Shown here: in pieces, positions 1-64,000 of the stretch | Numbering within the stretch: position 1 is the first letter of the stretch | Layout: every line of letters starts with the position of its first letter | DNA from: an uncultured Gemmatimonadales bacterium | Lineage (GTDB): Bacteria; Gemmatimonadota; Gemmatimonadetes; Longimicrobiales; RSA9 | Length of the DNA: 64,000 bases | Assembly (NCBI GenBank): GCA_963708135.1 | Contig: OY970192.1 | Span: 2,176,001-2,240,000 of the forward strand | Direction: 5' to 3' | Position numbers and translations under genes: made by a program | The notes under the pieces: generated by a model | What the model was told of the DNA's origin: nothing | The model's input: only the letters and a program-made list of their open reading frames with translations | Databases searched by the model: none

Positions 1-201
1 TTGCTGTGGACGAGGGCACGGCACGCGGGGGGACCGCGCGCTGGATATGCCTGTGGCTCGTGAGGAATCGCACTACGGTAAGGCGTTCGGGCGCGTCACG
101 CCAGAGCGGCGGAGGCGGCGGGCACTGGACCTGAACTTGCGCTTGCGGAGGCAGTGGCGCGGGCGGGTCGCGCCGGGAAGGGACCGAACCGGAGAGAGGG
201 T

Positions 202-1464
202 ATGAGGGAATCCCACGTGCCACGCACGGAGGCAGCGGGCCGGCCGGCCGATCCGCGCGCGGCGCAATGCCTCGCGCGCCGGCTGCGGGACGCGCGGGCG
301 AGCCTGACGTACCGCTGGCTGGAGCGCATCGCGGAGCGCGTATCCGTTGAGCGGGACGAGGTGTTTCCGAGCGAGGCGCTGCTGAACCACGTGCCGCTGC
401 TGATCGAGGCGATCGCGGGCGCGCTGGAGCAGGGCGGCGAGGGGGGCACGGCCGAGCAGGCGGTGCTGTCGAAGGCGGCGGAGCTCGGGGAGACGCGCTA
501 CCGACAGGGGTTCAGCCCGTACCAGGTGCTGAAGGAGTTCGAGGTGCTGGGCGGGATCCTGCTCTCGTACCTGACGGAGATCGCGCCGGACGCGGTGCCG
601 GATGCGACGCCGCGCGACACGTTCCTCGTCGCGCACCGGATGCACCGGGCGCTGTCCGCGATCCAGCAGGCGACGGCGGCGAAGCACCTCTCGCTCGGCG
701 CCCTGCGCGTGCACGCGCGGGAGCAGCGGCTGCGGAGCCTGCACACGCACGTGGAGCGGCACGTGAAGGCGCGCCTGGACCGGAGTCTCGAGCTGGCGCG
801 GGAGGCGGCCGCGGACGTCGCGGCGCCGGATCCCGCGGTGGCGAAGCGGTGGCGGGACCGCGCGCGCGAGCTGGCGGGGAGCCTGGAGGTCCTGCGGGCG
901 CAGATCGATTCTGTGCTGGCGCTCTCGGCGGTGGGGGAGAGCGCACGGCAGCAGCAGAACGTGCCGCTGGCGGCGGCGGTGGCGGAGGCCGTGCGGCAGG
1001 TGCGGGAGGGTGCGGACGGGCGCGGCATCACGCTCGAGGTGCTCGATCCGGTGCCGGACGTGGAGGTGAACGCGGCGGCGGTCGAGCTCGGCCTTCTGAG
1101 CTACCTGAACGCGGCGATCCGCTACGCGTCCGCCCCGCGCGGCGAGGCGTGGGTCCGGGTCCACGCGGCTGTCGTGCCGACGCGAGAGGGCGGAGATCAC
1201 GAGCTGGTGGTCGAGGTCCACGACAGCGGTCGCGCGGTGCCGGAGGACGCGACCAGCGAGCTTCTGGACCGCTACCTGAAGCCGTTCGGCGAGCCGGAGG
1301 AGCGGGCCGCGTCCGGGCTCGGCCTGAGCTTCGTGCGCGACATCGTCGAGGCGCTCGGAGGGCGCGCGTGGGCCAGGCAGGGGGAGAGGCCGGCGGATGC
1401 GGTCTTCGCCTTTGCCCTTCCCTGCCGGCGCGCCGAAGATGCGCGGGCGCCGGCCGGCGGCTGA
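202..1464 (+). CDS. Histidine kinase-like protein (N-terminal RsbRD-like helical sensor plus HATPase_c); catalytic boxes look degenerate
   Basis: ATG at 202 follows a GGAGAGAGGG RBS. The C-terminal ATPase fold shows ELGLLSYLNAAIRYA (N box), VHDSGRAV (G1) and SGLGLSFVRDIVEALGGRAW (G2). The N-terminal LTYRWLERI...HVPLLIEAIA...LGETRYRQGF segment resembles the RsbRD-N type. Confidence 0.8.
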   Translation: MRESHVPRTEAAGRPADPRAAQCLARRLRDARASLTYRWLERIAERVSVERDEVFPSEALLNHVPLLIEAIAGALEQGGEGGTAEQAVLSKAAELGETRYRQGFSPYQVLKEFEVLGGILLSYLTEIAPDAVPDATPRDTFLVAHRMHRALSAIQQATAAKHLSLGALRVHAREQRLRSLHTHVERHVKARLDRSLELAREAAADVAAPDPAVAKRWRDRARELAGSLEVLRAQIDSVLALSAVGESARQQQNVPLAAAVAEAVRQVREGADGRGITLEVLDPVPDVEVNAAAVELGLLSYLNAAIRYASAPRGEAWVRVHAAVVPTREGGDHELVVEVHDSGRAVPEDATSELLDRYLKPFGEPEERAASGLGLSFVRDIVEALGGRAWARQGERPADAVFAFALPCRRAEDARAPAGG

Positions 1465-1576
1465 GCCGGCGAGGAAGCGGCCGCACTGGTGCGGGAGCTC
1501 GGGCCGCGTGTAGGTTTCCGCCTCGCCAGGAGGACCGCCCTGCGGCCCGCTTCCGATGCCCCGAACCGCCACCGCG

Positions 1577-2263
1577 ATGCCGCCGACGGAACCCACGCAG
1601 CCGCACGCCCCCGGGCCGCGGACGACCGTGGCGCCGACCCCGGCGCACGGCCGTGCCACCTCCTGGATCCGCTTTCTCCTCATCGCCGGCGCGGCGCTCG
1701 CGTTCGCGCACCTGCTCGACCGGGCCGCCTACACGCTGCTCTACGACCCGCACGTATACGACCACGACTGGGGCCGGATGCTGCGGAGCCTGGGCTTCCT
1801 GCCGGTGTGGCTGATCGGCGCCCTGGCGCTGGCGCTGGCCGGCCCGGCCGAGCCGGGCCCGGCGCGGGATGCCGCGCGATGGCGGGGCCTGCTGCTCGTC
1901 CTCGGCCCGACGCTGGCGGGGATCGCAGGGGAGCTGCTGAAGCTGGTGATCCGGCGGGAGCGGCCGTGGGCGGCGCACGGCGCCTACGTCTTCCGGCCCT
2001 GGTCGGTCCGGCCTCTGTCGAGTGCCGGCCTCTCCATGCCGAGCAGCCACGCGACCGTGGCCTTCGGCGCGGCCTTCGTGCTGGCGCGCCTGTACCCGCG
2101 GACGGCGTTCGTCTGGTTCGCGCTCGCGGCGGGATGCTCGCTCACGCGGGTGGCGGCGCGGGCGCACTTCCTCAGTGATGTCACGCTGGGGGCGATCGTG
2201 GCGTGGGCGGTGGTGGCGGCGGTGTGGCGGGTGGCGAACGGCAGGGGGCAGGTTCAGGTGTAG
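1577..2263 (+). CDS. PAP2 family membrane phosphatase
   Basis: Motifs KLVIRRERP, SMPSSH and TRVAARAHFLSDV, plus several hydrophobic helices. Start could be 1556 or 1577. Confidence 0.9.
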   Translation: MPPTEPTQPHAPGPRTTVAPTPAHGRATSWIRFLLIAGAALAFAHLLDRAAYTLLYDPHVYDHDWGRMLRSLGFLPVWLIGALALALAGPAEPGPARDAARWRGLLLVLGPTLAGIAGELLKLVIRRERPWAAHGAYVFRPWSVRPLSSAGLSMPSSHATVAFGAAFVLARLYPRTAFVWFALAAGCSLTRVAARAHFLSDVTLGAIVAWAVVAAVWRVANGRGQVQV

Positions 2264-2299
2264 GGGCACGTTCAGGTGGACGGGCAGGTTCACGTGTGG
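2246..2299. repeat. Three imperfect 18-bp tandem units (GGGCAGGTTCAGGTGTAG-like), followed by a (GGGGCA)n run near 2325-2342
   Basis: Units read directly at 2246-2263, 2264-2281 and 2282-2299. Confidence 0.8.
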
Positions 2300-2533
2300 G
2301 GGTCGGGGGCAGAAGCGGAAGGCAGGGGCAGGGGCAGGGGCAGGTGGAGGGGGAGGTTCGAGGGGGGTGACGCGAAGTGTCCCGAGGCATGTCGCGGAGT
2401 GAGGGGTCACGGGCGGGGGCGGTGTCGGGGTTGTTGGCGGTAACGTAGAGCAGTTCCAGACGTTACGGCGATCCGGGCGTTCCGGTCCCGATGCTGCATG
2501 GGGAGGGCGGCGAACCGTTGCGGGAGGGCAGGC

Positions 2534-3247
2534 ATGGTCCCGTTCAGCCGGGATGCGTTCTTCCTGGTGTTCAGCCGCTACAACGCCGCGGTCTGGCCGG
2601 CGCAGCTGGTGCTGCTCGTGGCGGCGGTGGCGGCGGTCTGGATCGCGGCGCTGCAGCCCGGGCCGCGGGGGAGCCGCGCGGTCTGGCGCGTGCTGGGTGT
2701 GCTCTGGCTGTGGGCGGGGGTGGTCTACCACCTCACGTTCTTCACGTCGGTGAACCCGGCGGCCTGGCTCTTCGGGGCGCTGTTCGTGATCCAGGGACTG
2801 CTCTTTCTGCGACGGGGGATCGCGTCAGGGCGGCCGGCCGGCTTCCGCGTCCCGGGAGGGCTGTACGGCTGGGGTGGCGCCGTGCTGGCGGCATACGCGC
2901 TCGCCCTCTATCCGCTCCTGATCCGGCTGGCCGGGCACACCTACCCCGCGGCCCCCACCTTCGGGGTTCCCTGCCCGGTCGTGATCTACACCTTCGCGCT
3001 CCTGCTCTGGGCTGAGCCGCCCGTGCCGCTGCACCTTCTGGCGATCCCGCTCCTCTGGGCGCTCATCGGAGCATCGGCCGCGGTCTCCCTGACCGTCTGG
3101 CCGGACGCGGGACTCACGATCGGCGGTCTCGCCGCGAGCGCGCTGGTGCTCCGGCGGAACCACCTCCTCCGCAGCTCCGAGGCAGCCTCGCCGACGCCGA
3201 CCCTCCCGGCCTCCCCGTCCGCCCCCGCACACCGGGGCCGGACGTGA
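2534..3247 (+). CDS. DUF6064-like membrane protein
   Basis: Starts MVPFSRDAFFLVFSRYNAAVWPAQL and contains PTFGVPCPVVIYTF; multi-TM; GGGAGGG RBS upstream. Confidence 0.7.
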   Translation: MVPFSRDAFFLVFSRYNAAVWPAQLVLLVAAVAAVWIAALQPGPRGSRAVWRVLGVLWLWAGVVYHLTFFTSVNPAAWLFGALFVIQGLLFLRRGIASGRPAGFRVPGGLYGWGGAVLAAYALALYPLLIRLAGHTYPAAPTFGVPCPVVIYTFALLLWAEPPVPLHLLAIPLLWALIGASAAVSLTVWPDAGLTIGGLAASALVLRRNHLLRSSEAASPTPTLPASPSAPAHRGRT

Positions 3248-4086
3248 GCGTGCGCCGGCTGCTCTCGGTCGGCGTGCCGCTCCTCGCGGCCGGCGGCGCG
3301 GTGGGACTCCTGGCCGCGCGCGCCCGGCACGAAGCGGCGGCCAGCCGCCTGTGGCACGCCCTGGAGCAGCCGCCGGGCCCGGGCAGCTTCGACTCGGCGA
3401 TGGTGGAGGGGCTGCCCGAGCCGGCATGCCGCTACTTCCTGCACGCGCTCGGACCGGGGACGCCGCTCGCGCGCTCCGTCACGCTGCGGATGCACGGCGG
3501 GCTTCGGCTCCGCCCCGACGCGCCGCCGCTGGCAATGAGCGCGGACCAGATCCTGGCGCCGCCGCACGGCTTCGTCTGGCGCGCCCGGGTGGCCCGGGGG
3601 CCGCTCCGGATGAACGGGTTCGACCGCCATGGTTGGGGAGCAGGCGAGCTGCGCTGGTGGGCCTGGGGCCTCATCCCGGCGGTGCACGGCGCAGGCGAGG
3701 ACGTGTCCCGCTCGGCGGCGGGGCGCCTCGGGCTCGAGTCCGTCCTCCTGCCGCCAGCGCTGCTTCCCCACCGAGGGGTGGAATGGCGCGCGGTGGATGC
3801 CGTGCGTGCCGTCGCCAGGATCGTGATCGACGGCGGCGAGGCGGTGGAGGTGACGATCGAGGTGGCGGCGGACGGGCGACTGCTGCGCGCGAGCGGCCCG
3901 CGCTGGCGCGAGGATGCGGGCGACGGCGCACCGGGCTACGTGCCGTTCGCGGCCGAGTTCACGAGTGAGGAGAGGAGCTTCGGGGGCGTGACCATCCCGA
4001 CGCGGCTGCGCGCGGGGTGGCGGCTCGGCGAGCCGGGGGTGGAGCCGTTCTTCGAGGCGACGATCGACGACGCAACCTTCCGTTGA
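3244..4086 (+). CDS. DUF6544-like protein with N-terminal membrane anchor
   Basis: GTGA overlap with the previous gene. Contains the LPEPACRYF...GTP...V.LRMHG and G..IPT....GW patterns. Confidence 0.7.
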   Translation: MSVRRLLSVGVPLLAAGGAVGLLAARARHEAAASRLWHALEQPPGPGSFDSAMVEGLPEPACRYFLHALGPGTPLARSVTLRMHGGLRLRPDAPPLAMSADQILAPPHGFVWRARVARGPLRMNGFDRHGWGAGELRWWAWGLIPAVHGAGEDVSRSAAGRLGLESVLLPPALLPHRGVEWRAVDAVRAVARIVIDGGEAVEVTIEVAADGRLLRASGPRWREDAGDGAPGYVPFAAEFTSEERSFGGVTIPTRLRAGWRLGEPGVEPFFEATIDDATFR

Positions 4087-4140
4087 GCCGCGCCGCCGCG
4101 GCGCCTCTCCCCGTGCGCGCCACATCTCGGAATCACGACG

Positions 4141-6918
4141 TCAGCCGTCGGCCCGGAGGGCGGCCGCCGGATCGATGCGCGTTGCGCGCCGGGCGGGCAG
4201 CCACGAGGCCAGGAGCCCCACGGCCAGGATGACGGCCCCAATGGCCGCCCAGGTGTCCGGATCCGTGGGCGCGACACCGAAGAGAAAGGCCCGCAGCATC
4301 CCCCCGCCCGCCAACCCGGCGGCGATCCCGAGCGCCAGACCCAGCACGACCAGGCCGATCCCCTCGCCGAGCAAGGGCGCAAGCACACGCGTGGGGGTGG
4401 CGCCGAGCGCCATGCGCACGCCGATCTCGCGCCTCCGTCCGGCGACCGCGTGGGCCAGCACGCCGTAGAGGCCGAGCGCGGCAAGCAGCACGGCGACGGC
4501 CGCGAAGAAGGCGAGGAGCGCGGTGACGGAGCGCTCGGGCGCCGTCGCCTCCCGCACGACGCTCGCGAGGGTACGCGCATCGTAGACGGCGATGCGCGGA
4601 TCGAGCCCATGGACGGCGGCGCGGACGGCCGCGACGGTTGCGGCGGCCGGCGCGGCGGTGCGCACGAACAGGCGCAGCTGCGCATGGGGATCGACAGCCT
4701 CGAGCGGGTAGTACGCCGCCGGCGGAGCGGGCCGGGCGAGGCCGGCCTGCTTCACGTCGCCGACAACGCCGACCACGGGAGCCTCCGGCACGGCGCCGGT
4801 GTCGAGCCGATGCCCCACCGCGGTGCCGGGCGGGAAGAAGCGTCGGGCCGCGGCCTCGCCGACCACCACGGCCGGCGTGCCGCGGTCCGACGCCGCGAGC
4901 AGCCGCCCCGCGCGCAGCGACACGCCCATCACCCGAAAGTAGCCGGGTGTGACGAAGTGGAGCACGACGGGCGGCGCGGCGTGGCGGGGGACGCGCCGAC
5001 CATCCACGGTGACGGACCGGGAGAAGAGGCACTTCACGGGCTCGAGCGGCGCACAGGCGTCGAGCGCGGCACCACCCGCGCCGGGAAGCGCGGCGACCCG
5101 TACGGCGAGCTCGCGCGCCAGCAGCCCGGCGGCGGCAGGATCGGGGGCGGCTCGGGAAAGGTCGAGGCCGAAGGCGACGACGCCGTCGGCCCGCACGCCC
5201 ACGTCCTCCCGCAGCAACGCGGAGAACGACCGCGCCACGAGCCCCGCACCGGCCAGCAGCGCCGTGGCGAGGGCGACCTCGCCCACGATCAGCGCCCGCC
5301 GCACAGTCCGGCGGCCGGGGCCCGACGCGCCGGCGGCCGCGCCTCCTCCCTCGCGGAGGCGGGAGGCAGGATCGCCGCGCGTGCCGGCCAGCGTGGAGAC
5401 GCCGCCCAGGAGCAACGTGACCAGGAGCGTCACGCCGACCGTGAACGCGAGCACGCCGACATCCGGCGCGAGCGCCGCGTGGTGCACGACGTCCGTCCCG
5501 CGCAGAAGCACCATGCTCCAGGCCGGCGGCGGCCAGAGAGCCGCGAGCGCGCGCGTGGCCCAGGCGGCGAAGACCACGCCGAGCGCCGCCCCGGTGCCAG
5601 TGAGGACGAGCGTCTCGATCAGCGCCTGCCGGAAGAGCCGTGCACGCCCGGCACCGAGCGCCAGTCGGATCCCCGTCTCGGCCCGGCGCGAGACCGCCCG
5701 CGCGAGCAACAGCCCCGCCTGGTTCACACAGACGAGCAGCAGCAGCACCGCGACGGCGGCCGCGAGGAGCGAGAGCAGTGAGGCGAGCAGCGGCTGCACG
5801 CGGGCGGTGAGGAACGGCGCCACGCCGCCATTCCAGCGGGGCGGCGCGGGCGCCTCCGACGCCTTCTCGCCCGTCCCACCCGTCCCGGATGCGCCGGGCG
5901 CCGAAGCGCCGGTCGAGCGCGCGACGGCATCGACCTGCGCGGCCGCCTCCTCCCTCGTGGCGCCCGCGGCCAGCCGCACCACCACGTTGGGCCCCCCGAT
6001 CGCCAGCGGCTGGTCCAGCATCGGCGCGTACTGCGGGAAGAGGCGTCCGGCCTCGAACGGCAGCCAGACGTCCGCGTTGCCCTGCACGCCGTCGAATCCC
6101 TCGGCCGCCACCCCGACCACCGTGAACGGCACCCCGTCGAGGCGCACCGTCCGGCCGACCACGTCCGGCCGCGCGCCGTAGCGCGTGGCCCACAGCCGGT
6201 GCGAGAGAACGAGCACGGCGGAAGAGGCGTCCGCCGACGTGTCCGCGGGCCCGAGCACGCGCCCCGCCGCCGCGCCCACGCCGAGCACGCGGAAATAGCC
6301 CGGCGTCACGAGCTCGGGCCGGACGCCGTCGGCGGCGGCGTCGCCTTCCAGGACGCTCTCCTCGAAGAAGTCGAAGAACGCGCCGCCGTCCGAGAACGCC
6401 GGCAGCGCAAGCACCCGCCGCACCTCGGGATAGGACCACGGCACCGTGTCGGGCATTCCCGGCGCCATCGGCACGACCTGGTAGGGGACCACGAGGCGCG
6501 CGGCATCCGGATAGCGCGAGGAGAGCAGAATGGCGTGGACCAGCGTGAACACGGCGGCACTCGCCCCGATGCCGAGCGCCAGCGTCAGCACCGCGACCAG
6601 CGCGAAGCCGGGGCTCCGGCGGAGCGTCCGCACCGCGTGCCGCGCGTCCCGCGCCGCGTCCTCCAGCCAGCGGGTCCCGCGCGCGTCCCGCACCGCCTCC
6701 TTGTGCCGCTCGACCCCGCCGAACGCCACGAGCGCGCGGCGCCGGGCCTCCGCCGGCGAGAGTCCCTCCGTGCGAGCGAGCTCGGCCGCCTCCATCGCGA
6801 CGTGGAACCGCATCTCCTCGTCCATGCCGCGCTCCAGCGCCGCGCGCCGGAACAGCGCCTCCAGGCGACGGCGGAGGCGCCGCCGAGATCGCCCGATCCA
6901 ACCTCGCGCGGCGCTCAC
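4141..6918 (-). CDS. ADOP-type duplicated MacB-like ABC permease with N-terminal permease-prefix domain
   Basis: GTG at 6918 overlaps the padR stop. Motifs EEMRFH...EARRRAL..FGG, RSPGFALVAVLTLALGIGA, two FtsX-like halves (RRAETGIRLALGA and RREIGVRMALGA) and C-terminal PARRATRIDPAAALR. Confidence 0.9.
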   Translation of the reverse strand: MSAARGWIGRSRRRLRRRLEALFRRAALERGMDEEMRFHVAMEAAELARTEGLSPAEARRRALVAFGGVERHKEAVRDARGTRWLEDAARDARHAVRTLRRSPGFALVAVLTLALGIGASAAVFTLVHAILLSSRYPDAARLVVPYQVVPMAPGMPDTVPWSYPEVRRVLALPAFSDGGAFFDFFEESVLEGDAAADGVRPELVTPGYFRVLGVGAAAGRVLGPADTSADASSAVLVLSHRLWATRYGARPDVVGRTVRLDGVPFTVVGVAAEGFDGVQGNADVWLPFEAGRLFPQYAPMLDQPLAIGGPNVVVRLAAGATREEAAAQVDAVARSTGASAPGASGTGGTGEKASEAPAPPRWNGGVAPFLTARVQPLLASLLSLLAAAVAVLLLLVCVNQAGLLLARAVSRRAETGIRLALGAGRARLFRQALIETLVLTGTGAALGVVFAAWATRALAALWPPPAWSMVLLRGTDVVHHAALAPDVGVLAFTVGVTLLVTLLLGGVSTLAGTRGDPASRLREGGGAAAGASGPGRRTVRRALIVGEVALATALLAGAGLVARSFSALLREDVGVRADGVVAFGLDLSRAAPDPAAAGLLARELAVRVAALPGAGGAALDACAPLEPVKCLFSRSVTVDGRRVPRHAAPPVVLHFVTPGYFRVMGVSLRAGRLLAASDRGTPAVVVGEAAARRFFPPGTAVGHRLDTGAVPEAPVVGVVGDVKQAGLARPAPPAAYYPLEAVDPHAQLRLFVRTAAPAAATVAAVRAAVHGLDPRIAVYDARTLASVVREATAPERSVTALLAFFAAVAVLLAALGLYGVLAHAVAGRRREIGVRMALGATPTRVLAPLLGEGIGLVVLGLALGIAAGLAGGGMLRAFLFGVAPTDPDTWAAIGAVILAVGLLASWLPARRATRIDPAAALRADG

Positions 6919-7247
6919 GCCGTGGCGCCGAGGACCTGCTCCACCGCCGCCGAGAAGAGCCGCCACCCCGCGCGCTGCTCCTGGAACTGCCGCCGGCCCT
7001 CGGCGGTGAGGGTGTAGAACTTGGCGCGCCGGCCCTCCGGCGAGACGCCCCACTCGGACGTGATCCAGCCCCGGTCCTCCAGCCGGTACAGCGCGGGATA
7101 GAGCGAGCCCTGGTTGACCTGCAGCACCTCGTCCGAGAGCTGCCGGATGCGCCGCGAGAGCCCCCAGCCGTGGAGCGGCCCGAGCACGAGCGTCTTCAGG
7201 ATCAGCAGGTCGAGTGTGCCCTGCAGCAGGTCGGCGCGGTCCGCCAT
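6915..7247 (-). CDS. PadR family transcriptional regulator (acidobacterial type)
   Basis: LLQGTLDLLILKTL, HGWG, GSLYPALYRLE, RRAKFYTLT. Confidence 0.95.
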   Translation of the reverse strand: MADRADLLQGTLDLLILKTLVLGPLHGWGLSRRIRQLSDEVLQVNQGSLYPALYRLEDRGWITSEWGVSPEGRRAKFYTLTAEGRRQFQEQRAGWRLFSAAVEQVLGATA

Positions 7248-7313
7248 CGCGGCCTCCGGTCGTGGGGTGGCAGGCGCCGCACGGGCGGCGCACGGGGGAA
7301 GGATGGGGCGGGT

Positions 7314-7332
7314 TGTTGTCGGATGTCAAGGT
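7314..7332 (-). promoter_or_regulatory. Possible PadR operator or promoter element upstream of padR (CCTTGACATCCGACAAC)
   Basis: AT-richer quasi-palindrome TTGTCGGATGTCAAG about 65 bp upstream of padR; it includes TTGACA on the minus strand. Function is inferred. Confidence 0.4.
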
Positions 7333-7347
7333 ATGGGGCTTAACGGC

Positions 7348-7451
7348 GAGAGTGGGCGAGTGGGGGACCGGGCGACGATTGGGGGGGACGCCACGGCCTG
7401 GAGTGGGAGAGTGGGAGAGTGGGGGACCGGGCGACGATTGTGGGGGACGCC
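7348..7451. repeat. Two 45-bp direct repeats (2 mismatches, period 59)
   Basis: GAGAGTGGG(C/A)GAGTGGGGGACCGGGCGACGATTG(G/T)GGGGGACGCC at 7348-7392 and 7407-7451. Confidence 0.9.
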
Positions 7452-7495
7452 GGTCACCGGGCCAGGCCTGCTTCGCGGCGGTGCGGACCGCGGGG

Positions 7496-7531
7496 GTGAT
7501 CCTTCGTCGCGGCGTGATCCTTCGTCGCGGG
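7496..7531. repeat. 18-bp tandem duplication GTGATCCTTCGTCGCGG(C/G)
   Basis: Copies at 7496-7513 and 7514-7531. Confidence 0.9.
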
Positions 7532-7716
7532 GCACGGGGCGCGGCGCACGGGCACGGGGCAGGGGCAGGGCTTGCGCGTCCGCAGGCACCGGGCGCATCC
7601 GGGGGCGGCGCGTCGGGGCATCCGCGCGGATCGGGGCGGGCGTATATTGGCGGGACAACCCACCATGTTGATGGAGAACCGGAATGACCGCGAGAACGGA
7701 AGACGGACGGCGGGGC

Positions 7717-9207
7717 ATGGCGACTCTCGAGCTCATGGCGCTGATCGGAGTCGTGCTGCTCGCGGGGGCGCCGGGGGTGCACGCGCAGGCGAGGAAGACG
7801 GCACCGTCGACGCCGGCGGGGTTGGCGGGGGCGGTGGCGCGGGACTACCCCGCGTCGCCTTCGTACCCGGGGAATCCGGCGGTGGACCGGATCTTCGCGG
7901 CATGGGACAGCACGACGACGCCGGGGTGCGCGCTGGGGGTGGCGCGGGACGGGCGGTTCATCTACGAGCGCGGCTACGGGATGGCGAACCTGGACTACGA
8001 GATTCCGAACTCGCCACGCATGGTCTACTACATCGGCTCGGACTCGAAGCAGTTCACGGCGGCGAGCATCGCGCTGCTGTCGCTGCAGGGACGGGTGGGG
8101 CTCGGGGACGACATCCGCAAGTACGTGCCGGAGATGCCGGACTACGGGAAGCCGGTGACGGTCTCGGAGCTGGTGCACCACACGAGCGGCGTGCGGGACA
8201 TGTACGGGCTGATGGAACTGGCGGGGCTCCGGCTGGAGGACGTCTTCCCCGACTCGGCGGCGCTGGCGCTGGTGGCGCGGCAGAAGGAGCTGAACTTCGA
8301 GCCGAACACGGACTGGCTGTACAGCAACTCGGGATACTGGCTGCTGGCGCAGATCGTGGAGCGGGTGACGGGAGCATCGCTGCGGGTGTACGCGGACAGC
8401 GCGATCTTCCGCCCGCTCGGCATGGCGCACAGCCACTTCCACGACCGGCCGGGGCACATCATGCCGTGGCGGGCGATGAGCTACGAGGGGGACGGGCAGG
8501 GCGGCTACCGGATCAGCTACCTGCAGAACTTCGACAAGATCGGCGCGGGCGGGCTGTACTCGACGGTCGAGGACCTGCAGAAGTGGGACGAGAACTACTA
8601 CACGCACCGGGTGGGCGGGGACGCGCTGCAGCAGGTGATCCATCGCCGGGCGGTGCTGGACGATGGGGACACGCTGACGTACGCGTTCGGGAACGAGATC
8701 TCGACCTACCGCGGGCTGCCGATCGAGGAGCACGGCGGCGCGATGATGGGCTACAAGGCGCACATCCTCCGCTTCCCCGAGCAGCACTTCAGCGTGCTCG
8801 AGACGTGCAACCTGGGCTCGATCGATCCGGGCGCGCTGGCGCGGAAGGTGGCGGACGTCTACCTGGCCGGGGTGCTGGGCCCCGCGGAGCCGCCGCGGCG
8901 GCGGCCGGGGGCCAAGGAGTCGCCGAAGGCGACGTGGCAGCCCGACGCGGCCGCGCTGTCCGCCTTCGCGGGGGCGTATCACAGCGATGAGCTGGACGTG
9001 ACCTATCACATCGTCGCGCAGGATGGGGGGCTCCGGGTCGGCTGGCGCGCCACGCCGGCGCGCGCGCTCGAGCCGACCACGGAGGATACGTTCCGCGCGG
9101 GCCCGCTGGTTCTGCACTTCGAGCGGGACGCATCGGGGCGCCCGGCGGCGTTCACGGTGGAGGCGGGCCGGGTGAGGAATCTTCGGTTCCAGCGAATCGG
9201 CGGCTAG
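7717..9207 (+). CDS. Secreted serine hydrolase (class C beta-lactamase / D-aminopeptidase-like) with C-terminal extension
   Basis: Signal peptide ending VHA-Q; SxxK (SDSK), YSN and HGG motifs. Start could be 7684 or 7717. Confidence 0.9.
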   Translation: MATLELMALIGVVLLAGAPGVHAQARKTAPSTPAGLAGAVARDYPASPSYPGNPAVDRIFAAWDSTTTPGCALGVARDGRFIYERGYGMANLDYEIPNSPRMVYYIGSDSKQFTAASIALLSLQGRVGLGDDIRKYVPEMPDYGKPVTVSELVHHTSGVRDMYGLMELAGLRLEDVFPDSAALALVARQKELNFEPNTDWLYSNSGYWLLAQIVERVTGASLRVYADSAIFRPLGMAHSHFHDRPGHIMPWRAMSYEGDGQGGYRISYLQNFDKIGAGGLYSTVEDLQKWDENYYTHRVGGDALQQVIHRRAVLDDGDTLTYAFGNEISTYRGLPIEEHGGAMMGYKAHILRFPEQHFSVLETCNLGSIDPGALARKVADVYLAGVLGPAEPPRRRPGAKESPKATWQPDAAALSAFAGAYHSDELDVTYHIVAQDGGLRVGWRATPARALEPTTEDTFRAGPLVLHFERDASGRPAAFTVEAGRVRNLRFQRIGG

Positions 9208-9329
9208 CGAGCGCGTCACGCGGGCTCGTAGGCGTTCATGAGGAGCGGCGAAACGGGGGGCCGACTGCAACCGTAGGGGTTCGGGCCCTGTCCAAGCAGG
9301 TGACGACCCCCATTTCCGGAACGCTTGTC

Positions 9330-11768
9330 ATGACGATTCCCTTTCTGTCGGACCTCCGCCAGGCGGCCCGGGGGCTGCGGCGGGCGCCGACCGTCACGGC
9401 CTCGGCCGTGCTCTGTCTGGCGCTTGGCATCGGGGCGACGGCGGCGATCTCGAGCGCCGTCCGGCGCGCGCTGCTGGAGCCGCTGCCGTTCACGCGGCCG
9501 GAGCGGCTGGTGGCGGTGCCGCGGGTCACGCCGCAGACCGGGCCGATGGGGACCTGGCCGCAGTCGGCGCCCAACTACGTCAACCTGGCGCGCGGGACCC
9601 GGCAGCTGAGCGGGCTGGCGGCGATGACGGTGGGCTCGGCGCTGCTCGAGCTTCCGGGGGGCGGTGCGGAAGGGCTGCAGGTGGCAGTCACCGGGAACCT
9701 CTTCCCGCTACTGGGGGTGCGCGCGTTCCGGGGGCGGCTGCTCCGCCCGGAGGACGGCGAGCTCGACCAGCCGCCGGTGGCGGTGCTCGACTACGCGTTC
9801 TGGCGCGACCGGCTCGGCGGCGATCCGGCCCTCGTGGGGCGGACGCTGCCGATCGACGGCGAGCCGACGACGATCGTCGGCATCACGCCGGCAGGGTTTC
9901 GCATCCCATACGGCTCCCAGATGATGCACGGCGAGATCTGGATGCCGCTCCGCTTCACGCCGGCCCAGCTCGGGCAGCGGCGCAGCAACTACCTCTTCCT
10001 GCTCGGACGGCTGGCTCCGGGCGCCACGGTCGCGTCGGCGCAGGCGGAGATCAGGGGTCTCTTCCGGGGGCTCGTGGCGGAGCACCCCCAGCTGCGCGGG
10101 GAGGACATGCGGGTGGCAGGGCTGCAGGCGGACAGCGTGCGGGGCATACGGCCCGCGCTGCTCCTGCTCTTCGGCGCGGTCGTCATGGTGCTCCTGATCG
10201 CGGCCGGTAACGTGGCGGCGCTGCTGCTCGCGCGGGGCGTGGGGCGGCGGCGGGAGATGGCCGTGAGGTCGGCGTTGGGCGTGACGCGCTGGGGAGCCAT
10301 GCGGCCGGTGCTGGCGGAAGGGATGATCATCGGGATCCTCGGAACGGCGCTCGGCCTGGCGCTCGCCGCGGCCGGCGTGCGCACGATCGGGGCGCTCGCG
10401 GCGGCGCGGATCCCGCAGCTCGCGGGGCTCGGCATCGACGGCGAGGTGGCGGCGTTCGCCATTGCGCTGGCGTTCGTGGTGACCCTCTTCTGCGCCGCGC
10501 TGCCGGCGTGGCGGGGGGCGAGCGTGCATCCGCAGGAGGCGCTCGGCGAGGCGCGCGGCGGGGCGATGGGCCGGGGACAGCATCGGGCGCTGCGCGGGCT
10601 GGTGGCGGCGGAGATCGCGCTCTCCATGGCACTCCTGATCGGGGCCGGGCTCGTGCTCAGGGGGTTCGCCCTGCTCTCGCGCAGCGATCCAGGCTTCGAC
10701 CCCGCGCGGGTGCTGACGCTGCGCGTGGCGGTCCCCGCGGCGGAGTTCCCTGACGGGGGCGGGGTGAAGCGGTTCCTGGAGCCGGCGCTCGCCTCGGTGC
10801 GCGCGCTTCCGGGAGTCGAGGCGGCGGGTGCCATCGACCTGATGCCCTACGACAGCTGGGGCAGCAACAGCAACATCCTGTACGAGGGGCGGCCGACGGC
10901 GGACCCGACCACCTATCCGCTCGTCGAGGAGCGCACGGTGGAGCCGGGATTCTTCCGGGTGACGGGGCAGCGGCTCCTGGACGGTCGGCTGCTGCGAGCC
11001 TCGGACGACGACCGGAGCGATGCGGCGCCCGTGGTGGTGGTCAACCACGCCCTGGCCGAGCGGGACTTCGGCGGCGCGAGCCCGGTAGGCAAGCGGTTCC
11101 ACCTCGGCGACACGACGTTCGCGACGATCGTCGGCGAGGTGAGCGACATCAGGAACGTCGGGCCGTTCGCGCCGCCCGCGCCGGAGATGTACTGGACGTA
11201 TCGCCAGAGCGGCCTGCGGACGACGAGCTTCCCGATCATGGTGCGCGTGCGTGGCCAGAACCCCGCCGCGGTGCTCGCCGCGGTCCGGTCCACGATCGAG
11301 GGGATCGCCCCCTCGGCGGCCATCACGGACGTGCGGCCGATGGAGGCCGTGATCACCGGAAGCCTGGGCCGCCCGCGGTTCTACCTGAGCCTGCTCGGCA
11401 GCTTCGCCGCGGTGGCGTTGCTCCTGGCGGTGGCCGGGCTCTACGGCGTGCTCAGCTACACGGTGGCACAGCGGACCCGGGAGATCGGGATCCGCGCCGC
11501 GCTGGGCAGCACGCGGGGCGGGCTGGTCCGGCTCGTCGCCTTCGACGGCGTCCGGCTCGTCGCGGTGGGCCTCGCGCTCGGCGCGGGCGGCGGCGCGGTC
11601 CTCACGCGCTTCATGGAGTCGATGCTCTACGGCGTCAGTCGGCTGGACGCGCCGACCTGGCTCGGGGCGGCGCTGGCGCTCACCGTGGCGGCGCTGGGAG
11701 CCTCGCTCATCCCAGCGCGCCGGGCGGCCGCGCTGGATCCGATGGAGGCGCTGCGGGCGGAAGGGTGA
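9330..11768 (+). CDS. ADOP-type duplicated MacB-like ABC permease (no prefix domain)
   Basis: DLRQAARGLRRAP..AVLCLALGIGA, REMAVRSALG, QRTREIGIRAALG, PARRAAALDPMEALR. Confidence 0.9.
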   Translation: MTIPFLSDLRQAARGLRRAPTVTASAVLCLALGIGATAAISSAVRRALLEPLPFTRPERLVAVPRVTPQTGPMGTWPQSAPNYVNLARGTRQLSGLAAMTVGSALLELPGGGAEGLQVAVTGNLFPLLGVRAFRGRLLRPEDGELDQPPVAVLDYAFWRDRLGGDPALVGRTLPIDGEPTTIVGITPAGFRIPYGSQMMHGEIWMPLRFTPAQLGQRRSNYLFLLGRLAPGATVASAQAEIRGLFRGLVAEHPQLRGEDMRVAGLQADSVRGIRPALLLLFGAVVMVLLIAAGNVAALLLARGVGRRREMAVRSALGVTRWGAMRPVLAEGMIIGILGTALGLALAAAGVRTIGALAAARIPQLAGLGIDGEVAAFAIALAFVVTLFCAALPAWRGASVHPQEALGEARGGAMGRGQHRALRGLVAAEIALSMALLIGAGLVLRGFALLSRSDPGFDPARVLTLRVAVPAAEFPDGGGVKRFLEPALASVRALPGVEAAGAIDLMPYDSWGSNSNILYEGRPTADPTTYPLVEERTVEPGFFRVTGQRLLDGRLLRASDDDRSDAAPVVVVNHALAERDFGGASPVGKRFHLGDTTFATIVGEVSDIRNVGPFAPPAPEMYWTYRQSGLRTTSFPIMVRVRGQNPAAVLAAVRSTIEGIAPSAAITDVRPMEAVITGSLGRPRFYLSLLGSFAAVALLLAVAGLYGVLSYTVAQRTREIGIRAALGSTRGGLVRLVAFDGVRLVAVGLALGAGGGAVLTRFMESMLYGVSRLDAPTWLGAALALTVAALGASLIPARRAAALDPMEALRAEG

Positions 11769-11790
11769 TCGGGGGCGGAGCTCGCGACAA

Positions 11791-11825
11791 GGCCCCGCAA
11801 GGCGGACAACACCCCCTGCGGGGCC
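11791..11825. terminator. GC hairpin between the convergent permease gene and tRNA
   Basis: Stem GGCCCCGCA / TGCGGGGCC. Confidence 0.6.
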
Positions 11826-11841
11826 ATGATCTTGGTGCCCA

Positions 11842-11916
11842 TGGGCGCTGAGGGATTCGAACCCCCGACCCCCTCCTTGTAAGGGAGGTGCTCTGGACCA
11901 GCTGAGCTAAGCGCCC
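11842..11916 (-). tRNA. tRNA-Val (anticodon TAC), CCA not encoded
   Basis: Minus strand reads GGGCGCTTAGCTCAGCTGGTCCAGAGCACCTCCCTTACAAGGAGGGGGTCGGGGGTTCGAATCCCTCAGCGCCCA. It forms a cloverleaf with anticodon loop CTTACAA and T-loop TTCGAAT. Confidence 0.97.
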
Positions 11917-11926
11917 GATTGAGAGG

Positions 11927-11955
11927 ATGGTAGCGGTGGAACGTGGCGGGGTCCA
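11927..11955 (-). promoter_or_regulatory. Sigma70-like promoter of tRNA-Val
   Basis: TGGACC - 17 nt - TACCAT, ending 10 nt before the tRNA 5' end. Confidence 0.6.
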
Positions 11956-12039
11956 GTCCCGGCGCGGGCGGGGCGCGGGCAATTCACCACGAAACCGAGG
12001 CACCAGATGACATCCAGTCCCCGCGCGGGCGGGGCGCGG
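11952..12039. repeat. Two 27-bp hairpin-forming direct repeats with a 34-nt unique spacer (period 61)
   Basis: TCCAGTCCC(G/C)GCGCGGGCGGGGCGCGG at 11952-11978 and 12013-12039. Confidence 0.85.
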
Positions 12040-12065
12040 ATTTGATACAGGCGGCTGCGTTACCC

Positions 12066-12141
12066 GAGGGGGAGGGGGAGGGTGAGGGGGAGGGGGTGGG
12101 TACGGATTGGGGTGAGGATGGGGGAGGGGGAGGGTGAGGGG
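12066..12141 (+). repeat. G-rich (GAGGGG)n-like low-complexity tract
   Basis: Many G3-G5 runs separated by 1-3 nt. Confidence 0.75.
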
Positions 12142-12143
12142 TG

Positions 12144-12350
12144 CTACAGGATGATGGCGAGGGGCATGAAGACGACGTAGCCGAGGACGAGGAGGAGGGG
12201 GGCGGCGGTGATGGAGCCCTGGGAGAGGAGCAGGTAGCCGAGAGCGGCGGACGCGATCCCGGCGATCAGCAGGATCCAGTTGATCCCGGAGAACTGGAGC
12301 GAGGGGCGCGGGCCCTGGGCCGCGGCGCGCGAGCGATGTCGATTGGCCAT
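12144..12350 (-). CDS. Small two-helix membrane protein (DUF3098-like)
   Basis: 68 aa, MANRHRS...FSGINWILLIAG...SITAAPLLLVLGYVVFMPLAIIL; a promoter sits immediately upstream. Confidence 0.75.
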   Translation of the reverse strand: MANRHRSRAAAQGPRPSLQFSGINWILLIAGIASAALGYLLLSQGSITAAPLLLVLGYVVFMPLAIIL

Positions 12351-12356
12351 GGCTTG

Positions 12357-12385
12357 AAGATGGTCCCGAAGCGCTGCCGGGTCAA
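12357..12385 (-). promoter_or_regulatory. Sigma70-like promoter, probably giving a leaderless mRNA
   Basis: TTGACC - 17 nt - CATCTT - 6 nt - ATG, with no RBS. Confidence 0.6.
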
Positions 12386-12436
12386 GGGGTTGCGAGGTGC
12401 GCGGCGGGGCGCGGCAGGGCGCCCCGCCGGCTCCGC

Positions 12437-13105
12437 TCATACGTACGCCGGAAGGCGGATCTGCAGGTGGTTCTCGACCTCGGTCACGCCCGCCGCGGAC
12501 CAGGCGGCGCTCTCGGCCTCATGCTTCTCGGCCCACGACCGGACGGTGCCGGTCAGGATCACTTTCCCACCGAGCGTCTCGACGTGCACGGCGTCGGCAT
12601 CGATCTCGGCGCTGCGCTTGAAGGCGGCCTCGATCCTGGTCTCGATGGCCAGCGGCGTCACCCTCGGCTTCACGGTGATGGCGTTCACCACGCCGCGGAT
12701 GCCGAGCAGGTTGTGCACCGCGTTCTCCGCCGCCTTCTTCTGGTACTGCCACTGGAGCTCGCCCTCGAGGGTGATCCAGCCCTTCGTGACGCTCACCTTG
12801 ATGTCACGGTCCGGGACGGCGCTCGACCAGCGCAGCGCCGCGACGGCGGCTTCCGCGAGCTTCTCGTCGGGCTGCTCGTCCTGCACGGCGAGCGCGACCT
12901 CCAACTCGTTCACCACCGCCCTCACGCCGGCGATGCGCAGCGCGGCACGCTCCGCAGCGCGCTTCTCCGCGTACGTCTTCACGTGGCCACCCAGCATGAT
13001 TATGCCGTCGGCCGCGGCGGTGACCGCGATGCTGGACGAGTCCACCTCGGCGTCGAACGCCAGCTCGTCCACCACATCCGTCTGAAGGATCTCCGTGGGT
13101 TTCAT
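12437..13105 (-). CDS. Triple-BON domain (OsmY-like) protein
   Basis: AGGAGG RBS; three BON repeats (G.I.L.G.V...EKRAAE.AA..I.GV..V.N). Confidence 0.92.
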
Positions 13106-13481
13106 TTCCGCCTCCTGGCGCACGGTGTCTACGGCGTGCACCTCGCGCGGGAGCGGCCGCGAGGATCGGCGGTCCGGATGGGCGTCCCGGGGCGACGCGC
13201 ACGCCACGGCGGGCCGGGACGGCCCTCACTCGCCCCTCGTCGGCCGACCGACGGGCCCCCGGCGCTCGTGGCGTGGATGAGCAAGGCAACTGCCGCGCCG
13301 GTGGAGGAGCCGGGCCGGCGAGTTCACAACCCGCTGCCAGTCCAGGACTTGAGCGCCTTCGCGTCCGCCTCGGCCCGGCGCGCCGCGGCCAGAACGTCCC
13401 AGGGCGGGACGAGGGTGCGCACCTCCGCCCGCTCGCCGGCGAGTCGCATGTCGTAAGGTCGCTTCGCCAGCAGCGCGGGGT

Positions 13482-13571
13482 CGAGTTTTCGATCGCCTGG
13501 CGAGACGAAGACGACACGACAGACGCAAGGAGGCCGGCGCACGCGAGATTTCGATCGCCTGGCGAGACGAA
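13482..13571. repeat. Two 28-bp palindromic direct repeats with a 34-nt spacer (period 62)
   Basis: CGAG(T/A)TTTCGATCGCCTGGCGAGACGAA at 13482-13509 and 13544-13571. Confidence 0.85.
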
Positions 13572-13813
13572 ACTCGTACGCGACCGTCGGCTCGGGGGCT
13601 ATGACGAGACTCAAGTCGCCGCTCCCGGGGAGGGGGCGGCATCCGGCCACGCAGGTGCATCTCCACGGGCCCGGGCACGGCTCGACGCCGAACGAATCCA
13701 AATGCGAATCCAGGGGCGACGGCCCGGAATCCGGATGCGGCGGTTCCCGTCACTGGCTCACGCGACCGGGCAAGATCCAACCGCCCCGGGACAGGAGCGA
13801 GCGCGCCCGAGGG

Positions 13814-14914
13814 CTACATCCCGCCTCCCGGAGCCGCGCCGCCTCCCTCGCCCGGCCTGGTTGGTGGACCCGGACCTGGAGAAGTTCGATCGGGTGGCGC
13901 CTCGCCGGCTTCCGCATTCCCGCCCTCCTCCCAGAAGGCGGGGGCGTCGGGCGGCTCGGTGGCGCGCAGGCGGTCGAGGCGCTCGCGGTCGCGGTGTCGC
14001 CTGATGAGCACCAGGACGAGCAGGAACGGGGTGAGGAGGAGCCAGAAGACGAGGCTGTTGGAGAGGACGACGGCCCAGCCGTAACGGCGTGCGACGAAGG
14101 CGCGCCACTCCTTCTCGAAGAGCGCGGAGGTGAGTCCGTAGGTGGCGCGCAGGGCGGGCTCGAAGCCGGTGTCGCGCCAGCTCAGCAGGAACAGGCCGAG
14201 GCCGCGGACGCCGGCCTGGGAGGCGAGGAACTGGACCGCGGTGGCGGAGAGCAGGTAGGCGACGCGCGCGTCGGTCTCGCCGGCGGGCCACTCGAGCGCG
14301 AGGGAGTCGAGCGGCGGGGCGCGGTGGAGCGCGAAGGCGATGCGCAGCAGCCAGGCGGCGTTCCAGTCGAGGCCATCGGAAGCCCAGACCGCGTAGCCCT
14401 CGTCGAACCAGCGCGGGATGCGGCGGGGGCCGAGGAAGCGATGCAGCGCGACATGGGCGAGCTCGTGGCGCAGGATGGCGCCGAGCTGGTCCGCCTGGGC
14501 GCGGCGGGAGGCGTAGGCGGGGAGCACGATGACGCCGCGGGCGGGCTCCGCGATGCCCGCGCCCCAGCCGGGCGCCGCGCCTTCGGTGAGCGAGTCGAAG
14601 CGGGCGGGGTCGGGGGCCATGTAGATGTGCACCGGATCGGCCGGTGTGAAGAGGCCGGGCGGCAGGCCGGGCAGGGGCTGGAAGGCGGCGGCGAGCCGGG
14701 CGAGATGGGCGGCGAGCGCCTGTCGGCCGGGCCAGTAGTGGAAGCGCATGCCGTCGGCGTCGATGGTGCCGGGGGGTGCGGCGCGCGCCGTACCGGCGGG
14801 GGGGGCGGCGGGCGGCGTGGCGGACGCCTGGACGGCGGGCCCGCCTGCGGCCGGTGCCCGCACCGGAGCGGCCGCGAGCACGGCCGCCAGCGCGAGAGCG
14901 GCCGCGGCGGTCAG
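13814..14914 (-). CDS. Peptidase MA-like (gluzincin) metallopeptidase with signal peptide and C-terminal TM helix
   Basis: LRHELAH (HExxH) plus PRWFDEGYA. Start is either an in-frame CTG at 14914 overlapping the cheW stop, or GTG at 14881. Confidence 0.8.
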   Translation of the reverse strand: MTAAAALALAAVLAAAPVRAPAAGGPAVQASATPPAAPPAGTARAAPPGTIDADGMRFHYWPGRQALAAHLARLAAAFQPLPGLPPGLFTPADPVHIYMAPDPARFDSLTEGAAPGWGAGIAEPARGVIVLPAYASRRAQADQLGAILRHELAHVALHRFLGPRRIPRWFDEGYAVWASDGLDWNAAWLLRIAFALHRAPPLDSLALEWPAGETDARVAYLLSATAVQFLASQAGVRGLGLFLLSWRDTGFEPALRATYGLTSALFEKEWRAFVARRYGWAVVLSNSLVFWLLLTPFLLVLVLIRRHRDRERLDRLRATEPPDAPAFWEEGGNAEAGEAPPDRTSPGPGPPTRPGEGGGAAPGGGM

Positions 14915-15783
14915 CTCCCCTCCCTGCCCGGCTCCTCGAGGTCGGTGGCCTGCAGCGCGAGCCGTTCCTCGGAGCTGAGGATGCGGTCGATGCGGAGCAG
15001 GATGGCAATGCGCTCGTCGTGGCGGAACAGGCCCTCGAGGTAGCGTGCGGCGAGGCCGCGGAAGTAGGCGGGCGGCTCCTGGAGCTGATCGGCCGGGAGG
15101 CGTACGATCTGGGTGACGGAGTCGGCAACGAGGCCGACCCTCTCGCCGTCGAGCTCGACGACCACGATGCGGGCGCCGGCGCCGGGCTCGCGCTCGGGAA
15201 GACCGAGCCGGCCGCGCAGCGAGATGATGGGGACGGCCTGGTCGCGCACGGAGAGCACGCCATCGACGAAGTCGGGCGCGCCGGGCACGCGGCTGGGCGG
15301 CTCCCAGGCGAGCACCTCATGCACGCCCGAGACGCGCATGGCGAGCAGGTCCTCGCCGAGCCGGAGCACGACGATCGGGATGGGCGGGGCAACGACGGGG
15401 TCCTGGGGCATCTCCTCGTCTTCCCAGCCGGGCGGCAGCCCGGCCTCGAACAGCGTTTCGGGATCGAGCGGCGTCACCAGCACGTCGCCGAAATCTTCGT
15501 GGATGCCGGCGATGGCATCCACGGCGAGCGCGAAGCGGATCCGCCCGCGCCGCAGCACGAGGGCGTGTGGGCGCGCCGCCGCGGGCAGACCGAGCATGGG
15601 CCCGGGATCGAGCGCCGGGATCCAGCGGCCGCGGTAGCGGAGCAACCCGGCCGCGTGGGATGCGAGCGCCGGCAGCGCCTCCAGGCGGGCGTTCTCGAGG
15701 GCCTCCTCCACCGCGGCGGCGGGAAGGGCGAAGGCCTCGTCCCCCACGCGGAATGCGACCTCGACGGCCGCCGGCCCCGTCAC
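14911..15783 (-). CDS. cheW: Double CheW-domain protein (first domain shortened)
   Basis: GTG overlaps the cheB stop. AFRVGDEAFALP...AGLLRYRG..IPALD is followed by VVLRLGEDLLAM...VPGAPDFVDGVLSVRDQAVPIISLR...VGLVADSV. Confidence 0.85.
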   Translation of the reverse strand: MTGPAAVEVAFRVGDEAFALPAAAVEEALENARLEALPALASHAAGLLRYRGRWIPALDPGPMLGLPAAARPHALVLRRGRIRFALAVDAIAGIHEDFGDVLVTPLDPETLFEAGLPPGWEDEEMPQDPVVAPPIPIVVLRLGEDLLAMRVSGVHEVLAWEPPSRVPGAPDFVDGVLSVRDQAVPIISLRGRLGLPEREPGAGARIVVVELDGERVGLVADSVTQIVRLPADQLQEPPAYFRGLAARYLEGLFRHDERIAILLRIDRILSSEERLALQATDLEEPGREGS

Positions 15784-16895
15784 CGCCCGGCCTTCCGGCG
15801 GCCGACCCGCGCGTCGCCGCCCGCCTGCATGGCGGCAACCCGGCGCGCGAGCGCGGGCCCGACCTCCGACAGCGGCAGCACCTCCCGGGCATAGGGCGCC
15901 GCCGCGCGCGGCATCCCGTAGATGACGGAGCTCGCGCGGTCCTGCGCGATGGTCCAGCCGCCGACCGCGGCGATGGCGCGCAGCCCATCGGCGCCGTCGC
16001 GGCCCATGCCGGTGAGCACGACGCCGATGCTGGCGGGCCCGAAGTGCGCGGCCACGGCGCGGAAGAGCACGTCGGCGGCGGGGCGCAGCCCCCAGACGGG
16101 CGGCGAGTCGAGGAGCTCGAGCGCCACGCCACCGCGCGTGCGCCGGAGGGCGAGGTGACGGCCTCCGGGCGCGATGTGGACGGTGCCGCGCGTCACGACC
16201 TCGCCATCGACCGCCTCGCGGACGGAGACGGCGCTCACACGGTCGAGGCGGTCGGCCAGATAATGCGTGAAGCGGGGCGGCATGTGTTGCACGACCAGGA
16301 TGCCGGCCGGGCAGTCGGCGGGGAGCGCGCGCACCACGTCGTCGACGGCGCGCGGGCCGCCGGTCGAGGCCGCGATGGCGACCACGCACTCTGCCGCGCC
16401 GGCGTCCCTCGGCGCGCCGGCGAGCCGCGGCATCCCCGTCGCCGGCAGGCGGACCGTCAGGTTGGCGAGGTCGGCCTGGGCGGCGGCGCGGAGCGCGGCC
16501 AGGAGTCGGCCGCGCAGCGCATCCAGCCCATCGCCGGCATCCTCGCCGGCGGGCTTCAGCACCACCTCGACGGCGCCGAGGTCGAAGGCGCGCAGCGCGG
16601 GCTCCGCGCCGCGGGCGCCGTGGGCGGAGAGGATCACGACCGGTCGCGGCGCCTCGCTCATGATGTAGCCGAGCGTATCGAGCCCGCCGAGGTCCGGCAT
16701 CTCCAGGTCGAGCGTCACGATGTCGGGGGCGCGCTCGTGGACGAGCCGGATGGCCTCGTAGCCCGTGGCCGCCTCGGCCACCACGGTGAACTCGCCCGAC
16801 GCCTCGAGGAGCGCGACGATGGTGGCGCGCACGACGGCGCTGTCCTCGACGACGAGCACGCCCGGGCGCGCCGGACCGCGCTCAGAGGAGGACAT
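15780..16895 (-). CDS. cheB: Chemotaxis methylesterase (REC plus CheB)
   Basis: REC motif VTLDLEMP; catalytic ASTGGP, QHMP and GMGRDGA. Confidence 0.96.
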   Translation of the reverse strand: MSSSERGPARPGVLVVEDSAVVRATIVALLEASGEFTVVAEAATGYEAIRLVHERAPDIVTLDLEMPDLGGLDTLGYIMSEAPRPVVILSAHGARGAEPALRAFDLGAVEVVLKPAGEDAGDGLDALRGRLLAALRAAAQADLANLTVRLPATGMPRLAGAPRDAGAAECVVAIAASTGGPRAVDDVVRALPADCPAGILVVQHMPPRFTHYLADRLDRVSAVSVREAVDGEVVTRGTVHIAPGGRHLALRRTRGGVALELLDSPPVWGLRPAADVLFRAVAAHFGPASIGVVLTGMGRDGADGLRAIAAVGGWTIAQDRASSVIYGMPRAAAPYAREVLPLSEVGPALARRVAAMQAGGDARVGRRKAGR

Positions 16896-17370
16896 CGGGG
16901 CGCAGGATCGAGGTGACCACGACGCGGCCGTCCTCGACGTGGAAGAACACGGAGCGGCCGTGGCCGCCGCCGACCTCCTCGCCGGCCAGGGGGACGCCCG
17001 CGGTGCCGAGCGCGTCCCGGGCGGCCTCCACGTTGCGCGCGCCGAGCGTCTGCTCGCCTTCCGCGGTGAGGGACTCGAACATGGCCGCGCCGCCGATGAT
17101 GCGCGCGGTCAACCGGGCGCGCACGGCGCCCAGCTCGTCGAGCGCCGCGAGGGCGAGGGGGATGGCGCTGGCGACGAAACGGCCGGGCGGCACCTGGCGG
17201 CGGGCGGCGCTCGGATCGGGGAGCATGGCGTGGGTGAGGGCGCCGACGCGGGCGAGGGGGTCGTGCAGCGCCACGGCCACGCACGAGCCGAGGCCGAGGG
17301 CGAGGAGCACGCCGCCTTCACGGGCGACCTTCACCTCCCCGATCCGGACCACGAGCCGCTCCTCAGTCAT
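16882..17370 (-). CDS. cheD: Chemoreceptor glutamine deamidase
   Basis: LGLGSCVAV, HAMLP, IIGGAAMF, GARN, EEVGG.HGRSV. Confidence 0.95.
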   Translation of the reverse strand: MTEERLVVRIGEVKVAREGGVLLALGLGSCVAVALHDPLARVGALTHAMLPDPSAARRQVPPGRFVASAIPLALAALDELGAVRARLTARIIGGAAMFESLTAEGEQTLGARNVEAARDALGTAGVPLAGEEVGGGHGRSVFFHVEDGRVVVTSILRPDVLL

Positions 17371-18299
17371 GCGCGCCGGAAGATGCGCTCGCGGTTGGCC
17401 ACGGGCTCGAAGCTCCGTGCGCCCGCCCCGAACAGCGTTTCCACCTTGCCCATCACCAGAAAGCCGCCGGGCGCGAGCGCCTCGTGGAAGCGGAGGAACA
17501 GCGACTCCTGTACCGGCCGCTCGAAGTAGATGATCACGTTGCGGCAGAGGATCAGGTGCTGCGCCCGGGGGAAGGGGCCGACCATCAGGTCGAGGGACTC
17601 GAAGCGGACGCGGTGGCGCAGCTCGGCCGCGACCCGGCTGGCGCGGGGCCCCTCGAACCAGCGGCGGCGCAGGCGCTCGGGGATCTCGCCGAAGGCGAAG
17701 TCGCCGTACTCGGCCCGTTCCGCGATGCGCAGGCTCTCGCGGTCGATGTCGCTGGCGCGGATGACGAAGCGGTCCAGCCGGTCCGTGAGCCCGTGCTCCT
17801 CGGCATAGTCGGCGAGCAGGATCGCCACGGAGAACGGCTCCTCGCCGCCGGCCGCGCCGGCGCTCCAGATCCGCACCTCGCGGTCGCGCAGCGCGAAGAG
17901 CGCGGGCACGACCTCCGCGCGCAGTGTCTCCCACACCTCGGGGTTGCGGTAGAACTTGCTGACGTTGATGGTGATCGTGTCGAGCAGCCGCTGGTACTCC
18001 TCGGCGTCGCGGCCCACCAGGTCGGCGTAGTCGGCGTAGCGGTGGACGCCCCGGGCGCGCATGCGCACGGCGATGCGGCGGCGCAGGCACTTCTCCTTGT
18101 AGCCGGCGGAGCGCAGGCCTCCCTTTGCCTCGATGAGCTCCTTGAGCGCCTGGAGCTCGTCCGCGTCCTCCGCGGCGAGATCCCCGTACGCGAGCGGCAG
18201 TGGCAGCGGGGCCGGGTAACGGAGCGGCCCCGCCGCCGGCGCGAGGGGGCCGGACGGCGCGGCGCCCCCGTCGCCGGGCACGGCGCCGTCAACCGGCAT
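17367..18299 (-). CDS. cheR: Chemotaxis methyltransferase
   Basis: TINVSKFYRNP, IWSAGAAGGEEPFS, ASDID, LILCRNVIIYF. Start is uncertain because of a Pro/Ala-rich N-terminus. Confidence 0.93.
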   Translation of the reverse strand: MPVDGAVPGDGGAAPSGPLAPAAGPLRYPAPLPLPLAYGDLAAEDADELQALKELIEAKGGLRSAGYKEKCLRRRIAVRMRARGVHRYADYADLVGRDAEEYQRLLDTITINVSKFYRNPEVWETLRAEVVPALFALRDREVRIWSAGAAGGEEPFSVAILLADYAEEHGLTDRLDRFVIRASDIDRESLRIAERAEYGDFAFGEIPERLRRRWFEGPRASRVAAELRHRVRFESLDLMVGPFPRAQHLILCRNVIIYFERPVQESLFLRFHEALAPGGFLVMGKVETLFGAGARSFEPVANRERIFRRA

Positions 18300-19911
18300 G
18301 GGCCACGATATCGAGGTTGTTGCGCACGACCTGGTTCTCCGGGTTCAGCTCGAGCGCGCGGCGCCAGCATTCGACGGCGCGTTCACGCTCCAGGCGCTTG
18401 TAGTGAAGGTTGCCCAGGCGCGCGTAGACGTCGTCGCCGAGCTCCGGCGCCAGCTCCGTGGCGCGCGCGTAGTGGGCCAGCGCCTCCTCCTGCAGCCCGC
18501 GCCGGTAGGCCACGTCGCCGAGGCCCTTCTGCGCCTGCGCGAGCGCCGGGCTCTCATCCGCGGCGAGGCGGTAGTAGCGCTCGGCATCGTCGAGCTCGTC
18601 GCGCCGCTCCGCGATGGCGCCCGCCACGAGCAGCAGCAGCGCGGAGGATGGGTGCGAGCCCACGCCGTCGGCAGCGTGGGTCGCGGCCTCCTCGAGGCGC
18701 CCCGCCAGGGCGGCGGCGAGGGCCGCGTGATAGAAGTACACCGGCGCGGGGCTGGCGGTCGAGGGCAGCCGCGCGCGGTAGCACGCGAGCTCATCGAGCG
18801 CCGCCGCGGGATCGCCCAGGTCGAGGCACACGAGCCCGCGCGAGAGCGGCACCAGCGGCGTGTCCGGGCGCAGCCGCTCGGCCTCCTCGAGCGCGAGCAG
18901 CGCGTCCTCCGGCCGGCCCAGCCGCCTGAGCGCCCAGGCCATGTCCACGAACGCGGCGTAGCGCGGCCCGCGCGCCTCCACCAGCTGCTTGAGCCCGACG
19001 ATGCCGGCCCGGTACTCTCCCCGCCGCAGGCGGACGAGGGCGAGGTGGAAGCGGGCGGCGACGTCGCCTGGAGACAGCTCCAGCACGCGCTCGAGCTCGC
19101 GCACGGCATCCTCGAGCAGGCCGGCCTTCGAGAAGGCGACTCCGAGGTTGCGCCGTTCGGCCGCCTCGCTCTCGCGCAGCCGCGGCGACTCGGCGTCCGC
19201 GCGCCGGCCCACGCGGTGGGCGAATCCCGCCTGGATCAGGCCGAAGAGCGCCTTGCCGACGTCGAACTCGCCGAGGCCGGTTGCGTCGATGATCTCCTGG
19301 ACGGTGCGGGTGCCGTCGAGCAGCGTCGCGAGCTGCCGCTGCTCCTCGTTCAGGTCCACCCCGGCCGCGAGCAGCCGGTCGCGCTCCACCTCGAAGAGCA
19401 GGTCGAGGGTGGGGATCTTCTTCTCGATGAGGCTCCACTCGTCGATCCGGCGCGCGGCCTCGAGCAGCAGGCTCTCGGGGTTGATCGAGACCAGTACGTC
19501 CGCGCCCTCTGGTCGCTCGTCCACCTCGAAGAAGAAGCTGCCGCGCGACCAGGTGAAGAGGTGGTAGACGGCCTCCTCGATCTGGATCCGGACGTAGTTG
19601 GTGACGTCCTCCATGCTCACCATCTCGGCCTCGGCGAGCAGCTCGCCGAGGCGGCGGTCCGGCTCGCGAGCCTGCCGGTCGAGCACCGCGCGAAGCTCCG
19701 CCTGCGTCAGCTTGCCGTCGTGGACCAGCAGGTCCCCCAGACGATCGCGGCGGTTGACGATGTGCGCGTAGGTGATCCGGCCGCGCTCGAAGTAGACCTG
19801 CCCGAAGCGCGACCGGTCCGTCACCGACAGGCAGCCGGTCTTCTGGCCCATCGCCAGCAGCTGGCACACATCGGCCAGGCTGGCCTCCTTCAGGCTCCCC
19901 TTGATCGCCAC
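18289..19911 (-). CDS. DUF4388 (PatA-N-like) plus MshEN-like motif plus TPR protein
   Basis: MAIKGSLKEASLADVCQLL...KTGCL, W..GSFFFE, LLLEAARRIDE; tandem RLG motifs; C-terminal TPRs. Confidence 0.85.
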   Translation of the reverse strand: MAIKGSLKEASLADVCQLLAMGQKTGCLSVTDRSRFGQVYFERGRITYAHIVNRRDRLGDLLVHDGKLTQAELRAVLDRQAREPDRRLGELLAEAEMVSMEDVTNYVRIQIEEAVYHLFTWSRGSFFFEVDERPEGADVLVSINPESLLLEAARRIDEWSLIEKKIPTLDLLFEVERDRLLAAGVDLNEEQRQLATLLDGTRTVQEIIDATGLGEFDVGKALFGLIQAGFAHRVGRRADAESPRLRESEAAERRNLGVAFSKAGLLEDAVRELERVLELSPGDVAARFHLALVRLRRGEYRAGIVGLKQLVEARGPRYAAFVDMAWALRRLGRPEDALLALEEAERLRPDTPLVPLSRGLVCLDLGDPAAALDELACYRARLPSTASPAPVYFYHAALAAALAGRLEEAATHAADGVGSHPSSALLLLVAGAIAERRDELDDAERYYRLAADESPALAQAQKGLGDVAYRRGLQEEALAHYARATELAPELGDDVYARLGNLHYKRLERERAVECWRRALELNPENQVVRNNLDIVAHAG

Positions 19912-19914
19912 GGC

Positions 19915-21798
19915 TCAGTCCAGCTCCTGCACGATGAGATCCTCCAGCGGCCAGTCCCGAACCAGCTTCTCCCGGCTGAGGAACCAGGCATCGACGATGC
20001 CGCCGGACGGCGCGCGGCCGTCCTTGCCCACGCCGGCGCTCCGAGCGGCCACGCCTGCCGCAGGCGACGGCGCCGCCTCCGCCTCCACGGCCCCGGCCGC
20101 GGCGCCGGCCTCCTCCGGGTCCGCCGGCGCCGCCGCAGCGGGAGCCGCTTCAGGCGCGGACGCGGCGACCTCGACGGCGAGACCGCTGTCGAGCCGCGTG
20201 CGCAGGCGCTCGGCGATGCCGGCGAGCGCCTTCGGCGGACGCTCGGCGCCGAAGACGAGCTGGGCGCCGGCGCGCTGGAGCGACTCGAAGAGGTGGAACA
20301 GCTCCTCCTGGGCGCGCTCGGTATCGGCGAGCGCATCCACGCCGTCGAGGATGAGCGCGCCGGCGCGGCGGTAGCGGGCGCGCCACGCCTCGATGCGGTT
20401 GTGCTCGAGCGCCTGGATGAGCTCGCTCGCGAAAGCGGCGCCGGGCAGGTAGGCCACGGCGCAGTCCGGCCGCGCGCGCTGCAGCTCGGCGCCGAGCGCG
20501 CCGAGCAGCTCGGCGCGGCCCTCGCGCGGCCCGTGCACGAAGAACGGGTTGTAGCGGCGCCCCGGCTCCTCGACGGCCGCGCGGGCGGCGCGCAGGGCGA
20601 AGGAGTCGCCGAGGCGGAGGGCGTCGAAGGAGCGGTCGGGCGGCGGCGCGGGGAGCGGTCGGGCGCGTTCGCGCACGCGCGAGAGCAGCTCCTCGGCGTC
20701 GGGGCGGCGGTCCGGGTCGCGGAAGAGGTCCATGCGCGCTAGCTCGGGCGCGGCCGGCTCGAGCGATGCGATCTCGCCAGCAACCTCGCGGAGCCGCTCG
20801 ACATCGGCCTCGTAGGCGCGCACGATGCGCTCGACCTCCTCGTCGGGCGGCACCTGCGCGAGCGCCTTCTCGAGCCGGTTGGTGCGGTAGCCCTCGCCCT
20901 CCCAGCGCAGGATTGCGTTGCCGATCTGGCGCTCGGCGCTTCCCGCCGCGCCGACCACCTCGCCGACGGTGCCGGCGATGTCGGCGAGGAACTGGTCGAA
21001 CTCGCCCTCTACCGGCTCCGCGGCGACGACTCCGGCGGCGGCGGTCGCACCGCCCGGGCCGGCCGCGGCGCCGAAGAGGCGGCCGACCTCGTCGGGCGCG
21101 ACCTCCCGGTCCTCGAGCTCTTGCACGGCCAGCAGCCGGTTGAGGCCGCCCTGCAGCTCGCGGACGTTGCCGAAGGCGACGCGGGCCAGCGCCTCGGCCA
21201 CGCCGCCCGCGAGACGCTGCCCGCGTTCCTCGACCTTGCGCCGGAGGATGGCCACGCGGGTCTCGTAGTCGGGGGCCATGATGTCGACGATGAGGCCGCC
21301 GGAGAAGCGCGAGAGCAGGCGCTCATCCAGGCCGTCGATCTCGGGCGGCGGGCGGTCGCTGACGAGGACGACCTGCCCGCCGCGCGCGGAGAGGGCGTCC
21401 CAGGCGCGGATCAGCTCCTCCTGCGCGCGGTGCCGCCCGGCCAGGAACTGGACGTCGTCGAGGAGCAGGATGTCGACGGCCTCGACCCGGGTTCGGTAGG
21501 CATCGCGGTCGCCTGCCTCGACGGAGGCGATGAGCCCGTCCATGAAGTGCTCGAGCGTGTCGTAGACCAGCGCCAGCTCGGGGTGGATGCGGGTGGCGTG
21601 GTGGCCGATGGCGTTGAGCAGGTGGGTCTTGCCGAGCCCGGACGCGCTGTAGATGAAGAGCGGGTTGTAGGACGTGCCCGGCGCCTCCGCCACGCGGCGG
21701 GCGGCGGCGCAGGTCAGGCGGTTGCCCGCGCCGATGACGAAGGAGTCGAAGGTGAAGCGGGGATCCAGCTCGAGGGGACTCATGCGGGCGCGGCTCAC
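19915..21798 (-). CDS. DnaA/Hda-family protein with two tandem AAA+ modules and no DnaA domain I or IV
   Basis: Module 1: FTFDSFV.G..N, YNPLFIY, SASGLGKT, LLLDDVQF, SDRPP, ERLLSRF..G, NVREL.G. Module 2: YNPFFVHG (no GKT), LILDGV, QEELFHLF, ERLRTRL..G. Confidence 0.85.
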   Translation of the reverse strand: MSRARMSPLELDPRFTFDSFVIGAGNRLTCAAARRVAEAPGTSYNPLFIYSASGLGKTHLLNAIGHHATRIHPELALVYDTLEHFMDGLIASVEAGDRDAYRTRVEAVDILLLDDVQFLAGRHRAQEELIRAWDALSARGGQVVLVSDRPPPEIDGLDERLLSRFSGGLIVDIMAPDYETRVAILRRKVEERGQRLAGGVAEALARVAFGNVRELQGGLNRLLAVQELEDREVAPDEVGRLFGAAAGPGGATAAAGVVAAEPVEGEFDQFLADIAGTVGEVVGAAGSAERQIGNAILRWEGEGYRTNRLEKALAQVPPDEEVERIVRAYEADVERLREVAGEIASLEPAAPELARMDLFRDPDRRPDAEELLSRVRERARPLPAPPPDRSFDALRLGDSFALRAARAAVEEPGRRYNPFFVHGPREGRAELLGALGAELQRARPDCAVAYLPGAAFASELIQALEHNRIEAWRARYRRAGALILDGVDALADTERAQEELFHLFESLQRAGAQLVFGAERPPKALAGIAERLRTRLDSGLAVEVAASAPEAAPAAAAPADPEEAGAAAGAVEAEAAPSPAAGVAARSAGVGKDGRAPSGGIVDAWFLSREKLVRDWPLEDLIVQELD

Positions 21799-22415
21799 TT
21801 CCCGGGTGCGGCGGGCACGGCGCCCGCACGGAACTTCCTCGAGAGGCTGCGCAGCACGAGATCGCTCACGGCGCGCAGCGTGTCGAAGACGCCCTCGCCC
21901 GTCACGGCGATGGCCGGGAAAGCGGGGACGCCACGGAAGTTGAGCGCGTCCTCGAGCTCGTCCCAGCCCTGGGTGCCGGGCAGGTCGCGCTTGTTGTACT
22001 GGAGCACGAGGGGGGTGTCGAGTACGTCGAGGTCCTGGTCGATCAGGTTCTCGTGCAGGTTGCGCAGGCTCTCCAGGTTCTGCTCCGTCTGCTCGGGCTG
22101 CGAGTCCGCCACGAAGACGACGCCATCCGCGCCGCGCAGCACGAGCTTGCGGGTGGCGTCGTAATAGACCTGGCCGGGCACGGTGTAGAGCTGGAGCCGG
22201 GTGCGGAAGCCGGAGATGGCGCCCAGGTCGAGCGGCAGGAAATCGAAGAACAGCGTGCGGTCCGTCTCGGTGGCGAGCGAGACCATGGAGCCCTTCCGCT
22301 CGTCCGGCACGTGGGCGTGGATGTACTGCAGGTTCGTCGTCTTGCCGGACCGGCCCGGTCCGTAGTAGACGATCTTGCAGGTGATCTCCCGGGTCGAGTA
22401 GTTGACGAGCGACAT
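21795..22415 (-). CDS. mglA: MglA-family small GTPase
   Basis: KIVYYGPGRSGKTTNL, TETDRTLFFDFLP, LYTVPGQVYY, QYNKRD. Confidence 0.96.
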   Translation of the reverse strand: MSLVNYSTREITCKIVYYGPGRSGKTTNLQYIHAHVPDERKGSMVSLATETDRTLFFDFLPLDLGAISGFRTRLQLYTVPGQVYYDATRKLVLRGADGVVFVADSQPEQTEQNLESLRNLHENLIDQDLDVLDTPLVLQYNKRDLPGTQGWDELEDALNFRGVPAFPAIAVTGEGVFDTLRAVSDLVLRSLSRKFRAGAVPAAPGK

Positions 22416-22909
22416 CAGGCCTCTCTCACGGCATCGGTCGGCAGCGCGACCCGCACGCCGGCCTCCAGGTCGTGTTCGAAGCTGGCGGCGTCACGGGAGC
22501 CGCCGGCGCCGCGCAGCGCCTCGAGGCCGCGCACCTCCTGGCCCAGCCGCTCGAAGAAGAGCTGGACCAGCCCGAGCGAGGAATCGTCGTCGAAGATCGC
22601 GATCAGGATGAGCTCGGCTCCGGGCGCCCGGAGCGGCGCCAGGAAGAGCTGCCGGTCGCGGCCGGCGTGGTGCAGATGCGTCCACCGGCCCGCCGGCGTC
22701 ATGCCGGCCAGCATTCCGGCGGCGGCGTGCGCCGCGGCCGCGAGCGAGGCGACGTTCACCACCTCGTAGCTGCGGGTGAAGCCGTGCTGCGCCAGCACCT
22801 GCCCCGCGCCGCTGACCAGCAGGCAGGTGCGGACGCGGGCCTCGCGCACGAATCGGCCGACCGGGTCCCCGAGCGCGGCGACGATTCGGTCCAGGTCCTC
22901 CCGCTTCAC
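22415..22909 (-). CDS. mglB: MglB-like roadblock/LC7 protein
   Basis: Directly upstream of mglA. LLVSGAGQVLAQHG, VASLAAA and IFDDDSSLGLV resemble MglB. Confidence 0.7.
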   Translation of the reverse strand: MKREDLDRIVAALGDPVGRFVREARVRTCLLVSGAGQVLAQHGFTRSYEVVNVASLAAAAHAAAGMLAGMTPAGRWTHLHHAGRDRQLFLAPLRAPGAELILIAIFDDDSSLGLVQLFFERLGQEVRGLEALRGAGGSRDAASFEHDLEAGVRVALPTDAVREA

Positions 22910-23253
22910 GAGAGCCCCTCCGCCGCCCTGTGGACCTCGAGCCGGACCAGCCCGAGCTGCGCGCCATGGTCGGCCACCGCCACGACCATGAGCTCCCCGG
23001 CGCCGGCCATGACCACGTGCCCCTCCGCCGCCTCGAGCTGCAGCGTGTCCAGCCGGCCGAATCCCGCGGCGTCCGCGGCCCGCGAGGTCCGGCGGAACAC
23101 CGAGGCCGCCAGCGCCGCCACCGGACCGCCGTCCACCCGGGCGGCGAGCTCGGCCACGACGGGAACGCCGGCCTGCGCGTCCACGATGAGGGCACCGCGC
23201 ACGCCGGGCACGCGGCTCAGCCGCTCCAGGGCGCCACCGAACGGGGCGTTCAT
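22906..23253 (-). CDS. Stand-alone roadblock/LC7 protein
   Basis: GGAGGAGG RBS; VPGVRGALIVDAQAGVPV...AALAAS...QLGLVRLE. Confidence 0.88.
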   Translation of the reverse strand: MNAPFGGALERLSRVPGVRGALIVDAQAGVPVVAELAARVDGGPVAALAASVFRRTSRAADAAGFGRLDTLQLEAAEGHVVMAGAGELMVVAVADHGAQLGLVRLEVHRAAEGLS

Positions 23254-24173
23254 ACGACCTCCTCCAGGTAGCTCCGGGCGAGCCGCTCGGCGCGGGCGGC
23301 CGCGCGCAGCACCCACCCCGTCGGCGCGCTGCGGCTCACGGCGATCAGGACGGCGAGCCCGCGCCCGAGCGGCGCGAGGTGCAGCATGGCCTCCTCCGCC
23401 TCCAGCAGGATCCCCTTCCACTCGCCCAGGCCGAGCAGCGAGGCGGTACGGCCGGCCTCGTCGATCGCGCCGCCCAGGATCGCGCCGGTGGCCTCCATCC
23501 CGGCACCGCCCCTCACGGTGCCCGCGAGCACGAGGCCCTGGTCATCGAGCACGAGCGCGCCGATGAACGGCGCCTCATCGAGCAGCGCCTCGAAGATGCG
23601 GTTCGGGTCCCGCGGCGCGACGTCCGCCCCGGCGCGGCCGGCGCTTCGCGCGGCGTGGGGCGCGGGCGCGTGGGGCGCGGGCGCGTGGGGCGCGGGCGCG
23701 GCGGGCGACGGCGAAGCGGGCGCCGCGGGCGCTCCGGGAGGCGCGCTGGCGGCGGCCGCACCGTCGCGGCGGGCGAGCAGCTCGAGCGCCTCGCGGACGG
23801 CCGGATCGGCGGGGCGCAGGGAAGCGGCCGACTCGAGGTGTCGCCTCGCCCCGGCGTACTCGCCGCGCTCGAGATCGTAGAAACCCATGCCGCGGTGGGC
23901 GTCGAAGTCCTGCGGCTGGAGCCGCAGCACGATCGACCACTCGTCGGATGCGCGCTCCCGGTCGCCGGCCTCGAGGTAGAGGAGCGCGAGCAACCCGTGC
24001 GCCTCCAGGTGCGAGGGGTTCCTCTCGAGGCCGCGCAGACAGACGCGCAGCGCCGCGTCATGCCGGCCCTGGCGCCGGTAGGCGCGCGCGAGCGGCAGGA
24101 AGGCCGGCGAGCCGGGGTCGCGCGCCACCTGCTCGCTCCAGTGCTGCAGGTCCGCGGGTCCGGGTGTGCTCAT
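23250..24173 (-). CDS. TPR plus roadblock/LC7 fusion protein
   Basis: N-terminal TPRs ([18 protein letters not shown]), a Pro/Ala linker, then C-terminal [14 protein letters not shown]...APTGWVL. Confidence 0.85.
23653..23697. repeat. Three 15-bp in-frame tandem repeats encoding APAPH in the linker
   Basis: GCGTGGGGCGCGGGC x3. Confidence 0.85.
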
Positions 24174-25297
24174 GCGTCCGTGTCCTGTGTCAGGAGCTGG
24201 GTCAGGGTGTCCACCGCCGCGAGCGCCTCCTCCACGATGCGCCGGCCCGGCGCATTGGTCGAGAGCCGAAGGAAGGTGGTCCAGGCATCGACGGCGCGGG
24301 CAAACTCGCCGGTCCGCACGGCCGCGAAGCCGAGGCGATAGTGGGCCGTCGGCGAGAGCGGATCCAGTCCGACGGCGCGCGCGAATGCCTCCGTGGCCGC
24401 GCGCATGCGGCCCTGCGCGAGCAGGGTGCGCCCCGAGAGCAGGGAGAACTCGGCGCGCTCGGCGTAGGTGGCCTCGAGCTCGCCCACCCGGCGCGATGCC
24501 TCCTCGAGCTGCCCGCCCGAGAGCAGCGCCTCCACCTCGGAGACGGCCGCGTAGAGCTTGCGCTCGGGCATCCGGCTGCGGCGCTCGTGGACCTCGACCA
24601 CGCCGGTGCTGACGAGGCCGAAGATAATGCGGGCCACCTCGAAGCTGCTCTTGCCGACGGCGGCGGCGAGCTGGCGCAGGTCGCGCTCACCGTCGATCTC
24701 CGCCAGCACCTCCCACTCGTCGGGGTGCAGCTCGAGGGTCGCGCTCTCGCGCTCATCCACGGGCGCGAGCACCGGCACGGCTTCCTCGTTCGGCACCTTC
24801 GACTCGAGCCGCGTCCACTCGTCGATCCGGCGCGCGCCCTCCATGAGCAGCGAGTCCACGCGGACCCGGACGCCCACGCGCTGGTGCCCGATCTCGGGCC
24901 GGTCCTCGAAGCGGAAGTAGCCCTGCTCCCAGCTCATCACATCGAAGATGGTCTCCTCGATCTGGAAGCGGATCTGCTGGTGGATGTCGTCCACCGAGAC
25001 ACTGCCCATCTCCACCAGCACGTCCGCCAACCGGCGCGACGGGTCCTGGCGCTGCAGCTCGAGCGCGCGCTCCAGCTCGCGGTCCGTCAGCTTGCCGGCC
25101 CGCAGCAGCAGCTGCCCGAGCTGCCGACTCGAGCGGCGCCGCACGGCGAACAGCACGGCGCCGTTGTGGAAGTGGACGATGGACTCGTCGTTCAGCCGGT
25201 CCGAGCGCACGGTCAGCACGCCCGTCTTCCGCGCCAGGTCCAGCAGCTGCAGCACATCCTGGATACTCAGCTCCTCCAGCGGTCCCTCGATCGCCAT
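24170..25297 (-). CDS. DUF4388 plus degenerate MshEN-like motif plus TPR protein
   Basis: [19 protein letters not shown]...[25 protein letters not shown]. Paralog of 18289..19911. Confidence 0.85.
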
Positions 25298-25306
25298 GGC
25301 GCGCCC

Positions 25307-28057
25307 TTACCCCGTGGCGGCGCCGGTCGCGCCGAGCCCGGCGCGCGCCGGGCGGTGGGCCGGGTCGAAGCGCAGCACGCGCCGGAACGCACGCGCCGCG
25401 TCCTCCGCACGGCCGGCCTCCATCAGAAGCTGGCCCAGCCGCGTGAGCGCATCCAGCTGGCAGGGATCCACGGCGAGCAGGTCGGCCAGCACCGCCACGG
25501 CCGCGCGCGGGCCGCCGCGCAGGCGATCGAGCTCAGCCAGCTCGAGCGCCGCGTCGCCGTAGCTGGGCAACAGCTCGAGCGCGGCGCGCAGCTCGGCCTC
25601 CGACTCGGCGAGCCGGCCGTTCAGGCGCAGGATCCGGCCCAGCCGCGTGCGCGCGGCCACCGCCCCCGGGTCGAGCGCGACGGCGCCGCGGAGCGCCCGC
25701 TCGGCGCCCGCGCCGTCGCCCGCGGCGAGCCGCGCCGCGCCCAGGTCCGAGAGCCGCATCGCGTCCTCGGGCGCCACGGCGCTCGCCTGCTCGAGCAGGT
25801 CCACCGCTCGGGCGTGGTCCCCGGCCGCCGAGAGGATCCGGCCGAGCGTGCCGAGCGCGTCGGCCGAGTCCGGCGCCGCCCGGTGCAGGCGCTCGGCGTG
25901 GAGCCACGCCTCGTCCAGCCGGCCGAGGGTGAAGAGCGACTGTGCGGCGCCGCGAAGCGCATCGTGCTCCGCACCCTCCGGCGCCGGAACGCCTCCCTCC
26001 GGGAGCGCCTCCAGATAGGCCAGCGCCGCGCGAAACCGATCCACTGCCTCGCCGGCGAGCTGCCGGCGCAGAAAGATCTCGCCCTGGAGCAGCAGCAGCT
26101 CGAGCCGGTCCGCGCCCGCGCCCACCGCCCGCTGCGCCTCCGCGGACGCGCGCTCGAGCTCGCCCCGCTCGAGCGCGTCGCGCGCGGCCGCGAGCGCCTC
26201 GCCGGCCCCCTCGCCCGCGCCGCCCGCGGCGCGTCCGGCGCCGGCGCCGAGCTCGCCGAAGATGCCGTCCAGCGCCGCGGCGTCGAACTCGAAGCTCTCG
26301 ACCGCACCGCCCACCTCCACCCGCTCGGGCATGTCGAGCTCGGGCGCGAGGACGGAGGCCTCCTCGAACTGCAGGTCGATGAGCAGCCGGAAGCGGGGCG
26401 CCGGATAGTACGGGTCGAGCTCGAGCGCGAGCCGGGTCTCCCGCAGCGCGCCGTGGTAGTCGCCGAGCGCGGAAAGCGCGAAGGCGAGCTGGTAGCGCGC
26501 CTCCGCCAGCTCCGGATCCGCCTCCACCGCCCGCACGAGCGCCGCCCTGGCCTCGGCCGGGTGACGCGCCTCCAGCAGCACGGTCCCGAGGCCCGTCCAG
26601 GCCGTGGCGGACTCCGGGTCCAGATCCAGGGCACGGCGGTAGGCGGTCACCGCCCCGCGCGGATCGCCACCGCGCGCGAGGACGAGCCCGAGATTGCGCC
26701 AGATGTCGGCGGGCGCGCGCTCGCCCTCGAGCGCGCGCCGCAGCGCCCTCTCCGCCGCGCCGGCGTCGCCGCCGTGGTGCAACAGCACGCCAAGGTTGTT
26801 CCACGCGAGCGCGTAGTCCGGATCGAGCTCGAGCGCGCGGCGGTAGGCGGCGTCCGCCGCGTCCAGGTCACCCACGTGGTGCGCGGCCACGCCGCGCTCG
26901 TTCCACAGCTTGGGGCTGCCGGGCTCCTCCTCGCTCAGCCGGGTGTAGCGCTCGAGCGCCTCCTGCCCCTTGCCGCGCAGCAGCGCCATCTCCGCCTGCG
27001 CCTGTCCGACCAGGAGCGCGTCCTCGCCGCCGTCGAGAGCGAGCGTGAACTCCCGCGCCGCCTCGTCGAAGAGCGCCTTCTGGCGGAAGGCCAGGGCGAG
27101 GTTGTAGTGCGCGAGGGTGCCCTCGGCCAGCTCCGGCCGCCAGGTGCGGTCCCCCACCAGCTCCTCGTAGCGGGCCCGGCTGTAGCGGTCGAGCGAGAGG
27201 TTCCTCTCCGCCCGGGCGTAGCTCGGATTGAGCTCCTCGGCGGTGGCGGACGAGGCGGCGGCGCGGGCATCCTCGCCTACGTCGCCGTAGACGAACGCCA
27301 GCAGGTGATGGGCCTCCGCCAGCTCCGGCTCGAGCGCCACGGCGCGCTCCAGCGCCTCGCGCGCCTCCGCGGCGAGCCCCTGGTTGTAGAGCAGCTCGCC
27401 CAGGCGCAACTGGACGCGGGCGTCCTCCGGCGCCGCGCGCGCGGCCGCACCGAGCAGGGTGAGCGCGGCATCCAGCTCGCCGCGCATCGCCTCCGCGCGG
27501 GCGAGCGCGAGGCGGACCTCGACATCGTCCGGCTCGAGGCGGAGCAGGGCGCGCCATTCCCGGATCGCGGCGCCCGGATCGCCGGCGTAGAGGTAGGCGC
27601 GGGCGAGACGGGCGCGGCTGGCCCGGTCGTCGGGCGCGTCCTCCAGGCGCTGGCGCAGCTCGCCCACCAACTGCTCGAAGTACCCGGTGTGGAAGTAGGC
27701 GATCTGGAGGTTGCGCTCCGCGACCTGCATGCGCGGCTCCAGCTCGAGCGCGCGCTCGAACTCGGCGATCGCCTCCTCGAAGAGCCCCTTGTGGTAGTAG
27801 ACGACGCCGAGGTTGTTGTGCGCGCCCGCATCGTTCGCGTTGATGCGGCGGGCGAGCGCGCGCAGGATCTCCAGGTCGCGCTCGGAGCGGGGCGAGGGGC
27901 GCGCGGGCGGCGCCGCGGCGGAGAGAGCGGCAGGGAGCTCGGCGGCCGGCGCGTCGGCGCCGGCGGGCGCGGCCGAGGCCCGCGCGGGCGGGGGCGCCGG
28001 CGGCGGATCATCGAGCTCCCACGGCATGAGCTCGGACGGCGCCAGGGAGCGCTCCAT
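25307..28057 (-). CDS. Large multi-TPR protein
   Basis: Many TPR units (AHNNLGVVYY..G..EEAI..FERALELEP, AWNNLG, AYRRALDLDP) across about 900 aa; no TM seen. Confidence 0.9.
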   Translation of the reverse strand: MERSLAPSELMPWELDDPPPAPPPARASAAPAGADAPAAELPAALSAAAPPARPSPRSERDLEILRALARRINANDAGAHNNLGVVYYHKGLFEEAIAEFERALELEPRMQVAERNLQIAYFHTGYFEQLVGELRQRLEDAPDDRASRARLARAYLYAGDPGAAIREWRALLRLEPDDVEVRLALARAEAMRGELDAALTLLGAAARAAPEDARVQLRLGELLYNQGLAAEAREALERAVALEPELAEAHHLLAFVYGDVGEDARAAASSATAEELNPSYARAERNLSLDRYSRARYEELVGDRTWRPELAEGTLAHYNLALAFRQKALFDEAAREFTLALDGGEDALLVGQAQAEMALLRGKGQEALERYTRLSEEEPGSPKLWNERGVAAHHVGDLDAADAAYRRALELDPDYALAWNNLGVLLHHGGDAGAAERALRRALEGERAPADIWRNLGLVLARGGDPRGAVTAYRRALDLDPESATAWTGLGTVLLEARHPAEARAALVRAVEADPELAEARYQLAFALSALGDYHGALRETRLALELDPYYPAPRFRLLIDLQFEEASVLAPELDMPERVEVGGAVESFEFDAAALDGIFGELGAGAGRAAGGAGEGAGEALAAARDALERGELERASAEAQRAVGAGADRLELLLLQGEIFLRRQLAGEAVDRFRAALAYLEALPEGGVPAPEGAEHDALRGAAQSLFTLGRLDEAWLHAERLHRAAPDSADALGTLGRILSAAGDHARAVDLLEQASAVAPEDAMRLSDLGAARLAAGDGAGAERALRGAVALDPGAVAARTRLGRILRLNGRLAESEAELRAALELLPSYGDAALELAELDRLRGGPRAAVAVLADLLAVDPCQLDALTRLGQLLMEAGRAEDAARAFRRVLRFDPAHRPARAGLGATGAATG

Positions 28058-28059
28058 CG

Positions 28060-28683
28060 CTAGGCGAGGCGGAGCGCCTGGAGGAGCACGTCGAGCGAGA
28101 CGCGATCGGGCACGAGCAGGAAGTGCGCGCTCAGAGGCTCGCCCTCATCGGCCATGGAGAGCCGCGTGTCGATGCAGAGCACGTAGTCCTCGTTCTCGCC
28201 GAAGTTCAGGTACGCGCTGGTCAGCACGGCACCTGCCTGGTCGATGGCCATGGCCGGAACGGACATGAGGAGCAGCATGCCGAGGAACTCGGAGAGGGCG
28301 TTCAGGTAGGCGCCGACGAGGATGTTGCCGACCTCCTTGAGCACCGACTCCTCCATCTCAGCGAACGCCTCGGGGAACGGGATCGGCCCGCGCGCGAGCA
28401 GGATCTCCGCGAGCCGCTTCGCCGTCGCGGCCGGGAACACCTGCACGGTCCGGCCGGTCGCATCTCCGAGGACGCGCATGAGCACGGCGGCCACGGGCTG
28501 CGCGGGGTCCCCGAGCAGCTCCGCGATCTGCTCCAGCGGCACGATCCGGAGCTCCGGGGCGCGTACGCCGATGCGCCGGCTCGTCATCGTGGAGAGCGCC
28601 GTGGCGGCGTGACCCGCGCCAATGTTGGCCACCTCGCGCAAGCCGTCGAGCTGCAGATGGTCCAGCTCCCGGACGTCCTTCAT
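28060..28683 (-). CDS. cheC: CheY-P phosphatase
   Basis: Two D/S-x3-E-x2-N sites: DGLREVANIG and SVLKEVGNI. Confidence 0.93.
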   Translation of the reverse strand: MKDVRELDHLQLDGLREVANIGAGHAATALSTMTSRRIGVRAPELRIVPLEQIAELLGDPAQPVAAVLMRVLGDATGRTVQVFPAATAKRLAEILLARGPIPFPEAFAEMEESVLKEVGNILVGAYLNALSEFLGMLLLMSVPAMAIDQAGAVLTSAYLNFGENEDYVLCIDTRLSMADEGEPLSAHFLLVPDRVSLDVLLQALRLA

Positions 28684-28697
28684 CGGACCTTCCCCGC

Positions 28698-30584
28698 TCA
28701 GATCACGTTCATGGGATCCAGCACCAGCGCCGGCCGGCCGTCGGCCAGCAGCGTGACGCCGGAGAAGAAGGGGAGCGTTCCCACGGCGGGATCGAACCCC
28801 TTCACGACCACCTGCTCGCGCGCGACCAGCTCGTCCACGGCCAGCGCGGTGCGGCGCTCTCCGACCTCGGCGATGAGCGCCGCCTTCTCCCCGCCCCGGC
28901 CCGCCGGCGCCTCGAGCAGCTCGCTCAGACGGAGCAGCGGCACGACCTCGCCGCGCAACCGGAGGACCTCGCGGCCACGCACCCGGGCGAGCGAGCCGTC
29001 CAGCAGGTCCACCGCCTCCGAGACGTGCGTCATCGGCACCGCGTAGTCCTCACCCGCCACGCGCACGCGGAGCGCCGACGCCACGGCCAGCGTGATCGGC
29101 AGCCGCAGCGTGAAGGTGGAGCCCCCGCCAGGCGTGGTGCGGAGGTCAACGCTGCCGCCCAGCGCGCGCACCCGCTCTACCACGGCGTTCATGCCGACGC
29201 CGCGCCCGGAGACCTGCGTCACCTGGCGGGCCGTCGAGAGGCCCGGCAGCGCGAGCAGCCGGAGCAGCGCCTCCCCCGTGGCGGGCTCCGCCTCCTCCGG
29301 CCCGGCAAGCCCGAGCTCGCGCGCCCGCTCCACGACCCGGGCGGCGTCCACGCCGCGGCCGTCGTCGCGGACCCGGATCACCACCGTGGACTGCTCCCGG
29401 ACGGCGCTCAGCACGAGCAGGCCAGCGGCCGGCTTGCCGGCCGCCTCCCGCTCGGCCGCGCTCTCCAGCCCGTGATCGACGGCGTTCCGGAGCAGGTGCA
29501 CGAGCGGATCGGCGATCTCGTCCAGCACGGATCGGTCGAGCTCAATGTCGCGGCCCTCCAGGCGGAACTCGACCTGCTTCTCGAGCGCCCGGGCGGCATC
29601 CCGCACCATGCGCGGGAAGCGCTCGAGCACCTCGTCCACCGGGACCATGCGCATGGCGAGCGTGGTGCCCTGCAGCCCCTCGAGCAGGGCGCCGACCCGG
29701 TCGGCCAGGTCCGCCACCGGCCCCGGCTCCCCGTCCGTCAGCTCGCGCAGCCGCAGCGTCAGCACGGACAGCTCACCGATCCCGTCCGCCAGCGCGTCCA
29801 GGTGCCGCTGGTCCACGCGCAGGTGCCGCGAACGCGCCGCCTCCGCACGCCGCGCCGCCGCCCGCCGCGCCGCCGGTCCCTCGAAGGCGACGGACTCGAC
29901 GTCTCCCGCCAGCCGCACCGCGGACTCCACGGCCTGCGGATCCGGCGTCCCGGCCAGGAACAGGCGCAGCTCGCCGCCGAATCCCGCCGTCACGTCCTCG
30001 GGATCGCTGCCCAGCAACTCGGCCACACGGGCCACGTTCTGGCGCGCGATGAGCGCCCGCGCGGCAGGCAGCGGGGCGGCGGGGTCGATGCGCACCCGGA
30101 CCACCAGCGCCGTGCCCTCCGGGGGCGGAGCGGGGGGAGCGAGCGCCGCCGCCGCGGCGGCCGCCTCCGCGGCGAAGCGGGCGCCGCCGCGCCCGTGGGC
30201 CTCGGCACCGGCGTTGCCGGAGGCGATATCCCGCGGCGCAGCGGCCACCTGCGCCGCGTCCTCCGAATCCTCCGCCTCGCTGGCCTCGTCCACCGCATCG
30301 CGCAGCTCATCGGAGCGCCGGAGCAGCTCGTCGATCAGCGCGGCGTCCACGCGCGCGCCGCCGCGGATCCCCTCGAGCCGGTCCTCCAGCGCGTGTGCCA
30401 GCGCCGCAACCCGGGGGTAGCCCATGGTCGCGGCCATCCCCTTGATCGTGTGCGCGGCGCGGAACGCCTCCTCGACGCCCGCGACGCCGCCGGAGGACTC
30501 GACCAGCAGCAGCCCGTCCGAGAGCACGCGCAGGTGCTCGCGCGCCTCCGAGCGGTAGAGCTCGAGGTAGCGGCTCAGGTCCAC
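28698..30584 (-). CDS. cheA: Chemotaxis histidine kinase (Hpt, P2-like, dimerisation, HATPase and CheW domains)
   Basis: FRAAHTIKG, DPLVHLLRNAVDHG, DDGRG, SGRGVGM, LPITLA. Confidence 0.96.
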   Translation of the reverse strand: MDLSRYLELYRSEAREHLRVLSDGLLLVESSGGVAGVEEAFRAAHTIKGMAATMGYPRVAALAHALEDRLEGIRGGARVDAALIDELLRRSDELRDAVDEASEAEDSEDAAQVAAAPRDIASGNAGAEAHGRGGARFAAEAAAAAAALAPPAPPPEGTALVVRVRIDPAAPLPAARALIARQNVARVAELLGSDPEDVTAGFGGELRLFLAGTPDPQAVESAVRLAGDVESVAFEGPAARRAAARRAEAARSRHLRVDQRHLDALADGIGELSVLTLRLRELTDGEPGPVADLADRVGALLEGLQGTTLAMRMVPVDEVLERFPRMVRDAARALEKQVEFRLEGRDIELDRSVLDEIADPLVHLLRNAVDHGLESAAEREAAGKPAAGLLVLSAVREQSTVVIRVRDDGRGVDAARVVERARELGLAGPEEAEPATGEALLRLLALPGLSTARQVTQVSGRGVGMNAVVERVRALGGSVDLRTTPGGGSTFTLRLPITLAVASALRVRVAGEDYAVPMTHVSEAVDLLDGSLARVRGREVLRLRGEVVPLLRLSELLEAPAGRGGEKAALIAEVGERRTALAVDELVAREQVVVKGFDPAVGTLPFFSGVTLLADGRPALVLDPMNVI

Positions 30585-30642
30585 GCCGGCCCCCTCCGCC
30601 CCCGCGGCAGGCGCGCCGGGCAGGCGCCGGATCGGGCTCCGC

Positions 30643-31005
30643 TCACCCGAGCACCCGCTGCACGGCCTCGAGCACGCGCGATGGCTGGAACGGCTTGACC
30701 ACGAAGTCGCGGGCGCCCGCCTGGATCGCCTCCACCACGAGCGCCTGCTGGCCCATGGCGCTGCACATGAGGATCCTGGCCTCGGGGAAGTCCTTCACGA
30801 TCGCGCGTACCGCCTCGATCCCCCCCATGTCCGGCATGACGATGTCCATGGTGACGAGGTCCGGCAGCAGCTCGCGGTAGCGCTCCACCGCCTGCGCCCC
30901 CGTCTCGGCCTCGCCCACCACCTGCAGCCCGGCCTGCTTCAGGATCTGGCCCAGCATGGTGCGCATGAAGATCGCATCGTCGCAGATCAGTACCGTGCGT
31001 GCCAT
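30643..31005 (-). CDS. cheY: Single-domain response regulator, Firmicutes/Thermotoga-like CheY
   Basis: MARTVLICDDAIFMR, VTMDIVMP, MCSAMGQQ, FVVKPF. Confidence 0.95.
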   Translation of the reverse strand: MARTVLICDDAIFMRTMLGQILKQAGLQVVGEAETGAQAVERYRELLPDLVTMDIVMPDMGGIEAVRAIVKDFPEARILMCSAMGQQALVVEAIQAGARDFVVKPFQPSRVLEAVQRVLG

Positions 31006-31145
31006 TGCTCCCCCGGTCGTGAAGCGATTCCATACCGTCGAGCGGCCCCTTCGTCCGCGGCTCCGGCGGACCGGCGGCCCGGCGCCCGCCACTCGGCGGC
31101 CGGGCGCGCGCCGGTCTCGGCGAGCTCCCCTTGCGGCCCGACCGA

Positions 31146-31625
31146 TCAGCCCAGCAGCCGCGCCAGCAGCCGGTCCGGATCCACGGCCAGGAACGGCTGC
31201 TCCGCGAACGTGCCGATCCCGAGCACGTGCTCCTGCTCGATGTCCAGCGCGCGCAGCGTCTCGGCCCCGATCGGCAGGTCCGCCTCCGCGCTCGCCACGG
31301 CCAGCACCGCATCGACCGCCAGCCCCACCCACCGCTCCTCCCATTCGAGCAGCAGGAGCCGATGGTCCGCCATCCCACCGGACGGCCGGAGCGCCAGCGC
31401 GGCGCCGAAGTCGAGCACCGTGATGACCCGGCCGCGCAGCCCGACCAGCCCGCACACCGCCGGGCCGCAGCCCGGCAGGCGCGTGAACGGCCGCGGGGTC
31501 ACGATCTCGCGGACCCGCCAGAGCGGAATCGCGAAACGGTACCCGTCACAGGCGAACACCACCCATCGCGGCGCGGCCGCGAGGGCAGCGTCAGGCATCG
31601 CCGCGGCACTCGGAGTTGAAGCCAT
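31146..31625 (-). CDS. cheW: CheW coupling protein
   Basis: VVFACDGYRFAIPL..VREI, GLVGLRGRVITVLD, VGLAVDAV. Start could be 31625 or 31598. Confidence 0.9.
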   Translation of the reverse strand: MASTPSAAAMPDAALAAAPRWVVFACDGYRFAIPLWRVREIVTPRPFTRLPGCGPAVCGLVGLRGRVITVLDFGAALALRPSGGMADHRLLLLEWEERWVGLAVDAVLAVASAEADLPIGAETLRALDIEQEHVLGIGTFAEQPFLAVDPDRLLARLLG

Positions 31626-31670
31626 TGACTGTCCACGAACGCGGACGGGGAACCCGGGCTGGATCCGAGG

Positions 31671-31700
31671 AAGATAGTGCCCGGACGGGGGTTCGGTCAA
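31671..31700 (-). promoter_or_regulatory. Sigma70-like promoter for the che/mgl operon
   Basis: TTGACC - 18 nt - TATCTT, about 45 nt upstream of the cheW ATG. Confidence 0.6.
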
Positions 31701-31909
31701 TCGCGAGGCAGGACGGACGGGCTGCGGGCTGCGGGCTGCGGCCACGGGCCGCGGCACGCAGTACGGGTGCGCCGGTGGGCGTCATCGCAAGGGAGCGGAA
31801 CACAACCTGCGGTCGGCGCGCGCGGCTCCGGGACGGCGCGGCGGGATCGCGCCCGGGGAACGCCCTCCGGCAATCCCCGCACACCCCCTCGAAACGACGG
31901 CGCGAACGC

Positions 31910-33565
31910 ATGAAGCGCAGGATCTGCCTGAGCGCGCTCGTGGCGGGACTCGCTCTCGTCCGGGCGGGCCCGCTGCGGGGGCAATCGGCCGACACGACGC
32001 CCGAGCCGCTGCTGGCGCGCTTCGCCGTCGATCCGGCAGGGATCGACGCCGACTACGAGCGGCTCCTGGAGCTGCTCGGCCTGGCGCCGGCGCGGCCGTG
32101 GCTGATCGCGCGGGCCTCGGCGCCCGGGCGCGGGCTCGCGGCGGCGGCCGCGCGGAGCGGGCCGTGGCGGTCCTGGTTCTCGCGCCTCGCGCCCCCGCCC
32201 GGCGCGGCGGCCTTCCGGCTGCTGCCCGTCCGCGTGGCCGGGTACTGGAACTCCGCCTACCCGGTGAACGAGAACACTGGCGCGCTGTGGGCCGGCCGCG
32301 GGAGCTCGGCGGCCCTGGAGCTCGGGGCCTCCTTCCGCTACGGCCCGCTCACCGCCACGCTCGATCCGACCGTGGCCTACCAGGAGAACCGCGCGTTCAC
32401 CTTCGTCCCGGACGAGATCCCTGGCTACTCCGCCTACGCCTACCCGTGGCACGGGCCGACCATCGACTGGCCGCAGCGGTTCGGCCCGGCCTCGTTCTGG
32501 ACGGTGGATCCGGGCCAGAGCGCGCTGCGGCTGGACGCGCGCGGCGTCGCCATCGGGATCTCGACGGAGAACCTGTGGTGGGGCCCCGCACGCTACGATC
32601 CGCTGCTCATGAGCGCCACGGCGCCGGGGATCCCGCACGTCTTCATCGGGACGTCCCATCCGGTAAACATCGGCATCGGCCGGCTCGATGGACAGGCGCT
32701 GTGGGGACGCCTCCACGAGTCGAAGTACTTCGACGACGACGCCTCCAACGACCGGCGGCTCTTCTCCGGCATCGTGCTGGACCTCCAGCCGGAGCCCTTT
32801 CCCGGCCTCTACCTCGGCGGCGCCCGCACCTTCCTCGAGCCGCTCCCTCCCGGCGGCCGGGGACTCGGCCACCAGCTGCTGGATCCGCTCCTCGCCTCCC
32901 AGCGCGCGCAGGGGACGGCCACCAACCAGCTCGTGGAGCTGTTCGCCCGCTACGCGCCGCCGGGCTCCGGCCTCGAGGTCTACGCGGAGTGGGCCCGCCA
33001 GGACGGCTGGCCGAGCGCGAGCGAGCTGCTCCACCAGCCGGGCCAGGGGCAGGGATACACGCTCGGATTCCAGGACGTTGTGGCGCGCGGCGGGCGCTGG
33101 TACCGCCTCTACGGCGAGCTGACGCATCTCGGTCAGGCGCTGGCGCTGCGGAGCGGGCAGTTCGAGCGGACCTTCTATACGCACGGCGCCGCTCTCTCCT
33201 ACACGAACCGCGGCCAGCTCATCGGGGCGCCGATCGGGCCGGGCTCCCAGGCCGAGATCCTGGGAGGCGACGTCTTCTTCGGCCGCGGCCGCGCCGGCCT
33301 CGAGCTGCGCCGCATCCGCTACGACGACGACGCGTACTTCGCCAGGTTCGCGCCGCAGTACGACTTCCGCGGCCACGACACGGAATTCCGCGCCACCGCT
33401 CGCGCCGTCGCGCTGCTCGGCCCGTTCCAGGCGGGAGGGACGCTCACGTATGCCGGGCGCTACAGCCGCGGGTTCCTTGGGCTGACGGACGGGGTTCCCC
33501 CGACCCCGACCTGGTTCGAGCACTCCACGATGGCCACGCTCGAGCTGGTCTGGATCGCGCACTGA
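31910..33565 (+). CDS. Capsule-assembly Wzi-like outer-membrane protein
   Basis: Signal peptide; IDWPQRFG, STENLWWGP...LLMS.TAPG.PH, GQLIGAPIGPGS; beta-strand-rich sequence. Confidence 0.75.
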   Translation: MKRRICLSALVAGLALVRAGPLRGQSADTTPEPLLARFAVDPAGIDADYERLLELLGLAPARPWLIARASAPGRGLAAAAARSGPWRSWFSRLAPPPGAAAFRLLPVRVAGYWNSAYPVNENTGALWAGRGSSAALELGASFRYGPLTATLDPTVAYQENRAFTFVPDEIPGYSAYAYPWHGPTIDWPQRFGPASFWTVDPGQSALRLDARGVAIGISTENLWWGPARYDPLLMSATAPGIPHVFIGTSHPVNIGIGRLDGQALWGRLHESKYFDDDASNDRRLFSGIVLDLQPEPFPGLYLGGARTFLEPLPPGGRGLGHQLLDPLLASQRAQGTATNQLVELFARYAPPGSGLEVYAEWARQDGWPSASELLHQPGQGQGYTLGFQDVVARGGRWYRLYGELTHLGQALALRSGQFERTFYTHGAALSYTNRGQLIGAPIGPGSQAEILGGDVFFGRGRAGLELRRIRYDDDAYFARFAPQYDFRGHDTEFRATARAVALLGPFQAGGTLTYAGRYSRGFLGLTDGVPPTPTWFEHSTMATLELVWIAH

Positions 33566-33577
33566 GGCGACGCGGCG

Positions 33578-34558
33578 TCAGCCGCTCCCGTCCCGCGCCC
33601 ACTCCGCCACCCGGGCCAGGTCCGCCGGGAGTGGGCTCCGGAACCGCATCTGCTCGCCCGTCCGGGGGTGCGTGAAGCGCAGCTCGGCGGCATGCAGGAA
33701 CTGGCGCGGCGTGCGGGCGGCGAGCTCGCGGGCCCAGCCGCGCGCCGGCCCGCTCATCCCCCGCTCGGCGCCGCCGCCGTAGGTGCGGTCCCCGACCACC
33801 GGATGTCCGATCTGCATGAGATGCACGCGAATCTGGTGCGTGCGCCCGGTCTCGAGCTCGGCGCGGAGCAGGTCGGCGGCCGGCCAGCGCTCGATACGCC
33901 GGAAGCGGGTGACGGCGCGGCGCCCGGTCTCGGTGACGGCCATGCGCTTGCGGTCGGCGCTCGAGCGGCCGATCGGCGCGTCCACCTTCAGCTCGTCCTC
34001 CGACAGGTGGCCCCAGGCGGCGACCAGGTAGCGGCGACGCACCTCGCGCCGACGGAGCGCGTCGGAGAGCGCGCGGTGGGTCTCGTCGTTCTTGGCCACG
34101 ACGAGGAGCCCGGAGGTGTCCCGGTCGAGCCGGTGCACGATCCCCGGGCGCAGCACGCCGCCGATCCCGGAGAGGTCCTTCACGTGGTGGAGCAGCGCGT
34201 TCACCAGGGTGCCGGCGCGGTTGCCGGCGCCAGGGTGGATGACGAGGCCGGCAGGCTTGTCCACGACGAGGAGGTCCGCGTCCTCGTGGACGATGTCGAG
34301 CGGGATCGGCTCGGGAGCGAGCGTGGCCGGGGCCGGCGCGGGGATCTCGACCTCGACGTCGTCGCCTGCGGCGGGTCTCTCGCTCTTCTTCGGAGTACGG
34401 CCGTTCACGCGGATGCGGCCCTCGGCGAGCAGCTGGGCGATGCGGGAGCGGGACAGCTCCGGGATGCGCCGCGCGAGCCAGGCGTCCAGCCGCTCGCCGG
34501 CGTCGTTCTCCTCGACGCGCAGCCGCCGCGTGCCCGCCTCACCCGGGTGGGGGCCCAC
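33578..34558 (-). CDS. rluD: RluA/RluD-family pseudouridine synthase with S4 domain
   Basis: RLDAWL, KPAGLVIHP, HRLDRDTSG, TGRTHQIRVH, QFLHA. Confidence 0.93.
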   Translation of the reverse strand: MGPHPGEAGTRRLRVEENDAGERLDAWLARRIPELSRSRIAQLLAEGRIRVNGRTPKKSERPAAGDDVEVEIPAPAPATLAPEPIPLDIVHEDADLLVVDKPAGLVIHPGAGNRAGTLVNALLHHVKDLSGIGGVLRPGIVHRLDRDTSGLLVVAKNDETHRALSDALRRREVRRRYLVAAWGHLSEDELKVDAPIGRSSADRKRMAVTETGRRAVTRFRRIERWPAADLLRAELETGRTHQIRVHLMQIGHPVVGDRTYGGGAERGMSGPARGWARELAARTPRQFLHAAELRFTHPRTGEQMRFRSPLPADLARVAEWARDGSG

Positions 34559-35081
34559 TCTTCCGCTCCTCGTTCCACAGCGACAGGGCGAGGAGGATGG
34601 CGCCCGTGGTCACGGCGATGTCCGCCACGTTGAAGATCGGCCAGCGCAGGTTGCCCACGCCGACGTCCAGGAAGTCCACCACCCCGCGCGCCGAGCGCAC
34701 GCGGTCGAGCAGGTTGCCCACCGCCCCGCCGCAGATGAGCGAGATGGCGACGAGGCGCACGCGGTCGCCGATCGGCGTCGACCAGTACATGGCGGCGAGG
34801 GCCAGGAGCGCCACGGCGGAGAGCACGAGGAAGATCAGGCGGGAGTAGGGGCCCAGGTGGATGCCGAACGCGGCGCCCGGGTTCTGGATGTAGGTCAGCC
34901 GCAGGTACTCACCCACCACGTCCACCTGCTCGAACGGGCGGAACAGCCGCTGCACCATCATCTTGGTGAGGAAGTCGAGCACCGCGATGCCGCCCACGAT
35001 CCCCACGAAGAGCGGCACCTTCCCCGCGTTCCACGACCGCATCGCCTCGCCCTCACCGGTCAGGTCCGTCACCGTGCTCAT
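34539..35081 (-). CDS. lspA: Lipoprotein signal peptidase II
   Basis: NPGAAFG, GAVGNLLDR, VVDFL, FNVAD; ATGA overlap with the upstream gene. Confidence 0.95.
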   Translation of the reverse strand: MSTVTDLTGEGEAMRSWNAGKVPLFVGIVGGIAVLDFLTKMMVQRLFRPFEQVDVVGEYLRLTYIQNPGAAFGIHLGPYSRLIFLVLSAVALLALAAMYWSTPIGDRVRLVAISLICGGAVGNLLDRVRSARGVVDFLDVGVGNLRWPIFNVADIAVTTGAILLALSLWNEERKSGPPPG

Positions 35082-35461
35082 GCCTGGGCCTCTTCCTCCG
35101 TCTGGCACCGGATGCAGCGGGTGGCGTACGGAATCGCGTCCAGCCGCTCGAAGGCGATGTCGCCGCCGCACGTCTCGCAGCGCCCGAACGTCTTCGGCCG
35201 CTTGTAGAGCCGGCGCAGCGCGGCGTCGATGTGCCACAGCAGGCGGCCCTCCTCGCTCGCGAACAGGAACGCCTTCTCCCGCTCCATGGCGTCCGTCCCC
35301 TCGTCGGCCGCGTGCAGCGAGAACGCGGACAGGTCCCCGTCCGACGCCTGCGGCGAGCTGGCGAACTCGTCGTCGTACTGCCGGAGCTGCCGAACCGCGC
35401 GACTCCGTTCCTGCAGGAGACGCGCCTCGAGCGCGTCGAGCTGCTTCTTCTTCAGGGGCAT
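35078..35461 (-). CDS. TraR/DksA C4 zinc-finger protein
   Basis: HAADEGTD coiled-coil tip; CETC...ERLDAIPY...CIRC. Confidence 0.92.
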   Translation of the reverse strand: MPLKKKQLDALEARLLQERSRAVRQLRQYDDEFASSPQASDGDLSAFSLHAADEGTDAMEREKAFLFASEEGRLLWHIDAALRRLYKRPKTFGRCETCGGDIAFERLDAIPYATRCIRCQTEEEAQA

Positions 35462-35498
35462 GGGCCGTTCCGTCGCCTTGGGGATGGGCCGCGCCGCG

Positions 35499-38400
35499 TC
35501 ACGCCTTCTCCACGACGATGGTCACCGGACTTCCGTCCACGTCCGTCTCGCGGGCGCAGCCGCCGGGCTCCGCCGGCGCCGTCTCCGCCACCGTCACCTC
35601 GCGGGCGAGCGTGTCGGCGCCGATCGCCTCCCGGTGGGCCGCGGCCGCCTCGGCCACCTCGCCCGCGCCGTAGATGCCGAGCCGGATCCGGTCGCTCACC
35701 TCCAGCCCGCAGTCGCGCCGCTGCCGCTGGATCCGGTTGACCAGCTCGTTGGCGATCCCCTCGAGGCGCAGGGACCGGTCCAGCGTCGGGTCGAGCGCCA
35801 CAGTGTACCCCGCATCCGAGGCAACGGTCAGCTCGCCGCGCGCCTCCTCCTGTACTGCAAAGTCCTGGTCGGACAGAGCTACGCGCCCGCCGTCCAGCTC
35901 GAGTGTCAGCGCCTCGCCGCGCCGGAACGCCTCCAACCGCCCCGACGGCAGCGCACGGATCGCCGTCGCCACCTCCTGCGTCCGCTTCCCGAAACGCGGG
36001 CCGAGCGTCTTGAAGTTCGGGTTGGCGCGCAGCGTGACGAGCTCCTCCGCACGGTCGAGCAGCCGGATCTCCTTCACGTTGAGCTCCTCGCACAGCACCG
36101 CCAGCAGCTCCGCCAGCCGGTCGGGCGCGAGCTCGTGCGCGCCGGGCGCGACGGCGTAGAGGATGCGCAGTGGCTGGCGCACGCGGATCTTCACCGATTC
36201 CCGTGCCGCGCGGCCGAGGCGGCTCAGCTCGCGCACCGCGACCATCCCCTCGTCCAGGGCGGGATCGGCAGCCTCCTCGACCGGCATCGGGTAGAGCTGC
36301 AGGTGGACCGATTCGCCGGTCAGCGCGCGGTGCAGCCAGTCCGAGAGGAACGGCACGATCGGGGCGAGGAGGCGCGCCACGACGCAGAGCACCTCGTGCA
36401 GCGTGCGGAAGGCGGCACGGGTGTCCGCGGCGTCCGCGCTGCCCCAGAAGCGCCCGCGCGAGCGGCGCACGTACCAGTTGGAGAGGTCGTCCACGATGAA
36501 GTCTCCAATGGCGCGGGCGCCACGCGTCAGGTCGTAGTCGCCGAGCGCGGCGCCGGCCCCGGCCGAGAGGGCGGAGAGCCGCGACAGGATCCAGCGGTCG
36601 AGCACGGCCCGCTCGGCCGGCGGGGGATCCTCGGTCCCCGGCGTCCAGCCCTCGAGGTTCGCGTAAAGGGCGAAGAAGCGGTACGTGTTGGCGAGCGTGT
36701 CGAAGACGCGCCTCGCCGCCTCGGCTAGCGCGTCGGGGTCGAAGCGCTTGGGCACCCACGGCTGGCTGTTGGTCAGCAGGTACCAGCGGATGGCGTCGGC
36801 GCCGAACTCCTCGATGGCGTCCCACGGGTTGAGGACGTTGCCGCGGGACTTCGACATCTTCTGGCCCTCGGCGTCGAGGATCAGGTCGTTCACCAGCACG
36901 TGCCGGTAGGCGGGCCCATCGCCCATCATGGTGGCGATGGCCATGAGCGAGTAGAACCAGCCCCGCGTCTGGTCGACGCCCTCGCAGATGAAGTCGGCCG
37001 GGAAGTGGCGCTTCCACTCGTCGCGGTGCTCGAATGGATAGTGCCATTGGGCATACGGCATGGAGCCGGAATCGAACCAGACGTCGATCACCTCCGGCGT
37101 CCGGCGCATCGTGCCGCCGCACTCGCACGCCCACGTGGGCTCGTCGATCCACGGCTTGTGCGGGTCGAACGGCTCGGGCAGCGTGCCGGCCTTCAGCGCC
37201 AGCTGCTGGAAGGACTCGATCACCTCCAGGTGGCTCTCGTCCTCGCTGCACACCCAGATCGGCAGCGGGGTGCCCCAGTAGCGGTCCCGCGAGATGGCCC
37301 AGTCGACGTTTCCCTCCAGCCACTCGCCGAAGCGCCCCGTGCCCACCTCCGGCGGATGCCACGCCACCTGCGCGTTGTTGCGCAGCATCACATCCTTCAC
37401 CGCCGTTGTGCGGATGTACCACGAGTCGCGCGCCATGTAGATGAGCGGGCTGCCGCAGCGCCAGCAGTGGGGATAGGAGTGGACGGCCGTGCTCGCGCGG
37501 AACACCAGCCCGCGCGCCTTCAGGTCCTCCAGCAGCAACGGGTCGGCATCCTTCACGAACTCCCCGCCCACGAGCGGGATCCCCTCCTCGAAGCGGCCGG
37601 CGTCGTCGATCGGCCGGAACATCGGCAGCCCGTGCTCCTGTCCGGCCGCGTAGTCGTCCGCGCCGAACGTCGGCGCCAGGTGGACGATCCCGCTGCCGTC
37701 CTCCGCGGTCACGAAGTCCCCGGGCACCACCGTCCATGCGACGTCGGCCACGCCGGCGTCGGGGATCAGATCGAACGGACGCCTGTAGCGCCGCCCGAGC
37801 AGCTCGCTGGCGGCGTAGCGGCGGAGGATCGGTGTCCCCTCGCCGAAGACGGCGGCCACGCGCGGCTCCGCGAGCACCAGCCGGCGCCCCTCGTGCTCGA
37901 CCTCCGCGTAGGTGAGCTCCGGGTGCACCGCCAGCGCCACGTTGGACGGCAACGTCCACGGCGTGGTGGTCCACACCAGGAATGAGCGTCCCTCCGGGTC
38001 GTACTCCCCGGCGTCCTTCATCCATGGCGCGATGAAATAGAGCGAGGGGTCTTCCACGTCCTCGTAGCCGAGCGCCACCTCGTGGGACGAGAGCGCCGTG
38101 CCGCAGCGCGGACAGTAGGGCACGCTCTTGAAGCCCTTGTAGACGAGCCCCTTGCCGTGCAGCTGCTTCAGCAGCCACCACACCGTCTCAATGTACTCGG
38201 GGTGGAAGGTCACGTAGGGATCGCTGTAGTCCAGCCAGTAGCCGATCCGCTCGCTGAAGCGCTCCCACTCCTCCTTGTACGTGAAGACGCTCTCGCGGCA
38301 CACCTCGTTGAACCGGGCGACGCCCACTTCCTCGATCTGCCGCTTGCCGCTGATGCCGAGCTTCTTCTCCGCCTCGATCTCGACGGGCAGCCCGTGCGTG

Positions 38401-38654
38401 TCCCAACCCGCGATGCGCGTCACGTGCTGGCCGCGCATCGTCTGGAAGCGGCACACCAGGTCCTTGATCGTGCGGCTGATGACGTGATGGATGCCGGGCC
38501 GGCCGTTGGCGGTCGGGGGGCCCTCGTAGAACACGAACTCGTCCGCGCCCGCCGTCGCCTCGAGCGTCCGCTGGAACAGCCGCTCCGCACGCCACGCCTC
38601 GAGCATCGATTCCTCGAGGGTGCGCGTGTCCGGCGGGTAATCGGGATAAGTCAT
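35499..38654 (-). CDS. ileS: Isoleucine-tRNA ligase, type 2 (GIHH signature)
   Basis: EGPPTANG.PGIHH, GWDTHGLP, WTTTPWTLP, DWAISRDRYWG, KMSKS, SNWYVRRSR; type-2 C-terminus without a zinc finger. Confidence 0.97.
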   Translation of the reverse strand: MTYPDYPPDTRTLEESMLEAWRAERLFQRTLEATAGADEFVFYEGPPTANGRPGIHHVISRTIKDLVCRFQTMRGQHVTRIAGWDTHGLPVEIEAEKKLGISGKRQIEEVGVARFNEVCRESVFTYKEEWERFSERIGYWLDYSDPYVTFHPEYIETVWWLLKQLHGKGLVYKGFKSVPYCPRCGTALSSHEVALGYEDVEDPSLYFIAPWMKDAGEYDPEGRSFLVWTTTPWTLPSNVALAVHPELTYAEVEHEGRRLVLAEPRVAAVFGEGTPILRRYAASELLGRRYRRPFDLIPDAGVADVAWTVVPGDFVTAEDGSGIVHLAPTFGADDYAAGQEHGLPMFRPIDDAGRFEEGIPLVGGEFVKDADPLLLEDLKARGLVFRASTAVHSYPHCWRCGSPLIYMARDSWYIRTTAVKDVMLRNNAQVAWHPPEVGTGRFGEWLEGNVDWAISRDRYWGTPLPIWVCSEDESHLEVIESFQQLALKAGTLPEPFDPHKPWIDEPTWACECGGTMRRTPEVIDVWFDSGSMPYAQWHYPFEHRDEWKRHFPADFICEGVDQTRGWFYSLMAIATMMGDGPAYRHVLVNDLILDAEGQKMSKSRGNVLNPWDAIEEFGADAIRWYLLTNSQPWVPKRFDPDALAEAARRVFDTLANTYRFFALYANLEGWTPGTEDPPPAERAVLDRWILSRLSALSAGAGAALGDYDLTRGARAIGDFIVDDLSNWYVRRSRGRFWGSADAADTRAAFRTLHEVLCVVARLLAPIVPFLSDWLHRALTGESVHLQLYPMPVEEAADPALDEGMVAVRELSRLGRAARESVKIRVRQPLRILYAVAPGAHELAPDRLAELLAVLCEELNVKEIRLLDRAEELVTLRANPNFKTLGPRFGKRTQEVATAIRALPSGRLEAFRRGEALTLELDGGRVALSDQDFAVQEEARGELTVASDAGYTVALDPTLDRSLRLEGIANELVNRIQRQRRDCGLEVSDRIRLGIYGAGEVAEAAAAHREAIGADTLAREVTVAETAPAEPGGCARETDVDGSPVTIVVEKA

Positions 38655-38676
38655 CGGGACCAGGACTCTCTGACTG

Positions 38677-39516
38677 TCAGGAAAGGCGCCGCAGCACGCC
38701 CTCGACCAGACGGGTCAGCTTCGGCTCCGCCCGGCCGGCAACGCGGATGATGGACTCGAGGCTCGCGGGCTCGAGCGCATCGGGGAGGCAGGAGTCCGTG
38801 ACGATGCTGAGGCCGAGCACGCGCATGCCGGCGTGGCGCGCCGCGATGACCTCCGGCACGGTGCTCATGCCCACGACGTCGGCGCCGATCCAGCGCAGCA
38901 TGCGGTACTCGGCGCGCGTCTCGAGGCTCGGCCCGACCACCGCCACGTAGACGCCGCGCCGCAGCGCGATCCCCTCGGCCAGGGCGACGTCCTCCGCCAG
39001 CGCCTGGAGCGCACGGTCGTACGGCTCCGACATGTCCGGGAAGCGCTCGCCCAGGGCGTCCAGGTTCGGCCCGATGAGCGGGTTGTCCCCGAGCAGGTTC
39101 ACGTGGTCGTCGATCACCATGATGTCGCCCGGCGCCCAGAGCGGGTTCATCCCGCCGCACGCGTTGGAGACGACCAGGACGGCGGCGCCGAGACGTCGCA
39201 TGACACGCACGGGAAACGTCACCTCGGCCAGGCCGTAGCCCTCGTAGCGGTGGAACCGGCCCTGCATGGCAACGATGCGCCGCCCCGCCAGGGTGCCGAA
39301 CAACAGCCGGCCCGTATGCGTCTCGACCGTCGAGAGCGGGAAGTGCGGCAGCTCCGCGTAGGGTATCGAGGTCTCGAGCTCGATCGCCTCCGCCAGCGCG
39401 CCGAGCCCGGTGCCGAGGATGATGGCCACCTCGGGCGCCCACGAGGTGCGCCCCCGCACGGCCGCCACCGCCTCCTCCAGCATCCGCGCCTGTGTCTCCG
39501 CGGCCGGCTGGCTCAA
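38677..39516 (-). CDS. punA: Purine nucleoside phosphorylase (trimeric type)
   Basis: IILGTGLG, QGRFHRYEG, NACGG, GPSLET.AE, VGMSTVPE; TTG start. Confidence 0.93.
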   Translation of the reverse strand: MSQPAAETQARMLEEAVAAVRGRTSWAPEVAIILGTGLGALAEAIELETSIPYAELPHFPLSTVETHTGRLLFGTLAGRRIVAMQGRFHRYEGYGLAEVTFPVRVMRRLGAAVLVVSNACGGMNPLWAPGDIMVIDDHVNLLGDNPLIGPNLDALGERFPDMSEPYDRALQALAEDVALAEGIALRRGVYVAVVGPSLETRAEYRMLRWIGADVVGMSTVPEVIAARHAGMRVLGLSIVTDSCLPDALEPASLESIIRVAGRAEPKLTRLVEGVLRRLS

Positions 39517-40430
39517 CGGTCCTCCTCCGCCACCCCGCCCACCTCCGCTTCACCCTCGAGCAGCGAGAACGTGGGCGGGTTGCGCATCAGGGCGCCGGCG
39601 GGCCTCGGCCCGACCTCCGCGCCGCTGTCGGGCCCGCCCGCGGCAGCCAGGCCATCGTCCGCCGCGTCCGCCTCGTCCGCTTCGTCCGCTTCGCCCTCGG
39701 CGACGCCGACGGTTTCGTCATCGGCTGGCGCGAACTCCAGCACTGAGGCGATCTCCTCGATGTCCTCGAGGTGCTGCAGGCCCTCCAGCGGCTCCACTTC
39801 CTCCTCGTCCTCCTCGAGCGCTCCCGAGATCACATCCGTCGGCGGCCGGGCGCGCCGCTCCATGCCGAAGCCGAAGCGGCGAGGCTCCCCGCCCCGGTCG
39901 GGCTCCGCCCGGCGGTGTGCGCGCCTCTCCCACGGCTGCCCGGCCTCCGCCTCCGCCTGCGCCTCGAGCTCGAGGGAGTCCTCCTGCACCGAGAGCTCGG
40001 CCAGCTCCCGCTCGAGGAAGACCCGGAAGCTCTGGATCAGGTGGCCGCGGCGGGCGCGCACCCGGCGCAACGCCTCCTCCTCCTTTTCGCGCGCCGTGTG
40101 GGCGCGGGCGAGGATGTCCTCCGCGGCGGCCTCGGCCTCGCGGCGCAGGAGGTCCGCATCGCGGGCCGCCTGCCGGTGGCTCTCCTCCCGGTACTCCTGC
40201 GCCGTCACGAGCGCGTCCGTGAGCGCCTTCTCCCGCTCCCGGAAGTCCTTCACCTGCTGCTCCAGTCGCGCCAGCCGCTCGATGTGGCCGAGGTTCTCGC
40301 GCACGAGCTCCTCCAGCCGGTCGGCCACCAGGTCGAGGAAATCATCCACCAGCTCGGCGTCGTAGCCGCGCATGGAGCGCTTGAAGTCGCCCTTCTTCTT
40401 GCGCACCTCGAGTGGGGTCAGATCGATCAT
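39513..40430 (-). CDS. divIVA: DivIVA-domain protein with acidic low-complexity tail
   Basis: LTPLEVR...F.RSMRGYD..LVDDFLD followed by a coiled coil. Confidence 0.88.
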   Translation of the reverse strand: MIDLTPLEVRKKKGDFKRSMRGYDAELVDDFLDLVADRLEELVRENLGHIERLARLEQQVKDFREREKALTDALVTAQEYREESHRQAARDADLLRREAEAAAEDILARAHTAREKEEEALRRVRARRGHLIQSFRVFLERELAELSVQEDSLELEAQAEAEAGQPWERRAHRRAEPDRGGEPRRFGFGMERRARPPTDVISGALEEDEEEVEPLEGLQHLEDIEEIASVLEFAPADDETVGVAEGEADEADEADAADDGLAAAGGPDSGAEVGPRPAGALMRNPPTFSLLEGEAEVGGVAEEDR

Positions 40431-41125
40431 GTCACCCGTTCCCCGAAAAGGATGGTCCCCAGACGGACCAGCGTGCTCCCCTCCTCCACCGCGACCTCGA
40501 AGTCGCTCGACATCCCCATCGAGAGGGACACGGCCTGGAAGCCAGGCAGCTCGGCGCCGCAGCGCTCGAAGAGGGCGCGCGCGCCGGCGAACGTCGCCCG
40601 CACGACGCCCTCGTCCGCCGCGAGCGGCGCCATGGTCATGAGCCCCTCGATGCGCAGGCGCGGCAGCGCGCAGATCTCCGCAATGGCGTCGAGCGCGGCC
40701 CCGGACGCGAAGCCGCCCTTCGTCGCCTCCCCGGAGACGTTCACCTCCACGAGGCCGCGCACCTGCTCGAGCCCCGCCGCCTCGGCGCCGGCCGACAGCG
40801 CGCGCGCCAGGCGCAGCGAGTCGATCGACTCGATCATGTCGAACAGCGGCAGCGCGCGCTCGACCTTGTTGCGCTGGAGATGACCGATCAGGTGCCACTC
40901 CACCGCCTGCCGCCCCACCGCCTCCACCTTCGCCTCGAGCTCCTGCACCCGGTTCTCACCGCAAACGCGCAGTCCGGCCTCTATCGCAGCGGCCGCGGCG
41001 GACGGCGGGTGCCCCTTCGTCACGGCGACGACCGTCACCTCATCGCGTCGGCCGACCCGCCGGAGAGCCGCCTCGATGCGCTCTCGCACGTGGGGTAGGC
41101 TCCCCCGTAGCCTCGCTTCGTACAT
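40427..41125 (-). CDS. yggS: PLP homeostasis protein
   Basis: VAVTK, GENRVQE, WHLIGHLQRNK, GLMTM, SMGMSSDF..AVEEGST.VRLGT. Confidence 0.95.
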   Translation of the reverse strand: MYEARLRGSLPHVRERIEAALRRVGRRDEVTVVAVTKGHPPSAAAAAIEAGLRVCGENRVQELEAKVEAVGRQAVEWHLIGHLQRNKVERALPLFDMIESIDSLRLARALSAGAEAAGLEQVRGLVEVNVSGEATKGGFASGAALDAIAEICALPRLRIEGLMTMAPLAADEGVVRATFAGARALFERCGAELPGFQAVSLSMGMSSDFEVAVEEGSTLVRLGTILFGERVT

Positions 41126-41134
41126 GGCGATGGA

Positions 41135-41163
41135 ATTGTACGGGTCGTTTGGGGAAAGATCAA
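41135..41163 (-). promoter_or_regulatory. Sigma70-like promoter of the yggS-divIVA-punA-ileS operon (very short leader)
   Basis: TTGATC - 17 nt - TACAAT - 9 nt - ATG. Confidence 0.75.
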
Positions 41164-41164
41164 C

Positions 41165-41213
41165 GCGGGATGCGGGACGCGGGATGTGGGGCTCGGGGTT
41201 CGGGACGCCGGCA
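41165..41213. repeat. Heptamer tandem repeat (GCGGGAT-like x7)
   Basis: GCGGGAT GCGGGAC GCGGGAT GTGGGGC TCGGGGT TCGGGAC GCCGGCA. Confidence 0.75.
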
Positions 41214-41322
41214 CGGCCGATGGGTCGGGGGGAGGCTTGCGAGGGCGGGCGCAGCGGCCGAAGTTTGCCGATCCGGCCCACCCGCAGCCCGCCGGCCGGC
41301 CCGACCGGCATGGAGAGCGCGC

Positions 41323-42552
41323 ATGGAAACGACGCACGTCCAGACGGCCACGCCCGGCGGTGCCGCCACGGACCACCGCGCGGCGGTGGCGGCCGGCTTC
41401 CTGGGGTGGACGCTCGACGCCTTCGATTTCTTCCTCGTCGTCTTCTCGCTGACCGCCATCGCGGCGGAGTTCGGCAGGACGGACGCACAGATCGCGTTGT
41501 CGCTGACGCTCACGCTGGCGTTCCGCCCGGTCGGCGCGTTCATCTTCGGCCTGATCGCCGACCGCTACGGCCGGCGCGTCCCCCTCATGATGGACCTCGT
41601 CTTCTTCTCCATCATCGAGGTGGCGACGGGGCTCGTCCACAGCTACGCGGCGTTCCTCGTCCTGCGCGCGTTGTTCGGCATCGGCATGGGCGCCGAGTGG
41701 GGCGTCGGCGCCTCGCTGGCCATGGAGAAGGCACCGGCGGGCCGGCGGGGGATCCTCTCCGGGCTGCTCCAGGAAGGCTACGCGTTCGGCTACCTCCTCG
41801 CGGCCGGCTGCTACTTTCTGGTGTTCCCGCGCTTCGGCTGGCGGCCCATGTTCTTCCTGGGCGGGCTCCCCGCTCTGCTCGCGCTCTACGTCCGCTTCCA
41901 GGTGAAGGAGTCGGAAGTCTGGGAGCGGACGCGCAAGACCAGCTGGCGCGAGCTGTTCCGCGAGATCGCCTCGCACTGGAAGCTCTTCCTCTTCATCACG
42001 CTGCTCATGGGGATGATGAACTCCGTGAGCCACGGTACACAGGACCTCTATCCCACCTTCCTGCAGCGCGACTGGGGCTTCACGCCGCGGATGCGCGCCG
42101 CCCTCACCGCCTTCAGCATGGTGGGCGCGATCATCGGCGGGATCGTGACCGGCATGATCTCGGACCGGATCGGCCGGCGCAGGGCCATCGTCGGCGCGCT
42201 CGCGCTCGCGGTGCTTGCCATCCCGGTCTGGGCCTTCGCCCCCAACCTGCTCGTGCTCTGGGTGGGCGCCTTCCTCATGCAGTTCATGGTGCAGGGCGCC
42301 TGGGGCGTGATCCCCGCCCACATCACCGAGCTCTCGCCCGACAGCGTGCGCGGCTTCCTCCCCGGCTTCGCCTACCAGTGCGGGGCGCTGCTGGCGAGCG
42401 TCATCCCGCTCATCGAGGCCGAGATCGCGCAGCACATGAGCTACGCCCGCTCCATGGCCGTGACCGCCCTCGTCGTCTTCATCCTCGCGGGAGTGGTGGC
42501 GGGGCTCGGCTGGGAAAGGCGTGGCGTGCGGTTCGGGGAGCCCGCGGACTGA
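41323..42552 (+). CDS. MFS transporter, SHS/JEN-like carboxylate permease
   Basis: FLGWTLDAFDFF, ADRYGRR, GIGMGAEWG, SHGTQDLYPTFL, GAWGVIP; about 12 TMs. Confidence 0.92.
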   Translation: METTHVQTATPGGAATDHRAAVAAGFLGWTLDAFDFFLVVFSLTAIAAEFGRTDAQIALSLTLTLAFRPVGAFIFGLIADRYGRRVPLMMDLVFFSIIEVATGLVHSYAAFLVLRALFGIGMGAEWGVGASLAMEKAPAGRRGILSGLLQEGYAFGYLLAAGCYFLVFPRFGWRPMFFLGGLPALLALYVRFQVKESEVWERTRKTSWRELFREIASHWKLFLFITLLMGMMNSVSHGTQDLYPTFLQRDWGFTPRMRAALTAFSMVGAIIGGIVTGMISDRIGRRRAIVGALALAVLAIPVWAFAPNLLVLWVGAFLMQFMVQGAWGVIPAHITELSPDSVRGFLPGFAYQCGALLASVIPLIEAEIAQHMSYARSMAVTALVVFILAGVVAGLGWERRGVRFGEPAD

Positions 42553-42627
42553 CTCACCAGGCCCGCGCGGGGCTCGCCGTGTCCGCGGGCTCGCGTAATC
42601 GTTTCTCGCGGAGGCGCGGGCGGGAGG

Positions 42628-43431
42628 CTACCGCCGCTCGGCCGGCACGGCGGCGCCGGCCTCGAGCGCCTTGCCCGTGAGCGCCTCCCTGAGCCGGTCG
42701 AGGGTGACGCCCTGCTCGAGCCGGCCGCGCTGGGCGAGCGAGACGCGGGCGGTCTCCTCGCTGACCACGACGATGAGCGCGTCGGTCTCCTCCGACAGGC
42801 CGAGCGCCGCGCGGTGGCGGGTGCCCAGGCTCTTGTCGAGGATCGGGAACTGGGTGAGCGGCAGGATGACGCCCGCGGCGATGATCATGTCGCCGGAGAC
42901 GAGCACGGCGCCGTCGTGGAGGGGGCCGTAAGGCAGGAAAATGCTGACCAGGATGTCGGCCGAGACCCTGGCCTGGATGCGGGTGCCGGTGTCCGCGTAC
43001 TCCTCCAGTCCCACCTGCCGCTCCACGGCGATGATCGCGCCCATCTTGGCACGTGCCAGCCGCTCCACCGCCTCCACGAGCTCGTCCGCCACCACGCTCT
43101 CCTCGAGCCGGTTGAAGAAGCGCAGCATCCGGTTCTGCCCGAGGCGGGCCAGCCCGTTGCGCAGCTCCGGCTGGAAGACGATGAGCGCCGCGAAGGCGCC
43201 GTACTGGAAGAGCTTCTCCATGATGTAGCGGATCAGGTCCATGTCGAGCGCGCGCGCCGCGATGTAGATCCCGAAGAGAAGCACCAGCCCGACCAGGATC
43301 TGGATCGCCCGCGTGCGGACCAGGACCCGCAGCACGTAATAGATCCCGACGCCGACGATCAGGATCTGGATGACGTCCTTGAAGCCCGGCAGCAGGAAGG
43401 CGTAGCGGTCGAGGAAGGGGCTCACGAGCAC
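42628..43431 (-). CDS. cdaA: Diadenylate cyclase, CdaA type
   Basis: Three N-terminal TMs, IVFQPELR, PLHDGA, GTRHRAA, VVSEET. GTG start at 43431 or 43425. Confidence 0.95.
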   Translation of the reverse strand: MLVSPFLDRYAFLLPGFKDVIQILIVGVGIYYVLRVLVRTRAIQILVGLVLLFGIYIAARALDMDLIRYIMEKLFQYGAFAALIVFQPELRNGLARLGQNRMLRFFNRLEESVVADELVEAVERLARAKMGAIIAVERQVGLEEYADTGTRIQARVSADILVSIFLPYGPLHDGAVLVSGDMIIAAGVILPLTQFPILDKSLGTRHRAALGLSEETDALIVVVSEETARVSLAQRGRLEQGVTLDRLREALTGKALEAGAAVPAERR

Positions 43432-44293
43432 GCTCGGACCTCCTCCGCCAGCGCGAGCGCGCGGCGGACCGCGCCCACATCGTGGACGCGGAACAGGCGG
43501 GCCCCGCGGAGCAACGCGATGACGCACGCGGCCAGCGTCCCCTCGAGCCGCTCCTCCGGCCGCAGGCTGCCCGCCGCCTCGCCCACGAACCGCTTGCGTG
43601 ACGGCCCGACCATCACGGGGCGGCCGAGCGCCGCCAGCCGGGCGAGGCCCGCGAGCACCGCCACGCTGTGCTCCGTCCGCTTCGAGAAGCCGAGGCCGGG
43701 ATCGACCACGAGCGCCTCAGCCGCGACGCCGGCCGCGCGCGCGCGCTGCACCGCCTCCGCGAGCTCCGCCACCACCTCGCCGACCGGATCGGCGCCGTAG
43801 CGGGCTTCCTCGTACCTGGCCATGGTCTCGATCGTACCCCGGGAATGCATCAGGATGATGCCCGCGCCAGCCTCGCACGCGACGGCGCCCAGCGCGGGAT
43901 CCAGGCGCAGTCCCGAGACGTCGTTCACGACTGCCGCGCCGGCGCCGAGCGCCGCCCGGGCCACCTCCGCCTTCACCGTGTCCACGGACACCACCAGCGC
44001 GGGCCAGCGGCGCGCGAGCGCCTCGACCACCGGCACGACGCGCGCCCGCTCCTCCTCGGCGGACACCCTCCGGGCGCCGGGGCGGGAGGACTCGCCGCCG
44101 ACGTCGATCAGGTCGGCGCCCGCCTCCAGCATCGCCTCCGCATGTCGGACGGCGGCCTCCACGCCCGCGTGGAGGCCGCCGTCCCAGAACGAATCCGGCG
44201 TCACGTTCAGGATGCCGAGGATGCACGGCCGATCGAGGGACAGCGGCCCGCGAGCCGTGCGCCAGACCTCCGCTTCCCCCCCGGCCGGCGTCA

Positions 44294-44294
<1 letters not shown>
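43422..44294 (-). CDS. folP: Dihydropteroate synthase
   Basis: GILNVTPDSF, DVGGESSRPG, VSVDT, DPGLGF.K, GPSRKRF, FRVHDV. Confidence 0.96.
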
Positions 44295-46363
<2,069 letters not shown>

Positions 46364-46396
46364 ATCCTTCGAGCGAACCCGCCGCCCGCCGCCGGC

Positions 46397-46951
46397 TCAG
46401 AGGCTGGCGATGAAGGGAAGGTTCCGGAAGTTCTCACTATGATCCAGCCCGTAGCCGACGAGGAACTCGCGGGGCGCGTCGAAGCCGACCCAGCGCGGCT
46501 CGCGCGCCAGAGTCGGCGCGATCCGCTTGTGCAGCAGCGCGCACAACTCGATGCTCCTCGGCCCCCGCTTCTCCAGGAGCGGGATCAGCCGGTTGATCGT
46601 CGTGCCGCTGTCGATGATGTCCTCGACCAGCAGCACGTGCCTGTCCTCCAGCGTTGCGCCCGGGTCGTAGAGCAGCCGCACCTCGCCGCTCGAGACGGTG
46701 CCAGCGCCGTAGCTCGAAGCTACCAGGAAGTCCATCTGGATCGGCCGCTTGATCTGCCGCACCAAGTCCGCCATGAAGATGAAGGAGCCCTTGAGCAGCC
46801 CCAGCACCAGCACGGGTTCCCCCTCCGCGTATCCCGCGGCGATCTCCTCGCCCATCTCCGCCACGCGGCGCGCGATCTGCTCCGCCGGGTAGACGATGCG
46901 CCGCAGCGCCTGCCCGCCCGTCCGCGCGTGCGTCTCAGCCGTGTCGTGCAT
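46397..46951 (-). CDS. hpt: Hypoxanthine phosphoribosyltransferase
   Basis: [31 protein letters not shown]. Confidence 0.96.
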
Positions 46952-48311
46952 CCTTCACCGTGATCCGCAGGAACCCTCCGCCGGATGCCGTCGGCGCCTC
47001 CGGCGCGTGGGACACCCCGACCACCCAGAGCACCTCGCCGTCCGCATGCGCGAGGACCGGGATCCGCCGCCGGTCCGCGCGGCCGATCCGTCGCTCGAGG
47101 AACAGCTTCTTCAGCTTTTTCGTGCCGTACGGGAGCCGGATCCGATCGCCGGGGCGCCAGCCCCGCAACTCCACGGGAAAGCAGAGAGCATCGACGGCGA
47201 AGGCGCGCGAGCCGGGCCGATGCCCGCCTCTCGACGAAAGGCTCCAGCGGACGACGAGCGGCCGGCCGCCGATCCGCGCGTTGGCCTCGCCCCCGCCCGC
47301 CCGCGCGATGAGCACGGGTCGATCCGGCGCGGCCACCCCGGGCCCGACGCCGCGGATCTGGATGCGGTCGAACTCCCGCCCGATTCGCAGGCCGCCGGAA
47401 AGCGCGACCGCGCCGCCACTTCCACCGGATCTAATAAACTCAAGCGCCGCCCGGGTTCCGGCCCGATCAGGGGCGCATCCGTGGCGGCGCAGCAGGCGCC
47501 TGAGGCAGCGTGCCCGTACGCGAGGATGATACGCAAGAAAGCGGGTTCTGGCAACCTCCGTCACCCCCTCCGCGCGGGCCGCCACGACGTCGGTTTCGAC
47601 GTGCTCGAGGAGCGCGCTCCACGCGGCTTCCGCGCCCCTCGCCGCGTCGGCCGAGCGGGCCAGCGCGCCCGCGGCGCCCGGGATCACCGCCTCCAGTGCG
47701 GGGAGCACGCGCAGCCGTAGCCGGTTGCGCGCGTAGCGAAGGTCCAGATTGCTCGGATCGTCGCGCCAGCGGAGCCCGGCCGCGTGGGCGTGGGCCTCGA
47801 GCTCCGTCCGCGTGAAGGGAAGCAGCGGCCGGACGAGGTCGCCGCGGTGGGGCGCGATGCCGGAGAGGCCGACGAGGCCGGCGCCACGCAGCGCGCGGAA
47901 CAGGACCGTCTCGGCCTGGTCATCCGCGTGGTGAGCCGTCACGATGAGCGAGGCGCCGGCCCGTGCTGCCGCCGCGCGCAGAAATGCGTAGCGCAGCGCG
48001 CGCGCCTCCGCCTCGGACACCGGCGCGCTGGGCGCGGCGGCTCGCTCGAGGGGGATCCGCCAGGCGCGGCAGAGCCCCGCCACCCAGTCGGCGTCCGCGC
48101 CGCTGCCCGGCCGCATGCGGTGGTCGAAGTGCGCCGCCACGAGCGAGGGACGAGCCTCGCGCGGGAGCGAGCGGAGGAGGTGGAGCAGGACCACGGAGTC
48201 GAGCCCGCCGGAAAGGGCGACGAGCAGCGCCTGCCCGCCGAGCTCGGGACCGGCCAGGTCGAGCAGGTGCCGGCGGAAGCGCGCGGAGAGCGCCGCCGCA
48301 CCGGCCGTCAT
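46935..48311 (-). CDS. tilS: tRNA(Ile)-lysidine synthetase
   Basis: SGGLDS, HFDH..R, TAHHADDQAET, DDPSN...YARNRLR. Start is approximate. Confidence 0.93.
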   Translation of the reverse strand: MTAGAAALSARFRRHLLDLAGPELGGQALLVALSGGLDSVVLLHLLRSLPREARPSLVAAHFDHRMRPGSGADADWVAGLCRAWRIPLERAAAPSAPVSEAEARALRYAFLRAAAARAGASLIVTAHHADDQAETVLFRALRGAGLVGLSGIAPHRGDLVRPLLPFTRTELEAHAHAAGLRWRDDPSNLDLRYARNRLRLRVLPALEAVIPGAAGALARSADAARGAEAAWSALLEHVETDVVAARAEGVTEVARTRFLAYHPRVRARCLRRLLRRHGCAPDRAGTRAALEFIRSGGSGGAVALSGGLRIGREFDRIQIRGVGPGVAAPDRPVLIARAGGGEANARIGGRPLVVRWSLSSRGGHRPGSRAFAVDALCFPVELRGWRPGDRIRLPYGTKKLKKLFLERRIGRADRRRIPVLAHADGEVLWVVGVSHAPEAPTASGGGFLRITVKDARHG

Positions 48312-48438
48312 CCGCTGGGTTCCGCGGCGCTGCATCCTGGCGATTCCTTCCGGGCGGAGCCGTGGGCCGGGTCGCCTGAAGATAACGCGAGCGCCGCGAT
48401 TCCGGAGCGGCGTGCGCGCGCCAGGGTCGCCGGCGGCC

Positions 48439-48723
48439 CTAGCGCCGGCGCGTATGCACCCTGCCGGAGCCCCCGAGGCCGTAGTCGGCGTAACGGTACC
48501 GGGCCTGCCGGCGTGCCCGGCGCGCGAGCCGCTCGCGGCGGAATTGCGCGTCGTACCCCCACGGCTCGTAGTCGGCCGTGCGGGAGCGCTCGTAGCCCGC
48601 GCCATACGGAGGCTCGTGCCCGGAGGCGTACGGGCGCTCGTAGCCGGCCGCACCGGCGGGCGAGGCGCCGAACGGACGCTCGCGGAAGCGCGCCTCGAGA
48701 TCGAGATCGTAGTCGTAGCGCAT
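48439..48723 (-). CDS. Small Tyr/Arg/Gly-rich low-complexity protein
   Basis: AGGAAGGAAGGA RBS just after the upstream stop. Starts MRYD like its neighbour and has repeated GYE/YD motifs. Confidence 0.6.
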   Translation of the reverse strand: MRYDYDLDLEARFRERPFGASPAGAAGYERPYASGHEPPYGAGYERSRTADYEPWGYDAQFRRERLARRARRQARYRYADYGLGGSGRVHTRRR

Positions 48724-48737
48724 GCGGTCCTTCCTTC

Positions 48738-49559
48738 CTACTCGGATTCTCCTTCGCTCCCCGCGCCGGCCTCGGCGCGTCCGGGCGCGGCACGGTTGAC
48801 GCCGCTCCGCGACGCCGCGCGCCCGCCAGGCTCGCCCGGGCCCTGCGCCGAAGTCTCCGTCTCCGCCTCATCGGCACCGGGCCGCCGCTGGCCGACGGTG
48901 AGGCGGGCGCGGACACCGCGCACGCCGTCCACATCCCAGGCGTCGTCGGTGGCGTAGCGGACCTCCTCGTAGCTCGGGAGCGTGCCCTCGAGCGTCACGA
49001 TGCCTTCGCCGACCTCCACCCGGATGGCGTCCGCATCCACCCACGTGTCGTAGAAGAGGGCGTCCTCCACGTCCTCCTGGATCTCGTCGTCTCCACGGCG
49101 GCGCCGCTGAAGCCGATCGTAATAGGGCCCGTAGCCGTAGCGCGCCGGGCCGTACTCCTCGCCGGCGCTCCATTGCGGTCGATAGTGGTGAACCGGCTGC
49201 CAGTCTGCCCCCGGCTCGGTGGCGGCGAGCCCGGCGCCGCCGTCGAACTCGGCCGTGCGCGCGAAGTCGCGGCGGTGCGGGGCGCTGAGCCGTGCGCTGG
49301 TGCGGTAGCCCACCTCGTAGTCCCGGTTGGTGCCGCCGTAGCCGCGGCCACCCACGTAGCCGCCACCCCAGATGAACTCGTCCGGCTCGGGCTCGTCCCA
49401 CGGCTCGGCCTCGAACGAGCCCCGGCTGCGCAGCGCGCCGCCGTCGTAGCCCATCGCCCAGCCGTGGCCCGGCGAGGCGGGGTAAGGCGAATCGTAGCCA
49501 CCGCGCGCGCCGCGCGGGCGCCGCCGCGGCCAGGACCGGTACTCGGGATCGTAACGCAT
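48738..49559 (-). CDS. BON domain protein with a long Tyr/Gly/Arg-rich N-terminal region
   Basis: AGGAGGAG RBS; C-terminal BON domain DDEIQEDVEDALFYD..VDADAIRVEV.EGIVTLEG...DVDGVRGV. Confidence 0.85.
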   Translation of the reverse strand: MRYDPEYRSWPRRRPRGARGGYDSPYPASPGHGWAMGYDGGALRSRGSFEAEPWDEPEPDEFIWGGGYVGGRGYGGTNRDYEVGYRTSARLSAPHRRDFARTAEFDGGAGLAATEPGADWQPVHHYRPQWSAGEEYGPARYGYGPYYDRLQRRRRGDDEIQEDVEDALFYDTWVDADAIRVEVGEGIVTLEGTLPSYEEVRYATDDAWDVDGVRGVRARLTVGQRRPGADEAETETSAQGPGEPGGRAASRSGVNRAAPGRAEAGAGSEGESE

Positions 49560-49673
49560 CTCGGCTCCTCCTCTGCGTGTCTCGCGTGGCGAACGGATGG
49601 CCCTGAAACGAGAACGCCGCACCCGGGAGGGGGTGCGGCGTCGCGCTCGGGCACAGGCGCCGGGGCGCAAGCT

Positions 49674-50534
49674 CTATTCCATGGGCGCACCGGCAGGCCG
49701 GCCGCCACCGCTCGCGCCCGCGGCGGGCGCCGGCGGACGGCCGAGGCGCCGGCTCATGACCTCCGCGAGCCTGTCCGGCCGGTCGCTCTGCACGCCGTCC
49801 ACCCCCCAGTCGAGAAGGCGCGCCATGGCCTCGGGCTCGTCCACTGTCCATACCTGCACCGCGATGCCGTGCCGGTGCGCATCGCGCACGAAGCGGGGGG
49901 TGACCACGCGCCAGGCGCCCCAGCGCTCCGGCACCTGGAGCACATCCACGGGCGGCGCCCACGCCCAGCCGAGATGCAGGCGGTGCACGAAGTAGAGGGG
50001 GCGGATCTGGTCCATGGACGCGCTCACCGCACCCGGCCACTCGCGGAAACGCGTGCGCTCCGCGGGGTGCAGGCCGGCGGCCACGATCCGGTCCACGGCG
50101 CCGTGGCGCCGGGCGACGTCGAAGAACGGCTGCTGCGCGGCCCCGGCCTTGACCTCGACCGTGAAGCGCATGTCTGGCAGCGCATCCAGGACCTCGTCGA
50201 GCGTGGGGACCCGCACGCCGCGCCCGCGGAACGGGAAGCTCCGCCCGCCGTCGGGCGTGAAGCGGTAGCCCGCGTCCAGGGCGGAGAGCTCCGCGAGGGT
50301 GAAGGAGGCGACGTCGCCTTCCGCGTCCGTCGTGCGATCCACGCGCGCGTCGTGGATGACCACGCACGCGCCGTCGGCGCTCACGCGCACATCCAGCTCG
50401 ATCATGTCGGCGGCCCAGTCCCGGGCCGCGGCCGTGAACGCCTCCAGCGTGTTCTCGGGCGCGAGCCCCGCCCCGCCGCGATGCGCCACGAGGAGCGGCG
50501 CGCCCGAGAGGACCGGCCAGGCCGGCCGGCTCAC
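49674..50534 (-). CDS. Glycerophosphodiester phosphodiesterase
   Basis: AHRGGAGLAPENT, IELDV, VIHD..VDRTT, VWTVD, GVDGVQSDRPD. Confidence 0.94.
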   Translation of the reverse strand: MSRPAWPVLSGAPLLVAHRGGAGLAPENTLEAFTAAARDWAADMIELDVRVSADGACVVIHDARVDRTTDAEGDVASFTLAELSALDAGYRFTPDGGRSFPFRGRGVRVPTLDEVLDALPDMRFTVEVKAGAAQQPFFDVARRHGAVDRIVAAGLHPAERTRFREWPGAVSASMDQIRPLYFVHRLHLGWAWAPPVDVLQVPERWGAWRVVTPRFVRDAHRHGIAVQVWTVDEPEAMARLLDWGVDGVQSDRPDRLAEVMSRRLGRPPAPAAGASGGGRPAGAPME

Positions 50535-51058
50535 GGCGCCTCGTCCTCGTCCTCGTCCTCGGCCCACACGAGCGCGAGCCGGTCCGCCTCCTCGACGTCC
50601 AGCCGGTGGAGGCGGTAGAGCACCAGGTCGATCAGCCGCAGCGCCGCGTCCCGCTCCGCCGCGCGCTCGCGCGCGGTCTCGCCCGTCAGCGCGATGGCAC
50701 GCCCCGCGAGGAAGAGCAGGATGTCCTCCGCCACCTCGGGCCGCGGGTGCGCCGGCGCGCGCGAGTCGGGCGCGGCCTCGCGCAGGAGCAGCCCGTCGAC
50801 GAAGGCGAGGAACCCCGGGAACGCCAGCTCGACGAGCCCCCGTCGCCTGAGCCCCTCCTCGTCCGTCAGCCGCTCCCACGAGAGCTCCTCCCAGTAGAGC
50901 TGGCGCGCCTGTTCCAGCAGGTGCTCCCGCACGCTCGCCTCGAGCCCCGACGACGGCGGCGGCGCCAGGTGCGTGGACAGGAGCTTCTCGAGCCGGATGC
51001 GGCGGCAGGCCAGGAAGGCCTCGGGGAGGGTGTACCTCGCTTCGGGATCGCCGCTCAT
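50531..51058 (-). CDS. Hypothetical helical protein
   Basis: Protein-like composition, GC3-biased frame, and a GTGA overlap with the phosphodiesterase gene; no family recognised. Confidence 0.7.
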   Translation of the reverse strand: MSGDPEARYTLPEAFLACRRIRLEKLLSTHLAPPPSSGLEASVREHLLEQARQLYWEELSWERLTDEEGLRRRGLVELAFPGFLAFVDGLLLREAAPDSRAPAHPRPEVAEDILLFLAGRAIALTGETARERAAERDAALRLIDLVLYRLHRLDVEEADRLALVWAEDEDEDEAP

Positions 51059-51193
51059 GGGAAGCGCTCGCTGTGGAAGGGCGGACCCGCTCTCGACGCA
51101 TTCTACGCGGCGGCTCGCCACCCCGCAAATGCCCCGGTCCTGCGACCGCGACCGAGGCGCAGCCCCACCCGCCGTTCGCGGTTTCCCGGAGGG

Positions 51194-52093
51194 TCAGCCG
51201 GCCCGCCTGAGATCCGTGGCGGGCTGCGCGGTCGCATAGCTGCGCAGCGCGTCGGGGTAGGCGGCCAGGAGCGGCGGCGGCGCGGGGACGGGCCGACCGG
51301 CGAGCATAGCGTCGAACTGGATGGCGTTCACGACCGCCTGCGCCTTGTAGTGGTTGTTGAAGACGACGTCCACGCTCTCCGTGCCGGGCTCGGCGGCCAC
51401 CTCGCGCGTGCGCTCGACCCAGTGGCGGAGGCGCTCGGGCGTGTAAAGGTAGTCGTAGCGCGCGTCGCGGCCGGCGTCCCTGCGGAACCAGTCCCTGTAG
51501 TTGCGGCCGTGGACCCGCACATAGCCGATGCGCGCCGTGGCGCGGGCGCTCGGTTTCAGGCACTCATGGAAGAGCGGCTGGTCGATGTTGACGAACCCGA
51601 CGCCGTGGTCCGCGAGCCAGCCGTAGAAGCCGGCCTCGTTCCAGCTGGCGTGCCGGACCTCGAGCACGAGCGGCAGGTCCTGGAAGGTTTCCACCACGTC
51701 CTCCAGCCACTCGCGGTTGGCGCCGTCGTGCTTGAAGGACATCGGGAACTGCACGAGCACGGCGGAGAGGCGGGCGGCCTCGAGCAGCGGCGCGAACCCG
51801 GCGCGCGCCTCGCGCACCTCGGCGCGCGTCCAGGCGCTGCCGCGCTCGTGCGTGAAGCGACGCCACAGCTTGGCCGCGAACCGGAAGCGCGGGCGCTCCG
51901 CGACACGCTCCACCCAGCGCTCGGCCGTGGCGGGCTTCGGCGGGCCGTAGAAGCTCGAGTTGATCTCCACCACGTCGAGGTACTCCGCCAGATAGCGGAG
52001 CCGATCGAATCCCCGCGGCCGCGGCTCGGGATAGACCTGGCCGCGCCAGTCCTTGTAGTCGAACCCGGCCACCCCGACCCGGATGTCTCCCAT
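51194..52093 (-). CDS. DUF72 (YecE-like TIM-barrel) protein
   Basis: IRVGVAGFDYKDW, VEINSSFY, QFPMSF, EVRHASW, YVRVHGRN, YDYLY, VFNNH. Confidence 0.93.
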   Translation of the reverse strand: MGDIRVGVAGFDYKDWRGQVYPEPRPRGFDRLRYLAEYLDVVEINSSFYGPPKPATAERWVERVAERPRFRFAAKLWRRFTHERGSAWTRAEVREARAGFAPLLEAARLSAVLVQFPMSFKHDGANREWLEDVVETFQDLPLVLEVRHASWNEAGFYGWLADHGVGFVNIDQPLFHECLKPSARATARIGYVRVHGRNYRDWFRRDAGRDARYDYLYTPERLRHWVERTREVAAEPGTESVDVVFNNHYKAQAVVNAIQFDAMLAGRPVPAPPPLLAAYPDALRSYATAQPATDLRRAG

Positions 52094-52212
52094 ACGCTGC
52101 TCCTGCAGCAGCAACGTGCCCGCCCACGCCCACATGGTGCTGCGGTGCGAAGGTCGTGCCGGGGCGGCGGATCCCGCACCACCACGGCACCGATGGACAC
52201 GGGGGGTTCCGG

Positions 52213-54543
52213 TTACCGGTCGGGCCGGTTCTTCTCGAGGAGCCGCCGCATGGCGGCGACGCGCGGCTGGAACTCGGGATCGGCGTGCTCCCAGAGCGCG
52301 ATGAAACGAGCGGCGTGCTCGGCGGCGCGCGCGTGGTCTCCGTGTGCGTCGTAGAGGCGGGAGAGGCGCTCGTGCATCGGGGCGAGATCGGTCGCATCCG
52401 TCAAGATGCGGTCGACCCAGGGGGTTGCCAGGTAGCGCTCGCCCACCGCGATGGCGGAGTCCGGGATCCCGGCCGCCTCGTAGGCGCGCTCGAGGTCCGG
52501 CAGGTTGCAGATCGGGCAGGGGCTGGCTCCATCTGCCGCCTGGAAGTCGCGCACGGCATCGGCGATCCGGCCGGCGTGAAGCGCCGTCCAGCCGCGCGCC
52601 GAGAGCACGCCCGCCCGGTCGTCGCCCTGGAGGCCGGCGGGACCGGACCGGTCGAGCTCGTCGAGGACGGCGCGGGCGCGGTCGCCACGCCCCGCCATGC
52701 CATAGGCCACCGCGACCAGCGTGTAGGGCCGGTCCGGTGCGGGCACGGAGTCCAGCGGCAGGGCGCGCAGGACGGAGTCGAGCGCGCTGCCGGCGGAGCC
52801 AGGGTTGCCGCGGATGAGGGCGTCCGCGAGCGGGCCGGCGACCACGGCGACGGTGAGCGCGGAGCCGAGATTGCCGCGCTCACGGTAGAGGCGCGCGGCC
52901 GCCGCGGCGTGGGAGCGCGCCTCCGAGAGCCGGCCCTCCGCTGCCGTAATCGTCGAGAGAAACTCGTGCACCGGTGCCGCGAAGAGCCCGGCGCCGCCGG
53001 CGGCGAGCAGCGACTCCGCGGGGCCTCGCGCGGCATCGAAGTGGCCCTGCGCGCTCTCGAGCAGGATCCGCTGGATCAGGACGGAGACGTTGCCCGGCGA
53101 GCGCCGCTCCACGACGCTCAAGATCGAATCCGCCACCGGGTACCGGCCGAGGTTGATCTCACCATCCACGAGGTTGGCGAGCGCGAGTGGATTGAGCGGA
53201 TCGGCGGCCACGGCCCGGCGTGCGTACTCCTGAGACAGCGCCGGCTGGCGCAGAAGGCCGTAGGCGATGGCGATGTTGTTGAGGGCCGTGAAGTCGCCGG
53301 GGTAGAGCTCGAGCAGCGTGCGGTAGGAGGCCACGCCGGCGGCGTAGTCACCGCGGACGTAGGCGTCGAATGCCGTGGCCTGGAGCCGCTCGCGCTCGGT
53401 GAGGTGGTCGCGGTACTTCACGGCGCGCGCGGAGGCGTCCAGCCGCTGCCGCCGCGGGGCGCCCGTGTTGCCGTACGCCGCGGCGAGCTTGCGCCAGGCC
53501 ATGGCGAAGGTGCTGTCCAGGGCGACGGCCGACTGGAGCAGCGGGATGGCAGTGTCGTAGTCGCTCCGGTTCATGGCGCGGACGCCGCGCGAGTAGCGCT
53601 CGAGCGCCTGGAGCGAGGTGGTCGTGACGGCCTCCAGCGGGTCGCCCTGGCGAAGGCTCCGCAGCGAATCCCCGATCTTCTCGCGCAGATCGCCGGACAG
53701 CCGATCGAGCGCCGGGATCAGGGCGGTCGAATCCGCGGCCGTCTCGCGGTAGGAGGCGAGGACGGCGCCATCGGCGGCGTTCACGAGCCGGGCGGTCAGC
53801 ACGTAGGTCCCCGCAGCGCGGCCGACCTCGCCGGCCAGCACGGCCTTGATCCCGCCGCGCCGCGCTACCTCGCGGGCGAGGGTGGGGGTGAGGCGCGCGT
53901 CGGTGGAGTCGCGCTCCATGCGCGCAAGCACCTCGCGCACGTACGCGGGCTCGACCACGGTGACCGTCGGCGTCTGCTCGAAATCGACGCGGAACGCCTC
54001 CGTGAGCACGGCGGCGAGGGCCGCATCCCCGCCCGCGCCCTGGAAGTCGGCGATGAGCACGCGGTCGCGGCTCTGCAGCGCGCCGGAGGCGACGAGCGAG
54101 CCGAACGGGCCGACGCCGGCGTTGCGCAGCCCAATGTAGCCGCCCGCCGTCAGGCCGAGCAGCAGGAAGGCGACGATGCCGCCGAGGACGGCCCGCGGCC
54201 AGGTCAGGAGGACGTGGTGCTTCCCCGCCCCGGCGGGCGGCGCCTGCGTGGGGTGCTCGCCCCACCCCGTGTCGCTTTCGGATTGCAGCCCCGGCAGCAG
54301 CGTGGGATCACGCGGCCGGAAGGTGGGGAGCCCCTCCTGCACGAACGCCGTGCCGAGCACGACGGGCAGCCCGACCACGAACAGGACGATGGCGAACGCC
54401 GGTACCCAGGAGGGGAGCCCCACGTGGTCCGTGAGCTCCGAGACCACCTGGTAGCCGCCCCACGACGTCACCAGGTAGATGCCGAGGATCTGCCACAGGG
54501 AGCGGCGGTGCAGCTCGCGGACGATCCGGCGCAGTCGCGACAC
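52213..54543 (-). CDS. Membrane-anchored TolB-N-like / TPR protein
   Basis: N-terminal RELHRRSLWQ...Y...W TM module, then VLIADF...A.LAGEV..A...YVLTARLV, TTTSLQAL..YS.G and TPRs. Confidence 0.75.
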   Translation of the reverse strand: MSRLRRIVRELHRRSLWQILGIYLVTSWGGYQVVSELTDHVGLPSWVPAFAIVLFVVGLPVVLGTAFVQEGLPTFRPRDPTLLPGLQSESDTGWGEHPTQAPPAGAGKHHVLLTWPRAVLGGIVAFLLLGLTAGGYIGLRNAGVGPFGSLVASGALQSRDRVLIADFQGAGGDAALAAVLTEAFRVDFEQTPTVTVVEPAYVREVLARMERDSTDARLTPTLAREVARRGGIKAVLAGEVGRAAGTYVLTARLVNAADGAVLASYRETAADSTALIPALDRLSGDLREKIGDSLRSLRQGDPLEAVTTTSLQALERYSRGVRAMNRSDYDTAIPLLQSAVALDSTFAMAWRKLAAAYGNTGAPRRQRLDASARAVKYRDHLTERERLQATAFDAYVRGDYAAGVASYRTLLELYPGDFTALNNIAIAYGLLRQPALSQEYARRAVAADPLNPLALANLVDGEINLGRYPVADSILSVVERRSPGNVSVLIQRILLESAQGHFDAARGPAESLLAAGGAGLFAAPVHEFLSTITAAEGRLSEARSHAAAAARLYRERGNLGSALTVAVVAGPLADALIRGNPGSAGSALDSVLRALPLDSVPAPDRPYTLVAVAYGMAGRGDRARAVLDELDRSGPAGLQGDDRAGVLSARGWTALHAGRIADAVRDFQAADGASPCPICNLPDLERAYEAAGIPDSAIAVGERYLATPWVDRILTDATDLAPMHERLSRLYDAHGDHARAAEHAARFIALWEHADPEFQPRVAAMRRLLEKNRPDR

Positions 54544-54558
54544 GGGGCGACTCCGGGC

Positions 54559-57369
54559 TCAGGGCTTCGGGGTCGGCGCCACCTTGGCGGCCGCGCCCTT
54601 GAAGTCCCCCGCCTTGACGATGGTGAGGCGCGAGAGGTCGATGTACTTCCTCAGTACCGCTACGATCTGCGCGGGCGTGAGCGCGGCGATCGCCTTCTCC
54701 TGCGCCGCGGTGAACTCCATGGTTCGTCCGTAGAGGAGCTCGGTGGCGAGCTGCGCGGCCAGGCCCGCGTCCTGCGCGCGGCCGACGCGGGCCGACTGGA
54801 GGTAGCCCTCCCTGGCCTTCTGCACCTCGTCGGGGGTGAAGCCGTCCGCGAGCGCGCGCTGCATCTCCTCCTTGAAGGCGGCCTCGAGGCGGTCCGCGTT
54901 CTGGGGCGCGTAGATCGCGTAGGTGATGAACTGCCCGACGGGGTCGAGCGGGCCTGCCTGGATGACGGAGCCGACGCCGTAGCTGAGCCCCTCCTTCTGC
55001 CGGATGCGGGTGGCCAGTCGCGAGTTGAGGAAGCCGCCGCCCAGCATGTAGTTGCCGAGCAGCAGCGCGGGGTAGTCGGGGGAGGTGTCCTTCAGGTCGA
55101 GGGTCGCGCCGGCCACGAACATGGCGTTCGCCTTGTCGGGCGTCTCGAGCGACTCGTCGACGGCCGGGTTGGCGTGATACGCCTCGGCGATGTGCTGGTA
55201 CGCCTCGGGCGCCTTCCAGCCGCCGAACATGCTGTCGGCCAGCGCGCCCACCTGTGCCGCGTCGAAGTCGCCGACCACGGCCATGGCGCCGGAAGCGGCG
55301 CCGTAGAAGCGGTGGTAGAAGTCCTTCACCTGCGCGAGCGTCGCCGCCTTGTAGGAGGCCGCGGCCTCATCGGGCGTCTGCACGTAGCGCGGGTGCCCCT
55401 TGGGCCACGGGCTCACCTTGCGCTGGTACTCCGTGAAGGCCAGCACCTGCGGCTCCGAGCGCTGCTGCTCGACCTGGGCGAGATCCTCCGTCCTGAGCGT
55501 CTCGAGCTCCGTCGAGTCGAACGCCGGCTCGCGCAGCACCTCGCCCACCAGGCGGAGCACGGCCGGCAGGTTCGGACGCGTCGTCTCGATCCGGACCGAC
55601 GCGCTGGTGGCGCCGCCGCTCACGCTGACGCGCGCCTTCAGCCGGTCCAGCTCATCCTTCAGCTGCTGGCGCGTGTGCTCCTTCGTGCCGCGCATGAGCA
55701 TGTCCGCCGCCATGTCCGGCGTCGCGCCCATGTTCATGAGCGCCTGCTCCGAGCCGAGGCGCAGCAGGATCTCGGCGTTCACCGTCTCGCCGCGCGTCTT
55801 CTTCGGCAGCAGCGCGACCTGGAACCCGTCGGCGAGCGTGCGCCGCGTGGTGCGGGAATCGATGTTGGCCGGCGACGGATCGAATGCCTCGCCCTGCGCG
55901 ACCTGCGCGTCCCCCTTGTAGTCCTTCACCATCGCGGCGACGTCGCCCGCCGCGGGAATCTCCGCGCGATCCGGCTTCTCCGTCGGCACGAACTCGCCGA
56001 GGGTCAGGTTGGACGGCTTGAGGTACGCCGCCGCGACCCGCTGCACGTCCGCCGGCGTGACCGCCTTCACGCGGTCGCGGAACAGGAACATCAGCCGCCA
56101 GTCGCCCATCGCTGCCCACTCGCTGATCTCGAGCCCGACGCGCATCGAGCTGTTCAACGTGAGGTCGATGTTCTTGAGAATGGTGGCCTTGCCGCGCTCG
56201 ACCTCCTCCGCCGTGGGCGGCGTCTTCACCACGTCGGCGAGCGCCTGCTCGAGCGCGACGCGGGCGCTGTCGAGCGAGTCCTCCTTGCGGACCTGGGCGA
56301 AGGCGAGGAGCATGCCCGGGTCGTGGAACTGGAAGGCGTCCGAGCCCACGTCCGAGGCCTTCCTGGTGTCGACCAGCGCCTTGTAGAGCCGGCCCGCGGG
56401 CGAGGCGCCGAGCACCTCCGAGAGCACGTCCACGGCCGCGAAGCCGGGGCTCGAGCCGGCCGGCACGTGGTAGCCCGCCATGACCACCTGCACATCACCG
56501 ACTCGGCGCAGCGTCACCGTGCGCTCGCCGTCCTGCGTGGGCTCGACCGTGTAGGTCGGGACCAGCACGTCCGCGCCCGTGCGCTTCGGCTTCGGGATCG
56601 CGCCGAACTTCTTCTCCACGAGCGCGAGCGCCTGCGCCGGATCGAACTTCCCCGCGATCATGAGCAGCGCGTTGTCCGGCTGGTAGTACTTGTGGTAGAA
56701 GCGGTGCAGCCGCTCGATCGGCACGTTCTCGATGTCGGAGCGCGCGCCGATCGTCGAGTGCCCGTACGCATGCCACAGGTACGCCGTGGAGAGCACGCGC
56801 TCCATCAGAATGTTGAAGGGGCTGTTCTCGCCCATCTCGTACTCGTTGCGGACCACCGTCATCTCGGACTCGAGGTCCTTCTTCGCGATGAAGCTGTGGA
56901 CCATCCGGTCCGCCTCCAGGTCGAGCGCCCAGTCCAGGTTGGCAGCCGTGGCCGGGAACACCTCGAAAAAGTTGGTCCGGTCCACCCACGTGGTGCCGTT
57001 CGGCTGCGCGCCGTGCTCCGTCAGCTCCTGCGGAATGTTCGGGTGGTGCGTCGAGCCCTTGAACAGCATGTGCTCGAACAGGTGCGCCATCCCGGTCTCG
57101 CCATAGTCCTCGAATCGCGAGCCGACGAAGTACGTGATGTTCACGGTCGTCGTCGGCTTGGAGGCGTCCGGGAAGAGCAGCACCTCGAGCCCGTTCGGCA
57201 GCGTGTACTGCGTGATGCCCTCAACGGTGGGACCCTTTACGGCCCGGGCCGCGGCGGCCGGCGCCGCCTTCGCGGGCGCCTTCGTCTGCTGGGCGTGGAG
57301 CGGCGCGGCCAGCGCCAGCGCGAGCACGAGCGCCGGCGCGGCGCCCCGAGCGAAGCGGATCCTGGTCAT
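54559..57369 (-). CDS. Secreted M16 (pitrilysin/PqqL-like) zinc protease
   Basis: Signal peptide, AHLFEH (HxxEH), NGTT..DRTNF, IRQKEGLSY. Confidence 0.95.
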   Translation of the reverse strand: MTRIRFARGAAPALVLALALAAPLHAQQTKAPAKAAPAAAARAVKGPTVEGITQYTLPNGLEVLLFPDASKPTTTVNITYFVGSRFEDYGETGMAHLFEHMLFKGSTHHPNIPQELTEHGAQPNGTTWVDRTNFFEVFPATAANLDWALDLEADRMVHSFIAKKDLESEMTVVRNEYEMGENSPFNILMERVLSTAYLWHAYGHSTIGARSDIENVPIERLHRFYHKYYQPDNALLMIAGKFDPAQALALVEKKFGAIPKPKRTGADVLVPTYTVEPTQDGERTVTLRRVGDVQVVMAGYHVPAGSSPGFAAVDVLSEVLGASPAGRLYKALVDTRKASDVGSDAFQFHDPGMLLAFAQVRKEDSLDSARVALEQALADVVKTPPTAEEVERGKATILKNIDLTLNSSMRVGLEISEWAAMGDWRLMFLFRDRVKAVTPADVQRVAAAYLKPSNLTLGEFVPTEKPDRAEIPAAGDVAAMVKDYKGDAQVAQGEAFDPSPANIDSRTTRRTLADGFQVALLPKKTRGETVNAEILLRLGSEQALMNMGATPDMAADMLMRGTKEHTRQQLKDELDRLKARVSVSGGATSASVRIETTRPNLPAVLRLVGEVLREPAFDSTELETLRTEDLAQVEQQRSEPQVLAFTEYQRKVSPWPKGHPRYVQTPDEAAASYKAATLAQVKDFYHRFYGAASGAMAVVGDFDAAQVGALADSMFGGWKAPEAYQHIAEAYHANPAVDESLETPDKANAMFVAGATLDLKDTSPDYPALLLGNYMLGGGFLNSRLATRIRQKEGLSYGVGSVIQAGPLDPVGQFITYAIYAPQNADRLEAAFKEEMQRALADGFTPDEVQKAREGYLQSARVGRAQDAGLAAQLATELLYGRTMEFTAAQEKAIAALTPAQIVAVLRKYIDLSRLTIVKAGDFKGAAAKVAPTPKP

Positions 57370-57443
57370 GAGTCACTGCCCGGAGGGGAGGAAAACTGGG
57401 AATCACGGGCGGGCGTCCCGGATGCGGGACGCCGGCACCTTTG

Positions 57444-57472
57444 AAGATACTTACCCTACTTCGTGGCATCAA
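57444..57472 (-). promoter_or_regulatory. Sigma70-like promoter of the M16 protease gene
   Basis: TTGATG - 17 nt - TATCTT within an AT-rich patch. Confidence 0.65.
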
Positions 57473-57529
57473 CTTTCGGAGGTGAGCGACCGGCGCGAGC
57501 GCGGTCCGAGTCCACGTGCCGCGGGCCGG

Positions 57530-60076
57530 TCAGCTCCCCGGGCTCTCACTCCCGCGGATCCGCTGGATGGCGGCCTGGATCGCGTTGATGACCCGGAACT
57601 CCGCCTCGTCCTTCAGCCTCGCCTCGAGGGCGGGGATGCTGGAGGATTGGCCGAGCCGGCCGAGCGCGCCGGCGGCGGACTGCCGGATGAAGAGGTCCTC
57701 GTCGGCGAGGAGCGGGGCGAGGCGCCTGGCGAGCATCTCCTCGCTGCCCTGCGAGACGGCGATGAGCGAGCCGATGGCCGCCTGTCGAGCCTGCCGGCTG
57801 TGGCCGGGCCCGATGAAGGCGAGCATGAGCCCCCGGGCGGTGGCGGGGTCGACGCGGCCCAGGGCAACGATGGCGTTGGCGCGCAGCACGTCGAGCCAGG
57901 AATCCCGGTCGAGCATGGCGCGGATCACGGGCAGCGCCGCGGCGGGGGCCACGGCGGCGTACGACTGGGTGGCGGCGCCGCGCACGTAGAGCGAGGAGTC
58001 CGCGCGGGCCAGCTCGGCCAGCCGCGCCTGGACCGGGGCCGCGGGGAACTTCCCCAGCGCGACGGTCGCGTCCCCGCGGACGCGCGCGTCGGCATCCCGT
58101 GTAGCGTCGAGCAGGGCGGCGCGGGCGAGGGTGTCCGGGGCGAGGCCGGCCAGGTCCCGCACCGCGCGGTCGCGCACGCCCCAGAAGGCGTCGCCGCGGG
58201 CGGCCGCGGCCACGGCCGCGACGGCCTCGGGCTGGTCCTTGCGCCCGGCCAGCAGCCCGGCGGCGATTATGCGGCCGATCACCCCGTCGTCGTGCCGGAG
58301 CTGGTAGACGAGCATGGTGGTGGGGCGGGGGAAGTCGGTGATGTCGAGCAGCCAGCCGCCCTTGTCCCAGCGGATCGCGCGCGGCGCGCCGGGCAGCGGC
58401 AGCGTGAGCCGGCCGCCGCCGCCGCGCACCTGCATCACGCCGCGAACGGGGCCGGCCTCCGTCGTCGCCTCGATGTCCACGTCCACGTCGAAGAAGCCGG
58501 TCAGCGAGTCGCGCGGCTGGACCTCGCGGGCCTGGAGCGCGAGGGTCTTCGCGGCGTCGTCGTAATGGTAGGAGACGCGGACGACGGGGAAGCCGGCCTT
58601 GTAGACCCAGTCGGTGAAGAAGCGCGAGAAGTCCCTGCCGGTCTCCTCCTCGAAGGCCTTCTCGAGGTCCGCGCTGGTGACGGTCGAGAACTGGTTCGCG
58701 ACGGTGTAGCGGTGCATGGCCGCCCAGAAGGTGGAATCGCCGAGCTGGTGGCGGAGCATCTGCAGGATGGTGGCGCCCTTCGGGTAGATGTGACCGCTGA
58801 AGAAGAGCTCGAACGGGTCGGTCACCCAGCGGTCGTAGACGATCGGCCGGCGCGCGTTCCGGTCCGCGGCGATGACCTGCTCCTGCGCCTCGTAGCGGTC
58901 GAGGTCGCCCTCGTCCTTCCCCTGGTCGGCGTAGCGGAAAGTCTGCTCCATGAAGGTGGCGAAGCCCTCGTTCAGCCAGATGTGCGCCCACGTCCGCGTG
59001 GTCAGCAGGTCGCCGTACCACTGGTGCCCGAGCTCGTGCGCGACGAGGCCGCCAGAGTACGCCTGCGGCTCCGCCCAGCGCGGGTGCAGGATGCCGTTGT
59101 CGAGCTGCGTGGTGGCGGTCACGTTCTCCATGCCGCCGAAGATATAGTCGGGCGTCACCGACTGGTCGTACTTGCTCCACGGGTAGGGGTAGTGCGTCTT
59201 GTCGGAGTAGACCTGGATGGCGCGCGGCGTCATGCCGAAGCCGCGCCAGCCCGCCTGCACCGAGTCCGGATAGACCCAGTAATCCACCGGCACGTCCTTC
59301 CAGTGGTCGCGCAGCACCGCGTAGTCGCCGATGACCATCGACATGAGATAGCTCGACGCCGGGTGCTCGAGCTTCCAGTGCCAGACGATCCCGCCGCCCA
59401 CGCGCGTCGAGTCCACCAGCCGTCCGTTCGACAGCGCGCGCTCCCCCGTCGGCGTGCGGATGTAGAACTCCCAGAGCGTCTTGTCGTTCGGGTAGTCGTA
59501 GGTCGGGATCCAGTAGCGGTTCAGCTCCGTCTCGCCCTGCGTCCACAGGATGTGCATCCGGTCGATGAAGTACGCGCCCTGCTTCGGCCGCACCGCCTCG
59601 TACGCGATCGTCACCGCCGCCGTCGCGCCCTCGGCCAGCGCGCTCGGCGTGTGCACCGTCACCGTGTGGCCGTCGTAGTCGTAGCGGAGCGCGCGACCCT
59701 TCGCGCCCTTCACCGAAGCGATCTTCATCCCCTCGGCATCGAACGCCAGCGTGGAGAGCGGCCCCTTCGTCACCCGCACGTGCAACGTGGTGGTGCCCAC
59801 GACGGCGTGCCGCGTCCAGTCCAGCCGCAGGTGCGTCACCTGGTTCTGGAGGTCGTACGGGTGCTGCCGCTCCGCGTGCGCGGTCCCGGGCGGCAGCGGC
59901 CCCCACGTGATGTAGGGCCCCTGCTGGAACGCCGGGGTGCGCTCGTCGGCGGGTGTATCGGCCGGCGCGGCCGAGGCGCGGACGGCGGGCGGCACGGCGG
60001 ACGACGGGGGGACGGGCGGCGTCGAGGCGCAGCCGGTGCCCGCGAGGATCAGGCAGGCGACGAGGGGGCGTGTCAT
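57530..60076 (-). CDS. M1 aminopeptidase with C-terminal HEAT repeats; probable lipoprotein
   Basis: GGMEN, HELGHQWYG...WLNEGFA, IYPKGA; lipobox-like LAGTGC. Confidence 0.93.
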   Translation of the reverse strand: MTRPLVACLILAGTGCASTPPVPPSSAVPPAVRASAAPADTPADERTPAFQQGPYITWGPLPPGTAHAERQHPYDLQNQVTHLRLDWTRHAVVGTTTLHVRVTKGPLSTLAFDAEGMKIASVKGAKGRALRYDYDGHTVTVHTPSALAEGATAAVTIAYEAVRPKQGAYFIDRMHILWTQGETELNRYWIPTYDYPNDKTLWEFYIRTPTGERALSNGRLVDSTRVGGGIVWHWKLEHPASSYLMSMVIGDYAVLRDHWKDVPVDYWVYPDSVQAGWRGFGMTPRAIQVYSDKTHYPYPWSKYDQSVTPDYIFGGMENVTATTQLDNGILHPRWAEPQAYSGGLVAHELGHQWYGDLLTTRTWAHIWLNEGFATFMEQTFRYADQGKDEGDLDRYEAQEQVIAADRNARRPIVYDRWVTDPFELFFSGHIYPKGATILQMLRHQLGDSTFWAAMHRYTVANQFSTVTSADLEKAFEEETGRDFSRFFTDWVYKAGFPVVRVSYHYDDAAKTLALQAREVQPRDSLTGFFDVDVDIEATTEAGPVRGVMQVRGGGGRLTLPLPGAPRAIRWDKGGWLLDITDFPRPTTMLVYQLRHDDGVIGRIIAAGLLAGRKDQPEAVAAVAAAARGDAFWGVRDRAVRDLAGLAPDTLARAALLDATRDADARVRGDATVALGKFPAAPVQARLAELARADSSLYVRGAATQSYAAVAPAAALPVIRAMLDRDSWLDVLRANAIVALGRVDPATARGLMLAFIGPGHSRQARQAAIGSLIAVSQGSEEMLARRLAPLLADEDLFIRQSAAGALGRLGQSSSIPALEARLKDEAEFRVINAIQAAIQRIRGSESPGS

Positions 60077-60191
60077 GGCTCATCCGCGTGCGAGGGTCGG
60101 CCGGGCCTGAACGCACCGGCGCACGCGGGCAATGTAGGGCGCGGCTCCGGAGCCGGCACGGTGTTCGACGCCGTCGATCCGGAGGGGGCAG

Positions 60192-60225
60192 CGCCTCGAC
60201 GCCGCGGTGGCGCGGCGTCGAGGCG
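60192..60225. terminator. Perfect 15-bp stem hairpin downstream of the TonB-dependent receptor
   Basis: CGCCTCGACGCCGCG-GTGG-CGCGGCGTCGAGGCG; no U tract. Confidence 0.65.
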
Positions 60226-60246
60226 GGAATGCGTCCCGGCTGCGGC

Positions 60247-62610
60247 TCAGTATCCTACGCTGAGCTTCAGCTGGACGGCGCGCGGGCGGCCCACGGAGGC
60301 GCCGCTGAAGAAGGCGCCCTTCAGGAGGTAGTGCTTGTCGAAGACGTTGTTCACATAGAGCTGTGCGGTGAGCACGCCGGCGCCCACGATGAAGCTGTGC
60401 CCGGCGGCCGCGTCCATGACGAAGCTGGGATCCACATGGATGTCGGGGTTGAAGTCGAAGAGGCCGCGCCCGATCGGCGCGCCGATGTCGGCGCCGTTGG
60501 TGAGGCCGCTGCCGTAGATCCCGGTGGCGCTGAGGAAGGAGCGGTGCGCCGAGTAGACGGCGGAAGCCACCGACGAGACGCGCTGGTCGTGGTCGAGGTC
60601 GAACCAGCCGCCGGGCACGTCGGCGATGTCCGTGGGGAAGAAGCCGCCGGTCACCGGGCCGTGCCCGTATGCGTGGTTGATGGCGAAGTTGAGGTAGCCG
60701 GAGAGCGGCCCCGACGGGCGCACCTCAATGGCGGCTTCGATCCCGCGGATGTGCACCACGGCAAGGTTTACGTCGGTGACGATGGAGGTGCCGGGCACGG
60801 TGTTGTCGTCGATCCCGGGGCTGCTGTTCTTCAGGTAGGCGGAGAGCTTGGCGACGATGCCGGAGGGAAAGCGGTGGATCACGCCGCCGGAGAAGAAGTC
60901 GTCGCGCTCGGGGAGCGTGGGCGCGGTGGCGGTGGTGTCGCCGCCCTCGGAGACGGTGGTGATGGCGCGCAGGTCCTCGATGTTGGTCGGCATGAAGAGC
61001 CGGCCGTAATACAGGTAGAGCGTGTTGGCCGGATCCGGGAAGAAGTTCAGCCGGAGCCGTGGGCTGACCTGGTGCTGGGTGGTGGTGAACGGCGCGGCGT
61101 GGCTGTCGTAGCGGATGCCGGCGCGCAGCTGGAGCCATTCGACCGGCGTGAGCATCGTCTCCCCGTAGAAGCCGAGGTCGTGGCCGTTCAGCCCGGAGCG
61201 GGAGGCGGGCCCCGGGTTGCCGGCGGCGTCCGTGGTCACGAAATCCTCGCGCCCGCTGGTGGCGGAGGACTGCGTGCCGACCTTGAACTCGGCCGCGTGC
61301 GATGGGCTCCAGCGGTAGTCGGCTTTCACGCCGTAGACGTTGAAGCCGCGGTTCTCGCTGATGTTGTACAACACGGTGTCGGGGTAGAAGATGAAGCTGG
61401 GCTCGTCCGTTGTCCCGGGCATGTAGTCGAGACTGCCGTGGCGATAGAAGAAGGCGGCAAAGAGGTCGGAGCCGGCCTCCCCTTCACCGCCGGCCCCCGC
61501 ACGGCTGAAACGGTGGCGCCAGCTCAGGTTGGCGAAGCTGTTGACGTCGCGCTGGTGGTCGTTGAGCAGCCCCTGCGTCGAGTCGAACGGGACGGCGAAG
61601 GCGGTCCGCGACCAGTTCAGGTCCAGGTCCATCTCATCGGCCGGGGTGGGGACGTAGCGGAGCTTGCCGAAGGTGAACAGATCCTGCCCGTGGTTATGGA
61701 AGTTGACCGGCTCGAGCGAGGCCGTGTCGAAGACGACCGGCTCCTCGCGCATGTTCGTCTCCTGCCGGGTACCTGAGACGAACCAGCCCCAGCGGCCCTC
61801 GTTCGAGCTGAGGTTGAGCGTCTGGCCGTCCGAGTTGTACGAGCCGCCGTAGGTGGATCCCTGGACGTGGAACCCGCCCGCCGGGATCTGCGTCTGCACC
61901 TGCACGATGGCCGCGTTCCTGCCGCCGTACTCGGCATCCCAGCCGCCCGTCTGGAACTCGATGCGGTTCACGACCTCCGGGTCGAACAGCTCGTTCAGGC
62001 TGCCGGATATGCCCGGCGGGACCGGGACACCGTCCACGTAATAGGTGTACTCCGCGTGCTGCCCCCGGATGTGCACCTCGCCGGTCGGCGCGCGGGCCGC
62101 GCCGACGATCGACTGCTGCAGGATCTGCGAGGTCGTGCTGGTGGGCGCGCCATGATACTGGTTCTGCTGGTAGACCTGGTTGCCCGTGCGCGTGTCCACC
62201 GCGATCGGCGCCCTGGCCGTGACCTCCAGCGCGCTGAGGCTGACGGCCTGCGCGACCAGCCGAAGATCCAGCTGAACAGGCGCCGCGCTCTCCCCCACCG
62301 CGACGGTGCGGGCCGCCGTGGCGAAGCCGATCAGGTGCACGGCCACGCGGTAGCTCCCGGGCGCGAGATCGTGCACGACGAAGCGGCCGAACTGGTCCGT
62401 CACGACATCGGCCGCAATGCGCGACCCGCTCGAGACGACGACCTCCGCGCCGGGCAGCGGACCGCCGTTCGCGCTGTCGCGGACGGTGCCCTCGAGGTCG
62501 GCGTTGGCCGGCGGCCGGGCGGGCGCCGCCACGAGAGGCCGCGTCAGGGGACCCGCGAGCAGCAGGCACAGGGTCAGGCCAGGGAGCATCAGGATTCGCG
62601 ATGAGCTCAT
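60247..62610 (-). CDS. TonB-dependent receptor with carboxypeptidase-regulatory-like N-terminal domain
   Basis: Signal peptide, GTVRDS..G.PLPGA.V, plug HIRG...YYVDGVP...GGWDAEYGG, beta-barrel ending GRPRAVQLKLSVGY. Confidence 0.92.
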   Translation of the reverse strand: MSSSRILMLPGLTLCLLLAGPLTRPLVAAPARPPANADLEGTVRDSANGGPLPGAEVVVSSGSRIAADVVTDQFGRFVVHDLAPGSYRVAVHLIGFATAARTVAVGESAAPVQLDLRLVAQAVSLSALEVTARAPIAVDTRTGNQVYQQNQYHGAPTSTTSQILQQSIVGAARAPTGEVHIRGQHAEYTYYVDGVPVPPGISGSLNELFDPEVVNRIEFQTGGWDAEYGGRNAAIVQVQTQIPAGGFHVQGSTYGGSYNSDGQTLNLSSNEGRWGWFVSGTRQETNMREEPVVFDTASLEPVNFHNHGQDLFTFGKLRYVPTPADEMDLDLNWSRTAFAVPFDSTQGLLNDHQRDVNSFANLSWRHRFSRAGAGGEGEAGSDLFAAFFYRHGSLDYMPGTTDEPSFIFYPDTVLYNISENRGFNVYGVKADYRWSPSHAAEFKVGTQSSATSGREDFVTTDAAGNPGPASRSGLNGHDLGFYGETMLTPVEWLQLRAGIRYDSHAAPFTTTQHQVSPRLRLNFFPDPANTLYLYYGRLFMPTNIEDLRAITTVSEGGDTTATAPTLPERDDFFSGGVIHRFPSGIVAKLSAYLKNSSPGIDDNTVPGTSIVTDVNLAVVHIRGIEAAIEVRPSGPLSGYLNFAINHAYGHGPVTGGFFPTDIADVPGGWFDLDHDQRVSSVASAVYSAHRSFLSATGIYGSGLTNGADIGAPIGRGLFDFNPDIHVDPSFVMDAAAGHSFIVGAGVLTAQLYVNNVFDKHYLLKGAFFSGASVGRPRAVQLKLSVGY

Positions 62611-62683
62611 GTCGGTCTCCGCCAGGGGGTTCCACCCACCCTGTTGGGCGGGGGCCGGGGTGCGCCCCCGGCCGGGCGGCGTG

Positions 62684-62773
62684 AGCATAGGCCCGCGCGC
62701 GTGAGCGCTCCTAGCGGACGCGGATGAGCCGTCGGATTCGAGGAATGGACGGAGGCAGGAGCGGGCTGAGCGG
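62684..62773 (-). promoter_or_regulatory. Putative LytTR-activated promoter: three direct repeats at 21-bp period plus -10 TATGCT
   Basis: Minus strand CCGCTCAG (62766-73), CCGTCCAT (62745-52), CGGCTCAT (62724-31); TATGCT at 62684-89. Confidence 0.5.
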
Positions 62774-63550
62774 CTACAGCCGCAGCAGGTCGTCGCGGAG
62801 CGAGCGCCCGCGCTGACGGCTGACCTGCAGCCGCTGCCCGCCGCGCAGCGTGGCAATGTAGGTGCCGCCCGGCATCGGGCTCACCCGCTCGATCTGGTCG
62901 AGGTTCGCGAGGGTCCCGCGCGAGAGGCGGACGAAGCGCGCGGGGTCGAGGCGTGCCTCGAGGTCCTTCAGGCGGTGGTTGAGCTGGTGGCGCCTGCCGG
63001 AGAGGGTGGTGAGGTGGAGCACCTCGCCGCGCGCGACGACGCAGGCGATCTCGTCCACCGGCACGATCATGATGTCGTCGCCTTCACGCACCGGGATGCG
63101 GCGCAGGTAGCCCGCATCTGCCGCCGCGCCACGGACGGCGGCCGAGCGCACGCGCCTGATCTCCTCGCCGCGCGCATCGGCGTGCTCGAGGCGGTCGTGG
63201 GCACGGCGCAGCGTACGCAGCAGCCGCGGCCGTTCGACCGGCTTCAGCAGGTAGTCGATCGCCTCCAGCTCGAACGCCCGCGCGGCGTACTCGTCGTGTG
63301 CCGTGACGAAGGCGACGAGGGGCAGCAGCCGCTTCCTCACCAGCCGCACCACCGCCAGCCCGTCTACCTCCGGCATCTGCAGGTCGAGCAGGGCCAGGTC
63401 AGGGCGGGTCTCCTCGATCAGCGCCACCGCCGCCGCGCCCCCCGCCGCCTCGCCGACCAACTCGACGCCGGGCACCGCCTTCAGGAGGGAGACCAGGTAC
63501 GCGCGCGCCGGCCGCTCGTCGTCGGCGATGACCACGCGCAGGCTGATCAT
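62774..63550 (-). CDS. LytTR-family response regulator
   Basis: ADDE, LLDLQMP, FVTAHDEYA..AFE..AIDYLLKP, LDPARFVR.SR...NL, LQVSR. Confidence 0.95.
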   Translation of the reverse strand: MISLRVVIADDERPARAYLVSLLKAVPGVELVGEAAGGAAAVALIEETRPDLALLDLQMPEVDGLAVVRLVRKRLLPLVAFVTAHDEYAARAFELEAIDYLLKPVERPRLLRTLRRAHDRLEHADARGEEIRRVRSAAVRGAAADAGYLRRIPVREGDDIMIVPVDEIACVVARGEVLHLTTLSGRRHQLNHRLKDLEARLDPARFVRLSRGTLANLDQIERVSPMPGGTYIATLRGGQRLQVSRQRGRSLRDDLLRL

Positions 63551-63999
63551 GCCGTGGCTGCCGCGGACGAAGCCCGGGCGTGCGCCACCCCGCGCGGCCC
63601 GGCCGGCAATACCACCCGGACGGTCGTACCCACACCGGGTGCGCTGGAGATGTCCAGCCGCGCGCCGTCGCCGTAGTAGCGGTCCAGCCGACGGGCGACG
63701 CTGGCGAGGCCGATTCCGCTGCGGCGGCCCGCGGCCAGCTCGGCGGGCGTCGCGCCGGCGCCGGTATCGACGATCGAGATCGAGACGCGCTCGCCCGCCC
63801 CCGCAGCTTCGGCGGGCTCCAGACGTGCCTTGATGCTGACCCGGCCGCCTGCCTCCAGCGGCGCGATCCCGTGCTTCACGGCGTTCTCGACCAGGGGCTG
63901 GAGCAGGAGCTGGGGAACGTCGAGGTCACGGAGCTCGTCCGGCACATCGATCGAGACCTGGAGTCGCTCCTCGAACCGCGCGTGCTCGATGGCCAGGTA
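63547..63999 (-). CDS. LytS-type sensor histidine kinase, C-terminal part (truncated by the window edge)
   Basis: YLAIEHARFEERL, LLQPLVENAVKHG, DTGAG, GIGL..V..RL...YG. Confidence 0.92.
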   Translation of the reverse strand, partial: YLAIEHARFEERLQVSIDVPDELRDLDVPQLLLQPLVENAVKHGIAPLEAGGRVSIKARLEPAEAAGAGERVSISIVDTGAGATPAELAAGRRSGIGLASVARRLDRYYGDGARLDISSAPGVGTTVRVVLPAGPRGVAHARASSAAATA

Positions 64000-64000
64000 G

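Follow-up and report, generated by a model that had tools for sequence, protein, structure and literature searches.

The window analyzed here, a stretch of 64,000 nucleotides from the 5.45 Mb single-contig genome of an uncultured Gemmatimonadales bacterium, contains a tightly packed minus-strand array of chemosensory, small GTPase and TPR genes that includes an uninterrupted frame for a protein with two DnaA domain III modules (19915..21798). Read from its upstream end, the array comprises cheW, a cheY-type receiver gene, cheA and cheC (28060..31622), a large TPR gene (916 aa) and the DUF4388-MshE-motif-TPR gene A (24170..28057), TPR-Roadblock, Roadblock and mglB-like genes of the Roadblock/LC7 type (22415..24173), a gene for an MglA-type small GTPase (21795..22415), the tandem gene, the DUF4388(PATAN)-MshE motif-TPR gene B encoding 540 aa (18289..19911), cheR, cheD, cheB and a double cheW (14911..18299) and, at the array end, a peptidase MA gene that persists when the rest is lost (13814..14881). 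Both DUF4388 proteins scored above the cut-off for the MshE-related c-di-GMP motif, which lies at aa 57-107 in the product of gene B. The earlier note had described the tandem gene as translationally coupled to mglA; the 4-nt start/stop overlap exists with the GTG start only, and the tandem gene is instead linked tightly to the DUF4388-TPR gene B downstream, whose start follows the tandem-gene stop by 3 nt. The genome (completeness 97.7%) encodes two PilT proteins over the cut-off and one MCP, and no match to flagellin was found in it.

A Wzi-like gene of opposite orientation (31616-33565 (+), Pfam 32.9 bits) separates cheW from rluD; it looks like an insertion since rluD directly precedes cheW in loci L072, L075 and L083. 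The rluD gene (33578-34558 (-)) is a constant upstream landmark that lies right next to the tandem gene once the Che/Mgl block has been lost. Just past the array are a gene for a three-BON-domain protein (12437-13207 (-)), an ORF of 98 aa that lacks a Pfam match and is hydrophobic in its C-terminal half (12144-12440 (-)), and a stretch whose translation resembles a read-through tRNA gene (~11780-11860 (-)); in L089 an ORF similar to the 98-aa ORF follows the peptidase gene and a stretch similar to the latter follows the array.

Domain layout of the tandem protein

The frame encodes 627 aa from GTG, or 622 aa from the ATG at 21783, where the homolog database places the start. The tandem ORF reported in the earlier note is real and each motif listed there was located in it. 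The protein begins directly at domain III, without domain I (Pfam, alignment), and the Pfam scan yielded two Bac_DnaA matches (E 2.9e-54 and 2.6e-34 when the two stretches are split), no DnaA_N and no Bac_DnaA_C. Module 1 (21079..21768 (-)) is a complete AAA+ domain with lid, and its catalytic motifs had rightly been called intact: Walker A SASGLGKT (aa 51-58, 21648-21625), Walker B LLLDDVQF (21468-21445), sensor I SDRPP (21360-21346), box VII RLLSRF (21321-21304) and sensor II NVREL (21168-21154), all on the minus strand as are the features below; its ssDNA and box VI residues are altered as compared to DnaA. It is followed by an acidic amphipathic 'EF..FL.D' helix (20950..21009, aa ~264-283), which has low confidence in the monomer model, and by a helical domain of ~92 aa, here called the linker (20662..20937, aa 288-379). 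Module 2 (20173..20607) is a lidless DnaA domain IIIa with a degenerate P-loop HGPREGRAELL (20535-20503), one residue shorter than in relatives, and a DG variant of Walker B, ILDGVD (20352-20335), and with the conserved QEELFHLF (20310-20287) and arginine-finger region ERLRTRL (20211-20191); the absence of its lid and sensor II had been missed before. The two modules are 36% identical over the 163 aa compared. An Ala/Pro/Glu low-complexity linker replaces the module-2 lid (20002..20163), and the protein ends, as the earlier note had described, in a Trp/acidic tail, which has 28 residues (19915..20001); the tail sequence quoted in that note starts at 19992. The AlphaFold monomer model reached a pLDDT of 85 and a pTM of 0.60. 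The TIGR00362 (DnaA) cut-off was exceeded (381 vs 343.9 bits, in two matched stretches), so pipelines can misname the protein DnaA; the match spans only profile positions 103-329 of 437 and was not taken as membership.

Conservation of the two ATPase modules

Searching with the C-terminal 378 aa identified 444 homologs out of 8000 scored candidates, and 120 of these homologs were listed. The tandem protein is a conserved Gemmatimonadota family, an undescribed relative of DnaA without its DNA-binding parts; by the source names of its homologs the window protein falls in Gemmatimonadota, close to Longimicrobiales. All family counts stem from related genomes with at least two duplicate loci and are non-independent. 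Module 1 is nearly invariant in 119 of the listed homologs, 118 of which keep its core motifs, the exception being a gap; its own finger is likewise kept in 118/119, a conservation that a closed intramolecular pair would leave unexplained. The proposal that module 2 supplies an arginine finger had been tied to conservation of its arginine, and the box VII arginines of module 2 are indeed invariant (119/119 listed homologs), with R531, R535, Q497, E499, F501 and F504 each present in 119/119. The description of module 2 as a pseudo-ATPase applies to the window protein and its order-level relatives and fails family-wide: the full Walker A [GAS]x4GK[ST] was found in module 2 of 65/119 listed homologs, GxxxxGK[ST] is intact in 62 of 80 genome-derived module 2s, and most Gemmatimonadales-type members have a module-2 lid with the sensor-II arginine. 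Since most relatives carry a full module-2 Walker A and the lidless forms from the window's order fall into a single branch (SH-aLRT 95-97, quick trees), the dead P-loop is, by alignment and tree, lineage-specific and derived.

Among relatives the number of ATPase modules is two, one or zero, as module 2 or both may be missing, and forms that retain one module frequently show degeneration, in which the finger or Walker B is altered. Module 1 and module 2 each formed one group apart from canonical DnaA in trees of 106 and 112 rows, which were subsampled, dropped three frameshifted loci, came from quick searches and leave the origin of the modules unrooted. The tandem gene appears split by frameshifts, either real or from sequencing error, in four genomes (L061, L076, L091, L097). 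An Acidimicrobiia-labelled tandem match nests among Gemmatimonadota, is probably mislabelled and was not counted as spread.

Residues named as essential in B. subtilis DnaA (PMC6669920, PMC10721633) were mapped onto the modules via an 8BTG alignment. Module 1 (91 sequences) keeps K157 (91/91), F218 (79/91), R260 (83/91), R264 (86/91), R313 (87/91) and G317 (84/91), and has lost N187 (0/91), F230 (1/91), H231 (0/91) and mostly R206 (11/91). Module 2 (80 sequences) keeps I190 (65/80), R202 (78/80), R206 (63/80), E228 (79/80), F230 (76/80), R260 (79/80), R264 (78/80) and L269 (79/80), F218 being mostly lost. The set of ssDNA/filament residues essential in B. subtilis is incomplete in both modules; the controls, 11 DnaAs of the phylum and 45 outgroup domains, retain nearly all mapped residues, and a domain IV query matched 44/45 outgroup loci vs 0/30 tandem loci. 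With faces assigned from the DnaA structure, module 1 would retain the ATP face and module 2 the DnaA finger face. The pattern of kept residues fits module 2 lending a built-in arginine finger to module 1, and it also fits a two-protomer unit that bears DnaA-like outer faces.

The downstream partner and the putative docking motifs

In the 30 best loci from a search of 301 genomes, the DUF4388-TPR gene lay directly downstream in 30/30 and mglA directly upstream in 26; at further loci the former was directly downstream in 17/20 and a TPR-only relative in the other three. In 12 genomes (11/11 examined of family f2, and G203) mglA is non-adjacent: rluD is directly upstream, the Che/Mgl block is gone, the partner is retained and another mglA paralog is encoded elsewhere. 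L089 retains mglA yet lost the tandem gene and the partner at the locus, and L083 and L084 keep a pair of mini-gene (see below) and partner without adjacent mglA. Gene order thus points to the downstream DUF4388(PATAN)-MshEN-TPR gene, not mglA, as the constant neighbour. The partner was sought in 80 of the 301 genomes; among the 43 with only canonical dnaA it gave no match in 37 and was present in six, all six with a mini-gene, and among the 37 with extra DnaA matches it was present in 30. In four genomes of other classes (G003, G006, G009, G015) one DnaA module carries the same tail and a TPR-only gene comes next; module and tail are also present in G012, whereas G063 gave weak repeated matches and G112 a fragment. 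Divergent single modules with the same Trp/acidic tail were also seen at loci L063, L064, L065, L190, L191 and L193 of other classes, near dapF-like and glycosyltransferase-like genes in L063-L065 (by eye) and with receiver, cheR and cheW genes downstream in L064.

The mini-gene, an ORF of ~60-75 aa just upstream of the partner in six genomes, encodes nothing but the EF..F(L/M).D helix and the tail, meaning that both ATPase modules were deleted in four genera with the putative docking motifs retained; the six genomes are non-independent because all belong to one family (four genera). Over 62 codons the pair L083/L084 shows 7 synonymous changes and no replacement; of 60 codons in the pair L079/L080, 7 differ synonymously and 22 by replacement, so that codon comparison indicates clear purifying selection on the mini-gene in L083/L084 only. 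Partners in the mini-gene genomes lack the last TPRs (all six) and a 53-aa MshE-related insert (5/6), and still keep most of the groove modelled below. A search for W-tailed ORFs before the partner, with W required by the pattern, made 83 calls across 94 loci, one in the wrong frame; at tail positions not required by the pattern, E occurred in 78, K in 66, W in 65, R in 70 and E in 78 of the 83 calls. The stop of the W-tailed ORF overlaps or abuts the partner start in 64 cases, and the EE codons at the very end of the tail may also serve the following gene as a Shine-Dalgarno-like ribosome-binding site.

A complex between the entire partner (124-row alignment) and the C-terminal 40 residues of the tandem protein was modelled alongside three controls and scored 0.83 vs 0.00 for the best control, against a mark that is reached by 116/157 solved and 2/215 mismatched pairs, counts that hold only roughly for the alignments used here. 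At least 83% of contacts agree between runs, the partner pLDDT is 70-72, and the modelled tail contacts fall on partner residues 261-495, the TPR groove. Groove residues show no enriched conservation relative to the other TPR-region residues (0.64 vs 0.65 in all 124 rows, 0.62 vs 0.55 in the 16 distant rows). Because many solved structures contain TPR-peptide complexes, the model's pass may partly reflect likeness to these. As a prediction, the model supports binding of the tail in the TPR groove of the partner, and a second docking motif is probably provided by the acidic EF helix.

The linker and DnaA domains in other architectures

The linker, which the earlier note had described as helical and as replacing the domain IV HTH, is predicted to be a helical bundle (pLDDT 86). 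No domain IV HTH was detected: Bac_DnaA_C is absent from the protein and from 85 linker members (Pfam). A hidden domain IV in the linker was rejected, as only 1/85 members gave a weak HTH_31 match below the cut-off and there was no structural match. Against the PDB the best match was a generic helical bundle (Z 7.0, rmsd 3.2, 116 aligned), Foldseek gave no match at E<=0.001 and a search of the Atlas no usable one. A profile search of 1.84 billion representatives returned 512 matches, the top ones including long proteins with 4-27 copies; each of the 16 long proteins tested in a repeat check yielded forward domains scoring at least 10 bits, whereas the reversed sequences yielded none, and a 53-repeat profile found the linker as its best match in the genome (43 bits, next 11), the repeats having been chosen by the linker profile. 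According to these profile comparisons, the linker represents a single unit of a helical repeat that is arrayed in archaeal and other proteins, with named members in Thermoplasmata, Bathyarchaeia/Thermoproteota, Wallbacteria and one Methylacidiphilaceae record. In 6/41 scanned matches a long repeat array is followed by Bac_DnaA without domain IV; one such protein as query found ~20 relatives. An archaeal origin of these repeat-DnaA proteins is probable on indirect grounds: two metagenome scans found no genomic context for them, and named cluster members are available only for repeat proteins without a DnaA domain. A relation of their N-terminal domain to PATAN is unsupported (hhalign probability 0.9%, E 0.06), the resemblance being visual only.

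DnaA ATPase domains elsewhere are fused to MshEN, TPRs, DUF835 and the same helical repeat. The Atlas holds an all-archaeal Bac_DnaA+DUF835 cluster of 115 members (match score 0.88, a lead), DUF835 being listed among the output domains that archaeal response regulators carry, as one of inactive KaiC type (PMC5847659). In a quick tree the fused DnaA domains group with neither module, which argues for parallel reuse rather than shared descent; nor does it support a common origin for the DnaA domains associated with repeats and module 2. Several further architectures were observed. P0417, P0419, P0422 and P0432 (1900-2000 aa) have an N-terminal MshEN and two DnaA ATPase domains with long helical repeats between them, a second tandem-DnaA architecture on a separate branch, one partial relative of which is named Candidatus Fermentibacteria. 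P0252, P0261, P0259, P0245 and relatives (~1300 aa) combine an N-terminal domain with eight helical repeats, a well-conserved DnaA ATPase domain and zinc ribbons; they are probably archaeal and are named DnaA in databases. P0435 combines a CHC2 zinc finger, a TPR array and a DnaA ATPase domain, and L171, without domain IV, groups with it. Identical weak Bac_DnaA matches to 264-aa frames at G000:C1 1079234, 1320062 and 1824839 are probably IstB of a repeated IS21-type element.

Discussion

DnaA-fold proteins are familiar as replication factors, namely DnaA, Hda and related loaders. The tandem protein is most likely a non-initiator adaptor. It lacks the DNA-binding and N-terminal domains and occurs alongside a normal DnaA, the separate canonical dnaA expected in the earlier note being found directly before dnaN, ~1.95 Mb from the tandem gene, and encoding 471 aa with all three Pfam domains. 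We propose with fair confidence that an initiator-fold ATPase has taken on the role of a docked switch within a pathway of chemosensory/polarity type, which is probably that of a type IV pilus. Comparison of loci and the complex model suggest that the tail docks into the TPR groove of the co-translated DUF4388(PATAN)-MshEN-like-TPR scaffold. Module 1 would bind and hydrolyse ATP, and module 2 would offer a DnaA-type finger face to the module-1 site, within the same chain or head-to-tail between copies; in the window lineage module 2 would no longer bind nucleotide and would serve only as finger or cap. The nucleotide state may then alter the oligomeric state of the docked scaffold, which could tune the output of the Che/MglA-Roadblock/c-di-GMP pathway, most likely at the type IV pilus or polarity level. 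The ATPase modules would be an accessory layer that lineages can trim, and the docking motifs the irreducible core. By analogy with the precedents of PATAN-PilB1/PilC and SgmX, and given the c-di-GMP motifs, the two PilT proteins, the one MCP and the absence of a flagellin match, a type IV pilus or polarity output is likely. A bolder version, which we regard as possible and decidedly tentative, is that the DnaA ATPase domain was recruited separately in Gemmatimonadota, archaea and other bacteria as a nucleotide switch of general use for signalling scaffolds (PATAN, MshEN, TPR, inactive-KaiC DUF835 and helical repeats), the tandem protein being a pre-assembled two-protomer DnaA filament unit that through its ATP cycle clusters the c-di-GMP-sensing PATAN-TPR scaffold at the pilus pole. 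There would then be a class of initiator-fold signalling ATPases without a replication role.

The earlier note had offered two options, a signalling switch and a modulator of true DnaA; the former is favoured and the latter less likely. As a modulator, the tandem protein would mimic two DnaA protomers and cap or co-assemble with DnaA, or lend it an Hda-like finger, so that initiation would be gated by TPR tethering. The retention in module 2 of R202, R206, R264, L269, I190 and E228, which are essential in B. subtilis, speaks for it, both outward-compatible faces could be DnaA-like, and a precedent exists in Hda, which acts on DnaA via box VI/VII and its finger (PMC5397184). However, module 1 is without N187, F230, H231 and mostly R206, an Hda-type clamp motif and domain IV are lacking, four genera deleted both modules while the docking motifs stayed, and searches of many near-complete genomes from the phylum did not detect the gene pair. 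Moreover, similar fusions occur in archaea, which initiate replication with Orc1/Cdc6. Within the window, the TTATCCACA box with at most one mismatch was seen 0 times vs 1.09 expected, an uninformative result. We consider modulation of DnaA unlikely.

Less probable still is a direct effector or regulator of MglA, in which binding of MglA-GTP or Roadblock proteins would couple the GTPase state to the ATPase cycle. The upstream position of mglA in most of the best loci, and its overlap with the tandem gene if GTG is the start, would fit such a role, but the partner outlasts the Che/Mgl block in the examined f2 genomes and G203, which have rluD upstream, L089 shows the reverse loss, and the mini-gene pairs of L083 and L084 do without an adjacent mglA; as a caveat, the f2 genomes and G203 still encode an MglA paralog elsewhere. 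A decaying scaffold, with largely passive ATPase domains as spacers or oligomerisation domains and only two short motifs that matter, would agree with the variation from two modules to zero and the often degenerate single-module forms, yet it is the most improbable of these readings given the module-1 Walker A lysine in 91/91 and sensor II in 87/91 sequences and the core motifs kept in all but one of the 119 listed homologs.

Use of the DnaA fold within a chemosensory-polarity operon, by a family conserved in much of a phylum, would widen the replication-only picture. The natural series of two, one and zero modules, the intact versus dead module 2 and the 28-residue tail offer direct tests in culturable Gemmatimonadota. 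For annotation, a warning is due, since pipelines call such tandem proteins 'DnaA'. Full-text searches of non-subscription literature surfaced no description of the tandem protein, although supplementary gene tables could list it, and found no paper on DUF4388 together with DnaA; the part of PMC4316618 that mentions Gemmatimonadetes MglA never mentions DnaA.

By the features tested, the tandem protein is neither DnaA nor Hda. It resembles DnaA in its 44-47% identity to the genome's own DnaA, in the Foldseek match (TMt 0.94, rmsd 1.7 A) with 8BV3, the domain III of B. subtilis, and in the complete catalytic motifs of module 1 (Walker A/B, sensors, box VII). It differs in having two modules and neither domain I nor IV, and its gene, located in a Che/Mgl operon away from dnaN, is dispensable in many genomes and neither the sole nor a universal copy. 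With Hda/HdaA it shares being a DnaA paralog without domain IV, module 2 keeping the box VI/VII finger face, whereas the tandem modules, repeat domain and docking tail set it apart, as does a TIGR03420 score of 120 bits against a cut-off of 194.8. The N-terminal clamp-binding motif QLSLPL described for Hda (PMC5397184) was not found at the N-terminus, and 2/120 sequences gave a weak internal match. It is a variant within the DnaA/Hda clade whose role probably lies outside replication.

A comparable setting is the Myxococcus MglA/MglB-Frz-SgmX polarity and pilus system, which likewise combines MglA, Roadblock and chemosensory genes with TPR scaffolds and in which pilus formation involves recruitment of SgmX, a TPR protein, by MglA, partners being bound via TPR sets (PMC11580455); no DnaA-fold component is mentioned in the account of the system given there, and here all parts lie in one operon. 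The PATAN (DUF4388) domain is shared with cyanobacterial pilus regulators, where PATAN domains bind PilB1/PilC in Synechocystis and PATAN-GspE_N(MshEN) fusions have been noted (bioRxiv 2021.06.11.447907), but in the partner described here TPRs take the place of a receiver domain, and its gene goes together with that of a DnaA-fold protein. Finally, the tandem AAA+ proteins p97, NSF and Rix7 also have two AAA+ modules per chain, one of them relaxed, whereas the tandem protein belongs to the initiator clade and its Foldseek matches are domain-level only (TMq ~0.28, rmsd >20 A).
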